From: an uncultured Methanosarcinales archaeon
GTDB lineage: Archaea > Nanobdellota > Nanobdellia > Woesearchaeales > ARS49
Assembly (NCBI GenBank): GCA_964445485.1
Contig: CAYUPS010000001.1
Span: 76,941-140,940, forward strand
DNA: 64,000 bases
Reading direction: 5' to 3'
Below are positions 1-64,000 of this stretch, piece by piece. Under the pieces are notes generated by a model. The model saw nothing but the letters and a program-made list of their open reading frames with translations. It had not been told where the DNA came from and did no database searches. The translations under genes and the position numbers were made by a program. Numbering within the stretch: position 1 is the stretch's first letter; every line of letters starts with the position of its first letter.

Positions 1-199
1 CCGCATCGAGCGCACGGCGGAACTCCGCGAGCGCTTTCGCGTTCTCCTCCCGAGCCATGGCCGCAGCGTGCAGCCTCGTCTCGAACGAACCCATCTTCTC
101 CGAGACAGCGTCGAAGCGCTCGCGCAGCCCCGCGATCTGCTTGCCGAGACCGTCGACGGCCTCGCGCATCGAGAGGAGCGATTTGAGATTGTCGAGCAT
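1..199 (-). CDS. hypothetical alpha-helical/coiled-coil protein, C-terminus outside window (N-term MLDNLKSLLSMREAVDGLGKQIAGLRERFDAVSEKMGSFETRL...)
   Basis: Minus-strand frame open from ATG (199) to window edge with no stop; alternative ATG at 214; TATA-like TTTTATAG (minus orientation, 222-229) ~26 nt upstream of 199. Absent from ORF track because no in-window stop. Confidence 0.4.
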   Translation of the reverse strand, partial: MLDNLKSLLSMREAVDGLGKQIAGLRERFDAVSEKMGSFETRLHAAAMAREENAKALAEFRRALDA

Positions 200-237
200 G
201 CCGCGCAGGAACATCCCGCGCTATAAAACGCTTGCGC

Positions 238-378
238 CTACCCTTTGACGCCGAGGCACTTGAGGTCCTTGAATGAGCAGTTCTCGCATGTGAACTCCAT
301 GTATTTCACGTTACCGCTGATGGTCATGCCCGAGTGTTTCAGGTCATCGCCGCATTTTGGGCATTTGCGATCGCTCAT
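238..378 (-). CDS. small zinc-ribbon protein (CPKCG...CENC)
   Basis: ORF-track frame 238..420 begins with GTG; internal ATG at 378 gives 46-aa protein MSDRKCPKCGDDLKHSGMTISGNVKYMEFTCENCSF...; CTTAAATAA (minus orientation, 401-410) ~27 nt upstream of 378; CxxC-x21-CxxC ribbon. Confidence 0.45.
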   Translation of the reverse strand: MSDRKCPKCGDDLKHSGMTISGNVKYMEFTCENCSFKDLKCLGVKG

Positions 379-432
379 GCATCCGACCTGTGCCTCAGAA
401 TTATTTAAGGATTGCGGCACGCGCTCGCGAAG

Positions 433-441
433 CTATAAAAG
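433..441 (+). promoter_or_regulatory. TATA box CTATAAAAG (serves + gene at 463; near-palindromic)
   Basis: ~26 nt upstream of ATG 463; archaeal leaderless spacing. Confidence 0.5.
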
Positions 442-444
442 CGG

Positions 445-915
445 ATGCGGATTCGCGCGCACATGCGGGAGAAGACACACGACGCGTGGCGTGACGAGAT
501 GCACGGCGCGCTCTCCCGCCTCGGCCGGAAACTCGGCTTCTCCGTCACCATGCCCTACCGGCAGGATGTGTGGCTCGATGAGCGGTCGACGCGCGTGAGA
601 GTCCCATTCCACTTCGACATGCTCTGGCAGCGGCCGCGCGGCGCTCCCATCGCGATCTCCGTCGCCAAATCACGCGACGCCGCAGCGGCGCTCGGGCAGT
701 ACGCGCAGGGCGCGTGCCAGGCCAGCGCGAGCTGGCGGTTCGTGATGCTCGTGCCGGAAGAGCGCATGGTGCTGCGCATCCTGGCGCATGACCTGTTCCG
801 ATCGCGCGGCGGCACGCAGCAGCGGAAGCCGACTGCGGCGGTCCTCGCGCCCGCGAGCAGGTCTGCCGCGGCGCTCGAGGCGGAGCTTGGCGCCCGCCTG
901 CGCCGCCTCCTCTGA
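445..915 (+). CDS. hypothetical protein (likely start at second ATG 463)
   Basis: 156-aa ORF; CTATAAAAG TATA box at 433-441 is centred ~26 nt upstream of ATG 463 (leaderless), too close to ATG 445; no recognisable domain. Confidence 0.5.
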   Translation: MRIRAHMREKTHDAWRDEMHGALSRLGRKLGFSVTMPYRQDVWLDERSTRVRVPFHFDMLWQRPRGAPIAISVAKSRDAAAALGQYAQGACQASASWRFVMLVPEERMVLRILAHDLFRSRGGTQQRKPTAAVLAPASRSAAALEAELGARLRRLL

Positions 916-927
916 AGCCGCGCAAGG

Positions 928-935
928 ATTAAATA
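928..935 (+). promoter_or_regulatory. TATA box ATTAAATA
   Basis: 27 nt upstream of ATG 959, immediately after upstream stop 913-915. Confidence 0.5.
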
Positions 936-958
936 GGCCATCGGCGCACTGGGAAGCG

Positions 959-1501
959 ATGCATGCGCTTCTTGAGCGGATGGAGCGATGGGTCGACCGG
1001 AGCCTGCCAGTCGTCTTCCTCCTGCTCACAGTCCTGCTGGTCGCGGAATTCTTCGTCGACATCCATGACTACGAGCCGTACGTCACGCTCGCGGATTACC
1101 TGATAGTCGCGGTGTTCGTCGCGGATCTCGCGTTCAAATGGACACACGTGCGCATGCTCAAGCCGTTCGTGCGCCTCTACTGGGTCGACATCATCGCGGT
1201 GTTCCCCTTCTACAGCATCTTCCGCGCCTACCTGTTCTTCTTCGAGATACTGCCGCTCGGCGAGGAGGCTCAGAAACTGCTGCACGAAGCGGTGCTGCTG
1301 CGCGAGACCCGCATCGTCGAGGAGATCAGGCTCATCCGCGAAGCGGAGTTCGCGGCCAAGGAAGCAGGATTCGCCGGACGCATGATCCGCTTCCTGCAGC
1401 GCAGCTGGCGCCTGATCGCCATCCGCTGGCATGAGGCTCATGCGAACCTCCTGCGCGCGCACAAGCGGCAGCGCCACGGCGCCAGGCCCCGCCGCCGATA
1501 G
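959..1501 (+). CDS. small ion-transport-family (voltage-gated-channel S2-S3-like) membrane protein
   Basis: In-frame ATG at 959 inside track ORF 788..1501; ATTAAATA at 928-935 is ~27 nt upstream; two TM helices; segment ADLAFKWTHVRMLKPFVRLYWVDIIAVFPFYSIF resembles the E..LK....Y....WN.lDfvIV signature of ion-transport domains. Confidence 0.45.
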   Translation: MHALLERMERWVDRSLPVVFLLLTVLLVAEFFVDIHDYEPYVTLADYLIVAVFVADLAFKWTHVRMLKPFVRLYWVDIIAVFPFYSIFRAYLFFFEILPLGEEAQKLLHEAVLLRETRIVEEIRLIREAEFAAKEAGFAGRMIRFLQRSWRLIAIRWHEAHANLLRAHKRQRHGARPRRR

Positions 1502-1542
1502 CTTTTTATTGCGCGCACCGCGGCACCGCACCGGGGGATACC

Positions 1543-2886
1543 ATGGCAGGGATTTTCAAAGCGTACGACATCCGCGGGATATACCCGTCGCAGATCAACG
1601 AGGAAGCGGCGTACCAGATCGCCAAGGCGACCATCGCGTCGCTCTGCGGCCCCTCCGGCCCCGCCGAGATCGCGGTCGGCCACGACATGCGCACATCCTC
1701 TCCTTCGCTCTATGAATCATTCATCGCGGGCGCGCGCGATGCGGGCGCAGACGTCTTCGCGCTGGGAGAGTGTTCGACACCGCTGCTGTATTTCGCCGCG
1801 CGCGACCGGCACGGCGCCATGATCACTGCCTCGCACAACCCGAAAGAGTACAACGGGATCAAGCTGCAACGGCACGGGCCCTCGCCCGTGAGCATGGGCT
1901 CAGGGCTGGAGGGCATCGAGACGCGCGTCGCGAACAAATCATCCGTGACGTACCGCGCGCCCGGCAGATGCTATGCTGACAGCGTGCTCCACCGCTACAT
2001 GCACGCGTTGTGGAAGCAGAGCGGCGCCATGCGCATCGCGCCCATGTCCGTCGCCATCGACGCGGGCAGCGGGATGGCGGGCATGGTCACTCCGCACATC
2101 TTCGCGGACCTGCCCATCAGGATGACACCGATGAATTTCGAGCCGGATGGCACGTTCCCCGTGCATGAGGCCAATCCGCTCAAGAAGGAGAACACCAAGG
2201 ATCTGTGCGCGCGCGTCAAGGCGCTCGGGTGCGACCTGGGCCTCGCGTACGACGGCGACGCCGACCGCGTCTTCTTCATCGATGAGAGGGGCACCCATGT
2301 GCCGTCCGAGCAGATCATCTGCCTGCTGAGCCAGGAATTCCTGCGCCTCCACCCGGGCAGCACCATCGTCTATTCTGTCAATTGCAGCAAAATAGTGCCC
2401 GAGACCATCGCATCCCTCGGAGGCACTGCCGTGCGCGAGCGTGTCGGCGTCTCTCTCATGAAAGCGCGCATGCGCAAGGAGGACGCCATCTTCGGATCAG
2501 AGGTCTCCGGCCACCACACGTTCCGCGACTTCTACAACATCGACAGCGCTGACTTCGCGGCGCTGACAGTGATGCGCATCATGAGCGAGAAAGGCAAGCG
2601 GCTCTCCGAGCTCATCGCGCCGTACAAGAAGTACGCGAAGACGGACGAGCTGAACTGGCACGATATCAAGGATATCCCCTGCACGCTCGCCCGCATCGAG
2701 AACGCCTATGCCGGCGCGAAGACAGACAGGCTCGATGGCTTGACGGTGGAATTCCCGGACTGGTGGTGCAACATCAGGCCGTCGAACACCGAGCCGATAC
2801 TGCGCGCGGTCGTCGAGGCTCAGGATGACGCCATGCTCGCCGGCAAAGTGGCGGAGCTTGAAGGGCTCATCATGCAGAAGCCCTGA
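1543..2886 (+). CDS. glmM: phosphohexomutase (phosphoglucosamine mutase / phosphomannomutase, alpha-D-phosphohexomutase superfamily)
   Basis: 447 aa; active-site TASHNP(KEYNGIK) motif, Mg-binding DGDADR, sugar-binding GSEVSGH; T-rich stretch/ATG context upstream. Confidence 0.9.
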   Translation: MAGIFKAYDIRGIYPSQINEEAAYQIAKATIASLCGPSGPAEIAVGHDMRTSSPSLYESFIAGARDAGADVFALGECSTPLLYFAARDRHGAMITASHNPKEYNGIKLQRHGPSPVSMGSGLEGIETRVANKSSVTYRAPGRCYADSVLHRYMHALWKQSGAMRIAPMSVAIDAGSGMAGMVTPHIFADLPIRMTPMNFEPDGTFPVHEANPLKKENTKDLCARVKALGCDLGLAYDGDADRVFFIDERGTHVPSEQIICLLSQEFLRLHPGSTIVYSVNCSKIVPETIASLGGTAVRERVGVSLMKARMRKEDAIFGSEVSGHHTFRDFYNIDSADFAALTVMRIMSEKGKRLSELIAPYKKYAKTDELNWHDIKDIPCTLARIENAYAGAKTDRLDGLTVEFPDWWCNIRPSNTEPILRAVVEAQDDAMLAGKVAELEGLIMQKP

Positions 2887-2932
2887 GCAGCCCGCACAAC
2901 CTTTAGAAATGGGCCGCAGCTCTGGCGGCATA

Positions 2933-4258
2933 ATGGCTCCTCGGAAGAAAAAGACAGACACAGACGGCTCTGCGGCACCTGCCGCCGAGAAGAAGCCCGC
3001 CGCGGAGAAAAAAGCAGCCGCTGTCGACACGCACGGCCAGCCGACAGTCAACATCGGCATGATCGGCCATGTCGACCACGGCAAGACCACGCTCGTGCGC
3101 GCGCTCTCCGGCAAGTGGGCTGACACGCATTCTGAGGAGATCAAGCGCGGCATCACCATCAGGCTCGGCTATGCCGACGTCACCATCTACAAGTATCCCG
3201 GCGCAGAGGGGCCCGACTCGCTGGGCCTCACACAGAAGAACAAGGACGGTGTCGAAGGCGTCCCCATGCGCCGCATCTCCCTTGTCGACGCGCCCGGCCA
3301 CGAATCGCTCATGGCGACGATGCTCTGCGGCGCATCCATCATGGACGGCGCGCTGCTCCTCATCGCCGCCAACGAGACATGCCCGCAGCCGCAGACTGTC
3401 GAGCACCTGACTGCGCTCACCATCACCGGCATCGACAAGCTCATCGTGGTCCAGAACAAGGTGGACATCGTGAGCGAAGAGGATGCCAAGAAGAACTACG
3501 GCGAGATCAAGGAGTTCCTCAAGGGGACGAAATACGCCGATGCGCCGATCGTCCCGCTCGCCGCGCTCCACAACGTCAACGTGGACGCGCTCCTCGAGGC
3601 AGTCAACGAATACATCCCCGAGCCGCAGCGCGACCTCGCCAAACCGCCGCGCATGCTCGTCGCGCGCTCCTTTGACATCAACAAGCCAGGAACGCTGCCC
3701 AAGAGCATGGTCGGCGGCGTCATCGGAGGCGCCCTCAAGGAAGGCGAGCTGCGGACGGGCGATGAGATCGAGATCCTGCCCGGCTACGAAGTCGAGGAGC
3801 GCAACGCGAAGGTCTGGAAGCCGCTGCGCACGACCATCAAGAAGATCATGACCGGCGGCACGGACGCAGAGGTCGCGAGACCCGGCGGCACCTTCGCAAT
3901 CCTCACCACGCTCGACCCCAGCGTCGTCAAGTCAGACAAGCTTGTCGGATCGCTCATCGGCCATGTCGGCAAGCTGCCGCCGGTGTGGAACACGCTCACG
4001 CTCGAGGTCACGCTGCTCGACCGCGTCGTCGGCGCCAAGGATCAGCTCGTCGTCTCGCCGGTCAAGCTCGGCGAGATGCTCATGCTGAATGTGAACGCGG
4101 CGGCGACAGTCGGCGTCGTCAAGGACATCAGCAAGGGGCTCGTGAAGGTCGCCCTGCGCCGGCCTGTGTGCGCGGCGATCGGCGCGCACGTGACGCTGGC
4201 GCGCAATGTCGGCCAGCGCTGGCGCCTCATCGGCTATGCCGCGATCAAAGGCGCGTAA
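2933..4258 (+). CDS. eif2g: translation initiation factor aIF2 gamma subunit
   Basis: GTPase G1 motif GHVDHGKTTL, NKVD, zinc knuckle region; N-terminal Lys/Ala/Pro-rich extension (MAPRKKKTDTDGSAAPAAEKKPAAEKK); TTTAGAAA at 2902-2909 ~28 nt upstream of ATG 2933 (alternative in-frame ATG 2909). Confidence 0.92.
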   Translation: MAPRKKKTDTDGSAAPAAEKKPAAEKKAAAVDTHGQPTVNIGMIGHVDHGKTTLVRALSGKWADTHSEEIKRGITIRLGYADVTIYKYPGAEGPDSLGLTQKNKDGVEGVPMRRISLVDAPGHESLMATMLCGASIMDGALLLIAANETCPQPQTVEHLTALTITGIDKLIVVQNKVDIVSEEDAKKNYGEIKEFLKGTKYADAPIVPLAALHNVNVDALLEAVNEYIPEPQRDLAKPPRMLVARSFDINKPGTLPKSMVGGVIGGALKEGELRTGDEIEILPGYEVEERNAKVWKPLRTTIKKIMTGGTDAEVARPGGTFAILTTLDPSVVKSDKLVGSLIGHVGKLPPVWNTLTLEVTLLDRVVGAKDQLVVSPVKLGEMLMLNVNAAATVGVVKDISKGLVKVALRRPVCAAIGAHVTLARNVGQRWRLIGYAAIKGA

Positions 4259-4283
4259 TCCGCAAGTAAAAGAAACAAATTCT

Positions 4284-5024
4284 TTAGTGGCGCCGCGCGA
4301 GCGCGAATCCGCCGACGAGCAGCGCGAGCGCGCCGGCGATCATGCCTGCGAACGCGAAGGTCTCGGTGCGCTTGATGGTCTCTGCCTGGTCGGCGATCGA
4401 GTCCATCATCAATTGGTGGTGCTCGGGCGTGAGCATCGGGTCGACGCCGTGCGCCATGGCTGCGCCCGCAGCAGGGAATTCCACTTCTTCGCGCGGTGTG
4501 GGGCAGCCGAATGCGCCTGCTTTGAATGTGCGGATGACTCCCTCGCCTTCGGCAGCGAGGGGTTCGTTGGCGATCATGCCGCTCATGTGGTGGCCTTCGC
4601 CGCTGCAGGGGAAGAGGAGGTCGATGGGCGTCTCACCGATGCGGCCGACGAGGCGGTAGGTGATCTGGTGGCCCGTTGGGATGAAGTAGGCGCGGTACGC
4701 GCCGGGGTCTTTGTAGGCTGCTTCGAGAGCAGACATGCGGCGCTCATCGCCTGCGATGAGTTCCACTTCAAGCGTCTCTTCGAGTCCCGTGACGGGTATG
4801 GAGCCGGCTGCGGAGGAGTTCGTGGGGTCTGCGGGATCTGCGAGTTTGATGCGCAGGTCGAGGCTGGTCTTCTCGCCGGTGAGGATGGGCTCGCCGACGG
4901 ATCCGACGATGATGAGGTAGTGCGTGCCGCCGATATCGTAGACGCGGCGCTCGTGCGCGCCGGCTGTCGCGGCGAGCAGCGCTGTGGCGATGAGCAGTGT
5001 GGCGATGAGTGTCTGTGCGTTCAT
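4284..5024 (-). CDS. secreted hypothetical protein with N-terminal signal peptide and C-terminal TM anchor plus basic tail (ARRH)
   Basis: 246 aa; N-term MNAQTLIATLLIATALLAATAGA signal; C-term FAFAGMIAGALALLVGGFALARRH; His-rich patches; no domain recognised. Confidence 0.6.
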   Translation of the reverse strand: MNAQTLIATLLIATALLAATAGAHERRVYDIGGTHYLIIVGSVGEPILTGEKTSLDLRIKLADPADPTNSSAAGSIPVTGLEETLEVELIAGDERRMSALEAAYKDPGAYRAYFIPTGHQITYRLVGRIGETPIDLLFPCSGEGHHMSGMIANEPLAAEGEGVIRTFKAGAFGCPTPREEVEFPAAGAAMAHGVDPMLTPEHHQLMMDSIADQAETIKRTETFAFAGMIAGALALLVGGFALARRH

Positions 5025-5042
5025 GGTGGGTCTGTGCCTCAG

Positions 5043-5102
5043 TTACGTTACAATCTCCGTAAGTTTACATCCGTTGTAAATAACTTCCTTATATATCTTA
5101 CG
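5043..5102. promoter_or_regulatory. divergent AT-rich promoter region with inverted repeats (GTTACGTTACAA / TTGTAAATAAC; CCGTAAG ... CTTACG) around TTATATAT
   Basis: Lies between divergent genes 5024(-) and 5189(+); second TATA ACATATAAAG ~5141-5151 upstream of ALDH. Confidence 0.45.
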
Positions 5103-5188
5103 CCTGCGCCGCGCAAGCACGGGCGCAGACAGCACAACACATATAAAGCTGACCGACTCCGGCAGAAACAGGGGAAAAAGAGGAGACA

Positions 5189-6685
5189 ATGGCCACCACC
5201 TACAACCACTGGATCGGCGGCAAATGGGTCAAACCGTCGAGCAAGGAATACTTCGACGTCACCAACCCCGCGAACGGGAAGACCATCGCGAAGTGCGCCG
5301 CGGGCAACGCTGACGACGCCAACGCCGCAGTCACCGCCGCCCGCAAAGGATACGAGACCTGGAAGGCACTGCCCCCCTCCGAGCGATCGGCCGCGCTGCT
5401 GCGCCTCGCCGCCGTGTGCGAGAAAGAAATCCCGCGCCTCGCGCGGCTCGAGACCACCTGCCAAGGCAAACCAATCAAGCTCGCACGCGACTCCGACCTG
5501 CCCTTCGGCATCGACAACCTGCGCTTCTTCGCCGGCGCCGCCCGCATCCTCGAAGGCAAGGCAGCCGCGGAATACACCGGCATCGGCACCAGCATGATCC
5601 GGCGCGAGCCCTACGGCGTCGTCGTCGGCATCGTCCCCTGGAACTACCCCTGGATGCTCGGCATGTGGAAGCTCGGACCCGCACTCGCCGCAGGCAACAG
5701 CATCATCCTCAAACCATCATCCAACACGCCGCTCACCCTCCTCGAAATGGGACCGCTGTGCAAGAAAGCAGGCATCCCCGACGGCGTCGTCAACATCGTC
5801 ACCGGCCCGAGCGAGACACTCGGCGACGCCCTCCTCATCCATCCCGACGTCGACATGGTCTCCTTCACAGGCAGCACAGGCACCGGCAAGAGCATCATGC
5901 AGAAAGCCGGCGGCACGCTCAAGAAAGTCCACCTCGAGCTCGGCGGCAAGGCGCCGCTTATCGTCTTCGACGACGCAGACCTCGACGCAGCGGTCGAAGG
6001 CGCAGTCATCGGCGGGTTCGTCAACGCAGGCCAGGACTGCACGGGAGCCACACGGGCGCTCGTCCACGAAAAGATCTACACCCGTTTCCTCGATAAGCTC
6101 CTCGCGCGCATCAAGGACTTCCGCATCGGCGACCCGCTCAGCGAGAGCACCGACATGGGTCCCCTCGCGAGCGCATCCCACCTGCAGCGCGTCGAAGAGT
6201 ACGTGCGCGCCGCGCGCGACGAGGGAGCCCGGCTCCTGTGCGGCGGCAAGCAGCCGACGGCCAAAGCGCTCCGCACCGGCGCGTACTTCGAACCCACCAT
6301 CCTCGTCGACGTCGAGCAGCAGTCGCGCATCTGCCAGGAAGAGGTCTTCGGGCCAGTCCTGATCGTGCAGAAATTCAAGAGCGACGAGGATGCCCTGCAG
6401 AAGGCCAACGACGTCGCCTACGGCCTCGCGAGCTCTGTCTGGACGAAGGATGTGCAGCGGGCCATGCGCTTCGCGCGCGATCTGCAGTTCGGCGAAGTCT
6501 GGATCAACGACCACCTGCCGCTCGCGAGCGAAGTTCCCCACGGAGGGTACAAGATGAGCGGCAGGGGCAGCAAGGACCTCTCGCTCTACGCGCTTGAGGA
6601 ATTCAGCCAGATCAAGCATGTGTACGTCGACCTGACTGGCGCGACGCGCAAGAGCTGGCACTACACCGTTCTCGGCAAGCGCTGA
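5189..6685 (+). CDS. NAD(P)+-dependent aldehyde dehydrogenase (aminoaldehyde/betaine-aldehyde DH-like)
   Basis: 498 aa; ALDH glutamate motif ELGGKAP and catalytic Cys motif GQDCTG, GSTGTGK NAD fingerprint; SD-like AGGAG 5181-5185. Confidence 0.93.
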   Translation: MATTYNHWIGGKWVKPSSKEYFDVTNPANGKTIAKCAAGNADDANAAVTAARKGYETWKALPPSERSAALLRLAAVCEKEIPRLARLETTCQGKPIKLARDSDLPFGIDNLRFFAGAARILEGKAAAEYTGIGTSMIRREPYGVVVGIVPWNYPWMLGMWKLGPALAAGNSIILKPSSNTPLTLLEMGPLCKKAGIPDGVVNIVTGPSETLGDALLIHPDVDMVSFTGSTGTGKSIMQKAGGTLKKVHLELGGKAPLIVFDDADLDAAVEGAVIGGFVNAGQDCTGATRALVHEKIYTRFLDKLLARIKDFRIGDPLSESTDMGPLASASHLQRVEEYVRAARDEGARLLCGGKQPTAKALRTGAYFEPTILVDVEQQSRICQEEVFGPVLIVQKFKSDEDALQKANDVAYGLASSVWTKDVQRAMRFARDLQFGEVWINDHLPLASEVPHGGYKMSGRGSKDLSLYALEEFSQIKHVYVDLTGATRKSWHYTVLGKR

Positions 6686-7800
6686 TGGCAACCAAGACCT
6701 GCATCGTCCTCGGCGGCACAGGCATGATGGGCCGCATCGTCGTCCAGGATTTGTACGCGACGGCGAAAGCGAGCATCATCATCGCAGACAGGAACGCGCA
6801 GAAGCTCGCGGACGCCAAGAAGCTCTATCGCTCCCCCCGCGTGCAGACCGCGCTCGTCGACGTGACAGACCACCGCGCGCTCGTGAGGGTGCTGCGCAAG
6901 GGCAACATCGTGCTCAACTGCGTCAATTACGAGCATAACCTGCGCGTGATGGAAGCCGCGCTCGAGGCCGACACGCACTATCTCGATCTCGGCGGGCTGT
7001 ATCACATGACCAACCGCCAGAAGCACCTGCACGAGGCGTTCGAGGGCGAGCGGCTCACGGCCATCCTCGGCTGCGGCAGCACGCCCGGCATCACCAATGT
7101 CCTGGCGGGGTTCGGGGCTGAGCTGCTCGATCGCGTTACCGCAATCGACGTCAAGGTGGGCGGGCGGACGCTCGGCAAGAGCCACGGCGGGTTCGCGGTG
7201 CCGTATGCCATCCAGACGATCGTCGATGAGTTCACCAAGCGGCCTGCGGTCTACCGCGCGGGCAGGATGCGTTTTGTCCGGCCGCTCTCGGGCAGGATTG
7301 TCGCGCGCTTCCCGCGCCCGATCGGCGGCGTGCCGATGTTCTACTCCCTGCACAGTGAACTGGCGAGCTTCCCCGAATCGTTCGGGCATCGGGGGCTGCG
7401 CGCGGCGTCCTTCAGGGTCGGGTTCGATCCGGCGTTCGTGCGGCGTTTGCGCGCGCTCATCCGCGAAGGCCCCGCGGCCATCAGCGCGGCAGCTGCGGCG
7501 AGCGCGCCGCCCAAGAAGGTGCGCGATGTCGAAGTATTGCGTGTCGAACTGCACGGCAGGCGCAAGAAGGCGCGCGGCATCCTGACGGCGGAGTGCCTCG
7601 CGAGGAGCAGGAGGGGCGTGGCGGCGGGGGATATCGATACGGCATCGCCGATCTCGATCATGGCCCAGATGGTTCTCGATGGGCGCATCTGCGCGTGCGG
7701 CGTCGTGCCGCCGGAGCGGTGCGTGCCGCCGCAGGAATTTTTCAGGGAATTGCGCAGGCGCGGGATGCGCGTGTCGTGGCGCTGGCGCGCGAAGAAGTGA
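6685..7800 (+). CDS. saccharopine dehydrogenase family NAD(P)-binding protein
   Basis: 371 aa; N-terminal Rossmann CIVLGGTGMMGRIVVQDL, conserved HYLDLGG and GCGSTPGITN segments of Sacchrp_dh_NADP; start overlaps ALDH stop (TGATG). Confidence 0.8.
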   Translation: MATKTCIVLGGTGMMGRIVVQDLYATAKASIIIADRNAQKLADAKKLYRSPRVQTALVDVTDHRALVRVLRKGNIVLNCVNYEHNLRVMEAALEADTHYLDLGGLYHMTNRQKHLHEAFEGERLTAILGCGSTPGITNVLAGFGAELLDRVTAIDVKVGGRTLGKSHGGFAVPYAIQTIVDEFTKRPAVYRAGRMRFVRPLSGRIVARFPRPIGGVPMFYSLHSELASFPESFGHRGLRAASFRVGFDPAFVRRLRALIREGPAAISAAAAASAPPKKVRDVEVLRVELHGRRKKARGILTAECLARSRRGVAAGDIDTASPISIMAQMVLDGRICACGVVPPERCVPPQEFFRELRRRGMRVSWRWRAKK

Positions 7801-8418
7801 TCAGCGCTTTCTCGCGATGACGCCTGCGGCGCTCGGGAGCCTCTTGACGTCGATGAAACCCGCTTTCTGCAGGCGGCGCAGGACGCCGGTGACGATGTCC
7901 TTTCCCTGCGACCTGCCGGGCGCGCCGGTGTAGTGGTAGAGGCGGCCGCCGCGGCGCAGGACGCGGAACAAGTGCCGGTAGAAGTCTTCGGAGTAGAGGT
8001 CGCCCGCGATGGTAAGCGAGGGAGGGTCGTGGATGATGCGGTCGAATTCTCCCGCGGGCAGGTCCTCGATGATCTCCGTGATGTCGCCGATGACGCGTTC
8101 GATCTTGGCGTTGCAGAAGAGCTCGCGCGAGCTGTCGTTCTTCTTGGCCATGGCGACGACGTTCTCGTCGAGTTCGACGGTCATGACGGCCGTGACTTTC
8201 GCGGCGAGGGCGGCGCCGATGGCGGTGTAGCCGAGGCCCGTGCAGCAGTCGAGGACTTTGCCGAAGATGGGCGCGATGGCTTTGAGCTTGAGCTCCGTGT
8301 CTGTCTTGGGGTCGACGGTCTCGACGCGGTGCATGCGTATGCCAGAAATCTCGATGGTGGGCCAGGTCTCGGTCTCGAGCAGCTTGTAGAACCGCTGCGT
8401 CTGAGCGCTGAACGCCAT
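7801..8418 (-). CDS. class I SAM-dependent methyltransferase (small RsmD/MJ0882-like RNA methylase type)
   Basis: 205 aa; motif I LDCCTGLGYTAIGAA, motif IV IIHDPPS ((D/N)PP(Y/F/S)); TTTATAA (minus orientation) ~25 nt upstream of ATG 8418. Confidence 0.75.
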   Translation of the reverse strand: MAFSAQTQRFYKLLETETWPTIEISGIRMHRVETVDPKTDTELKLKAIAPIFGKVLDCCTGLGYTAIGAALAAKVTAVMTVELDENVVAMAKKNDSSRELFCNAKIERVIGDITEIIEDLPAGEFDRIIHDPPSLTIAGDLYSEDFYRHLFRVLRRGGRLYHYTGAPGRSQGKDIVTGVLRRLQKAGFIDVKRLPSAAGVIARKR

Positions 8419-8509
8419 ATCGACGGGAATGGGCGTTGCGTTATAAAGATGGGCACGCTGGCGCGGTTGAGCGCTTGCGCTGCGTCACGGACGCATGAGA
8501 AACAAAGGC

Positions 8510-8908
8510 TTATTCGCCGTCGTGCTCTTCGACCTTCTTCATCTCCTTGCTGCGGTAGATGGAGGCGAAGGCGGGCGTGACGACGATGTAGTCTTCGCCG
8601 AAGCCTGCGATCTCGCCGTCGAGCGCATCGGTGGTCTTCTTGAGCTTGCTGATGGCGCGCTTGAGCTCGACGAGGTCGCGGTCGCGCAGGGCCTTGATGT
8701 TGACGAGGGCGATGGTATGGCCTTCGCGCAGGGAGTCGATGACGGGTTTGACGTCTTCGAAGTCTTCGAGCATGAAGGGGCGGACGAGCGTCTTGGCCTT
8801 GGTCTCTTGGGATTCGGTGTCGAGCTCGAGGTAGGATTGCTCGGATTCGAGCTCGTCGTAGCTGTCGCCGCCGAATTTCGATTTCAATTGAGCCAGGAAC
8901 TTTCGCAT
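8510..8908 (-). CDS. sepF: cell-division protein SepF (FtsZ membrane anchor, DUF552)
   Basis: C-terminal domain VKPVIDSLREGHTIALVNIKALRDRDLVELKRAISKLKKTTDALDGEIAGFGEDYIVVTP matches SepF core; track start 8923 is TTG, ATG at 8908 preferred. Confidence 0.8.
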   Translation of the reverse strand: MRKFLAQLKSKFGGDSYDELESEQSYLELDTESQETKAKTLVRPFMLEDFEDVKPVIDSLREGHTIALVNIKALRDRDLVELKRAISKLKKTTDALDGEIAGFGEDYIVVTPAFASIYRSKEMKKVEEHDGE

Positions 8909-9055
8909 ATGAATGACCTCCAACGTTCAACCCGAACGCGACCTGTTGCGTACGCTATCGCAAGGATTATATAAATTTTTCGTTGCCGTGCCCACTGCGG
9001 AGTGGCATATCATCCGGCGAAACATTTAAATGCTCGCAACCCGCGAGAGAAACGC

Positions 9056-9343
9056 ATGGCATCGGAGGGAGTCTCTGGCGAGGACCGCGTCGCAGTCATC
9101 GTGCTCGCCCTGATCGTCATCGTGTCCATCTTCGCGCTCGTGATGCTGTTCACCAACGGCAAGGGAGCAGAAGGCAGGTACGTGACATGGGACACGTTCC
9201 GCAAGGCACCCGGCGGCGCCTACGGCGGCACCTCATGGGAAGAGCACACGATCCGCACATACTATCCGACGAGGTCATCGGAGCACGCGATGAACGCCTC
9301 GAGCGCCACGCGCCCGCCGCTCTCCAAAGCGTATTACCGATAG
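9056..9343 (+). CDS. small single-pass membrane protein, paralog 1 of a three-member family
   Basis: ATG 9056 within track ORF 9002 (GTG); ATTTAAAT at 9024-9031 ~28 nt upstream; N-term MASEGVSGEDRVAVIVLALIVIVSIFALVMLF similar to 11120 and 11376 products. Confidence 0.5.
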   Translation: MASEGVSGEDRVAVIVLALIVIVSIFALVMLFTNGKGAEGRYVTWDTFRKAPGGAYGGTSWEEHTIRTYYPTRSSEHAMNASSATRPPLSKAYYR

Positions 9344-9389
9344 TTTCTAGGATAGCTTTTTAAATGGTCGCGGACTTCTCCGGACTCCC

Positions 9390-9680
9390 ATGACTGACCG
9401 CATCGGCGGCGAGCGCCGCAAGACCCGCAGGCTCATGCGCAAGCCCATCCGCAAGCGCGGCAAGCTGAGCCTCACCGCGTTCTTCTCGACGTACAAAGTC
9501 GGCGAGAAGGTCGTGCTGTACTGCGAGCCGGCCTACCAGCGGGGCATGTACCACCTGCGTTTCCACGGCCGCATCGCGACCATCGAAGGCAAGCGCGGCT
9601 CGTGCTACCAAATCTCGGTGCGCGACGGCGGCAAGATGAAGACATGCATCGTGCACCCTGTGCACCTCAAGAAGGCCTGA
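9390..9680 (+). CDS. rpl21e: 50S ribosomal protein L21e
   Basis: 96 aa MTDRIGGERRKTRRLMRKPIRKRGKLSLTAFFSTYKVGEKV... matches L21e; TTTTTAAAT at 9357-9365 ~29 nt upstream. Confidence 0.9.
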   Translation: MTDRIGGERRKTRRLMRKPIRKRGKLSLTAFFSTYKVGEKVVLYCEPAYQRGMYHLRFHGRIATIEGKRGSCYQISVRDGGKMKTCIVHPVHLKKA

Positions 9681-9686
9681 TATCCC

Positions 9687-10028
9687 ATGAAACTCAAGAT
9701 CGTCTCCGAAGCGCCCATCGGCCTCGTCGATGTCAAGGACATCCTCGAGAAGGCGAAGGAGCGCGACACCGCGTTGAATTTCCGCGCGCAGAAGACGCTC
9801 GACTATCTCCAGCAGAACGTGACGATGAGCGCCAAGAAGGTCAAGGAGCTCGCGGACGCGATCGCCAAGCTCGAGATTCCGCGCCTCAAGGACCAGCACA
9901 TCATCAAGGTCTGCGACACGCTCCCGGCGACCGCCGAGGACGTGAAGCTCGCGCTGCAGGGCTACAACGTGACTGTCACGAAGGAGAACCTGCAGAAGAT
10001 CGCGGATGCCGTCAAGGGCGCGCTCTGA
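9687..10028 (+). CDS. rpo4: DNA-directed RNA polymerase subunit Rpo4 (RpoF, Rpb4 homolog)
   Basis: 113 aa helical protein immediately after L21e; conserved archaeal L21e-RpoF-DUF655 gene order. Confidence 0.8.
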   Translation: MKLKIVSEAPIGLVDVKDILEKAKERDTALNFRAQKTLDYLQQNVTMSAKKVKELADAIAKLEIPRLKDQHIIKVCDTLPATAEDVKLALQGYNVTVTKENLQKIADAVKGAL

Positions 10029-10110
10029 TTCTCCGCTGACTTGATTCGCGCATAATTTTATATACTTCCCGCCTCTTGGGAATGACAGAATATGGGAGCC
10101 ATTAGCGGCC

Positions 10111-10698
10111 ATGCAACAGAACGGACCATTGGACCCTCACCCCAAGCTGGTGCGGGAAGAGCACGCGATTGTCCTGGACTTCTTGCCGCACGGCTATCCG
10201 TTTGATCCGACACCGAGCCATCGGAAGAATCCCATCATCCAGGCGATAGGCCGCGACCGCTTCGTGCTGCTTGAGCTCGTCGCCAAGAAGGAGGCGTTCG
10301 TGCAGCCCCTGCAGGAAGTGTATATCGGTGAGGGCAAGCGCGACCAGGTCAATCACGTGGCGGGCAGGATCGCTCTCGAGAAGCTCACGAGCACGGCCAA
10401 GACCGAGCTCGAGTTCGTGATCAAGGATATCATCAAGAAGCGAGAGGCGGATTTCGTGCAGTTCTTCAATACGGCGCACCCGCTGTCGTTGCGCGTGCAC
10501 CAGCTCGAGATGCTGCCGGGCCTCGGCAAGAAGCATCTGTGGGAGATTCTCGATGCGCGGCAGGACAGGCCGTTCGTGAGCTTCGCGGATCTGCGTGAGC
10601 GCGTGAAGCTCATGCCTGATCCTGAGAAGATGCTGCTGCGCCGCATCCTGAATGAGATCGCGGGAAAGGAGAAGCACCCGCTCTTCACGGACGTGTGA
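10111..10698 (+). CDS. DUF655 family RNA-binding protein (OB fold + helix-hairpin-helix)
   Basis: 195 aa; conserved third gene of the L21e-RpoF operon; followed by T-rich stretch 10721-10736. Confidence 0.8.
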   Translation: MQQNGPLDPHPKLVREEHAIVLDFLPHGYPFDPTPSHRKNPIIQAIGRDRFVLLELVAKKEAFVQPLQEVYIGEGKRDQVNHVAGRIALEKLTSTAKTELEFVIKDIIKKREADFVQFFNTAHPLSLRVHQLEMLPGLGKKHLWEILDARQDRPFVSFADLRERVKLMPDPEKMLLRRILNEIAGKEKHPLFTDV

Positions 10699-10720
10699 TT
10701 CTGGCGTCATAGACAGGCAC

Positions 10721-10736
10721 TTAATTCTTTTTGTAT
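10721..10736 (+). terminator. oligo-T terminator after DUF655 gene
   Basis: TTAATTCTTTTTGTAT directly after stop 10696-10698; archaeal termination at T-tracts. Confidence 0.5.
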
Positions 10737-10859
10737 ATAAATTAAAATATATAAAAATAATCGATAGGACAGCCAACACACAAATATTTTTATACACGAA
10801 TAGAGTTCGACGCCCTAAGACAAGGGGGTCTCACAGAACTCTCGCGTCGAGGTGTGAAG

Positions 10860-11003
10860 ATGACAAAGGGACGATGCATGAAGTGCAAAAAGGAAGTCGA
10901 GATGAAGGATGTCAAAGAAGTCACCATGAAGAACGGCATGCGCGCAGCCAAAGGCACGTGCGCCTGCGGCACCAAGGTCTTCCGCATCCTGGGCAAGGCA
11001 TAA
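10860..11003 (+). CDS. 47-aa lysine-rich zinc-ribbon protein (DUF5679-like; CxxC...CxC)
   Basis: ATG 10860 to TAA 11001-11003, translation MTKGRCMKCKKEVEMKDVKEVTMKNGMRAAKGTCACGTKVFRILGKA; below ORF-track size cutoff; T-rich terminator follows. Confidence 0.5.
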   Translation: MTKGRCMKCKKEVEMKDVKEVTMKNGMRAAKGTCACGTKVFRILGKA

Positions 11004-11020
11004 ACACGCCAGCCCCGATC

Positions 11021-11046
11021 CTTTTTCTTTTCTTCTTCTCATTCTC
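11021..11046 (+). terminator. T-rich terminator after 47-aa zinc-ribbon gene
   Basis: CTTTTTCTTTTCTTCTTCTCATTCTC. Confidence 0.5.
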
Positions 11047-11119
11047 ATAAAATTTATATACCCCCAGAGCCACGGCTCCCCCACGCGCCAGACAGCGCGA
11101 AAAAAAGGAGGCAAGACAA

Positions 11120-11383
11120 ATGGAGAACGACAAAGCAATCCTCATCGCCGTTCTCGGTGCCGTCTCCGTGCTCGCCATCATCGGCCTCGTGCTGATGTTC
11201 AACAGCGCAAGAACGGTCGGCATGGCAGGCGTCTACGTAGGAGACTACGGCTCGCCCAACATGCCAGGCATCGGCAGCGAAGTGTACTTCGAAAGAGAAT
11301 GGGAACCGTCATACCTCGAACGCCAAGCCACCGCGGCACAAGGCGGCCGAGACGCAGAACAGAGGGTGGGCAACTATGGATGA
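11120..11383 (+). CDS. small single-pass membrane protein, paralog 2
   Basis: 87 aa; SD AAGGAGG 11105-11111; N-term MENDKAILIAVLGAVSVLAIIGLVLMF; Gly/Tyr-rich C-terminal part. Confidence 0.55.
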   Translation: MENDKAILIAVLGAVSVLAIIGLVLMFNSARTVGMAGVYVGDYGSPNMPGIGSEVYFEREWEPSYLERQATAAQGGRDAEQRVGNYG

Positions 11384-11669
11384 AGCAAAAACAATCGCAC
11401 TCGCCATGCTCGGCATCGTCTCCGTCCTGGCCATCATCGGCCTCGTGCTGATGTTCAGCACCGGCAGCAGCACAGGCGCATACGCATTCAGCTCTGACGT
11501 CGGCGCATCCCACACAGGACCCGGCGAAGGCTACGGCGGCGATCGGCGCTACGGCGGCCTCACCAACCCGTGCGGCGACCAGCCCCGCGGCGGCGCCAGC
11601 GCAGCCCAAGTCCAGGCATGGATCCAGTGCATGCAGGACTACAACAGCAACCGCTACGGCTACAACTAA
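11376..11669 (+). CDS. small single-pass membrane protein, paralog 3
   Basis: 97 aa; ATGGATGA overlap with paralog 2; N-term MDEAKTIALAMLGIVSVLAIIGLVLMF; SD-like GAGGGTGGG upstream; oligo-T terminator 11681-11702. Confidence 0.55.
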   Translation: MDEAKTIALAMLGIVSVLAIIGLVLMFSTGSSTGAYAFSSDVGASHTGPGEGYGGDRRYGGLTNPCGDQPRGGASAAQVQAWIQCMQDYNSNRYGYN

Positions 11670-11680
11670 AGCCAGACGCG

Positions 11681-11702
11681 TTTTTCTTTTTTTCCTTTTT
11701 CT
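11681..11702 (+). terminator. oligo-T terminator after small membrane protein paralog 3
   Basis: TTTTTCTTTTTTTCCTTTTTCT 12 nt after stop. Confidence 0.55.
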
Positions 11703-11741
11703 ATCGCAACAATTTTAAGAGCCGGCCCCAAGACAGACCGC

Positions 11742-12410
11742 ATGGAACTCACCTGGCTCGGCGACTCCAGCATCCTCCTCCAAACACAAGGCACGACCAT
11801 CTACATCGACCCCGTCCCCCCGCTCGAAGGCTGGCCTCGCAGCATGCCCGCCGCAGACCTCATCCTCCTCTCCCACGACCACCCCACCCACTTCTCCCAC
11901 GCAGCCCTGCGGCAGCTGCGCAAAGACGGCACCGCAGTCTGGGGCGCAAAAGAAGTCGCCGCCCAACTCTACGGCTGCCTCCCCCTCAGTGAAGGCAGCC
12001 TCCTCGAATTCCGGCACATCCGCCTCCACGCCACCCCCGCCTACAACCCCACACCGCCCCGCTCAGGACCCCCCGGCATCAAGCTCACGCACGCGCGCGG
12101 CGATGCCATCGGCTTCCTGCTCGAACTCGAAGACAAACGCCTCTACTACGCAGGCGACATCGGCCTCATGCCGGAGCTGCGCCAACTCAGCTGCGACATC
12201 GCACTCCTACCAGTCGGCGGCACACTGACACTCCGCGCCAAAGACGCAGCGGACGCCGTCGAGCGGCTCGGCGCCCGCACCGCCATCCCCCTGCACTGGG
12301 GCGGCATCGAAGGGACACGCGATGACGCAGAGCTCTTCAAAGAGATCGTCGAAGACAAGAAACTCGCCACCGCCATCATCCCCGAGAGAAACCGGCCGAT
12401 CCATCTCTAG
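11742..12410 (+). CDS. metallo-beta-lactamase-fold hydrolase
   Basis: 222 aa; LSHDHPTHF metal-binding motif, later His/Asp ligands; AATTTTAAG ~28 nt upstream. Confidence 0.8.
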   Translation: MELTWLGDSSILLQTQGTTIYIDPVPPLEGWPRSMPAADLILLSHDHPTHFSHAALRQLRKDGTAVWGAKEVAAQLYGCLPLSEGSLLEFRHIRLHATPAYNPTPPRSGPPGIKLTHARGDAIGFLLELEDKRLYYAGDIGLMPELRQLSCDIALLPVGGTLTLRAKDAADAVERLGARTAIPLHWGGIEGTRDDAELFKEIVEDKKLATAIIPERNRPIHL

Positions 12411-15352
12411 GGCGAGATGCCCTGCAGCAGGATCGAGTGCAACGACGAATTCTTTGAAACACCGCTCTTCGCAGGGAAGAGCGACTCAGCGATGGACTCA
12501 TTCAGGACATCCGCCGGCGCACCCGAGCCATTCTTCACCATAGGCGGCAGGGCCACGTTAGCAGGAACGGAATTCTTCGCCGCAGACTGCCAGCCATGCA
12601 CCACTCGGTGCACCGTGATGCGCTGCGGCAGGCGCGCCTCGAACACCTTCTCGAACTGCGGCACGCTCTCCCCAGAGAACAGGCGCACGAGCGTCATGTC
12701 AAGAGCAGCATCATCGACCAGCGCGGACCAGTACGAGCCGTTCACATCCTTTATCACCAGCACGCTGAAATCTGATTTCGCATCAGCGTACTTGCGCACG
12801 CGCCGCACACCACCCTCCACCACCGCAAGCCCTGAGGGACGCAAGCCATTCTGCACCGCATCCATCGACGAGAGATTGACGAGGAAATTCGTGCACGCGA
12901 GAAGACCTGAGCCAGCAGACGAGCAGTACGCGACATTCGAGACATTGATGCCTGCCTCGCGGACGTGCGAATCCGCAAGCGAGAGAAGCTTCAGCCGCGC
13001 ATCAGACTCGCTCAGGTTGAACCTGCTCGAGAGCACACGAGTGGCGTTATCCATGTCCAACCCTGCCGTCGCCTCAATCATCGCGCCATCAACAAGCGAC
13101 CAGGAAGCGAGAGCCATCATCTGCGGCAGCTTCTGGAACGCATCCTCAGTAATCACGAGATACGCAGGCTGTGGCGAGCAGTCAGTCAGGTCTATCGCGC
13201 TCTGCGGCAAACCATTATCCCTCGCCATCGCTACTGCAGAGGAGCGGTTGATCGCCGCGCGCAGCAGCGTCGTCTCATCTCCGAATGCATCGAGCGCGGC
13301 ATGGATGGTGCCGCAATTCTCCATGCGCAGTATCGCCTCGCTCTCAACCAGAGATGTTGAGACCATCGCGCGCGGGAACCAGTAGGAGTGTGCATTGTCG
13401 AACGCAGCATTGTCCCACAGCGTCGCTTTGCCAGCCACCGCCTGCCACACATACCCCTCATCCCACCACGCATCGATGATCGCAGAACCATTGACCTCCC
13501 GTTCAAAGAAGAGTCCGACATCGGTGTGCGCGGCGGTCACCGCAGGCAGCATAGACGTCTGAGCCCAGTACGGAAGGAATGGAGGCAGGAATACCGAGAG
13601 TATGACTACTGCGACGACGCACTGCGTTCCCCAGCGGGGAAGCCTGAAATGCACTGCTGCAGGAATCCTGCAGAGCGCAGGCCACACTGCGTGCAGGCCG
13701 AGAGCGAAGAGGAATAGCGCGGGAGCCGCGAGGTAGAAGCTGAAGCGGCGGGCGAGAAGCGTCGCGATAAAGACAGGCACAAACCAGCATGCGGCCAGGA
13801 GGAGCGCGGGCGGAGGGGAGAGCCTGCGGAGTCCCCGATACGCGAGATACGCCAGCGTCGCCGCGAGAGAGAGCAGCATCACGTAGCCGCCGAGGAAATT
13901 GACAAGGACTGGGAAGGGCGTTCTCTGCAGCTCACTGATTGACCCGATGAGCGAAGGATAGACCGCATTGAGCGTGCGTCCCGTCAAGTACCACTCAGCC
14001 CGCTGAACGAACTGCGTTCCAAGCAGCCAGTACGCTGCGAGAGCGCATGCCGCAACAAAGCCGGCGAGCGTGCCATAACTCCAGCGTTCGCGGCGGAACA
14101 CCACCACGCGGAGTATCCTGAAAAATCCGAACACTGCAGCGAACATGCAGAGGACGATGAGGATATATGGCCACCCCTGCCAGATGTTGCTGAACACCCA
14201 TAGGCTCGCGGCGAACGCGACAGCATACGCCGCTCGCGGGCGCCATGAACACGCCGTGCAAGCACAGACTGCGAAGAGTACGGCAGCAATCGAGAGCATG
14301 ATCGCGGGACTCTGCGTATCGGTGTTACCCGCGAACGTGCCTAAGAAGAACAGCGGGTGTACTGCGAAAAGAACTCCCGCAATGCCCGCGATCGCCAATG
14401 AGCGAGTCAACCTGAGCACGAGCAGCACGAACAGCAGCGCAGCGAGAGTGCCGATGACTGCGGGGAGAAAGAACAGCGATTCGAGCAGAGTGGATGAGCT
14501 GGCCAACGCAACACCGAGCAACCCGTCAGATGCGTACCCCGCGCTTTGCCCGGCGAAACGATTGTTGAAGCGGTGGTAGGCAGCCAGTATCTTCGGCCAC
14601 CAGTTCAAATCGACAGAGACACCATAGGGCGCAATACGCAGCCAGTCATGCTTCCTGCCTGCGCTATCGATTGGCGCCTCCGACCCAGTCTCGACTATAT
14701 TGCGCGCCATGCGGTAGTACAGGTACGTATCCGCTTTGTAGAGGAACGGCTGTAGCGTGTCCGCTGACCCCTGAGCATAGAGCGATTTGAGCGATTCCAC
14801 ATCCTGCGCGACCCTCGCGGCGTACGCGGGCGACGCGCGCAGCTCGGCGAGGCGCGCATTCACCTCCCTCTCCAGACCCGCATCAGAGATGTACGGATAG
14901 GCTGCCTTGGTCTCCGCGATTGCCTGACGGACTGCATCGTTGTCGGCGAGAGCTGCAGCACGGGCATCCAACTGCGGAAGATATGCGGTTCGCGTGAGAG
15001 TCATCCATGCCGCGCCTCCGACAACCAAGAAGACAAGAACCAACGCCCACCACCGGAAGGCAGGACTGTCGCGCGCGCGTTGCTCCGGCGTATCGAGAGG
15101 GACCGTGGTGCTCGTCACCACAACATCAGTATCGTCTTCGCGCTCGCGCAGAATCTTGACAGGGCGAACAGCACGGGACTTGGCGAGATCGGTAGCTTTG
15201 GGCGCGTGACGCGTGACTGGCTTGACAGTCGCCTTATCAGGAGTCTCCCCGCTCGCCGCGCGCTCGGCAGGCGCTTCTTTCTCTTTCTCCTTGCGCTGCG
15301 CATCGAGAGTCTTGCCTATGTCAAGCGATGCGCCGAAGTCGAACTCTCTCAT
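12407..15352 (-). CDS. aglB: archaeal oligosaccharyltransferase AglB (STT3 family)
   Basis: Polytopic N-terminal half plus soluble C-terminal domain with WWDEGY (WWDYG-type) motif; first external loop KADTYLYYRMARN (DxYxYR). Track ORF extends to 15544 but overlaps divergent gene; ATG 15352 preferred, TATATAAA (15390-15397, minus orientation) upstream. Confidence 0.88.
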   Translation of the reverse strand: MREFDFGASLDIGKTLDAQRKEKEKEAPAERAASGETPDKATVKPVTRHAPKATDLAKSRAVRPVKILREREDDTDVVVTSTTVPLDTPEQRARDSPAFRWWALVLVFLVVGGAAWMTLTRTAYLPQLDARAAALADNDAVRQAIAETKAAYPYISDAGLEREVNARLAELRASPAYAARVAQDVESLKSLYAQGSADTLQPFLYKADTYLYYRMARNIVETGSEAPIDSAGRKHDWLRIAPYGVSVDLNWWPKILAAYHRFNNRFAGQSAGYASDGLLGVALASSSTLLESLFFLPAVIGTLAALLFVLLVLRLTRSLAIAGIAGVLFAVHPLFFLGTFAGNTDTQSPAIMLSIAAVLFAVCACTACSWRPRAAYAVAFAASLWVFSNIWQGWPYILIVLCMFAAVFGFFRILRVVVFRRERWSYGTLAGFVAACALAAYWLLGTQFVQRAEWYLTGRTLNAVYPSLIGSISELQRTPFPVLVNFLGGYVMLLSLAATLAYLAYRGLRRLSPPPALLLAACWFVPVFIATLLARRFSFYLAAPALFLFALGLHAVWPALCRIPAAVHFRLPRWGTQCVVAVVILSVFLPPFLPYWAQTSMLPAVTAAHTDVGLFFEREVNGSAIIDAWWDEGYVWQAVAGKATLWDNAAFDNAHSYWFPRAMVSTSLVESEAILRMENCGTIHAALDAFGDETTLLRAAINRSSAVAMARDNGLPQSAIDLTDCSPQPAYLVITEDAFQKLPQMMALASWSLVDGAMIEATAGLDMDNATRVLSSRFNLSESDARLKLLSLADSHVREAGINVSNVAYCSSAGSGLLACTNFLVNLSSMDAVQNGLRPSGLAVVEGGVRRVRKYADAKSDFSVLVIKDVNGSYWSALVDDAALDMTLVRLFSGESVPQFEKVFEARLPQRITVHRVVHGWQSAAKNSVPANVALPPMVKNGSGAPADVLNESIAESLFPAKSGVSKNSSLHSILLQGISP

Positions 15353-15387
15353 GCCCAAAAACCCCTGGCGCGGGCAGACGCCAGCAA

Positions 15388-15422
15388 CTATATAAACATT
15401 AGCAAGGCTAATTTTATATACG
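15388..15422. promoter_or_regulatory. back-to-back TATA boxes (TATATAAA 15390-15397 for aglB, TTTTATATAC 15413-15422 for epimerase)
   Basis: 90-bp divergent intergenic region 15353-15443. Confidence 0.55.
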
Positions 15423-15443
15423 AACCCTCGCAGGAGCATCCGC

Positions 15444-16388
15444 ATGCGATACCTTGTAACCGGCGGCGCCGGCTTCATCGGCAGCCATGTCTGCGAAGCG
15501 CTGCTGGCGCGCGGAGACCATGTGACCTGCGTCGATGATTTCAATGATTATTACGACCCGGCCGCCAAAGAGCGCAACATACAGACTAGCCTGCAGTCCC
15601 CCCGATTCATTGTCTGCCGCGACAGCATCACGGACTTTGGCGCCATGCAGCGGGTATTTCAGCGAGAGACACCCGAGAGAGTCATCCATCTCGCTGCGCG
15701 TGCAGGCGTCAGGCCCTCCATCAGCCAGCCATTGCTGTATTCGCACGTGAACATCACAGGCACGCTGAACCTGCTGGAGCTCGCGGCGCAGCAAGGCATC
15801 CAGAATTTCGTCTTTGCCTCCAGCTCATCGGTCTACGGCGAGCGCAACAGCGTCCCTTTCAAAGAGACCGATCCCGTGGACAACCCTATCAGCCCGTACG
15901 CCGCGACGAAAAAATCTGGCGAGCTGCTCTGCCACGTATATTCGCGCCTGCACAACCTTCCCTGCTCGTGCCTGCGGTTCTTCACAGTGTACGGACCGCG
16001 TGGCAGACCCGACATGGCACCGTACAAGTTCACAAGGGCAGTCATGGAAGGCCAGCAAATCGAGATGTACGGCGATGGATCGACGCTGCGGGACTACACG
16101 TACGTCGATGACATCGTCGCAGGGGTCATCGCCGCCGCGGACAAACCTCACGCATACGAGATATTCAACCTCGGCAATTCCAGCCCAGTCACGCTCAAAG
16201 ACTTCATCGCGACCATCGAGAAAGTCGCAGGAGCGCAGGCACGGATTGTCCAGAAGCCGCTGCAGCAAGGGGACGTATCCAAGACATACGCAGACACGAG
16301 CAAGGCGCAGCGCATGCTCTCCTGGCAGCCAAGCACCCCGCTCGAAGAGGGACTGCGCCGCACGCATGCCTGGCTGCAGCACCCCTAG
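15444..16388 (+). CDS. NAD-dependent nucleotide-sugar epimerase (UDP-glucuronate 4-epimerase-like, extended SDR)
   Basis: 314 aa; VTGGAGFIGSH Rossmann, FNDYYD signature typical of UDP-GlcA 4-epimerases, YAATK catalytic motif; TTTTATATAC 27 nt upstream. Confidence 0.85.
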   Translation: MRYLVTGGAGFIGSHVCEALLARGDHVTCVDDFNDYYDPAAKERNIQTSLQSPRFIVCRDSITDFGAMQRVFQRETPERVIHLAARAGVRPSISQPLLYSHVNITGTLNLLELAAQQGIQNFVFASSSSVYGERNSVPFKETDPVDNPISPYAATKKSGELLCHVYSRLHNLPCSCLRFFTVYGPRGRPDMAPYKFTRAVMEGQQIEMYGDGSTLRDYTYVDDIVAGVIAAADKPHAYEIFNLGNSSPVTLKDFIATIEKVAGAQARIVQKPLQQGDVSKTYADTSKAQRMLSWQPSTPLEEGLRRTHAWLQHP

Positions 16389-16427
16389 TGCATAAGGTAT
16401 TTAAGGGACTGCACAGAGGGAGAACGC

Positions 16428-17366
16428 ATGGCGAAATACCTCGTGACTGGCGGCGCCGGCTTCATCGGCTCGCACATCGTCGATGCTCTCGTGGCACGCG
16501 GCGAAAATGTCGTCGTCTTCGACGACCTCAGCAGCGGCAGCGCCAAAAACGTAGCCCATCACGGCAAGAAGATAACATTCATGCAAGGCGATCTGCGCAA
16601 TCCTGACGCGGTCAAGAAGGCGACCGAGGGATGCGACTTCGTGTTCCACCAAGCCGCCCTCGCCAGCGTCCCGAAATCATTCGAGCGGCCGCATGACTTC
16701 ATCGACGTGAACGTCAAAGGGACCTACAACGTCTTCGCTGCTGCCCAAGAAGCGAGAGTCAAACGGGTGGTCTGGGCCAGCTCGAGCGCGGTCTACGGCG
16801 ACGCCACGAAGATGCCGCAACGAGAGGGCGAAGAGGGCACCTGCATCTCTCCCTATGCGTTCACCAAGAAAGCTGGCGAAGATCTTGCCCGCATGTTCTG
16901 GAAAGCCCACGGCCTCGAGACTGTCTCCCTGAGGTACTTCAACGTCTTCGGTCCGCGCCAGGAACCAGACAGCCCCTATGCTGCAGCGATACCAAAATTC
17001 ATCAAAGCGATCGCCAACGACCAGCCTCCGACCATATTCGGCGACGGGGAGCAGACACGGGATTTCACGTACGTCGCGAATGTCGTCGACGCCAACCTCC
17101 GAGCGATGAGCGCGCCTGCCGCCAGAGTCGCAGGCGAGGTCTTCAACATCGCGCTCGGCAAACCTACCTCAGTCAACCAGCTCATCCGCGAGATCAGCGC
17201 ATTCCTCGGAAAGAAAAACAAGGCGGCCCACCTGCCTCCCCGGCAGGGGGACATCTTGCACAGCTGCGCGGACATCAGCAGAGCGGCAGCAGCCTTCGGC
17301 ATGCGGGAATTCATCCCGCTCAAAGAAGGCATCAAGAACACGATCGAGTGGCACACGCGAACATAG
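16428..17366 (+). CDS. NAD-dependent nucleotide-sugar 4-epimerase/dehydratase (extended SDR)
   Basis: 312 aa; VTGGAGFIGSH, YAFTKK (YxxxK) catalytic motif; SD-like GAGGGAG upstream. Confidence 0.85.
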   Translation: MAKYLVTGGAGFIGSHIVDALVARGENVVVFDDLSSGSAKNVAHHGKKITFMQGDLRNPDAVKKATEGCDFVFHQAALASVPKSFERPHDFIDVNVKGTYNVFAAAQEARVKRVVWASSSAVYGDATKMPQREGEEGTCISPYAFTKKAGEDLARMFWKAHGLETVSLRYFNVFGPRQEPDSPYAAAIPKFIKAIANDQPPTIFGDGEQTRDFTYVANVVDANLRAMSAPAARVAGEVFNIALGKPTSVNQLIREISAFLGKKNKAAHLPPRQGDILHSCADISRAAAAFGMREFIPLKEGIKNTIEWHTRT

Positions 17367-17405
17367 ACCGCCGAGTTCTTATGCGAAGCCACATATGAAG
17401 GCACC

Positions 17406-19298
17406 ATGTGCGGCATCAGCGGCATCTTACGGTTCGACGGCAATCCTCCTGAGCGCAGCATACTCCGCGCCATGACAGACCGCCTCGCGCACCGAGGGCC
17501 GGACGGCAGCGGCATCTTCACCGAAGGGCCCATCGGTCTCGGGCATCGCCGTCTCGCCATCATCGACCTGAGCAAGCGCGGCAAGCAGCCGATGCACAGC
17601 GCGGACGGACGGCTCAGCATCACCTTCAACGGCGAAATCTACAATTTCCGGGAACTGCGCGAGGAACTCGAACACCAAGGCGTCCGCTTCAGCACGGAGA
17701 CAGACACGGAGGTCATACTCCAGCTGTACGCCCGCGAGGGCGCGGAGTGCGTGCGCAGGCTCAGAGGCATGTTCGCCTTCGCCATATGGGACAGCGCGAC
17801 GAAACGGCTGTTCCTCGCGAGGGACAGAGTCGGGAAGAAACCGCTGTATTACACGCGCACTGACAGAGAGTTCATATTCGGCTCCGAACTCAAAGCAGTT
17901 CTCGCACATCCCTCAGTGCGGCGCGAGATCAGCGCGCTCGCGCAGGAGCAATACCTCGCATGGGGCTATGTGCCCGCACCGCATTCCATATTCGCTGCCG
18001 TGAGGAAACTGCGACCTGCGCATACGCTCACTGTTCAAATGGACGGGTCCGCACGCGAAACACAGTACTGGAATCTCGCATACGCGCCGCAAGAGCGAAG
18101 CATCCAGGACTGGCGCAGCCTGATCCTCCAGGAGCTCGAGACTTCGACGAAACTGCGCATGACCAGCGATGTCCCGCTCGGCGCGTTCCTGAGCGGCGGC
18201 ATCGACTCAAGCGCCATCGTCGCGCTCATGAGCAGGAGCAGCGACACGCCAATCAAGACGTTCTCCATAGGATTCGAAGAGCAGACATTCAACGAGCTCC
18301 CCCATGCGAAGATTGTGGCAGACGCATTCGGCACCGAGCACACTGAATTCGTCATCCAGCCCCGCGCAGCGGATATCCTGCCGTCGCTCATCTGGCACTA
18401 CGACGAGCCGTTCGCAGACAGCTCCGCGCTGCCCAGCTACCACCTAGCAAAGCTGACGCGCAGCAAAGTCACTGTCGCGCTCAACGGCGACGGCGGCGAT
18501 GAGAGCTTCGCAGGATACGAGCGCTATGCAGTCGACCGCCTCATCACGGAGTACCGACGGATGCCGCGCATCATTAGGAGCGCGATCGCGACGGGCGTGA
18601 GGCTTCTTCCCGAGCCTGCAACGCAGAAGAACGTGCTCCGCAAGGCGAAGCGGTTCGTCGAAGTCTCAGCGATGCGGCCGGGCGAGCGGTACGAGCGCCT
18701 CATGAGCATCTTCCCCGACAACGAGCTGCTCGAACTGACAGGCACAGGACTGGAACGGCACCTCCTGAGGGATGCGTACAACGCAGGTCCGAGAGACGCT
18801 CTCGCGGCGAAGATGCGCACAGATATCCTCACCTACCTACCCGATGACCTCCTGGTGAAGATGGATCGGGCAACGATGGCGCACTCGCTCGAAGCCCGCA
18901 GCCCGTTCCTGGACCACCGCGTGATGGAGATTGCTGCAAGCATCCCCTCGCACCTGAAGCTGCAAGGATTCAACACCAAGCACATCCTCAAACGGGCTCT
19001 CGCAGGCATACTCCCCAAGAGCATCCTGCAGCGCAAGAAACAGGGCTTCGGCGTCCCTCTCGGCGCATGGTTCCGCGGAGAGCTGCGCAATATCGCGCAC
19101 GATGTGCTCCTTTCGCCGACGACAGCGCGGCGCGGCCTGCTGCGGCAGGAAAAAATGCAGACGATACTGCGCGAGCACTGTTCGAAACGGGCTGATCACA
19201 GCCACCGCATCTGGTCACTGCTGTGGCTCGAGCTGTGGTACCGCATGTATGCCGAAGACGAAGCGGCACCGGCGAGATCAATCAGCGAACTTCTCTAA
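17406..19298 (+). CDS. asnB: asparagine synthetase (glutamine-hydrolysing) family amidotransferase
   Basis: 630 aa; N-terminal MCGI (Cys2 nucleophile) class-II glutaminase domain, SGGIDSS PP-loop ATP pyrophosphatase motif. Confidence 0.9.
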   Translation: MCGISGILRFDGNPPERSILRAMTDRLAHRGPDGSGIFTEGPIGLGHRRLAIIDLSKRGKQPMHSADGRLSITFNGEIYNFRELREELEHQGVRFSTETDTEVILQLYAREGAECVRRLRGMFAFAIWDSATKRLFLARDRVGKKPLYYTRTDREFIFGSELKAVLAHPSVRREISALAQEQYLAWGYVPAPHSIFAAVRKLRPAHTLTVQMDGSARETQYWNLAYAPQERSIQDWRSLILQELETSTKLRMTSDVPLGAFLSGGIDSSAIVALMSRSSDTPIKTFSIGFEEQTFNELPHAKIVADAFGTEHTEFVIQPRAADILPSLIWHYDEPFADSSALPSYHLAKLTRSKVTVALNGDGGDESFAGYERYAVDRLITEYRRMPRIIRSAIATGVRLLPEPATQKNVLRKAKRFVEVSAMRPGERYERLMSIFPDNELLELTGTGLERHLLRDAYNAGPRDALAAKMRTDILTYLPDDLLVKMDRATMAHSLEARSPFLDHRVMEIAASIPSHLKLQGFNTKHILKRALAGILPKSILQRKKQGFGVPLGAWFRGELRNIAHDVLLSPTTARRGLLRQEKMQTILREHCSKRADHSHRIWSLLWLELWYRMYAEDEAAPARSISELL

Positions 19299-20628
19299 TC
19301 GGCCGCTCCAGAAGCCAGAACAATCCGCCTGCCGCGAACACCAACAGAAGCAGGGAAAAAGAAAGCCTGTGCCGCACGAGCGTTCCGAGATTCGCTTCGA
19401 ATACGCTGAAGAGCAGCAGGGAGAGCAGACAGAATACCAGGATAGGCTCTGCCACGGCCCAACGCGAACGAGACCTGACGATGCCGAACACAGCAAGAGC
19501 GATCGACACGTGGAGGACGAACATGTCCGGCAGGAGCGCAAGCCACCGAACTGACGTGAACTGCCAGGGGAACGGCGCGGCGAGCGCGTACGCCATGCCA
19601 AACGGCAGGAACAGGAGAAACCCCCCGAGCGAGGAAAGATCCGCGGATTGCAAATACGCAGCGTCCCCGAATGCGAGGACACTCCGGCGGTAGTCGACTA
19701 TCTCCAAAAGAGACGCAAGAGCGGTCCCGCCAGAGAGTAAATCCTCCGCGAGAGCCACGAGAGTGGCAAAAAAAAGAGCGCCGAGAAGCACCCATATCTT
19801 CGCGCCAAGGATGCGCCGTCCGATGGCGAGAGCAGCGGCCGCGACGAGAAAGAAACCAAAATAGAACCTCACGACGAGCAGCAACGCGACCATGCCCATG
19901 GCGGGCAGCAGCCAGGCAGCAGACCTGCCCGCAGCGAAGCGGCAGATGCACAGCAAGCCTATCGCGGCGAGCAGCAGCGCGAGCGCTTCCTTAAGCACGA
20001 GCGACCCCCATATGAGCGATGACGGCGTGAGCAGCACCGCGGCATACGCGAATACCCCTTCTTTGGGGCCAAATATCTCGCGAGTGATTGCATAGATAGC
20101 GATGGCCAGAAGCAGGACGATGAGGAATGAGAACATCCTGCTCGCGAACATGCTTGTGCCAAAGAGGAGTTTGCCGAGAGCATACACGTAGATCATCCCA
20201 TAATTGGCGCGCTCGATCATGAATCCCTGGAAGCTGAGGGACGGCCCGCCAAGCCATTCCTGCGCTTTCTGCCTGGCGAAGTGGTCATAGAAATCCTCAT
20301 CCGGGAAAGACTGGGATGAGAAAGACGCCGCCCCGCTGATGATGAGATGAAGCATGAGCGCGGCTATTGCCAGCGAGAAAAGGACGGGCGCGTGCCGCTC
20401 GTTTCGGACGCAGCAGATGAGGGCGAATGCAGCGACGAGCACCAACGCAGGGATCCCCGCCATCTCGCGCACAGGCAGGAAGAATCCCAAGATCGCCAGC
20501 GCGGAGAAGAGAGCGGGCAAGCAGAGCCATCGTGCGCTCACCGCGCGCCAAATGATGTCCGCGACGGAGCGGAGACGCAACGCGCAGCTTATGCGCGTTG
20601 CGGCGGCAACGACAAACGAGTCATTCAT
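19282..20628 (-). CDS. polytopic membrane protein (GT-C glycosyltransferase / Wzy-type polymerase-like, unassigned)
   Basis: ~448 aa from ATG 20628 (track ORF extends to 20745 over upstream gene); >=10 predicted TM segments; start 2 nt after stop of 20621..20992. Confidence 0.5.
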   Translation of the reverse strand: MNDSFVVAAATRISCALRLRSVADIIWRAVSARWLCLPALFSALAILGFFLPVREMAGIPALVLVAAFALICCVRNERHAPVLFSLAIAALMLHLIISGAASFSSQSFPDEDFYDHFARQKAQEWLGGPSLSFQGFMIERANYGMIYVYALGKLLFGTSMFASRMFSFLIVLLLAIAIYAITREIFGPKEGVFAYAAVLLTPSSLIWGSLVLKEALALLLAAIGLLCICRFAAGRSAAWLLPAMGMVALLLVVRFYFGFFLVAAAALAIGRRILGAKIWVLLGALFFATLVALAEDLLSGGTALASLLEIVDYRRSVLAFGDAAYLQSADLSSLGGFLLFLPFGMAYALAAPFPWQFTSVRWLALLPDMFVLHVSIALAVFGIVRSRSRWAVAEPILVFCLLSLLLFSVFEANLGTLVRHRLSFSLLLLVFAAGGLFWLLERPIREVR

Positions 20629-20992
20629 GCACACGCACCTCCACGACAGTCGCGGCATATGTCGCCTCATCCAGAACGACTGGCAGAGTGCTGCCAACGG
20701 CAATCGGGTAGCCGCCGATGGTCCCATCCAATCCCGGGCGTACATGCCCCTTGAGAGTCAAGTTCCTGCCGGGGACAAGTATCTGCGGCTCCCAGCGGGA
20801 TATCTCGATAATCCTCGCATCGCCGGCGACGCCGAATGACATCGTCTCAGGGGATATTGCAAAAGGGAACTTCTCAACGCGCACGAAGATATCATAACCA
20901 TCAGGCTCCCCGCGAGGGAGAACAGCATACAACGCGAGCGAGACAAGAGCTATGCCGAGAGCCACGACCGCGATTCTATCAAGAGCGTGCAT
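20621..20992 (-). CDS. small N-terminally anchored hypothetical protein
   Basis: 123 aa; N-term TM MHALDRIAVVALGIALVSLALYAVL; translationally coupled to downstream membrane protein. Confidence 0.45.
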   Translation of the reverse strand: MHALDRIAVVALGIALVSLALYAVLPRGEPDGYDIFVRVEKFPFAISPETMSFGVAGDARIIEISRWEPQILVPGRNLTLKGHVRPGLDGTIGGYPIAVGSTLPVVLDEATYAATVVEVRVHE

Positions 20993-21003
20993 CGCGGAGC
21001 AAT

Positions 21004-21013
21004 CCTTATAAGC
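21004..21013. promoter_or_regulatory. perfectly palindromic TATA CTTATAAG between divergent operons
   Basis: 25 nt upstream of GT4 ATG 21034; 16 nt from minus ATG 20992. Confidence 0.5.
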
Positions 21014-21033
21014 GTCTTAAACCTTTCGAACGC

Positions 21034-22068
21034 ATGCGCATAGCGTTCTTCACCACGGACCTCTCCGGCGGCGGCGGACGGGTCTTAAGCACCCTCATTC
21101 CCTCGATGGCCCGCGAGCACGAGATCACGCTCATCCTGCGGCGCGCTCTTCCCGACCATCCTGCGCCGCACGGATGCGAGACAATCATCCTCAGGTGCAG
21201 CGCTCTCGGCAGGCCCGCACTGATCGCGCACATCCTCCGCAAAAGGCGCATCCATGCAGCAGTCTCACTCATGCCCGGCAATAATATCGCAGCGGCGCTC
21301 TCGCGGGCATATGGCTCCCGCGCGAAAATAATCATGACTGAGCACACGCAGCTCACTGCAGACCTCGCAAGCAGAGGACTATGGGGTCTGATGACGGCAT
21401 GGCTGGTGCGTCTCATTTACCCGATGGCAGACCGCATCGTCGCAGTCTCACCCGGCATCGCCCAGGACCTCCGCGCGCTCGGCGTCAAGAGACGCATCGA
21501 GGTCATACCTAACCCCTTCGATATCAAAGCAATCCGCGCGGCTGCACGGCACGGCCGCAAGAAAAAATCAATGCAAAAACGCATCATCGCGGCCGGACGG
21601 TTAAGCCGCGAAAAGGGGTTTGACGTCCTGCTACGCGCATTCGCCCTTCTCCCCTCAAGAATCAATGCTACCCTCACCATCCTCGGTGACGGTCCAGAGC
21701 GGCAGCGGCTCGCGGATCTCTCTAGAGATCTGCATGTCGACTCCCGCGTAAGTATGCCCGGCCGCACAGGGAATCCGTTCAAGACGATGGCGGGAGCGGA
21801 TGTCATCGTCGTCCCCTCGCGCTGGGAAGGATTCGGCAATGTCATCGTCGAAGCGGCGATCCTCGGCGTGCCGATTATCGCTGCCGACTGCCCCACCGGT
21901 CCGCGGTGGATACTCAAATCGGACGAGCATCTCGTGCCGCCTGAGGATCCGCGCGCGCTCGCCACAGCAATCGAGCGGCAACTGCTCCATCCCTGCCGTC
22001 CGAAAATCGACGTGAGTGAATATGACGTCGAGAGTATCGCGCAGCGCTACGGATCCATTCTTCGCTGA
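21034..22068 (+). CDS. glycosyltransferase family 4 (GT-B)
   Basis: ATG 21034 inside track ORF 20836; palindromic TATA CTTATAAG 21004-21013 ~25 nt upstream; C-terminal GT1/GT4 motif EGFGNVIVEAAILGVPIIA. Confidence 0.8.
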   Translation: MRIAFFTTDLSGGGGRVLSTLIPSMAREHEITLILRRALPDHPAPHGCETIILRCSALGRPALIAHILRKRRIHAAVSLMPGNNIAAALSRAYGSRAKIIMTEHTQLTADLASRGLWGLMTAWLVRLIYPMADRIVAVSPGIAQDLRALGVKRRIEVIPNPFDIKAIRAAARHGRKKKSMQKRIIAAGRLSREKGFDVLLRAFALLPSRINATLTILGDGPERQRLADLSRDLHVDSRVSMPGRTGNPFKTMAGADVIVVPSRWEGFGNVIVEAAILGVPIIAADCPTGPRWILKSDEHLVPPEDPRALATAIERQLLHPCRPKIDVSEYDVESIAQRYGSILR

Positions 22069-22910
22069 GGCTTCACGAAATGCATCTCCATGAGGTTATG
22101 CATTCTGAACAGACCGCCTAAACCGCCGACCAGCCGCCAATACAGCCGCACGAAGAAATTCTTCTCATGGCGGTACTCCTGACCGCTGAAGGTCTTGAAG
22201 AAGACCGGCAACAACCCTTCGCTGATGCCCGCGAGCGAGAGCGTCCACTTGTCAAAGCCGAGCAAGTGGAAGGGGACGAATGTCGGAGATATATGGATTG
22301 TCCTGCCGAACGGGTAGAGCAATGCATCGGTCAGGACGAAGAATATCCCCGCCTCATTCGGCATTTGACAGACGAGCGTGCCGCCCGGCTTGAGCCATTG
22401 CGCGCATCGGCGCACGAGCTCACGGGGGTTCTCAACATGCTCAAGCACATGAGACAGGACAACGACATCAAATGCCCCACGAGGGACACGGGCAGACGCC
22501 CATGTCGCCACCTTGATCGGCAATCCGTATTTGCGGCGTGCGTGTTCGACAAACACGGGAGATGGATCGAATCCCTCCGCATCGAAGCCGCGCGAACGCG
22601 CGAACGCAACTAGATCGCCGCGCCCGCACCCCACATCCAGGAGCTTGCCTGAGACGATGCCCCGACGCGCGAGACTTGAGAAGATGTGCGAGGTCAGACG
22701 CTCTTTGTCTTCGACACTCTTTGGGAAATATGAAATGTCCGAGTACATCCGTGCGATCTCGTCAGCACTCAGGCGAGGCATCGGATCCGCACGGATAAGA
22801 CTGCAGAACGAACACCGAACTATCCTGGTCTCGCGGAAATCACGGCGGCCCTTGCGCACGCCTACGAACTTTTTGCGGGTCGCGCCGCACAGGGGGCAAG
22901 GAGATCGCAT
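22047..22910 (-). CDS. zinc-ribbon + class I SAM-dependent methyltransferase
   Basis: 287 aa; N-term CPLCG...CSFC ribbon; LLDVGCGRGDL motif I, VVVLSHVLEHV motif; 3' end overlaps GT4 convergently. Confidence 0.75.
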   Translation of the reverse strand: MRSPCPLCGATRKKFVGVRKGRRDFRETRIVRCSFCSLIRADPMPRLSADEIARMYSDISYFPKSVEDKERLTSHIFSSLARRGIVSGKLLDVGCGRGDLVAFARSRGFDAEGFDPSPVFVEHARRKYGLPIKVATWASARVPRGAFDVVVLSHVLEHVENPRELVRRCAQWLKPGGTLVCQMPNEAGIFFVLTDALLYPFGRTIHISPTFVPFHLLGFDKWTLSLAGISEGLLPVFFKTFSGQEYRHEKNFFVRLYWRLVGGLGGLFRMHNLMEMHFVKPQRRMDP

Positions 22911-22988
22911 GCCACCCGTCGTGCGCGTGAGAATTTAAAGCTGCCCGTTGCGAAGACTTATAAGTAGCCACGGAGAGGGAAGACATCC

Positions 22989-24275
22989 ATGAAACGCCGC
23001 GCATGGGCAGTTCTTGAACGAGTCCACACCCGTCTCTTCGGGCACCCCCCGGGAGAGAAGACCCGCCAGTTCCTTCAAGACATCATTGCGGTGTACGGCG
23101 GGACACTCATCGCTGGCGGGTTTGGACTCATCGGGTTCCTCCTCACGGCGAGGCTGCTGGGTCCGGAAGAGTACGGGAAGTTCAACCTCATCATCGCAAC
23201 GGCAGGATTCCTCATCATCCCCATGATCTGGGGACACACGACAGCTGCGGCGAAGTACATGCCTGCCGCAAAGAAGCCTGATCAAATAATTGCCTCCGTG
23301 ACAACCCTCGTACTTGGCAGCATCCTCATCTTCGGGGCACTGGCTTACGCATTGGCGCCGAGCATCGCCGCGATCATAGGATTCGACGCGGCGCTCATTC
23401 GCATGGCCACACTCTACGCAGCCATCCTTGCGGCGTACTACCTCGCAGAGGCTCTCCTGCGCGGACTGATGAGGATGGACATCGTCGGCATCGGCAGAGC
23501 GGTCCTTTCAATAGCGAGCCTCGCTGTCACTCTCGCGCTGCTCTTTAGCGCGGGAAATCACCGCGCGAGCACGCCAATTATCGCAGGCATCCTCGGGAAC
23601 GCGGTCTTTGTCTGCCTCGCGCTCCCGTGGATACGGCTACGCATCAACTCAATGACATGGGAATCCCTTCGAAGAATCCTCCATTATGGCCTGTTCACTG
23701 CGATCAGCTTCATCACGGGGACAGTCATGGCATATACCGACCGCGTGATGCTCAATGCGTTCCGCGGCGTGACTGAGGTCGGCATATTCGGCGCGTACCA
23801 GCTCCCCACGCTCTTCGTCAGCGAGAAACTGCTCGCGCCGTTCATCCTCGTCTTCTTCTCGACAGCCGCGGCATACCGGCACAAGCGAGCATTGTGCAAG
23901 AAGATGACGATCGTGCTGCCGCTCGCGGCAGCGGCCATCTTCGCGCTCACCGCAATCAGCGTGACAGCAGGTTTCGCGTTCCTCGGAGCCGCGTACCCCT
24001 TCTCCCTCTTGACTGCGATGGTATTCTGCGCCACAGCTGCGACATATTTCGCGGCGTCCGCGCGTATGTGGTTCATCGCGAGCACGGGCATCGCAGGCGT
24101 GCGCTGGTCCTGCCTCGCAGGCATCATCGGCATGGCAGTCAATATCGGAGGAAACTACCTGCTCATCCCGCTGCTCGGCGTTCTCGGAGCTGCGCTCAGC
24201 ACCTTCGGCGCTGCTGCCGCGCTGATAGCGATATCTATTCCCGCATTGCGCCGCACTATCGGAGGCGAAGATTGA
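22989..24275 (+). CDS. oligosaccharide flippase (Wzx/MOP superfamily, AglR-like)
   Basis: 428 aa, ~12 TM helices, polysaccharide biosynthesis protein architecture. Confidence 0.8.
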   Translation: MKRRAWAVLERVHTRLFGHPPGEKTRQFLQDIIAVYGGTLIAGGFGLIGFLLTARLLGPEEYGKFNLIIATAGFLIIPMIWGHTTAAAKYMPAAKKPDQIIASVTTLVLGSILIFGALAYALAPSIAAIIGFDAALIRMATLYAAILAAYYLAEALLRGLMRMDIVGIGRAVLSIASLAVTLALLFSAGNHRASTPIIAGILGNAVFVCLALPWIRLRINSMTWESLRRILHYGLFTAISFITGTVMAYTDRVMLNAFRGVTEVGIFGAYQLPTLFVSEKLLAPFILVFFSTAAAYRHKRALCKKMTIVLPLAAAAIFALTAISVTAGFAFLGAAYPFSLLTAMVFCATAATYFAASARMWFIASTGIAGVRWSCLAGIIGMAVNIGGNYLLIPLLGVLGAALSTFGAAAALIAISIPALRRTIGGED

Positions 24276-25123
24276 TGAAGTGCGATGTGACTATCGCAGC
24301 ATACAACGCAGAGCATGAACTCCATAGAACTGTTGAGTGCGTGCTACGCGCGATACCTGCTCGCGTCCTTGGCAAGATCGTAATCGTCAACAACAACAGC
24401 ACCGACGGTACTGCGAGAGTTATCAAAGAGCTGCAGAAAGAACACCCTGCGCGCATCAAAGCAGTCATGCACGCAGGGATGCTCGGGAGCGTCAGGTACA
24501 GGCAGGCGCAGGAGTGCTCCACCGAGTACATCATATATGTCGACAGCAATGTCCTCCTCCACCCCACATGGTGGCGCGTGGTGCGGCAGCACATCGCTGA
24601 CGATGTGGGCTGGATATTCGGACACACCAGGACAGTCTATCCGCAACCGTACCATGATTTCTTTGAGTGGACAATAAAGAAATTCGGGGGCGTGGGTTTC
24701 GGCGACACGCTTGTACGGCGGGATATCATCCTTGCCTGCCCCGAGATGAACCTGATCCATCTCGGCGAGGATAATTACGTCCATGACGCATGCAAGAAGA
24801 GAGGGGTGCGGCGCGTGTTCATCCCGACGCAGATTGCGGACCACGGAGTCATTGGCAGGCACGGCCTTTTCCTGCGGCACGTGCGGGCGGGCCAATCGTA
24901 TAGCATCAAGAACGGAATGGCCCGCTCAATCACGCGCTGCATCCGTTTCGCGGCAGGGGACTGCCTCAATGTGATTAGGTATGCGAGAGAGTCACGATGC
25001 AGCATGCACACCGCGCTCGTCTTGGCAAACGAGCTCATCCTCTTGCGGTGGGCATTCCTGGAAGGGATCCTGAGACTGCGGAAGCTCGTGCGCGATCCCG
25101 ACGCGAAGCGACAGCGGCGATAA
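24275..25123 (+). CDS. glycosyltransferase family 2
   Basis: ATG overlaps flippase stop (TGATG) inside track ORF 23894; N-term MKCDVTIAAYNAEHEL, DxD-type YVDSN. Confidence 0.75.
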   Translation: MKCDVTIAAYNAEHELHRTVECVLRAIPARVLGKIVIVNNNSTDGTARVIKELQKEHPARIKAVMHAGMLGSVRYRQAQECSTEYIIYVDSNVLLHPTWWRVVRQHIADDVGWIFGHTRTVYPQPYHDFFEWTIKKFGGVGFGDTLVRRDIILACPEMNLIHLGEDNYVHDACKKRGVRRVFIPTQIADHGVIGRHGLFLRHVRAGQSYSIKNGMARSITRCIRFAAGDCLNVIRYARESRCSMHTALVLANELILLRWAFLEGILRLRKLVRDPDAKRQRR

Positions 25124-26249
25124 GGGCCTCATAGCGCGGGAGAAGCGCAGGAATGTCGAGCGCAACGATGGACCGAGCTGCCTCGCGCGACAACCGCCTT
25201 CTCAGAGCAGCGTCGCAGAGCATCCTCTGCAGCGCGCGACTGAGAGCGATGGTGTCGGCAGGGGGCACAAGGATGCCGTTCACGCCGTCAGTAACGACGT
25301 CACGGACGCCGCCAGGGCAATCTGATGCGATGACCGGTGCGCCGCACGCCATTGCTTCGAGCAGCGCATTGGGCAGGCCCTCGTAGAGAGACGGGAGAAC
25401 GAATACGGTTGCGCGGCTCATCAGGGCATACGGATTCTCCAGGAAACCTGCGAACTCCACGCGCGACTCAATACTGAGAGCAACCGCTTGCGCATGGAGC
25501 CGCTCACTGAGTTCTCCTTTACCTATGATGATAAGCCTAAGATGCCTGTGCGCTGGCGCGATGGCTGCGAACGCGTCAAGCAGAGAAGAGAATCCTTTCT
25601 GCGCAGTCAGCCGCCCCGCGGCGAGGATGAACGATCCCCGCACAGCCACGTCTGCGGCGACAGCGAGTGAACGTATCCGTCGCAACGGCACCACATTCGG
25701 GATAACTTGCAACACGCGGCGGGAAATACCGAACTGCCGTCTGAGCTCGTCGGCAGTCTGCTGCGCATTGACAAGAACCGCATCCGCCCAAGGATAGAGC
25801 CATCTGGCCACGAAACGCCAGAGCCACGGACGGCGGAGCGTGACATTCGATGAGCTGAGATTCACGGATGGCGCGGCGCGCTCGCTCACTATCAGGCCCC
25901 CCTTCCAGCCCGAGAGCCGCGTGAGGAGCGCTATGAGATTGGGGCCGGGCATGAAGCTGACGAGCACATCCGGCTTCTGCTCGCGCAGCAGCATACGCAG
26001 CCGCCTGACAAGACGGAAGAGCGTCGAGACCCTCTCGAGCAGAGGGCCGCCCGGATCGCCGATGCAGAACACGGAAATTCCGCGAGGCACATCATAATCG
26101 AAGATCCGCTCATAGACTATGAGCAGCGGCTGGAAGCGGGAGGGATTGAGATTGCCGATGATGTTGAGCAACGAACGTTCCGCACCGCCGCCAATGAGGC
26201 ACGGAACGAGGAACGCCACCTTCACCCGACGGGTTGACTCGCTCGACAT
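25035..26249 (-). CDS. glycosyltransferase family 4
   Basis: ATG 26249 (M13 of track ORF); TTTATAAG (minus orientation of 26271-26280) ~26 nt upstream; C-terminal EGLPNALLEAMACGAPVIASD motif. Confidence 0.8.
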   Translation of the reverse strand: MSSESTRRVKVAFLVPCLIGGGAERSLLNIIGNLNPSRFQPLLIVYERIFDYDVPRGISVFCIGDPGGPLLERVSTLFRLVRRLRMLLREQKPDVLVSFMPGPNLIALLTRLSGWKGGLIVSERAAPSVNLSSSNVTLRRPWLWRFVARWLYPWADAVLVNAQQTADELRRQFGISRRVLQVIPNVVPLRRIRSLAVAADVAVRGSFILAAGRLTAQKGFSSLLDAFAAIAPAHRHLRLIIIGKGELSERLHAQAVALSIESRVEFAGFLENPYALMSRATVFVLPSLYEGLPNALLEAMACGAPVIASDCPGGVRDVVTDGVNGILVPPADTIALSRALQRMLCDAALRRRLSREAARSIVALDIPALLPRYEALIAAVASRRDRARASAVSGSLPGMPTARG

Positions 26250-26341
26250 GCACCACGCAGCACGGGACGGCTTATAAACCTGCATCGGCGGTCCGCGCGC
26301 GTTAGCTTATTAACCTCCGGCGGATTGCGCAGCGCACACCC

Positions 26342-27061
26342 ATGAATATAGTCATCGTCATGCCCGCATACCGCGCAGCGAAGACAATCGGCGCAGTGTT
26401 CGAACGTATCCCGCGCCAGTTCTACGACTCGCTCAAGAACATCGTGGTCGTCAATGACGGCAGCACTGACGACACGGCGGAAGTCCTCAAGGCGCTCGAG
26501 AAGAGATATCCGAAGATCAGCGTCATCGCCCACGAGAAAAACAGGGGCTATGGCGCCGCGCAAAAGACCGGATTCGCGGAGGCCGTACGGCTCGATGCGG
26601 ATATCGCCATTCTGCTCCACTCAGACGGCCAGTACCCTCCAGAGATGCTTCCTAAAATGATAGCCCCGATCAGTGACGGCAACGCAGATGTCGTGATAGG
26701 CTCTCGCATCCTCGGAGGCGAGGCCCTCAAAGGAGGCATGCCGCTCTACAAATATCTCGGCAACAGGTTCCTCACCGCCCTCGAGAACATCGCATACGGG
26801 ATGGATATCTCTGAGTACCACACAGGGTACTGTATCTACAGCCGCAAAGCGCTGCAGCGCATACCGTTCGATCGCCTGAGCGACACGTTCCACTTCGATG
26901 GAGAGATGATCATGATGTCCGGCAAGAAGGGCTTGAGACTGAGAGAGATCGGCATACCGACGAGATATGCGGACGAGAAATCCCATCTCAACCCGTTCAT
27001 CTACGGACTGGATGTGCTCCGCATCATCCTCCGCCACAAGATGGGAAAATATGACTTCTAG
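26342..27061 (+). CDS. GT2 dolichyl/polyprenyl-phosphate mannosyl(glycosyl)transferase (Dpm1-like)
   Basis: 239 aa; IVIVMPAYRAAKTIG, VVNDGSTDDT, HSDGQYPPE motifs typical of Dpm1/AglD-type synthases. Confidence 0.85.
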   Translation: MNIVIVMPAYRAAKTIGAVFERIPRQFYDSLKNIVVVNDGSTDDTAEVLKALEKRYPKISVIAHEKNRGYGAAQKTGFAEAVRLDADIAILLHSDGQYPPEMLPKMIAPISDGNADVVIGSRILGGEALKGGMPLYKYLGNRFLTALENIAYGMDISEYHTGYCIYSRKALQRIPFDRLSDTFHFDGEMIMMSGKKGLRLREIGIPTRYADEKSHLNPFIYGLDVLRIILRHKMGKYDF

Positions 27062-28340
27062 AACAAACGCCCCAAGACTTGCCTCAGCCACGAGAGCTGC
27101 GATCGCGATATTCCTCCTGGCGTTCATGCTGCGCGCTGCGCTCGCGGTTATCGTCACCACCAGCCCATCGAGCTTCGACGAACATATCCTCGGCGGGGAT
27201 TTTGAGAGGTATCACTCAATCGCCACGTCACTCCTGCGCGGCGAGGGATTCTCGGAAGGGCGGGGGCCGACAGCAATCAGCGCACCGCTCTACCCGCTCT
27301 GGCTCGCAGGCGCGTATTGGGCGGGAGGCATAACCCCCGCGCCAATCCTCCTTGCACAGCTGCTCCAGGCAATCGTTGGCGCAGCGACAGCAGTCGTTCT
27401 CTATGCCGCTGCGAGGTCATTCCTTCCCGAGCGTGCCGCCCGCGCCGCAGGCATCATTCTTGCAGTATATCCTCACCACATCATACTGAGCGTGCAGTTG
27501 CTGACAGAGACGCTCTTCCTCTTCTTCCTCGCCCTGTTCCTCTGGGCGTGGATTTCATGTGTTATCAAGCCAACACCCCTATCTGCCGTGCTAACGGGCG
27601 GCGCGTTCAGCGCAGCGGTGCTCACAAGGCCAGTCATCGTGCTATTCCTCCCCTTTGCGCTCGGGTTCATCATCGCCAAGAACGATGAACGAGCTGCGCG
27701 TATGCGCTGTTGTGCGCTCATCTTCTTGATCTCTGCCACGCTCATTCTTCCGTGGTCTATCCGCAACAGTCTCGCCTTCGGCTCGTTCGTTCCCCTCTCG
27801 ACGTGGGGCGGGCACGCGCTCTATCAAGGCAACGCGCCGAACGGAACGGGTGGTCAAGGTGGAGATATCCTGCTTTGGCGCGACTATGCGCCAATTGATT
27901 TCGCGGCAGCATACCCGAACATCACCCTCAACGAGGCAGAAAGAGACACCGCATACAAAAACGCCGCCATCAAGAACATCCTGGCGCACCCATTCGGATT
28001 CCTCATGCGCGCGCCGGCCAAGCTGCGCAATATGCTGCGCATCAATTATGAGGGCGCCTCGCTGAAGAACGGCATCGTGACGACGATGAGCTACGTGCCC
28101 GTGCTCCTCGCAGGCACCTTGGGGATGTGGCTGCTCCGCAGACACCTGCAGACACTCTGTCTGAGCGCGTTCCTCATGTACTACCTCGCGTTCCACGCAA
28201 TATTCTTCGGCATCATCCGGTACAGAATTGTCATAGAAATGGTCCTGGCGGTATTCGCAGCGTATGCAGTCCACCGAGCAGTCGCCTCCCTCACACGGCC
28301 ACATGAAAACTCAGGCAGAACACCTGCAAACGCCCCATGA
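27051..28340 (+). CDS. GT-C fold glycosyltransferase (PMT_2 / ArnT / GT39-like, lipid-phosphate-sugar dependent)
   Basis: ATG 27051 overlaps Dpm1-like stop by 11 nt; ~12 TM helices with extracytoplasmic loop RGEGF near first TMs. Confidence 0.65.
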   Translation: MTSRTNAPRLASATRAAIAIFLLAFMLRAALAVIVTTSPSSFDEHILGGDFERYHSIATSLLRGEGFSEGRGPTAISAPLYPLWLAGAYWAGGITPAPILLAQLLQAIVGAATAVVLYAAARSFLPERAARAAGIILAVYPHHIILSVQLLTETLFLFFLALFLWAWISCVIKPTPLSAVLTGGAFSAAVLTRPVIVLFLPFALGFIIAKNDERAARMRCCALIFLISATLILPWSIRNSLAFGSFVPLSTWGGHALYQGNAPNGTGGQGGDILLWRDYAPIDFAAAYPNITLNEAERDTAYKNAAIKNILAHPFGFLMRAPAKLRNMLRINYEGASLKNGIVTTMSYVPVLLAGTLGMWLLRRHLQTLCLSAFLMYYLAFHAIFFGIIRYRIVIEMVLAVFAAYAVHRAVASLTRPHENSGRTPANAP

Positions 28341-29404
28341 AATCCTCCCTGCTCCGCATCCTTGCCTGCCCCGCCTGCGCTGGTGCGCTCACTCTCCAGA
28401 CGTTTCGCAAGGAAGGGATGGAGATACTCGACGGCAAGCTAGCATGCCGATCCTGCGCAAGCGCGTACCCCCTCATTGCAGGGGTACCGCGCATGCTCGC
28501 GAGAGAATACCTCGGAGAAGTGGAGAGGATGCATCCTTCATTCTTCAAGGAGCATCCGGAATTCAGCACGGGGCGCTCAGCGCAGAAGAAGGGCCTCTCG
28601 CCCAAAGAGAGGACACAGAGGAGCTTCGGATATCAGTGGACTCGCTTCAGCCAGATGCATGAGACATTCCGGCACAACTTCCTCAATTATCTCTACCCCT
28701 CGACAGAACATTCATTCAAAGGCAAGGTTGTACTCGATGCAGGGTGCGGCTTCGGCAGGCATCTTTTCTATGCAGCCACGTTCGGCGCGAAGACGGCGGT
28801 CGGGCTTGATTTCAGCATCGCTGCTGACGTCTCATGGAACAACACCCGGCGGCTCCCCCACGCACATGTCGTCCAAGGAGACATCTATCATCCACCATTC
28901 CGACGAGAGACGTTCGATTTGGTCTATAGCGTCGGCGTGCTGCACCACCTGCCGACACCCGAGAGCGGATTCAGGAGCCTGCTGCCCCTCGTAAGACGCG
29001 GCGGAATCGCGCATGTATGGCTTTACAGCAAGGCGCGCCCGATCAGCAATACCTTGATGGAGGCTATCAGGGTATTGACAAGGAATCTACCCTTCAATGT
29101 GCTCTATTGCTTGTGCTACGCCTGCGCAATCCTCGACTACACAGCGATACGCGCATATACCGCGCTCGCGAGCGACAGAGGAACGAAACCTGTAGCGGAG
29201 GCCATCGCTCCCGCCCGCATCAAACTCTACTCCCGCTATCCCTTCCAGGTCTGCTTCGCGGATTGGTTCGACCGGCTCTCAGCACCCATCAGGTTCTATT
29301 ATGACGAGAAGGAAGTGCGCGCATGGTTCGAACGCGCAGAACTCTCAGATATACACACAAGCCCCACAGGGAGATACGGATGGCGGGGCAGGGGGCGAAC
29401 GTGA
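28337..29404 (+). CDS. Trm112-like zinc-ribbon + class I SAM-dependent methyltransferase
   Basis: ATGA overlap with upstream gene; N-term CPACAG...CRSC; VLDAGCGFGRH motif I. Confidence 0.75.
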   Translation: MKSSLLRILACPACAGALTLQTFRKEGMEILDGKLACRSCASAYPLIAGVPRMLAREYLGEVERMHPSFFKEHPEFSTGRSAQKKGLSPKERTQRSFGYQWTRFSQMHETFRHNFLNYLYPSTEHSFKGKVVLDAGCGFGRHLFYAATFGAKTAVGLDFSIAADVSWNNTRRLPHAHVVQGDIYHPPFRRETFDLVYSVGVLHHLPTPESGFRSLLPLVRRGGIAHVWLYSKARPISNTLMEAIRVLTRNLPFNVLYCLCYACAILDYTAIRAYTALASDRGTKPVAEAIAPARIKLYSRYPFQVCFADWFDRLSAPIRFYYDEKEVRAWFERAELSDIHTSPTGRYGWRGRGRT

Positions 29405-30462
29405 AAGCGCTCGTCATCGTCTCGCACGAAAACGGCCCTGCTGCGAGGTTCCGCATCTATCCGCTTCTCGATCGACTTCGCCAGAGAAGCATCGATGCAA
29501 CAGTCATCCCTTTTGTCGACGCCGCGTTCCACCGAGTATTATACAAAAAAGGGCACAGCGTTGCCAAGGCGTGGCATCTCGCACGGGCGCTCGTCCGTGC
29601 AGCGATACTGCCCATCCGCGCGCTGCGATATGATGTCATCCTCGTGCAACGAGAGGCATGCCTGATCGGCCCCCCGCTTATCGAATGGATGCTTTCGATA
29701 CTCAGACCACTCGTGTATGATTTCGACGATGCGGTTTATCTCGCGCCCAGCGGCCTGCGAGGTCTCCGCAAATGGCTCAGGAATCCTGAGAAGACCTCTC
29801 GGATCATCAAACGCAGCACGATAGTTCTCGCAGGGAACCAGACTTTGGCGAAGTATGCCCTGCTGCACAACCAAGCAGTGCGCATTCTCCCCACAGTTAT
29901 CGACACAGCATACTACCGCCCAGGGAACCGCCGCAATACAGTGCCCGTGATAGGCTGGACGGGCAGCAAGACCACGCTAGAATATATCCGACGGCTCACC
30001 CCCGCGCTAGAGCGTCTCGCCAAACAGCACACATTCGAGCTGCACATCATCGCCAATGATATCGCGCCATGGCAGATCACTGGCGTGAACACGAAATTCA
30101 TGGGATGGGAGCCTGACAAAGAGCTCCAGAGAATACAGAGTTTCGATATCGGACTGATGCCTCTTCCAGATGATGAGTGGACACGGGGCAAATGCGGGCT
30201 CAAGGCATTGCAATACATGGCATGCGGTGTCGCAACAGTCGTTTCGCCCGTCGGGATGAATCGGGAACTCATCGCAAACGGCGACAGCGGCCTGCACGCA
30301 ACGACGGATGAAGAGTGGTGCCGCGCAGTATCCTCCCTGCTAGAAGATGAGGCTCTCCGGGCGAGACTTGGCACGAACGGGCGGCTGACTGTCGCGTCGA
30401 GCTATTCCCTCGACACGGCAGCACCGATACTTGCAGCAGCACTTCTAGACGCAGGTGAATGA
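29380..30462 (+). CDS. glycosyltransferase family 4
   Basis: ATG 29380 within track ORF 29323; C-terminal ...GLKALQYMACGVATVVSPVG motif. Confidence 0.75.
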   Translation: MAGQGANVKALVIVSHENGPAARFRIYPLLDRLRQRSIDATVIPFVDAAFHRVLYKKGHSVAKAWHLARALVRAAILPIRALRYDVILVQREACLIGPPLIEWMLSILRPLVYDFDDAVYLAPSGLRGLRKWLRNPEKTSRIIKRSTIVLAGNQTLAKYALLHNQAVRILPTVIDTAYYRPGNRRNTVPVIGWTGSKTTLEYIRRLTPALERLAKQHTFELHIIANDIAPWQITGVNTKFMGWEPDKELQRIQSFDIGLMPLPDDEWTRGKCGLKALQYMACGVATVVSPVGMNRELIANGDSGLHATTDEEWCRAVSSLLEDEALRARLGTNGRLTVASSYSLDTAAPILAAALLDAGE

Positions 30463-31595
30463 ACATGGCAAAGATAGCGCACCTCATCACTCGTCTCATC
30501 CACGGCGGTGCGGATGAGAACACCATGCTGACTGTCGAGGGCCAGCTGCGCAACGGCCATGAGGTCACGATTGTCGTCGGGGAGGAATATGATGACGCGC
30601 TCGTCCAGAGTATGCGCGAGAAGGGCGCTGCATTTCACAGCGTGCCGCTGCGTCATTTCTCGCTCAAGAGCGCGATGCGCTGTGTCCGCCCGCTCGCGGA
30701 GTACCTGCGAGGGCAGGAGTTCGATATAGTCCACACGCATGAGACTGAGATGGGGATTGTCGGGCGACTCGCCGCGAGACGCGCAGGGGTTCCCTTCATC
30801 GTGCACACGGTGCACGGGGTTCCGTTCTCGCCACACCGCCCGCTATGGCTCAATACCTTCGTGTCGATTCTTGAGAGGTATTGCGCGCGGTTCACTGACG
30901 CGATCATCACTAATTCGGACAGCATCCGGGAAGAATATCTGCGCAGGAGGATCGGCCGCCGACGCCAGTACGTGACGGTGCACAGCGGCATCGACCTTCG
31001 GAAGTACGCGAGGCCTCTGCGGCCCGATGTCACTGCGCGACCGACGATAACAATCATCGCGCGGTTGGCGCAGGGCAAAGGCCATGGCGATCTCCTCAAG
31101 GCTGTCGCACGGCTGCGAGGGAAAATCCGCGGCCTGCGATGCATGATCGTCGGCGACGGAGAGCGGCGCGATGCGATCGCGCTCGCCATCGCGCGGCTGG
31201 GACTCAATAAGACTGCGAGTATCCTGGGCCATCGCGAAGACATTCCCGCCATCCTCGCGCAAACGACCGTCCTCGCGCTGCCCGCGTACTGGGAAGGGAC
31301 GCCCCGGGCCATCACTGAAGCGATGGCTGCCGGTGTTCCCGTTGTTGCGACGCCTGTCGGCGGTATCGCCGAGCAAGTGGAGCATGGTGTGAGCGGCTAT
31401 CTCGTGCCAGTCAAGGACCCGCTCGCGCTCGCGGACGCGATCGAGAAGATACTCCAGGACAGCGAGCTCGCCCACTCGATGGGAGCGGCGGGAAGGCATC
31501 GCGCAAAACAGTTCTCCAAAGAGGCCATGGTCCATGGCATCGAAGATGTCTATGACGCCCTCCTCAGATCGCACGGCGCCCTCCAGAAACCTTAA
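30459..31595 (+). CDS. glycosyltransferase family 4
   Basis: 378 aa; ATGA overlap; EGTPRAITEAMAAGVPVVATPVGG motif. Confidence 0.8.
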   Translation: MNMAKIAHLITRLIHGGADENTMLTVEGQLRNGHEVTIVVGEEYDDALVQSMREKGAAFHSVPLRHFSLKSAMRCVRPLAEYLRGQEFDIVHTHETEMGIVGRLAARRAGVPFIVHTVHGVPFSPHRPLWLNTFVSILERYCARFTDAIITNSDSIREEYLRRRIGRRRQYVTVHSGIDLRKYARPLRPDVTARPTITIIARLAQGKGHGDLLKAVARLRGKIRGLRCMIVGDGERRDAIALAIARLGLNKTASILGHREDIPAILAQTTVLALPAYWEGTPRAITEAMAAGVPVVATPVGGIAEQVEHGVSGYLVPVKDPLALADAIEKILQDSELAHSMGAAGRHRAKQFSKEAMVHGIEDVYDALLRSHGALQKP

Positions 31596-31620
31596 AAACT
31601 CTCTCTGATGAGCGCAGGTC

Positions 31621-32628
31621 ATGCCCGCTCTGCTCACGTACGCGAATATCGCGCTCTCGTTCTTCGCGACGCTCCTCGTGCTGCCGTACTGGATCAGGCG
31701 CGCGAGAGAGCACGGTTTTGTCGGGACTGACATGCAGAAGCTCGACAAGCCGAAAGTCGCGGAGATGGGAGGCATCTGCGCGGTCTTGGGCATCATCGTC
31801 GGTCTGCTCACATATGTCGGCCTGCAGGTCTTCATCTATCATAGCTTCAATCCCGTGCTGTTCCAGCTGGCGGCGACGACGAGCGTGCTCATCGCGTGCA
31901 TGATCGGCCTGATCGACAACCTGCTGGGCTGGAAGATCGGGCTGCGCCAGTACCAGAAGGTGCTGCTGACGCTGCTCATCCCAATCCCGCTCATGGTCGT
32001 GAACGCGGGCGAGCATATCATGACACTGCCGCTCGTCGGGAACATCGATTTCGGCATCATCTATCCTCTTCTTATCATCCCGCTCGGCATCATCGGCGCG
32101 TCGAACGCGTTCAACATGCTCGCAGGCATGAACGGCCTCGAGGCGGGGCAGGGCATGCTGATCCTCGGCACGCTGGGATATATCGCGTGGGGGACGGGGC
32201 ACTCGCCGGCGGCATTGATCGCCGCGTGCGCTGTCGCTGCGCTGCTCGCGTTCTGGCTCTTCAACCGCTATCCTGCAAGGGTGTTCCCTGGCGATCCGCT
32301 CACGTACAGCGTGGGCACCATCATCGCGATTGTCGCCATCTTGGGCAACATGGAGAAGTTCGCGCTCATCCTGTTCATCCCGTACTTCGTCGAGTTCGTG
32401 CTGAAATTGCGCGGGGATTTCAAGAAGGAGAGCTTCGCGCGCGTGCGGCATGACGGGGCTCTGGAGAACCAGCATGCGCAGTGGTACTCGCTGACGCACG
32501 TGGCCGTGTCATTCCTGCGACGCGTCAAGGGGTCGGCGTATGAGCAGCAGGTGGTGTGGGCGATCCATCTCGCGCAGGCATTGCTGTGCATCATCGTGCT
32601 CTTCCTCTACCAACCGCCGATCGCCTGA
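31621..32628 (+). CDS. aglH: UDP-GlcNAc:dolichyl-phosphate GlcNAc-1-phosphate transferase (AglH / GPT, MraY-WecA family)
   Basis: 335 aa polytopic; NAFNMLAGMNGLEAG motif of polyprenyl-phosphate hexose-1-P transferases. Confidence 0.85.
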   Translation: MPALLTYANIALSFFATLLVLPYWIRRAREHGFVGTDMQKLDKPKVAEMGGICAVLGIIVGLLTYVGLQVFIYHSFNPVLFQLAATTSVLIACMIGLIDNLLGWKIGLRQYQKVLLTLLIPIPLMVVNAGEHIMTLPLVGNIDFGIIYPLLIIPLGIIGASNAFNMLAGMNGLEAGQGMLILGTLGYIAWGTGHSPAALIAACAVAALLAFWLFNRYPARVFPGDPLTYSVGTIIAIVAILGNMEKFALILFIPYFVEFVLKLRGDFKKESFARVRHDGALENQHAQWYSLTHVAVSFLRRVKGSAYEQQVVWAIHLAQALLCIIVLFLYQPPIA

Positions 32629-32632
32629 GCAT

Positions 32633-33463
32633 ATGCGCGTCCATGTCTTCGGCAGCGGCATCATCGCCCAGGGATTCTCGCGAGGATTGCTGCGGCGGGA
32701 CCATGTCATGTCTGCATCGGATACGCCAACGCATGATGCGCGGGAGGTGTGGGACGCTCTCGGCGGAGCGCGGCTCGACACCGTGCTCGATTGCTCGGAG
32801 CTGCGCGATGCGTACGCGTGCGAGCGCGGTCCGCAGGAAGCGTTCGCGCGCAACGTCCTCGGCCCGCTGACACTCGCAGAGTACTGCGCAGAGACGGGCA
32901 TATCCCTGACGCGGGTCACGAGCGGGCACATCTATGAGGGAGACGTGTGCGGCTGGCCGCATGGCGAAGCCGCGGTGCCGACGTATTGCAAGAGTGTGCA
33001 CAGCCGCACGGTCGCGATGGCGCAGCAGCTCCTGCCAACGGATGCGCTGCAACTTCGCATCGGATCGATCGTCATGGGCGAGCGCCATCCGGAGAATCTG
33101 CTGACGCATCTCGCGGACTGCGGGTATGGCGGAATCGTGCCGGAGAGCGTGATCACGCTCGATGATCTGGTGCGGACCGGGATCACGCTCATCACGCAGA
33201 GGGCAACGGGCGCGTACAACGTGGCCAATCCCGGCGGGATGTCTGAGAAGGATATCATGCAGGAATACCGCCGCCTGGTCGATCCGGCGGCGCGTTTTGA
33301 GGCGCTCAATCCCGTCGGCATCGGGTATGCGAATCCGCTGCGGACGTATTGCGTGCTGGGGACGGAGAAGCTGGAGGCAGCGCGCATCGTTTTGCCTTGC
33401 GCGCGCGATGCGGTGCGGGAGTGCTGCGAGGATTACTTCTTGGGGCTCCTGTCAGGGACGTAG
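32633..33463 (+). CDS. RmlD-like NAD(P)-dependent sugar-nucleotide reductase/epimerase (tentative)
   Basis: ATG 32633 within track ORF 32540; atypical Rossmann VFGSGIIAQGF; RmlD-like length and position in glycan cluster. Confidence 0.45.
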   Translation: MRVHVFGSGIIAQGFSRGLLRRDHVMSASDTPTHDAREVWDALGGARLDTVLDCSELRDAYACERGPQEAFARNVLGPLTLAEYCAETGISLTRVTSGHIYEGDVCGWPHGEAAVPTYCKSVHSRTVAMAQQLLPTDALQLRIGSIVMGERHPENLLTHLADCGYGGIVPESVITLDDLVRTGITLITQRATGAYNVANPGGMSEKDIMQEYRRLVDPAARFEALNPVGIGYANPLRTYCVLGTEKLEAARIVLPCARDAVRECCEDYFLGLLSGT

Positions 33464-33714
33464 CGGATGCTGACGTCCTCATCGCAGAACGCTTCCTCTT
33501 CGTCCGCGGTGCCTGTGACGATGCGCCAGAGCGCCCTGCCGACGCTCGCGAGGCGCGATGTCTCTTCGGCGTGGTTGCGCATGACCCCTGGCGATAGCAT
33601 ATGGATGACCCCGTATCGTCGGTGGGCAAGGGGATATTTAACCATTCTGTCGAGAAAATCACGGAATCGCTCACGGGCGTAAGCTTTATAATAGGTCTTC
33701 GGATAGCGCGGCGC

Positions 33715-35019
33715 ATGAACTTGGACGAGCGAGTCAAGGGCACAGTCATCGGCAGCCTCGGCCTCGGCTATGTCGGCCTCCCGCTCGCCGTCGCCATGGC
33801 CAAGCACTATCCCGTCATCGGGTATGACATGAACGCCCAGAAGATCGCCATGCTCAAAGCAGGCCAGGACCCCACCAACGAGGTCGGTCCCGATGGCATC
33901 AAGGCGACCACCGCGCAGTTCACCACCGATGCGGCGGAACTCGGCAAGAGCAACTTCATCATCGTCGCCGTACCGACACCTGTCACTGCGGCGAAAGTCC
34001 CTGATCTGACTGCCATCATGAACTCCGCCGACACGATTGGCAAGCACATCAAAAAAGGCACCACGGTCGTGCTCGAGAGCACCGTGTACCCGGGCGTGAC
34101 CGAAGAGGTCTTCGGCCCACGCATCGCCAAAGCGTCAGGCCTCGAGATAGGCAAGGAGTTCTACCTCGGTTACTCTCCTGAGCGCATCAACCCCGGCGAC
34201 ACGGAGCATACCGTCGAGAAGATCAAGAAGATCGTCGCCGGCCAGGACGAGGAGACCCTCAAGTACATCGCCGCAGTCTACGCCAAACCCATCAAAGCGG
34301 GCCTGCACCTCGCCCCCAGCATCAAGGTCGCCGAGATGAGCAAAGTCATCGAGAACACGCAACGAGACATGAATATCGCATTCGTCAACGAACTGAGCCG
34401 CATGTGCCGCGCCGAAGGCATCGACGTCAAGGACGTGCTCGACGCGGCAGGCACGAAATGGAACTTCATCCGCATGCGCCCCGGCATCGTCGGCGGGCAC
34501 TGCCTCCCCGAGGATCCGTGGTACATGCTGCAGCGCGCGCTCGAGCACGGCCACATGAGCGCGCTCATCCAGAGCGCCCGCAGCATCAACGACACCATCC
34601 ACAAGGACGTCAGCAGCATCATCCTCAACGGCTTCAACGAGGCGGAGAAGGTCCCGCGCCGAAGCTCGCTCCTCATCATGGGCCTCACGTTCAAGGAGAA
34701 CGTCAATGACTACCGCCACTCGGGCGCCAAGTACGTCATCGACGCCCTCAAGGAGCAGAAAGTCACGCTCTTCGGCTACGACCCCCACCTCGACGCTGCG
34801 ACAGTCTCGCACGAATTCAAGGTGCCCAGCGTCACGCCGGACGCGCTGCCGCAGAGAGTCGACGGCATCGTCGACCTCGCACCGCACGCCGCATTCAAGC
34901 GCAACGACCTCGCGTACTGGCGTTCGCTCTGCAACAGCACCCCTCTCTTCTTCGACCTCGCCCGCCAGTTCGACAAGAAGGCTGCCAAAGACGCAGGCTT
35001 CCTCTACCTCCACCTGTAA
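33715..35019 (+). CDS. nucleotide-sugar dehydrogenase (UDP-glucose/UDP-ManNAc dehydrogenase family)
   Basis: ATG 33715 within track ORF 33601; TTTATAAT 33685-33692 upstream; VIGSLGLGYVGLPLAVAMAKHYPVIGYD N-terminal NAD-binding motif. Confidence 0.88.
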   Translation: MNLDERVKGTVIGSLGLGYVGLPLAVAMAKHYPVIGYDMNAQKIAMLKAGQDPTNEVGPDGIKATTAQFTTDAAELGKSNFIIVAVPTPVTAAKVPDLTAIMNSADTIGKHIKKGTTVVLESTVYPGVTEEVFGPRIAKASGLEIGKEFYLGYSPERINPGDTEHTVEKIKKIVAGQDEETLKYIAAVYAKPIKAGLHLAPSIKVAEMSKVIENTQRDMNIAFVNELSRMCRAEGIDVKDVLDAAGTKWNFIRMRPGIVGGHCLPEDPWYMLQRALEHGHMSALIQSARSINDTIHKDVSSIILNGFNEAEKVPRRSSLLIMGLTFKENVNDYRHSGAKYVIDALKEQKVTLFGYDPHLDAATVSHEFKVPSVTPDALPQRVDGIVDLAPHAAFKRNDLAYWRSLCNSTPLFFDLARQFDKKAAKDAGFLYLHL

Positions 35020-35053
35020 GGGTTTATAAAGGGCCTTTCTCTGGCATAGAGCG

Positions 35054-36085
35054 ATGAGCTTCCAGACAGTCCCGACGCCCGAGACCGCGCAGAAATACCT
35101 CGACATGGCTGTCAACGAGGCGCGCAGCGCTGCCAACAGGCAGCGCGACGATCTCGAAGGGTCCGGCCTCAACCGCGTGATGCGCTCACGGAGGCTCGAG
35201 AGCACCAAAGTCACAGTCATGGCCCTCGTCCTCGAGCGCAACTTCCTCGCGCTCGTCAAAGGGTTCCCCAGCATCGACAGCATCGACATCTTCTATCGCG
35301 AACTCGCCCGCTGCACCATCGACGTCGACGGATACAAGAAAGCCCTCGGCGCGCTGCAGTGGGCCGCAGGCACCATCGGCAACCTTGCGAGGGAAACTGT
35401 GCGCAAAGTGCGCGGATCCGCCGACCCCGCCGAGATGAACCACATACGCAGCGCCTTCCTCGGCAGAGCATCAAGCGTCGTCAAGAGGGTCGCGCCAGAC
35501 CTCAAACTGCTCAAGCTGTGCGCAGCCGTGATCCGGCGTTTCCCCTCCATCAAGACCAAACAGGGGGCGCTCATCATCTGCGGTTTCCCCAACGTCGGCA
35601 AAAGCACGCTGCTCAACACGTTCACCGGCAGCGCGCCAAAAGCAGCGCCCTACCCGTTCACCACAAAACAGCTCATGATCGGCAATACGACCCTCGGCGA
35701 CGAGACGCTGCAGGTCATCGACACACCAGGACTGCTCGACCGCCCCCTCGAAAAACGCAACAAGATCGAGCGGCAGGCCGCGCTCGCGCTCAAGCACCTC
35801 GCGCGCATCATCCTCTTCATCATCGATCCGACCGATGTCTGCGGTTATCCGCTCTCTGCGCAGATCGCGCTCCTCAAAGACATCCGGGAACATTTCGACG
35901 TTCCCTGCATCGTCGCTCTCAACAAGATGGATCGCGTCAGCGAGCAAGAGCGCGCCGCAGCCGACGCAGCAGTGCCAAAAGGCGTCAAAGCGGTGTGGAT
36001 CAGCGCAGAGCACAGCCAAGGGCTGGACACGCTCCGCGACACGCTCATCGCCGCGCTGCCGCCGAAATCCTCGACGATGCCATAA
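35054..36085 (+). CDS. nog1: NOG1-family GTPase (Nog1/MJ1464-like, Obg-related)
   Basis: 343 aa; NOG1 N-terminal helical domain followed by G1 GFPNVGKSTLLN, G3 DTPGL, NKMD; palindromic TTTATAAA 35023-35030 ~27 nt upstream. Confidence 0.85.
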   Translation: MSFQTVPTPETAQKYLDMAVNEARSAANRQRDDLEGSGLNRVMRSRRLESTKVTVMALVLERNFLALVKGFPSIDSIDIFYRELARCTIDVDGYKKALGALQWAAGTIGNLARETVRKVRGSADPAEMNHIRSAFLGRASSVVKRVAPDLKLLKLCAAVIRRFPSIKTKQGALIICGFPNVGKSTLLNTFTGSAPKAAPYPFTTKQLMIGNTTLGDETLQVIDTPGLLDRPLEKRNKIERQAALALKHLARIILFIIDPTDVCGYPLSAQIALLKDIREHFDVPCIVALNKMDRVSEQERAAADAAVPKGVKAVWISAEHSQGLDTLRDTLIAALPPKSSTMP

Positions 36086-36118
36086 CGCTTAAAAAGGCGC
36101 TTGCCTCCTGCATTCTCG

Positions 36119-37309
36119 ATGGACCCCCTCATCGCCATCCTCGTCTGCCTCCTCTCCGCAGCGATCGCGGGCGAAGTCCTCTCCGCATTGAAAGTGCCGC
36201 GAGTCGTGGGCCAGATCGGCGCAGGCATGCTGCTGGGCATCCCCGGCATCAGGGAGACGGTCTTCACGCAGGCGAGCGCCGATCTCATCGGCCACCTCTC
36301 CAGCATCGGCGTCATCCTCCTGCTCTTCTTCACAGGGCTCGAGATCGACTTCCGCAAGTTCATGCGCAACCTCCGCGTCGGCTCGAACATGAGCCTCTGG
36401 AACACCTCCTTGCCGCTCATAGGCGGCTATCTCGCCTGCAGGTACCTGTTCGGGCTCGATCCCGCGGTCAGTTTCATCGTAGGCATCTGCCTCTCCGTCA
36501 CGGCCACCGCTCTCGCGTTGGACCTCCTCGAGGAATTCGGCATGCTCAAATCGCGGCTCGGCGCGCTGATCGTCAGCGCCGGCGCGGTCGACGATATCTA
36601 TGAGCTCCTCCTCATCACTCTCGCCATCTCGACCATCGAAGCGGTCGCGGCGCAGAGCGCCTTCGCCGCGCTCGCAATCAACGCCGCGCTGTTCGTCATC
36701 GCCGTGCTGCTCTTCCGCGCGCTCATCCTCCCCGCCATCTTCCGCCTCGTCGAGAAGAAGACAGAGTCCAGCTTGCTCATGAGCGGCATGATCGCCACGC
36801 TGCTCCTCGCCGCGCTCTCGAATTATCTCGGCTTCGGGTCACTGATGGGCGCATTGCTCGCAGGCATCATCGTTCGGCACACGCTCCTGCGCGACGCGAC
36901 GCACCACCGCCCATGGGAGACCCATCACATCAGCAAGGCGACGCACACCATCGCCTTCGGCTTCCTCGTCCCCATCTTCTTCGTCCACATCGGCTCGCTC
37001 ACCGACATCACCGCCATCTGGGATAACCTGGGCTTCAGCGCAGTCATCACCGTCATCGCCATCGCAGGGACAGTCACAGGGTGCGCCATCGCATACCGCC
37101 TCTCGGCGGGCAAATGGAAAGACGGCTGGCTTGTCGGATGGGCGCTCAACAGCAAGGGCGACACGGAGATCGTCATCGCCTCGCTCGCCCTCGCCTCAGG
37201 CATCATCGGGCAGGGCATCTTCTCCAGCCTCATCTTCATGGCAGTCGTGAGCACTCTCCTCTCCCCGCTCGTCTTCAGGCACCTGCTCGAAAAAGAACGG
37301 AGGCGGTGA
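36119..37309 (+). CDS. monovalent cation:proton antiporter (CPA2 / KefB-NapA-like)
   Basis: ATG 36119 (M7 of track ORF); CTTAAAAAGG 36087-36097 upstream; ~11 TM helices, GAGMLLGIPG and VILLLFFTGLEID motifs. Confidence 0.8.
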   Translation: MDPLIAILVCLLSAAIAGEVLSALKVPRVVGQIGAGMLLGIPGIRETVFTQASADLIGHLSSIGVILLLFFTGLEIDFRKFMRNLRVGSNMSLWNTSLPLIGGYLACRYLFGLDPAVSFIVGICLSVTATALALDLLEEFGMLKSRLGALIVSAGAVDDIYELLLITLAISTIEAVAAQSAFAALAINAALFVIAVLLFRALILPAIFRLVEKKTESSLLMSGMIATLLLAALSNYLGFGSLMGALLAGIIVRHTLLRDATHHRPWETHHISKATHTIAFGFLVPIFFVHIGSLTDITAIWDNLGFSAVITVIAIAGTVTGCAIAYRLSAGKWKDGWLVGWALNSKGDTEIVIASLALASGIIGQGIFSSLIFMAVVSTLLSPLVFRHLLEKERRR

Positions 37310-38280
37310 GCGTGGCGAGCGTGTGGCCCGCCCTGCCGCTCTTCCTCCTCTTCTGCGCCTGCCTCGTCATCGCAGGCATCATGCTCGTGCGCAGCCTCGT
37401 CGTCATGGCGCGCTACCTGCGCATCAAGGAGTTCGTTCTGGCATTCCTCCTCATGGCCCTGTCGACGACGCTCCCCGAACTGTTCGTCGGCATCTCCGCA
37501 GCCCTCGCCCATAACTCCGCGCTGTCGCTTGGCAACGTGATCGGCAGCAACATCACGGACCTCGCGTTCATCGGCGGCGTCATCCTGCTCCTCACGCGCA
37601 AGATGCGCATCACCGACCGCAGGATGATCCGCGACGCGTACTGGCTCATCCCGCTCGCCCTGCTGCCGATGGCGCTCATGTACGCAGGAGGCGAGCTGTC
37701 GCGGACGGACGGCATCGTCCTGCTGTGCGTGTTCGCCTGGCGCACCATCCTCATGATCCGCGACGGCCGCGAGACAGGCGAAGCGATAGAGCTCAATGAC
37801 GCCTCCCGCGTCAAGACCCTGCTGAGCCCGCTCGTGCTCCTCGCGAGCGTGATACTGCTGATCTGGTCAGCCGACAACGTCGTCACGTACGCGACAGCCC
37901 TCGCGAGCGCATGGAGCCTGCCTCCCATCCTCATCGGCCTGCTCATCCTGGCGCTCGGCACGTCGCTGCCCGAACTCGCGTTCGGCAGCCAGACCGCCAT
38001 CGCCAAGCATCCCGAGATGGGCATCGGCGACATCATGGGCGCCGTCATGTGCAACTCCCTGCTCGTGCTCGGCGTCACTGCGGTCATCTGGCCCATCACG
38101 GCGAACATGTCGTACTTCCTGAGCAGCGCGGCATTCATGATACTCGCCTGCACGCTGTTCGCCACGTTCATGAGCACGAAGAAGATGACGTGGAACTACG
38201 GCATCACGCTGCTCCAGCTGTACAACGTGATCCTAATCACGGAGCTGAGCCTGCGCGGCATCATCGATGCTGTTGCGTGA
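37306..38280 (+). CDS. Na+/Ca2+ exchanger family protein (CaCA, YrbG-like)
   Basis: GTG start overlapping upstream stop (GTGA) with GGAGG 3 nt upstream; alpha-repeat motifs GNVIGSNITDL and GTSLPELAFG. Confidence 0.8.
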   Translation: MSVASVWPALPLFLLFCACLVIAGIMLVRSLVVMARYLRIKEFVLAFLLMALSTTLPELFVGISAALAHNSALSLGNVIGSNITDLAFIGGVILLLTRKMRITDRRMIRDAYWLIPLALLPMALMYAGGELSRTDGIVLLCVFAWRTILMIRDGRETGEAIELNDASRVKTLLSPLVLLASVILLIWSADNVVTYATALASAWSLPPILIGLLILALGTSLPELAFGSQTAIAKHPEMGIGDIMGAVMCNSLLVLGVTAVIWPITANMSYFLSSAAFMILACTLFATFMSTKKMTWNYGITLLQLYNVILITELSLRGIIDAVA

Positions 38281-38755
38281 CCCGCAGGTGCACGCCTGAG
38301 GCGACGAGCAGCACGCCGATGAGCGCGTAGAGGAGGCCGACGAGTGTGACCTGAGGCACTGCGTGCTCGAGATAATTCTGCAGGAGGGGCCCGACGCGCT
38401 CGAAACCCACGAACCGCTCTGCCGCGAGGTTGAAGAGCGTCGCGGGGTTGGTCGCGCTGACGATGATCGCCAGGATGCCGGGCACGAGGGTCATGATGCC
38501 GAGGCTGATGAGCGCGCTGTGCAGGCGCTTCTTGAAGACGAGCAGGACGATAAAGCATGCGAGCATGATGCCGAGCGCGCCGCCAGCCGCCTTGACATAA
38601 GAGAGCGATATCTCGAAGCCCGGCGTGAGGAGCAGCGTGCTGAGGGGAACAAGCGCGGCGAGCGCGAATTCGTACACGATGCTCACGACGCTGCGCACTC
38701 CCAGATTGAGTATGGGCTTGGCGAGCCATTCGGCGAACAGCGACGGGCGCTCCAT
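38261..38755 (-). CDS. hypothetical polytopic membrane protein
   Basis: ATG 38755 (M8 of track ORF 38261..38776); shares the palindromic TATA 38778-38785 with the divergent gene. Confidence 0.5.
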   Translation of the reverse strand: MERPSLFAEWLAKPILNLGVRSVVSIVYEFALAALVPLSTLLLTPGFEISLSYVKAAGGALGIMLACFIVLLVFKKRLHSALISLGIMTLVPGILAIIVSATNPATLFNLAAERFVGFERVGPLLQNYLEHAVPQVTLVGLLYALIGVLLVASGVHLRVTQQHR

Positions 38756-38777
38756 GCACTTCCCGAGCGCCAGCAAG

Positions 38778-38785
38778 TTTATAAA
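38778..38785. promoter_or_regulatory. perfectly palindromic bidirectional TATA TTTATAAA
   Basis: Centre is 27.5 nt from + ATG 38809 and 26.5 nt from - ATG 38755. Confidence 0.6.
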
Positions 38786-38808
38786 TTTGGTGGCGTGTCC
38801 CGACGGGC

Positions 38809-40116
38809 ATGAGAGTCATCGCGGATCTGCAGATCCACAGCAGGCACAGCAGGGCGACGTCCAAGGACCTCACCGTGCCGAATCTGGAGAAGTACGCGCG
38901 GATCAAAGGGGTATCCTTGCTCGGCACAGGCGACTTCCAGCACCCCAAATGGTGGCAGGAACTGTGGGCTGCGCTCGAGGACCGCGACGGCAGCGGCATC
39001 TACTACACCAAGACGGGCTACCCGTTCCTCCTGCAGACGGAAGTATCGCTCATCTACCGCGCGGGCGGCAAGGGCCGACGCGTGCACCATCTCATCTTCG
39101 CGCCGGACAAAGGGGCGGCGGCGCAGGTGCAGGAATGGCTCGGCACGAAAGGGAGATTGGATTATGACGGCCGACCGATCTTCGGCATGAGCTCTCCCGA
39201 GCTGGTCGAAGGCCTGCGGACCATATCCCGAGACATCGAGGTCATCCCCGCCCATGCGTGGACGCCGTGGTTCGGCATCTTCGGCAGCATGTCTGGCTTC
39301 GACTCCCTCAAGCAATGCTTCGAAGACCAGACCAAGCACATCCACGCCATCGAGACAGGCATCTCCTCCGATCCCGCCATGAACTGGCGCCTGAGCCAGC
39401 TCAAGGACATCAGCATCGTATCCTTCTCCGACGCGCACTCATACTGGCCGTGGCGCCTGGGCCGGGAGGCGACCGTCTTCGACCTCAAGGCTCTTTCATA
39501 CAAAGGAATCATCGACGCGATCCGAACCCGCGACGGCCTCTCAGAGACCATCGAGTTCTATCCTGAAGAGGGCAAGTACCACTTCGACGGGCACCGCGCC
39601 TGCGGCATCGTGCAGTCGCCCGCGCAGACGAGCAAGTCGGGAACAGCGTGCCCGAAATGCAGGCAGCCATTGACCATCGGTGTCGCGGCGCGCATCGACC
39701 AGCTCGCAGACCTGCCCGAAGGGCACAAACACGCGAGCAGCAGGCCCTTCCGCTCCCTGATGCCGCTGCATGAGCTGATCGCCATGGCCGTCGGCAAAGC
39801 AGTCAACACGCAAGCGGTCTGGGGCGTCTACAACTCCATCATCAAGCAGTACGGCAGCGAGTTCAACTTCATGCTCGACGCCACGGACGCGCAGATCGCC
39901 GCTCTCGAGACGCCGAAACTCGGCGACTTCATCCTCGCCATGAAACGCGGCGAGGTCCAGTGGAAGCCGGGTTTCGACGGCGTGTACGGCAGGCCGATCA
40001 TCAACGGCGCGGAGCTGAGCGTGCCGGGCAACAAGGATGACGCCCCGAAAGCGGAGAAGAAACCGCGAGGCCGGCCCAAGAGATCGACAGGACAGAAAGG
40101 GCTTGGCGAATTCTGA
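38809..40116 (+). CDS. endoQ: endonuclease Q (EndoQ; PHP-domain nuclease with zinc finger)
   Basis: 435 aa; N-term ADLQIHS, GTGD, RVHHLI, PAHAWTPW, SDAHS PHP metal ligands; CPKC zinc finger; Lys/Arg-rich tail. Confidence 0.75.
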   Translation: MRVIADLQIHSRHSRATSKDLTVPNLEKYARIKGVSLLGTGDFQHPKWWQELWAALEDRDGSGIYYTKTGYPFLLQTEVSLIYRAGGKGRRVHHLIFAPDKGAAAQVQEWLGTKGRLDYDGRPIFGMSSPELVEGLRTISRDIEVIPAHAWTPWFGIFGSMSGFDSLKQCFEDQTKHIHAIETGISSDPAMNWRLSQLKDISIVSFSDAHSYWPWRLGREATVFDLKALSYKGIIDAIRTRDGLSETIEFYPEEGKYHFDGHRACGIVQSPAQTSKSGTACPKCRQPLTIGVAARIDQLADLPEGHKHASSRPFRSLMPLHELIAMAVGKAVNTQAVWGVYNSIIKQYGSEFNFMLDATDAQIAALETPKLGDFILAMKRGEVQWKPGFDGVYGRPIINGAELSVPGNKDDAPKAEKKPRGRPKRSTGQKGLGEF

Positions 40117-40117
40117 A

Positions 40118-41101
40118 TCACATGCCCACTGCCGCCTTGAGTGTCTCGATCGTGCACAGGTTCTTCGCGAACAAAGCGACGTTCTGCGGGCGCTCCGCAA
40201 GCCGCCGCATGAAGTACGGCCACCAGTTGGCGCCATAGGGAACGTAGACGCGGACCGCGTACCCTTCATCGACGAGCCGTCTCTGGACCGACGGGGAGAA
40301 GCCATAGAGCATCTGGAACTCGAAGCGGTGCCGCGGCACGCCTTCCGCCGCAGCCGCGTGCTTGACGAAATCGATGAGGGTCCTGTCATGCGTGGCGAAG
40401 GCAGGACGCAACGCGTTGCATGGATGGATGGCGCTGAGCAGGACGCGAGAGAGCTCCTTGTACGACTCGCGGATCTCAGGCATCGTCTGGTACGCGATGT
40501 CGGCGGGTTCTTTGTAGGCGCCTTTGACGAGCCGTACGCTCGGCAGGTACGGGAGCACAGTATCGAGGTCTGCGCGGGTGCGCCTGAGCATGCTCTGGAG
40601 CACGATGCCGACGTTGGTGCGGCCGTTCTCGCGCACGCGGCGGTAGATGCCGAGCGTGCGGTCGGTGTGCGCGCTCGACTCCATGTCGATGCGGACGAAA
40701 TTGGGGGCGACGACGCTCGCGTGCAGGAGGATGTTCTCCAAGTGGGTGCGGGCCAGACTCTCGTCGATGTCGAGGCCGAGCGCGGTGAGCTTGAGAGAGA
40801 TGTTGCTGTCGGCCTTCTCGCGCATGATGCGGTTGAGCGCCGCGCAGCATCCGTCGTATGCATGCAGCGTCTGGTCTCCAGCCGTGACGCTCTCACCCAG
40901 CAGATCGACCGTCGCTGACCGGCCGGACGCATTGAGCGACTTCACGGCGGCGATGGCGTCATCGAGAGTCTCGCCGGCGACGAATTGGCGCGAGGTCTTG
41001 GAGAAGATGGCGCGCGTGAGCCTGTTGCGCTCGAGAGACTCCTTGTACTCAGGATGGCGGGAGAGGTGGAGGAAGAGATCACGCAGGAGTGCGGTGAGCA
41101 T
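40118..41101 (-). CDS. proline dehydrogenase family protein
   Basis: 327 aa; C-terminal YVPYGANWWPYFMRRLAERPQN signature of PutA-type proline dehydrogenase domain. Confidence 0.85.
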   Translation of the reverse strand: MLTALLRDLFLHLSRHPEYKESLERNRLTRAIFSKTSRQFVAGETLDDAIAAVKSLNASGRSATVDLLGESVTAGDQTLHAYDGCCAALNRIMREKADSNISLKLTALGLDIDESLARTHLENILLHASVVAPNFVRIDMESSAHTDRTLGIYRRVRENGRTNVGIVLQSMLRRTRADLDTVLPYLPSVRLVKGAYKEPADIAYQTMPEIRESYKELSRVLLSAIHPCNALRPAFATHDRTLIDFVKHAAAAEGVPRHRFEFQMLYGFSPSVQRRLVDEGYAVRVYVPYGANWWPYFMRRLAERPQNVALFAKNLCTIETLKAAVGM

Positions 41102-41104
41102 CGC

Positions 41105-41123
41105 GGCTGGCTACGCGAGCCAG
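41105..41123. promoter_or_regulatory. perfect inverted repeat GCTGGCT-ACGCG-AGCCAGC between rpl31e 3' end and proline dehydrogenase start
   Basis: 7-bp arms, 5-nt loop; followed on + strand by ATAAAAAGA (T-rich on minus strand); position -4 to -22 relative to ProDH ATG. Confidence 0.45.
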
Positions 41124-41142
41124 CATAAAAAGATGACGGCCT

Positions 41143-41580
41143 TCACGCCTTCTTGGCTGCAGGCTTAGCTTCTGCCTTTTTCGCAGTCGCAGGCTTCTTC
41201 TCGTCGGCCTTCGGCTCGGCAGGCTTCTTCTCCTCTGCCGCCTTCTTCTCGCCGAGCGCCTTCTTGACCTTCTCGGCCACGCCTTCGGGCTTCTTCTCGT
41301 CGGCCTTCTTGGGCTCCTCGATCTGCTTACCGAAGAGTTCCGCGCGCACGACGCCGTCATCGAACTTCTTGACGACTACCTTGACGCGCGACGGCGGGTT
41401 CTGCATGCCGTGCTTCCACAGCTCGAGATTGAGGAATTTGCCCAGGCGCACATCGTCGCTCTTCATGTGACGCACGAGGAACTTGCGCAGGCCGGCGACC
41501 GCTTTCTTGGCGCGCTTGTAGCGCGAGACCTTGCTCCACTCGCTGCGGAGCGGGACCGTGTACGTTCGTTCGAGTGCCAT
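41143..41580 (-). CDS. rpl31e: 50S ribosomal protein L31e with long Lys/Ala/Glu/Pro-rich C-terminal tail
   Basis: N-term MALERTYTVPLRSEWSKVSRYKRAKKAVAGLRKFLVRHMK matches L31e; C-terminal ~65 aa low-complexity KKAAEEKKPAEPKADEKKPATAKKAEAKPAAKKA. Confidence 0.88.
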   Translation of the reverse strand: MALERTYTVPLRSEWSKVSRYKRAKKAVAGLRKFLVRHMKSDDVRLGKFLNLELWKHGMQNPPSRVKVVVKKFDDGVVRAELFGKQIEEPKKADEKKPEGVAEKVKKALGEKKAAEEKKPAEPKADEKKPATAKKAEAKPAAKKA

Positions 41581-41590
41581 TGTCAGGTAC

Positions 41591-41764
41591 CTATGCCTTG
41601 ATCTTGGTGCGGCGCCAGTTGCGCTTCTTGCGAGTCATGCGGGAGGGGTGCAGCACGCGGCCCTTGCCGTACTTCTTGGGGACGAGCCACACAGGGGCCC
41701 ATCTGGTCTGCTTGCCCGCCTTGGCGAGCCGCTTCTTCCTGCTCTTGTGCTTGAACCGTGCCAT
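41591..41764 (-). CDS. rpl39e: 50S ribosomal protein L39e
   Basis: 57-aa translation MARFKHKSRKKRLAKAGKQTRWAPVWLVPKKYGKGRVLHPSRMTRKKRNWRRTKIKA; below track cutoff; 10 nt upstream of L31e. Confidence 0.88.
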   Translation of the reverse strand: MARFKHKSRKKRLAKAGKQTRWAPVWLVPKKYGKGRVLHPSRMTRKKRNWRRTKIKA

Positions 41765-41769
41765 TGTGC

Positions 41770-42087
41770 TTATACCCTTCGTATCTTCGTCTCTCGCTTG
41801 TGCGGCTCCATCATCACCAGGAGCCTCTTGAAATCCTCGTCGCTGATGCCCGACCGGCCCGTCTGGACCAGCTGGACGACCAGCGCGAGCGCCCGTACTG
41901 CCTTTTCCGGGTGCGCGATCTTGATTGTGGTGTACCGTGCGAACGCCTCAGGAGAGAGGTGGGTGCGGCAGAACGCCTCGAGCCTCGCGAGCTCATCGGC
42001 GACATCTGTCGACTCAGTCTCCTGCGCCTTCTGCTGCAGCGCGGCGAGCTTGCGTCGCCGAACCGCGTCGATATCGTCCATGCTCAC
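41770..42087 (-). CDS. PDCD5/TFAR19-like dsDNA-binding protein
   Basis: 105 aa; IRRRKLAALQQK... LSPEAFARYTTIKIAHPEKA...LVQTGR pattern of archaeal PDCD5-like proteins; ATGA overlap with S19e. Confidence 0.8.
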   Translation of the reverse strand: MSMDDIDAVRRRKLAALQQKAQETESTDVADELARLEAFCRTHLSPEAFARYTTIKIAHPEKAVRALALVVQLVQTGRSGISDEDFKRLLVMMEPHKRETKIRRV

Positions 42088-42812
42088 TGAGCCGCCGGTG
42101 CTTCCGGCGTGTCAGCGGCCGCAGGGGCCGGAGCCTCTGCGCCCTCGGCCTCTTTCTTTTGCGCCGCCTTCTTGCGCGGGGCGCGCGGTTTCTTGGCCTC
42201 GGGAGCGGCACCGTCTGCAGCGGCGGCCTTGGGGGCCGCGGGCTTGCGGGGTGCGCGCGCTTTCTTGGGTTTCTCGACTTCGATGATCTTGAGTTCTGCG
42301 GTGGGGCGGGCGGGGATGGTGACGTTGTGCGTCTTCATCAGTTCGTCCGCCTGCTTGCTCAGGAACGCGACGCCCTTGCCGGTCGCGACGCGGCCCTTGT
42401 TGAGCGCGTTCTTGGACTGCTGGGCGAGGCCTGCCTTCTCGAGCTGCTGGAGGATCTTGCGGAGGATGTTGCCTGAGGACTTGACGAACATGTTGGGCTC
42501 GACGCCGCGGCGCTTCCTGCCGCCGTACTTGTTTCGCAGTTTCGCGACGCCGACGGGGCCGCACTTGGCGAGACGGTAGAGGATGCTCGCGGCGCGCGTG
42601 TACCACCAGTCCGCTTGCGCGGGCGGGCGTTCGCGGCTGATGCCTGTCTTGACGAACGTGGCCCAGGCGGGGGGCTGGATGCTCTTGTCCGCCTTGAGGG
42701 CTTGCGCTGTCTTGTTGATCAGTTCCTGCGGGGGGACGTCGTAGATACCCATTGTGCGTTGTTCCTTCTGTATGCCGCCTTGCGGCGGACGACGGGCGCG
42801 TGCGGCGCCCAT
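42084..42812 (-). CDS. rps19e: 30S ribosomal protein S19e with ~95-aa Lys/Ala/Pro-rich C-terminal extension
   Basis: Core MGIYDVPPQELINKTAQALKADKSIQPPAWATFVKTGISRERPP...WWYTRAASILYRL matches S19e (in-frame alternative ATG at 42752); CTTTTTAAAC TATA (minus orientation ~42840-42850) ~33 nt upstream of 42812. Confidence 0.85.
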   Translation of the reverse strand: MGAARARRPPQGGIQKEQRTMGIYDVPPQELINKTAQALKADKSIQPPAWATFVKTGISRERPPAQADWWYTRAASILYRLAKCGPVGVAKLRNKYGGRKRRGVEPNMFVKSSGNILRKILQQLEKAGLAQQSKNALNKGRVATGKGVAFLSKQADELMKTHNVTIPARPTAELKIIEVEKPKKARAPRKPAAPKAAAADGAAPEAKKPRAPRKKAAQKKEAEGAEAPAPAAADTPEAPAAQ

Positions 42813-42851
42813 AGTGAGTTGTGCGAGGGAGTAGTGAGCTGTTTAAAAAGG

Positions 42852-43286
42852 TTACTGCCTGCGGAGGGAAGCGACCGACGGCACCGTGATCCATGCAGCC
42901 ATCATGCCAAAGCCCCTTTTGTCGATGCGGAACGGCGGGACGCGCTGCGCATCGCGCAGGAAGACGAGGATGCAATACTTCTTCCCCGCGGCCCACCGGA
43001 GATCCTCGCGACTGCCCGGAGACAAACAGATCGCGTCGCCATACGTCTCGATGATGCCGCGCACTTTCGCCTCATCGAGCGCGTCAAAGAAGAGGACGCG
43101 GCTCACTGTCGCACGGGCAGTCACCGGTTCGCCCGCATCCTTGAAATACACGCGCTCACCGGGGGAGATTGAGTTGTACGGCGGCCGGCGCGTCACGTAC
43201 CAGCGCGATTCTATGGTCTTCTCGCCAGAGAGAATCTTGTCGAGCAGCTTGCGCTTCTTGTCGAGGAATGCGATGTGCTCACGCAT
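42852..43286 (-). CDS. ASCH (PUA-like) domain protein
   Basis: 144 aa; MREHIAFLDKKRKLLDKILSGEKTIESRW typical ASCH N-terminus. Confidence 0.75.
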   Translation of the reverse strand: MREHIAFLDKKRKLLDKILSGEKTIESRWYVTRRPPYNSISPGERVYFKDAGEPVTARATVSRVLFFDALDEAKVRGIIETYGDAICLSPGSREDLRWAAGKKYCILVFLRDAQRVPPFRIDKRGFGMMAAWITVPSVASLRRQ

Positions 43287-43319
43287 GTGTCCGTGCGAGA
43301 GGAGAGGGTATAAGAAACT

Positions 43320-43511
43320 TCAGGCGGAGTCTTCTGCGGGAGCGCGCCTGCCCTCGAGGAAGCCGCTGTCGATCCTGCCGCCGCGGCGCAACCGAGCGCG
43401 CTCGAGGCCCACGGCATGCCTGCAGTCGACGCACCATTTGCGCATGCGCGAGAACGACTTGATGGTCATGCCGCAACGGAGGCATTTGGCGCGAGAACGT
43501 GCAGGTACCAT
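43320..43511 (-). CDS. 63-aa CxxC-x13-CxxC zinc-ribbon protein, identity uncertain (weak S27e-like pattern)
   Basis: MVPARSRAKCLRCGMTIKSFSRMRKWCVDCRH...; CTTAATATAC (minus orientation of 43536-43545) ~27 nt upstream of ATG 43511; Arg-rich, could be spurious in GC-rich DNA. Confidence 0.35.
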   Translation of the reverse strand: MVPARSRAKCLRCGMTIKSFSRMRKWCVDCRHAVGLERARLRRGGRIDSGFLEGRRAPAEDSA

Positions 43512-43599
43512 GACGCGCGCCGGAGTGCGCGAGCCGTATATTAAGATGCAGGAGCGCGCGCATCAACATTTTTATACCCTGCGCGGCTCGCACAGCACC

Positions 43600-52139: not shown

Positions 52140-52814
52140 TCAGCCAAGATCGATCGCGACCCGCGCGACGAGCGGTGGCCAATCATCAGCCGCGGCGTCC
52201 TGGACGGCGATGACAAAGGTTGTCTCGCCATAAGGCATGATGTCGATGTCCGCGTCAGGGCGTGCGATGCTTGAGAAATCAAGCAGGTATGTCGTCGCGA
52301 TGCCTTTGGCGACGCTGTCCGCGATGCCCATGATGCGTCCGAACGGGGCGTTGATCGTGGCTGAGGCGGAGCGCAAGGCCTGCGGCACTGCGCCGCCCGT
52401 GACGCTCGCCGTGATACTCACCGTTTCCGCACCCAGCGAGACTGTCGCTTGGGAGGGGGCATAGGCCAGGTCCATCAGGTCCATGCCTGCGACGCTGTCG
52501 ATGCAGGTCTTGAGCGCGGCGCCCGCATACCGTCTCAGTTCCGACTCCATGAACTGCTGCGAGGGCGCGACGCGGGCGCGGTTGCGGTAGTGGAACGCCA
52601 CCGTCGCACGCTCAGCGTAGAGCGCGTCACCGTGGCCGTAGATGAAGCCGCCGTTGCGCGCGAGCGTGTGCACGCCGGCTCGCATGGCATGCGCAAAACA
52701 TGAGGACACTTGATTGGTCGCGCTCGCCTGCGCGATCGCAATCCATGCGACGCTCGCGACAACCGCCGCAACTATTATGATGAGCATGATGAGCTTCATG
52801 GCGGGGGTTTTCAT
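52140..52814 (-). CDS. signal-peptide hypothetical protein translationally coupled to the giant protein
   Basis: ATG 52814 (M19 of track ORF) overlaps giant-gene stop (ATGA); N-term MKTPAMKLIMLIIIVAAVVASVAWIAIAQASA; no domain recognised. Confidence 0.6.
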   Translation of the reverse strand: MKTPAMKLIMLIIIVAAVVASVAWIAIAQASATNQVSSCFAHAMRAGVHTLARNGGFIYGHGDALYAERATVAFHYRNRARVAPSQQFMESELRRYAGAALKTCIDSVAGMDLMDLAYAPSQATVSLGAETVSITASVTGGAVPQALRSASATINAPFGRIMGIADSVAKGIATTYLLDFSSIARPDADIDIMPYGETTFVIAVQDAAADDWPPLVARVAIDLG

Positions 52815-55800
52815 GGTGCGCCTCCGACGGGAACGGGCGGTGCTGCGACGGGCTGTGCCCAGCGCCACGTGACCTCGTAATCATCCCGATACTTCCAGGG
52901 GTTGGCGATGTTGCGCTGGAAGAAACCCTTTCCGTTGGCGCTCTCTCCCGAGAAGTAATCCTTGCCTGCCTTCTCGAGCTCATCGAGGTAGCCGGCGCTG
53001 CCTTGGGCGGCATCCAAGATGTACCTGCGGCCGTTGCGGATGTATTCGGCCCATTGATGGCCTGCCGCATCGACGATCGTGGAGAGGCCCTTGCGCAAGT
53101 AGCCGCGGTTGATCGCTTCCGAAATGATGTGCGCGATAATCGGGGCTTGGTGCCTGCAGACGCCTCCGACGCCGATGCAGGAAGAGCCGATATCGATGAA
53201 TTCTGTCGAAGCCTCGCCGAGATACTTGCCCAGCCCTGAGCTGTACGGAACCCTGCGGGTGACGAGAGCGTTGACACCGCTGAGGATCTCCTCCTCGATC
53301 TGCGCCTGTGTCGCGCCGGACGCTTTCATCTCGCTCGTGAGCTTGCCCATGGCCTCCATGACCTCGTCAGTCAGGGGTTTGAGCGATTTCGGATCGATGA
53401 CCTGCAGTTCGGTCGAAGGATTGACGATGACTTGCAAAGCGCCGCCGATGGGCTTTCCCGGTCTCGTGGCTGGCACGTTGCCTTCCAGGAAGGACTCTTG
53501 GATGTCGGGGCGGGTCACCATCTCGGAGCCGAAGTCCTGCTTGGAGATGCGTTTCGCGCGATCGCGCAGACCCCATCCCATCGGCAGTTCTTCGATGAGC
53601 GAATCCACGTTCTCGCCGCGGGATGCCGCCCGCTCGAGATTGGCGAGATTCTGGAGATCTTCAGCATCCACCGAGCCCGCACCGTAATACCTGTTCAGGT
53701 CGTCGGCGTACATGCGCAATTGGGTATACGTACGGGCATCGGAAACATCCGGGAGTTTCGGCAGGATCTCCACCAGGTCCTCTTCGGCTTCGATGACGGC
53801 CGCGCGTTCTGCTTTGGCGAGAGACGCGGCCGCATCGACTTCGCGCAGTGCGTTCTGCACAACGCCCGAGTCAGCGGTGATGCCTCTCGCCCTGAGCGCC
53901 TCTTCGATCGCGCCGGACGTGTGCGTCTTGATGCCCTTGAGCGCTTCGGAGACCTCGTCGACGCTCTTGCCGAGCTTGCTCGCCAGGTTCTTCGCATACG
54001 CCTCGGCAATGGATGATTTGGTGAACGTGCGCATGGCGCCGGGCAAGCCAGCGCCGGCGAGGATGCCCGTAGCCATAGTGACTGTCGGGTTGTCCGTGCC
54101 GATGCCGCTGAAGGTCAGGATGGCGCCGGTCGCGGCATCGATCATGACTGATTCCGCCATGCCCGCGAGCGCGCCGCCAAAGCCCGTCGCGCCGGTGAAG
54201 CTCATGCCCGCGCCGCCGGTGAGGAGCGCGAGGGCGATCGCGCCGGGGCTCGCAGCGTCGTCGACGAAATCGGCGACTTTGGCCAGGTCACTGATGACTG
54301 AATCGGGGAGCGAGCTCATGGCGATGCTGGAGATCATGTTGCTCGGGAGGAAGGGTGACGGACCGCTCATGCCTGCAAGGTAGCCGAGGAATTTGCGGTC
54401 GCGCTCGGTGCGCAGCGCGTTGACGCTGTCCTCATCAAGCATCTCCTGCATGCCGATGTCGACTTCCCAGAGGACGTCGTTCGACTTGAACTCGCCCGGG
54501 GAGGAGCTGACCGCTTCCTTGCCGATGAGTTTGCGGATGTCTCCGCTGTAGGGACTGTCATAATACGTCTTGCGGGCGTCCTCGCGCGCTTCGGCGAGGA
54601 ACTCCTTGAGCGGGTAGAGCTGTCCGGGATCGAGCTTGTACTGGCCGTCCGTGATCGGGGCCATGTCGCCGATGGGCTTGCTGCCGTCGTTGCCGTGGCC
54701 TGATCTGATGAGCATGTCGCGCGCCATGCGGTCGTCATCCTTGCTGTTGAGCCAGCGCTCTATCTGCTCCGCAGACATGCCCGTCTGCTTGAGGGCCTGG
54801 AGCGCGTACATGCCTCGCGAGTATGCCTTGCCTTCGGCGCTGAGCGTCTCGGCCGCCTTCTTGACCTCCTCGAAACCGCCGGCGACATTGACGGCATCCT
54901 TGAGGAAGCCGCCGTTGAAGAGGCCGTTGAAGATGACCGCGCCGGCTTTCGCGACGCCTGCGGGGATGGTGAGACTCCCGCTGCGGCCTTGGAATGTCAT
55001 GCGGATGTCCTGGTAGTCATCGCCGACCGCTTCGCTCATTCGGTCGGAATAGCCTTCTGTGCTGTCACGCAGCGCATCGAGCCGCTGCTCCTTCGCGTAC
55101 AACTGGCCTTGGAGCTTGCTGAAGCCGCTCGCGCCGATCGCGTCGCGGTCGTTCTTGACCGAGTCTCCTGCCATGCTCAGGAGGCCGAGCTGCTCATCCA
55201 GGGCGTCCGCGCGCTCGAGCAGGCGTTCGCGCTCCTCGATGCTGAGACCGGACGATGCGAGCTGCCTGTCGATATCAGCAAGTTGGCGTTGCAGGGCGTC
55301 GCCCGCCGCCTTGATCTCGCCGATCAGGTTGTCCGTGACCGCGAGAGCATCGCCGACCTTGCCGTGCGAGGCGTACCAGCTCGCGAGCTCGCGTGAGAGC
55401 GTGATCTTCTTGGATGAGATGCCGTTCGCGCTCGCGCCGCCAGTGTACTCGCGCTTGACGGCGACGCCCTCGCCCGTGCGCTCGAGGGTCGTCTCGGCGA
55501 GACGCAGGCGGGCGCGCAGGGAATTCTCGACGATGCTGCGATCAGGCGCGACTTCGCCGGGCGTGTCCGCGTACCTCTGTTTCGCGTTCTCATAATGGAT
55601 GCGGTTGGCGAGCTGGGCGTCGAGCAATGCGGCGGTCCCTGCCGCAGTATTGCCTTGCGCGCCGCCGATCATGCTGGAGAGGCTCTTCTCGAGGCTGTCG
55701 ATGTTGCCTGACTGCCAGAAGCTGCTGAGCAGGGGGTCGTTGTCCATGCGCCGTTTGCTCTCGTCGAATTTCTGCTGGATGAACTTGCGGCGCTCTTCGC

Positions 55801-58800
55801 GCTGGGCCGCGGGCACGCCTTGGCTGCCGTCGGCGGAGACTTCCCAGTCGAGCGGCAGGTTCTCGGCGTTGCGCTGCACGAACGAGTTGCGCAGCGCGTT
55901 GGCCCAGACCCTGTCGATGGAGCCTGCGCCGAATGCGCCGTCGATGAACGCCTCGACCTCAGTCATCGCCTGGATGTGCGCTTCGTAACGCTTGATCGAT
56001 CCGTCGGCGGAGGTGATTGTGTTCTTCTTGGCGATGAGTTCGTAGAGCTTCTGGAGCGCGGCGGCGATGAGTTCGGGGCGATCGTGGTTGCGGATCATCT
56101 GGCGGATCGCTTCCTTGAGCGATTCGATGTCATTGCCGACAAGGGCCTTGGCGTCCGCGGGCGAGGCGACATGGACATCCTTGTTGCCTTCGGCCGGCGA
56201 TGAGTAGGTCTGCGAGAGATCGCTCGCGATTGTCAGCGTCGGGCCTCCTGTGCCGTCCTTGATAGCCTGCGGCTTGTTCTCGACGCGGTCGCTGCCGGTC
56301 TCGCCGGCGATCGCCGCGAGCGAGGTGGCATCCTCCTTGATGCGCTGGCCCGTCGGCGAATTCGTGACGGAGACGGCGAGCTGCGTGCCAACCTGCTTGT
56401 GGGCGAAATTGTCGCTGTCCGAGCGGGCGTCGACACCGATGCTGAACTGCGCAGTGGTGATCTCCGAGGCCGGATTGCCGATGGAGAACACCTCATTGGT
56501 GTCGCCGTCGGGCGATGACGTGCGGTGGAGGAGGGCACCATTGTTGGCGGTGTAGGCGATTGTGTTGGTGACAAGCGATGCAGTCATCGCGTAGAGCACA
56601 AGGTCGTGCGTGATCTTGTCGCCGACCATCTTGATGAATCCTGCGTTCGGCGAGCCGAGCGCGGACACGGACATGCCGAGCGCGCCACCGCCGATGTTCA
56701 GGCTCGTCGTGCCGCTCTCGACCTTCGCGTAGAGGGCGTCATCGGAATAGCCGACAGTGTTGCCGCTCGTTTCGAGGGCGGAGGAGACCGCTTGGCCTTC
56801 CGGGACGAACTTGACAGGCGCGGTAGACGTGAGCTCCAGCTGGTTCTTCTCATCGGTGTAGGCGGCGGCTTGGCCGGGAGCGGGCGTCTTTGGCGCGGGA
56901 GCGGAGCTCTGGGAGTCATCGCTGGAGGCTTTGGGCGGGGAGAGCGTCTTGCCGGCGTCTTCAAAGGATTGCGGCACGTGGCCGCCGCGGCTGCCTGTCA
57001 GTCCTTCGAAGAGTCCGAGGATTCCGTGGAGCATGCGTGTCGGGCTGTTGAGGTTCTCGAGTTCCAACAGGAAGCCTTTCTCGAACCATCCGCGGTTCTT
57101 GTCGTACGTGCTCTTGGCAGGGTTTTCCTTGTTGTTCCACCAGTCGCCCAGCGCGCCCCAACCCGCATCCCACGTGCTCGTTTTGGGCCAGGGGTTCTTG
57201 TCCTGCGCTTCGTATCCCGAGACGCCGACGCTGCCTTTGTCCGTCGTTGCGTCTACCCGTGTTTTCACTCCCTTGGTGCCGTCTTGCGTGAGGGTGAGTG
57301 TCAGGTCCTTGATGCTGTCGGCACTCTTGAATGCAGGGTCGTTGCGCAGGGCTTCCAATGCGTTGCGCAGCACGGTCTTGAGCCATTGCGCTTGTTCAGG
57401 GCTGAGCCCCTTGATGGGGCAGCCCAGCAGCTTGTCGAGCAGGCTCATGTCCAGGGTGTCGATCGCGTGTTTGAGGAGGCGCCTGATCGCATCGCCGCCT
57501 TTCGCATCAGGCGGTATGCCGATGCTGATCTTTGTCTCGCCTTCGCTGCCGTCGATGCGCAACTTGAACGGTTCCTTGAGGATGCTCTTGCCGTCCTTGC
57601 CCTTGAGGCCGATGGACGCTTCAAGCGCATAGGACGGGCCGCTCACGCGGTTCTCGCCCCAGACCGCACCCGGTTCAAAGACGGACGGCTTGGTGAGCGA
57701 CACCTTCAGGTCCTTGACATCAATAGAGATACCGGCGCCCGAAGTAGATTCGCAGGGGTCTTTGGGCTTCGCAGGAGCCTCTGGCGGCGTGGACGGAACG
57801 ATCTTGTCGAGCGCGTCACCTGCGCTCATGCCGCCGTTGTAGACCATGCCGTAGGAGAGTCCGAGGAGGTTGAAGACGTTGCGGACGATGGTGCCCGTGG
57901 TGGGTTTTTGGGACTGCTCTTCGAGCCAGCCGTTCGCGACGCTCTCTATATAGGATTCGGCGGCGCTGCTCGGGTCGCCGTCTGTCTTGATGTCCGCGCC
58001 GGCCGTTCCTTTGCCGGTGAAGGATGCAGGCAAGCCTTTGGGCGTGCGGCCGTTGACGGTGACTGTCACGTCCATCGAGCCGGGCGGCGTGCCGGGCTTG
58101 GGTTCGGGCTGGTCCTTGAGCTCGAGGTGGATGCTGTCGAGCGATTCGAGGCGTTTGAGGTCTGAGCCGAGGAGGGCGCGCAGGGGCTCGGAGAATATCT
58201 CCTTGAGCTTGTCCCGCATCTCGGGCTTCATGCCGGGGATGTCGTTGAGCGCGTCGAGGACGGAGTCGATGTGCGTGCGCAGGCCGTCCATGAGCGCCCG
58301 CTTGAATCCTTCGCTGACGAGGTCGGCGAAACCGGTCTTGTCGAAGTTGGGGAACTTGATGTCGATGGTGAGGACGCCCTTGCAGGACTTGAGCACGATC
58401 TCGATCGGGTGCTTCTCGATCTGCTCGCGGATGGTCTGCTTGCTCAGGAACTTGGCGAGCGGGTGCTCGTAGGGGAGGCGGCGCAGGAGCTCGTGCAGGT
58501 GCACGTTCGCGCGCAGGTTGTAGCAGTCGTCAGGTGTGCTCTCCATCTTCCATTGTATCTTGCGGTCGAATTCGCCCTCGTACTGGTAGTCTTCCTTGCC
58601 GTCGTAGGGTTTCTTGTCGACCTGGAGGTTGCTGCCGATGCGGTAGTCGCGGTGGTTCTCTGTCGGTCCTGCGCGGATGTGCACATCGAAGGGCTCTTCG
58701 CTGGGCGTCGAGCCGTCGCGGGGGATCATCTGCACGACGGTGCCGCCGGCATCGGTGGGGTTGCCGCGGGGGTTGTCCTCATCGGTGATGGTGGGAACGT

Positions 58801-61800
58801 GCCTGAGCTCGATGTCGCGGCCGCCTTTGCTGATCGAGCCCTTGACAAGGCCTCCTTGGCGTCCGATGTAGTTGTCGACGCCGTCTGCGTACACGGTGCG
58901 GTCGCCGCCGGGGCCGTAGTGCGTGCGGATGTATTCTGCGATTGCGGCTTCGAGCTTCTCGAAACGCTCATGCTCTTCGGACGAGGTGCCTTTGCCGGCT
59001 TTCTTGCCGTACTGCTTGGCCATGGTCTCGAGGCCTGCGAGCTGGTATTGCAGGCGGCCTTCGCGCGATTCCGCCTCATTTGACGGCTGCGATGAGGGCC
59101 AGGGGAATCCTTCGGGCGGCAGTGCCTTATTGAAGAGCGGCGTGGTGCTGCCGCCGTCGAAGCCGGGGGTGTAATGCCTGAGGAGGTCCTTCTTGAGATC
59201 CTTGGCGATCTTCTCGAAATCGTCTGAGCGGCTCTGGACGAGTCCCTTGTTGGTCTGCAGTCCCTTGAGCTCTTCCTGGAGCCTCTCGCGCTCGGCGCCC
59301 TGCGCGGTGCGCAACTGATCCTTGATCTTCGCGATGCGCTCGTCGTATTCCTTGACGATCTTGTCGCGCTCGGCCTTCCTCGCGGGGTCGTTCTCCTGCT
59401 CGGCGATGCGTGCGGCATCGGCGACGGCGCGCATCCACACCTGCATGTCGCGGGCGAAGTCCTTCTTGTACGCGCTGAGCGCTTTGTCCCAGCGGCGCTG
59501 TGCCTCATCGTTCGCGACCGACGTCACGGTGTAGTCGGAGTCGCCGTTGATGATGATGGTGGTTCCCGGCATGGCCTTGATCGTGACGTCTTCGCCGTCC
59601 GAGCCCTTGATCGTGACCGATGACGAGCCGTCCGATTCCGTGGTGGTTTTCACGATTTCGGGGTTGTACCCGTCGGCGAGCTTGATGTTCTGGGGCAGGT
59701 CGATGCATTTGCCGTCCTTGCACGCGTCCTTGCACGCAGTCTTCTTGGTCTGCCCGCACCAGAGCGGAGTGATGAGGTTGCGCGTCCCCTTCTCGCAGGA
59801 TGGCGCGGCAGGCTTCTCGCAGCATCTGGCTTCGGTGCTCGTGACCTGCTGGCATCCCCAGGGGCAGGTCTCTTTATAGTAGGTCTCGGGATCGACTGTC
59901 GGTGCTTGCGGCGGCGGGCAACCCGCGTAGAGCCGCTTCTGCCAGATCTCAGGCTCATCTCCGAGGCCGTGGATCTGGCCCGGGCCGTACTTGGTCGGCA
60001 CGAAGAGGTTCTTGCCCGCGTACGGCTCAGTGCCGGTCGGGGTCTTGAGGTCCTGTGTCGGCCTCCAGTTGGATTGCGTGCCCCTTGTTTGCAGCGTGGG
60101 CTGCGTGCAGTACGTGGTGTACTTCTTGCAGTCATCCTGCGAGAGCCTGCACTCGTCGAATGTCATCTTGCAGTCGGAGCCGCAGCCGAGCGGTCCGATG
60201 CTGCCTTTGGTGTTCGGCGGGTTGGGCACGTCCTTGCAGCGCAGGGTCGGGGGGCGGAAGACGGGTTTGCCGTCCTTGGTGTCGCACTCCTCCGTCTCTT
60301 TGTCGTCATTGGGCGCCTGCACGATGCCGTCGCCGCAGTATTCCTTGGGGACGCACTTGTTGGATTGGCATTTCTTGGCAGAATCCGAGCAGTCGGAATC
60401 CTTGACGCACTCGAAGCAGCCGCTCGTGTCGATCGTGCACTGGCCCGCAGCGCCCGCAGGCCTGCAGGTGAGCTCGCCGGCGCCGCGTATCGGTTTTTCC
60501 CCGAACGTCCTGCCGAAGCATGTCTCGCTGCCGAAGTCCTTGCCGTCGCATTCTTCGCCGGACTGTTTCTTGCCGTCGCCGCACACGGATTTCTCTGACG
60601 TGCAGCCGCGCTTGTCGAAGAGGCAGGTGAAGCTGTCGCAGCCGAGCTGGCCTCCCTTGAAGACGGGATCGACGGACGCGCAGTCGTAGCCGTCGAGCAT
60701 CGGCTTGCCGTCCCTGCCGATTTCGCACTCTTCCGTCTTGCCCTGGTCATTGGGTTTCTGTATCACGTAATCGCCGCACTTGGTCTTGGGCACGCACTTC
60801 TCATTGACGCATTTCTCTTCGGCCGAGCAGTCTTCTTCATGGCCGTCGCGGCATTCCTTGCATCCGCTCACATCGAACTGGCACTCCTTCGCGTCACCCT
60901 TGGGGAAGCAGCCGAGGTCTCCGTGGGGTTTGCCGGCAGCGGTGGAGCAAGTCTGACCGCCCAGGTCATTGCCGTCGCAGCTCTCGGGCCGCTCGCGGAC
61001 GCCGTTGCCGCACGTGTGCGTCTCAGACGCAGCCATTTCGCAGTTGATCGTGCTGTAGACGCAGTCAGGACCTATCTTCTTGCACAGGAGCGTTCCCCCC
61101 ACATACAGGGGGTTGACGTCCTTGCATGTCTTGCTGCCGACATTGCTTGGCAGTTCGCATTCCTCCTTGCCGCCATCGTCATTCTTCGCTTGTATGTTCC
61201 CGTCGCCGCAGTAGGTCTTCTTCTTGCACGCGCCGCCGTCGCATTTGCACGTGCCGTCTTCGCAGCCCTCGGAGTAATAGCAGTCTTCCGCGATCTGGCA
61301 CTGGGAGCATCCGGCATCGTCGATGCGGCACTGTGACGCCGAGCCTTTCGGATGGCACTTGAGCGTGCCGAAGGGGCGCAGTTTGCCCGTCTTCTCCGTA
61401 ACAGTCCTGCAGTTCGCGCCGTTGAAGTCCTGGCCGTCGCAGTGCTCTCCGGCGTCGACCTTGAAGTTGCCGCACGCCGCAGGATCCGCGGGGGGCAGCG
61501 TGCAGGCGCTCGTGTCGTAGACGCAGCTCACGCCGACCTTCTTGCACTTGAGCGTGCCGCCGGTGAAGACTGAATCGACTTGGGAGCAGGTCTTGCTGCC
61601 GATCTTGTCCGGCAATTCGCACACTTCTGTCCCTCCTTCGGTGTTCTTCGGCTGGATCTCACCGTCGCCGCAGGAGGTCTTCTTCTCGCACTTGCCATAT
61701 GCCCTGTCGCAGAAGTGCCCGCTGTCGCAGTCTGCGTCAGAATCGCACTCATAGCAGGGGTTGGTGTTGTACTGGCAGGGCGTCGCAGCGGTCTTGTCGT

Positions 61801-64000: not shown

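Follow-up and report, generated by a model that had tools for sequence, protein, structure and literature searches.

A giant membrane-anchored Cys-rich protein of a Woesearchaeota-like archaeon ends in a cassette with interchangeable enzyme tails shared with other DPANN archaea

Among the described systems closest to the locus reported here are bacterial polymorphic toxin and contact-dependent effector systems of the CdiA, Rhs and MafB type (Zhang et al., 2012, PMC3482391), and the SPEARE giants of nanohaloarchaea. The latter combine an Ig-like/beta-propeller ectodomain with a C-terminal VirB4/TraG-like ATPase, are encoded next to a VirB4-family gene, and have been proposed to act in host attachment or manipulation (PMC10266531). 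The present locus bears on host attachment and host manipulation by ultra-small DPANN episymbionts. To our knowledge, there are almost no effector candidates from DPANN episymbionts outside the nanohaloarchaea.

In the 64,000-nt stretch of DNA that we analyzed (the window), a single unbroken minus-strand frame runs through 3,724 codons and a TGA stop (52813-52811) and occupies 52811..63985. No in-frame stop occurs in the last 15 bases before the window edge, where the frame is still open. An uninterrupted 11.2-kb ORF with its N-terminus beyond the window had been predicted, and the 194,476-bp NCBI contig supplies the missing part: the full product, P0001 (hereafter the giant), has 5,237 aa and bears at its true start a strong hydrophobic anchor (full-length aa 24-42, KD 2.85). 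Residues are numbered below as in the window, window aa n being full-length aa n+1513. The giant begins with the N-terminal anchor, followed by Cys-rich repeats over ~3,000 aa and then by ~1,000 aa of orphan sequence, and closes with a cassette of ~1,200 aa (Table 1). This layout supports a membrane-anchored protein which, because it is Cys-rich, is of the extracellular type. The expectation of a DPANN-type host also held: the ArgRS of the window shares 52-58% identity with proteins named Ca. Woesearchaeota/Nanoarchaeota, and Alba, S19e, NOG1 and AglB are encoded there too, which supports a Woesearchaeota-like DPANN archaeon.

Table 1. Features of the giant and of its locus (window coordinates; residues in window numbering unless stated)
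Feature	Position	Strand	Remarks
Giant gene, 3' 71%	52811..64000	-	aa 1-3724 = full-length aa 1514-5237 of P0001
Cys-rich disulfide-type ectodomain zone	59651..63289	-	aa 233-1445, ~10% Cys
Four tandem super-repeats of ~150 aa	60137..61927	-	aa 687-1283, A module then B module
Orphan middle region, almost Cys-free	56414..59650	-	aa 1446-2524
Conserved helical core	54416..56413	-	aa 2525-3190, common to DPANN signal-peptide proteins
Family signature TYYDSPYSGDIRKLIG	54521..54568	-	aa 3140-3155, consensus YxSxxYGxDIxKLIG
Gly/Ala-rich hydrophobic module	54023..54268	-	aa 3240-3321
Putative transglutaminase/papain-like (EDR1/BTLCP-like) domain	52871..53398	-	aa 3530-3705
Predicted catalytic Cys3610 codon (GVCRHQ)	53156..53158	-	N-terminus of model helix 81-97
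Predicted catalytic His3643 codon (GHQW)	53057..53059	-	start of model strand 114-121
Predicted catalytic Asp3658 codon (ILDAAQ)	53012..53014	-	end of model strand 124-129
Partner gene, 224 aa	52140..52814	-	N-terminal membrane helix, two invariant Cys
Small membrane-anchored protein P0007, 186 aa	51537..52097	-	one CGNGKLDPGEVCDG repeat; next gene, same strand
Paralogous membrane-anchored Cys-repeat protein, ~970 aa	47668..50580	-	TIGR02232 24.7 bits vs cut-off 20.8: passes
AglB/STT3 oligosaccharyltransferase	12407..15544	-	organism able to N-glycosylate exported proteins

Like the SPEARE proteins, the giant belongs to a DPANN archaeon, exceeds 5,000 aa, and has an N-terminal export/anchor signal, a huge ectodomain, and hydrophobic segments near the C-terminus followed by a C-terminal enzyme. 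The comparison, suggested at the outset, goes no further: no sequence similarity was detected, the giant gave no Ig-like, beta-propeller or VirB4/TraG ATPase match, its ectodomain is made of Cys repeats, its tail is a Cys-His-Asp enzyme, and the adjoining genes encode small membrane proteins and no VirB4. With the ATPase and Ig domains absent, we reject membership of the giant in the SPEARE group.

The Cys-rich zone of the window is joined to a second one (~1,360 aa, 13% Cys) encoded beyond it, and Cys almost vanish from the protein downstream of aa ~1427-1445. An array of two alternating modules had been predicted and attributed to the Myxococcus-type cysteine-rich acidic repeats of the TIGR02232 (myxo_disulf_rpt)/DUF4215 family. 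The array stands. Its A modules (CGNxxxDxxExCDG...) and B modules (CGDGxIQxxN...ExCE) are marked by CGN...E.CD at aa 351, 416, 689, 838, 992 and 1135 and by CGDG.IQ at aa 772, 926, 1070 and 1217, and the super-repeats (144-155 aa) are 38-45% identical to each other with an invariant Cys framework. The attribution is borderline at best, aa 290-700 scoring below the cut-offs of both TIGR02232 (19.3 bits vs 20.8, E 7e-4) and DUF4215 (PF13948; 15.3 vs 27), and the regular array at aa 680-1300 matches neither model. The giant shares with these families a CGNGxxDxGExCDDG-like motif and regularly spaced Cys; it differs in staying under both curated cut-offs and in grouping its repeats into super-repeats of 150 aa with two modules each. 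Apart from the giant itself, the region has relatives only among repeat proteins of 2,170 aa, one of which bears the label of a Proteobacteria MAG protein.

The central ~2000 aa had been taken for a heptad-like, coiled-coil stalk. We reject this description: a crude heptad scan of aa 1500-3500 yields only ~270 aa in 5 short patches, and long continuous heptads without Pro/Gly breaks are absent from it. The supposed stalk is really three different things, namely the orphan stretch (aa ~1446-2524), the helical core and the Gly/Ala-rich module. The first opens with a charged helical stretch (aa ~1500-1600) and had no homolog outside the giant in a word-indexed search.

From aa ~2525 to its last residue, 3724, the giant is a cassette made of the helical core, the Gly/Ala-rich hydrophobic module and a variable enzyme. 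The same cassette occurs alone in Sec-signal proteins of 1,100-2,140 aa in other DPANN archaea. An exhaustive HMMER search returned 47 representatives, which we mapped by domain; the members that carry names come from Nanoarchaeota and Ca. Woesearchaeota, and scans of contigs and of metagenomes gave one and two relatives, respectively. All members whose N-terminus is present, P0039 excepted, start with a hydrophobic signal-peptide-like segment. Their Cys content is 0-0.7%, and the last 2,200 aa of the giant hold 7 Cys. The giant carries every motif of the family (TYYDSPYSGDIRKLIG, FVDDAASP and AESVMIDAATG), and is set apart by its N-terminal Cys-rich extension of ~4,000 aa. A literature search of incomplete coverage turned up no account of this family, nor of the sequon avoidance in DPANN proteins reported below. 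Neither the hydrophobic module, the cassette with its swappable tails, the partner gene nor the lack of sequons had figured in the original prediction.

The module has the family motif FVDDGLSP...TGGxGG...AENxxIDAATG...PEExP and is laid out as FVDD, a first segment, a second segment with conserved E and D, an acidic loop, a third segment and R/K. We read it, from its sequence, as three candidate membrane-spanning or membrane-inserting segments; in the giant its hydrophobicity is moderate only (KD 1.3-1.4). It has no relatives among PDB sequences. A phage tape-measure or conjugation protein was also considered as an explanation for the Gly-rich module and rejected, the context being archaeal housekeeping with no phage or plasmid genes seen.

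In every case the enzyme lies C-terminal to the module. The tails include SpoIIE/PP2C (P0022, P0034), a J-domain with an intact HPD (P0018, P0049), RelA_SpoT (P0030), Hint (P0013), a kinase followed by EDR1 (P0027) and a TGase-like domain (the giant, P0019, P0020, P0025); HExxH motifs also occur among them, and FHA is found among the signalling-type domains of the family. These variable enzymes need a cytoplasm because they require ATP, Hsp70 or phosphoproteins. The family resembles polymorphic toxins in being built of large exported proteins whose N-terminal and central parts are conserved and whose C-terminal enzymes are interchangeable, in the Hint module of one member, and in the existence of the giant's C-terminal domain as a stand-alone small ORF. 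It departs from them in carrying regulatory cargo (PP2C, kinase, J-domain, RelA/SpoT) instead of nucleases or deaminases, in its archaeal setting, and in having a conserved membrane-anchored partner and no variable immunity gene adjacent in four loci. Apart from the one Hint, no Pfam match to trafficking domains (Rhs, LXG, FHA-type TPS, PT-TG and similar) was obtained in the giant and 24 relatives.

The tail of the giant had been predicted to be a transglutaminase-like core recognizable by Transglut_core. No such match was found: Pfam and NCBIfam gave nothing significant on the whole giant and ten of its segments, and the whole protein, its last 275 aa and its last 165 aa failed to match Transglut_core, EDR1 or BTLCP even at E<=10. 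Searches against PDB sequences were equally negative, with phmmer (last 275 aa) as with profiles A2, A4 and A6. The Cys-His-Asp domain itself was recovered by alignments, profile comparison and structure prediction. The triad residues are kept in homologs in the order Cys, His, Asp; in alignment A3 (the giant and 41 homologs) C81 and H114 never vary and D129 is kept by 90% or more of the sequences, while in A2 D129 is invariant. P0036 is a natural inactive variant, with Cys changed to Gly and His to Asn. Curated models match only weakly among 23 members of the domain family, EDR1 in 4 (best E 0.0094), DUF553 in 3 and Transglut_core in 2 (best E 0.0011). The P0027 tail is above the Pfam cut-offs for both EDR1 (35.4 vs 27) and Transglut_core (25.4 vs 23), and hhalign aligns A3 with it (97.8%, E 6.7e-13), pairing GVCRH, HxW and the Asp.

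A single-sequence AlphaFold prediction of the last 275 aa reached a pLDDT of 45 only, and an MSA-based AF2 model of the domain was used instead (pLDDT 79.7, pTM 0.77). The model places Cys81 at the start of a helix and His114 and Asp129 on neighbouring strands. Its nearest folds in Foldseek include the protease LapG, with a probability of 0.95-0.99 but an E of just 0.02, and the acetyltransferase Ceg10. Profiles and model together support the assignment of the C-terminus as a putative transglutaminase/papain-like, EDR1/LapG/Ceg10-like domain. It has the ordered Cys...His...Asp and the helix/strand placement of that superfamily (PF14381, BTLCP/LapG C93, PF01841, Ceg10, arylamine N-acetyltransferases), and differs from it in being found by no Pfam or NCBIfam model at E<=10. 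A kinase fusion, present among the giant's relatives, has likewise been reported for EDR1 (PMC10318531). Thioester chemistry at Cys3610 would be expected, be it that of a peptidase, an acyltransferase or a transglutaminase/deamidase. The domain forms a family of its own, recognizable by the signature GGVCRHQA...GGHAW...ILDxAQ and by a helical sub-domain at its N-terminal end. The family comprises tails of DPANN proteins and stand-alone proteins of ~250 aa; those of the latter that carry names come from CPR bacteria. The giant and these stand-alone proteins thus share a branch of the transglutaminase/EDR1-like superfamily that had no annotation.

The giant has no N-x-S/T sequon against 28.2±5.0 expected, and the cassette family as a whole has 39 against 260, control motifs giving ratios of 0.74-1.18. 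The depletion extends to the tails after the module, where 4 sequons are observed against 65.5 expected (Poisson 3e-23). It is absent from neighbouring genes of the same loci and from the AglB and ArgRS of the window. This avoidance is meaningful because AglB lets the organism N-glycosylate exported proteins, and it suggests that the enzymes are delivered into a partner cell. The giant's own post-module tail, with just ~1.3-2 sequons expected, is too short for a depletion test.

The start codon of the partner gene overlaps the stop codon of the giant (ATGA), with GGAGG upstream. A small membrane-anchored partner lies beside the family gene or at most two genes away in four loci: in L002 and L003 the homolog immediately precedes the family gene, and in L001 it stands two genes downstream. 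The L001 homolog, a 705-aa protein, has no direct BLASTP match to the partner, and the link was recovered transitively via L002 and L003. The co-translated partner protein probably helps in assembly or anchoring. What follows the giant is this conserved gene and not a variable one. None of the four loci has a variable immunity-like gene behind the family gene, and housekeeping genes make up the flanks; downstream in L002 there are only tiny ORFs, then GNAT and HisRS.

An adhesin and a polymorphic-toxin-like effector had both been proposed for the giant. From its domain logic and the sequon and Cys statistics we tentatively favor an effector tethered by an adhesin, which would place its enzyme in the host cytoplasm; the reading falls somewhat short of an even chance, the swappable tails speaking for it and the missing immunity gene and trafficking domains against it. 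The Cys-rich ectodomain would tether the small cell to the surface of a host or neighbour. The cassette, free of Cys and sequons, would be exported without glycans; its hydrophobic module might then insert in the partner membrane and bring the C-terminal enzyme into the partner cytoplasm, where it could modify a target by way of a thioester at Cys3610. In this case the giant would be an adhesin-tethered member of a polymorphic effector family. Several observations sit less well with such delivery. The hydrophobic module may do no more than anchor the protein in the producer's membrane, as three ordinary helices would. Its positive-inside pattern is compatible with either membrane, and the Cys-rich part of the giant cannot thread through a membrane. 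SPEARE-type DPANN giants, too, are read with the C-terminal enzyme in their own cytosol (PMC10266531). Immunity-like neighbours are absent, Hint is the lone toxin-trafficking domain, and the P0027 tail is not depleted in sequons.

A broader proposition, to which we give about one chance in three, is that Woesearchaeota/Nanoarchaeota-type DPANN archaea possess an undescribed class of self-translocating polymorphic "harpoon" effectors. A Sec-exported helical core and a Gly-zipper module would carry interchangeable regulatory enzymes (Cys-His-Asp modifiers, PP2C, kinases, J-domains, RelA/SpoT) into the host cytoplasm, assisted by the small membrane partner. If so, the lack of sequons and Cys would be a signature of archaeal proteins that cross a second membrane, and the giant would represent the extreme form of the class, fused to an adhesin. 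The locus offers a candidate family that is widely distributed, with recognizable cargo (Cys-His-Asp modifier, PP2C, kinase, J-domain, RelA/SpoT) and a conserved partner gene.

The main rival to an effector is a resident giant adhesin or receptor, somewhat unlikely in our estimate, in which the anchor and the three segments sit in the producer's own membrane and the enzyme tail in its cytoplasm. A 4,700-aa ectodomain would sense or bind the surface of a partner, with the TGase-like, PP2C, kinase, J-domain and RelA/SpoT domains as outputs; PP2C/SpoIIE, FHA, kinase and RelA/SpoT are indeed typical of signalling. The acidic flanks before segment 1 and after segment 2 (FVDD, DPEEHP) and the R/K after segment 3 are consistent with a C-terminus-in topology, the nanohaloarchaeal giants are read likewise with the ATPase facing the cytosol (PMC10266531), and the lack of immunity-like neighbours fits, as do the stand-alone TGase-like homologs, which mostly have no signal peptide and lie among housekeeping genes. 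Yet a cytoplasmic tail should not avoid sequons as the post-module tails do; cytoplasmic and secreted neighbours at the same loci are normal, and a near-total absence of Cys together with a Hint module is more typical of released or translocated cargo. Were the resident reading right, the giant would still define a new DPANN surface-to-cytoplasm signalling architecture.

We consider it improbable that the whole giant stays outside the cell, with the Cys-His-Asp domain acting on envelope proteins, either cutting or cross-linking the wall or S-layer of a host, like C71 PeiW/PeiP, or processing and releasing the adhesin itself, like LapG with LapA. A similarity of EDR1 to C71 pseudomurein endoisopeptidases and C93 peptidases has been reported (PMC10318531), and sequon avoidance is compatible with an exported tail. 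Against this, relatives carry at the same position J-domain, PP2C, kinase-like and RelA/SpoT domains, which depend on cofactors or partners found in a cytoplasm; neither a Ca-binding nor a wall-binding module was detected; and the other best fold match, Ceg10 of Legionella, is an intracellular acetyltransferase (PMC12773746). Finally, an artefact, be it a chance ORF or genes merged by assembly or frameshift errors, has a negligible probability and the chance reading was dropped: high-GC DNA does yield many long spurious ORFs on both strands, the giant is a singleton cluster from one contig and its relative in L003 is divided into two ORFs, but GC3 is uniform (0.75-0.90) through all 3,724 codons, a stop-free run of that length has a probability of 4e-45 and the other two frames contain 53 and 73 stops, homologs were obtained independently for three separate regions, whose order is the one seen in relatives, and the giant is translationally coupled to a conserved partner gene.

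A signature without sequons and nearly without Cys, in an organism with AglB, could serve to search archaeal genomes for exported proteins that have to stay free of glycans. The ~970-aa Cys-repeat paralog encoded near the giant likewise has 0 sequons against 4.3 expected.

The giant protein encoded at the window edge is represented in full by P0001, an NCBI protein of 5,237 aa recovered by a search of 5.8 billion proteins; it is a singleton, encoded on a 194,476-bp contig, and window residue n corresponds to its full-length residue n+1513. Since the 15 bases separating the first ATG from the window edge contain no in-frame stop, the gene is cut by that edge. The original prediction of a single uninterrupted frame with its N-terminus outside the window was borne out on both counts. 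GC3 is uniform (0.75-0.90 in all 250-codon blocks), the remaining two minus-strand frames over the ORF hold 53 and 73 stops, and the probability of so long an open frame arising by chance is ~4e-45. The full-length protein carries a strong hydrophobic anchor at its aa 24-42 (Kyte-Doolittle 2.85), followed by ~1,360 further residues at 13% Cys encoded upstream of the window. Full-length aa ~1135-1360, also outside the window, hold a tandem array of at least four 45-aa repeats that are nearly identical (CGCTPKTCAQLGKNCGSVSNGCGGTLNCGSC...GGGGTANV; CGCTPKTC...).

Features of the window (nucleotide positions, or window residues of the giant where marked aa)
Feature	Position	Strand	Remarks
Giant ORF	52811..63985 (to window edge: 64000)	(-)	3,724 stop-free codons, then TGA
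Orphan stretch	aa 1446-2524	(-)	Part 1 of the former 'stalk'
Conserved helical core	aa 2525-3190	(-)	Part 2 of the former 'stalk'; domain mapping
Gly/Ala-rich hydrophobic module	aa 3240-3321	(-)	Part 3 of the former 'stalk'
Partner gene, 224 aa	52140-52814	(-)	Next after the giant; N-terminal membrane helix
tRNA-Pro(TGG)	51455-51525	(+)	
YdeI/OmdA + DUF1905 protein	50802-51368	(+)	Between tRNA-Arg(TCG) and tRNA-Pro(TGG)
tRNA-Arg(TCG)	50615-50688	(-)	
Cys-repeat paralog, ~970 aa	47668-50580	(-)	Two genes past the giant; TIGR02232 24.7 bits, above cut-off; start probable
Alba chromatin protein	45574-45894	(+)	Adjoins ArgRS
ArgRS, mechanical ORF of 795 aa	42886-45273	(+)	Database product P0110, 587 aa
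Ribosomal protein S19e ORF, 242 aa	42084-42812	(-)	S19e domain aa 23-160 only
AglB/STT3 oligosaccharyltransferase	12407-15544	(-)	

The long heptad-like central stalk that had been proposed was not supported: a crude heptad scan found heptad-like sequence over only ~270 aa, in five patches, and the region consists of three distinct parts (see table). The motif TYYDSPYSGDIRKLIG stands N-terminal to the hydrophobic module. By local domain mapping, core and module (window aa ~2525-3400) are common to proteins of 1,100-2,140 aa, in this order, and the named ones belong to Nanoarchaeota and Ca. Woesearchaeota. All members of this family with an intact N-terminus, P0039 excepted, start with a hydrophobic, signal-peptide-like segment, and Cys makes up 0-0.7% of their residues. 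The tail following the module differs between members: a transglutaminase (TGase)-like domain in the giant, P0019, P0020 and P0025; SpoIIE/PP2C in P0022 and P0034; a J-domain with intact HPD in P0018 and P0049; RelA_SpoT in P0030; a Hint module beginning CFLADTKIL in P0013; a kinase-like domain plus EDR1 in P0027; and an HExxH motif in P0016, from locus L001. We found no sequence relative of the hydrophobic module, or of the whole family, in the PDB, and no account of the family, its partner gene or its sequon signature in a literature search whose coverage was incomplete and which does not prove novelty. At the locus of another, metagenomic relative, L003, the family gene lies in two overlapping ORFs, 8490-9746 (the N-terminal part with signal peptide) and 9719-13021 (module and tail), owing to a frameshift, to misassembly or to a real split.

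An exhaustive HMMER search with the giant's last 1,199 aa recovered homologs of its last ~200 aa. This tail forms the C-terminus of the large DPANN proteins P0019, P0020, P0025, P0028, P0032, P0037, P0039 and P0047, and many further homologs are stand-alone proteins of ~250 aa, the three organism-named ones all being from CPR bacteria (Woesebacteria, Microgenomates). Two tail alignments, A2 and A3 (the latter comprising the giant and 41 homologs), show complete or near-complete conservation of GVCRHQ, GHxW and the ILDxAQ Asp. The one natural variant, the 133-aa stand-alone homolog P0036, has its catalytic Cys replaced by Gly and His by Asn, and is likely an inactive or regulatory paralog. A transglutaminase/papain-like C-terminus had been predicted, and a direct family-HMM match was the part that failed: no Pfam or NCBIfam model matches the tail even at E<=10, nor does any PDB sequence. 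The fold and the ordered Cys-His-Asp stood, on both profile and model. Weak matches of single members are confined to one superfamily (EDR1_CTR1_ARMC3 peptidase-like, DUF553, Transglut_core), the relative P0027 exceeds Pfam thresholds for EDR1 and Transglut_core, and hhalign of A3 against the P0027 tail (97.8%, E 6.7e-13) aligns the triad. The AlphaFold model built from A3 (pLDDT 79.7, pTM 0.77) places Cys3610 at a helix N-terminus and His3643 and Asp3658 on adjacent strands, and its best Foldseek match is the protease LapG (probability 0.95-0.99, E 0.02). Together, the conserved triad, the P0027 alignment, the model and the LapG match support assignment to the transglutaminase/papain-like superfamily, at superfamily level only. 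The predicted chemistry could be protease-like, as in LapG, or acetyltransferase-like, as in the Cys-His-Asp acetyltransferase Ceg10 (PMC12773746); EDR1 domains are described as near to C71 and C93 peptidases and frequently kinase-fused (PMC10318531).

The giant contains 216 Asn and 732 Ser+Thr, yet not one N-glycosylation sequon (N-x-S/T, x not Pro), where 1000 shuffled versions had 28.2±5.0 and never fewer than 12. Across 26 family proteins we counted 39 sequons against 260 expected. Regions past the module hold few (4 against 65.5, three of the four in P0027; Poisson P 3e-23, or 1e-15 against the 0.71 observed/expected ratio of 120 Woesearchaeota-type ArgRS). Pre-module regions have 27 against 118 expected, and 23 of these fall in P0025 and P0019, within the N-terminal 225-460 aa. 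Stand-alone ~250-aa homologs show 41 against 44, and control motifs (S/T-x-N, D-x-S/T, N-x-D/E, K-x-S/T, H-x-S/T, N-x-A/G, Q-x-S/T) gave ratios of 0.74-1.18. Neighbours at the same loci (secreted 796-aa protein, 11 against 6.5; MetRS, 6 against 3.6) and genes of the window (AglB, 10 against 3.8; ArgRS, 2 against 1.7) show normal sequon numbers. P0028 and P0037, large Ca. Woesearchaeota-type proteins with a signal peptide, have only the TGase-like tail in common with the giant, P0037 with an additional kinase-like motif; both lack sequons (0 against 8.8 and 0 against 12.0 expected) and have a Gly-rich hydrophobic stretch of divergent sequence, so the superfamily probably extends beyond the family as defined here.

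Only an exported polypeptide encounters oligosaccharyltransferase, an enzyme encoded in the window, so the simplest reading of these counts is that the whole sequon-free zone, enzyme tail included, would be exported and have to remain glycan-free. As enzymes, the tails would depend on what a cytoplasm supplies (ATP, Hsp70, phosphoproteins), but they look exported. Delivery of the enzyme into another cell's cytoplasm would reconcile the two, and we tentatively favor it: the giant's Cys-rich ectodomain would act as a tether, the hydrophobic module would insert, and the enzyme tail would reach the cytoplasm of the other cell. The main rival, to our mind somewhat unlikely, is a resident receptor with its tail kept in the cytoplasm of the producing cell, the arrangement proposed for SPEARE-type giants of nanohaloarchaea (PMC10266531); it agrees with the charge distribution around the module and the absence of immunity-like neighbours, but leaves sequon loss in the tails unexplained. 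An extracellular LapG- or PeiW-like role, although in line with the fold matches, is at odds with the cargo of relatives and seems improbable. The giant can be likened to polymorphic effectors and to SPEARE-type DPANN giants but is a member of neither, having no sequence similarity to either and lacking the trafficking and immunity hallmarks of the former and the ATPase and Ig domains of the latter.

The partner gene's ATG overlaps the giant's TGA (ATGA), with GGAGG upstream. In L002 (6462-7178; 4-nt overlap, E 1e-12) and L003 (7265-8488; E 4e-13, with 38% identity across 71 aa) a homolog sits directly upstream of the family gene, and in L001 (7701-9818; E 1e-8 against the L002 copy) one lies two genes downstream of it. 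The copies share two invariant Cys and an invariant GG pair. The three homologs begin with M..K(K/R)GQ(V/I)T(I/L)F, a motif absent from the window copy, followed by a hydrophobic helix, which we take to resemble an archaeal class III (prepilin-type) signal.

Cys accounts for ~10% of residues in window aa 233-1427 of the giant and nearly disappears beyond, with four in aa 1428-3600 and then those at aa 3603 and 3610. The two module types alternate exactly as described earlier, building four super-repeats of 144-155 aa (38-45% identical) on an invariant Cys framework. Their placement in the Myxococcus-type repeat family held in part: the repeats are TIGR02232-like, with scores short of the cut-offs for TIGR02232 (19.3 bits; 20.8) and DUF4215 (15.3 bits; 27), and the regular super-repeat array itself matches neither model. 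Apart from the giant itself, this region is related only to ~2,170-aa repeat proteins (24-37% identity), one labelled a Proteobacteria MAG protein; these match no other part of the giant. The mechanical 1,009-aa ORF of the nearby Cys-repeat paralog (47668-50697, minus strand) starts within the tRNA-Arg(TCG) gene; translation probably begins at Met 50580 instead, for a product of ~970 aa that has a membrane helix.

The window (GC ~62%) encodes Alba, ribosomal protein S19e, NOG1, ArgRS, AglB/STT3 and a glycosyltransferase cluster, and the host is therefore an archaeon. As its ArgRS shares no more than 58% identity with any other protein, and all but two of the organism-naming matches among the top 120 ArgRS hits are Ca. 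Woesearchaeota, Nanoarchaeota or Nanoarchaeia, the host is, judged from sequence, a divergent DPANN archaeon. Positions ~22000-33500 hold a GT4 and GT1 glycosyltransferase cluster with a Polysacc_synt flippase-like gene, a UDP-glucose dehydrogenase and a methyltransferase; together with AglB, these genes make up an island for N-glycosylation or surface glycans in an archaeon with a small genome. A wrongly placed start codon probably accounts for most of the N-terminal extension of ArgRS, given the shorter P0110 and Pfam domains that begin at aa 239 of the mechanical ORF. The S19e ORF carries a C-terminal extension of ~80 aa past its domain.
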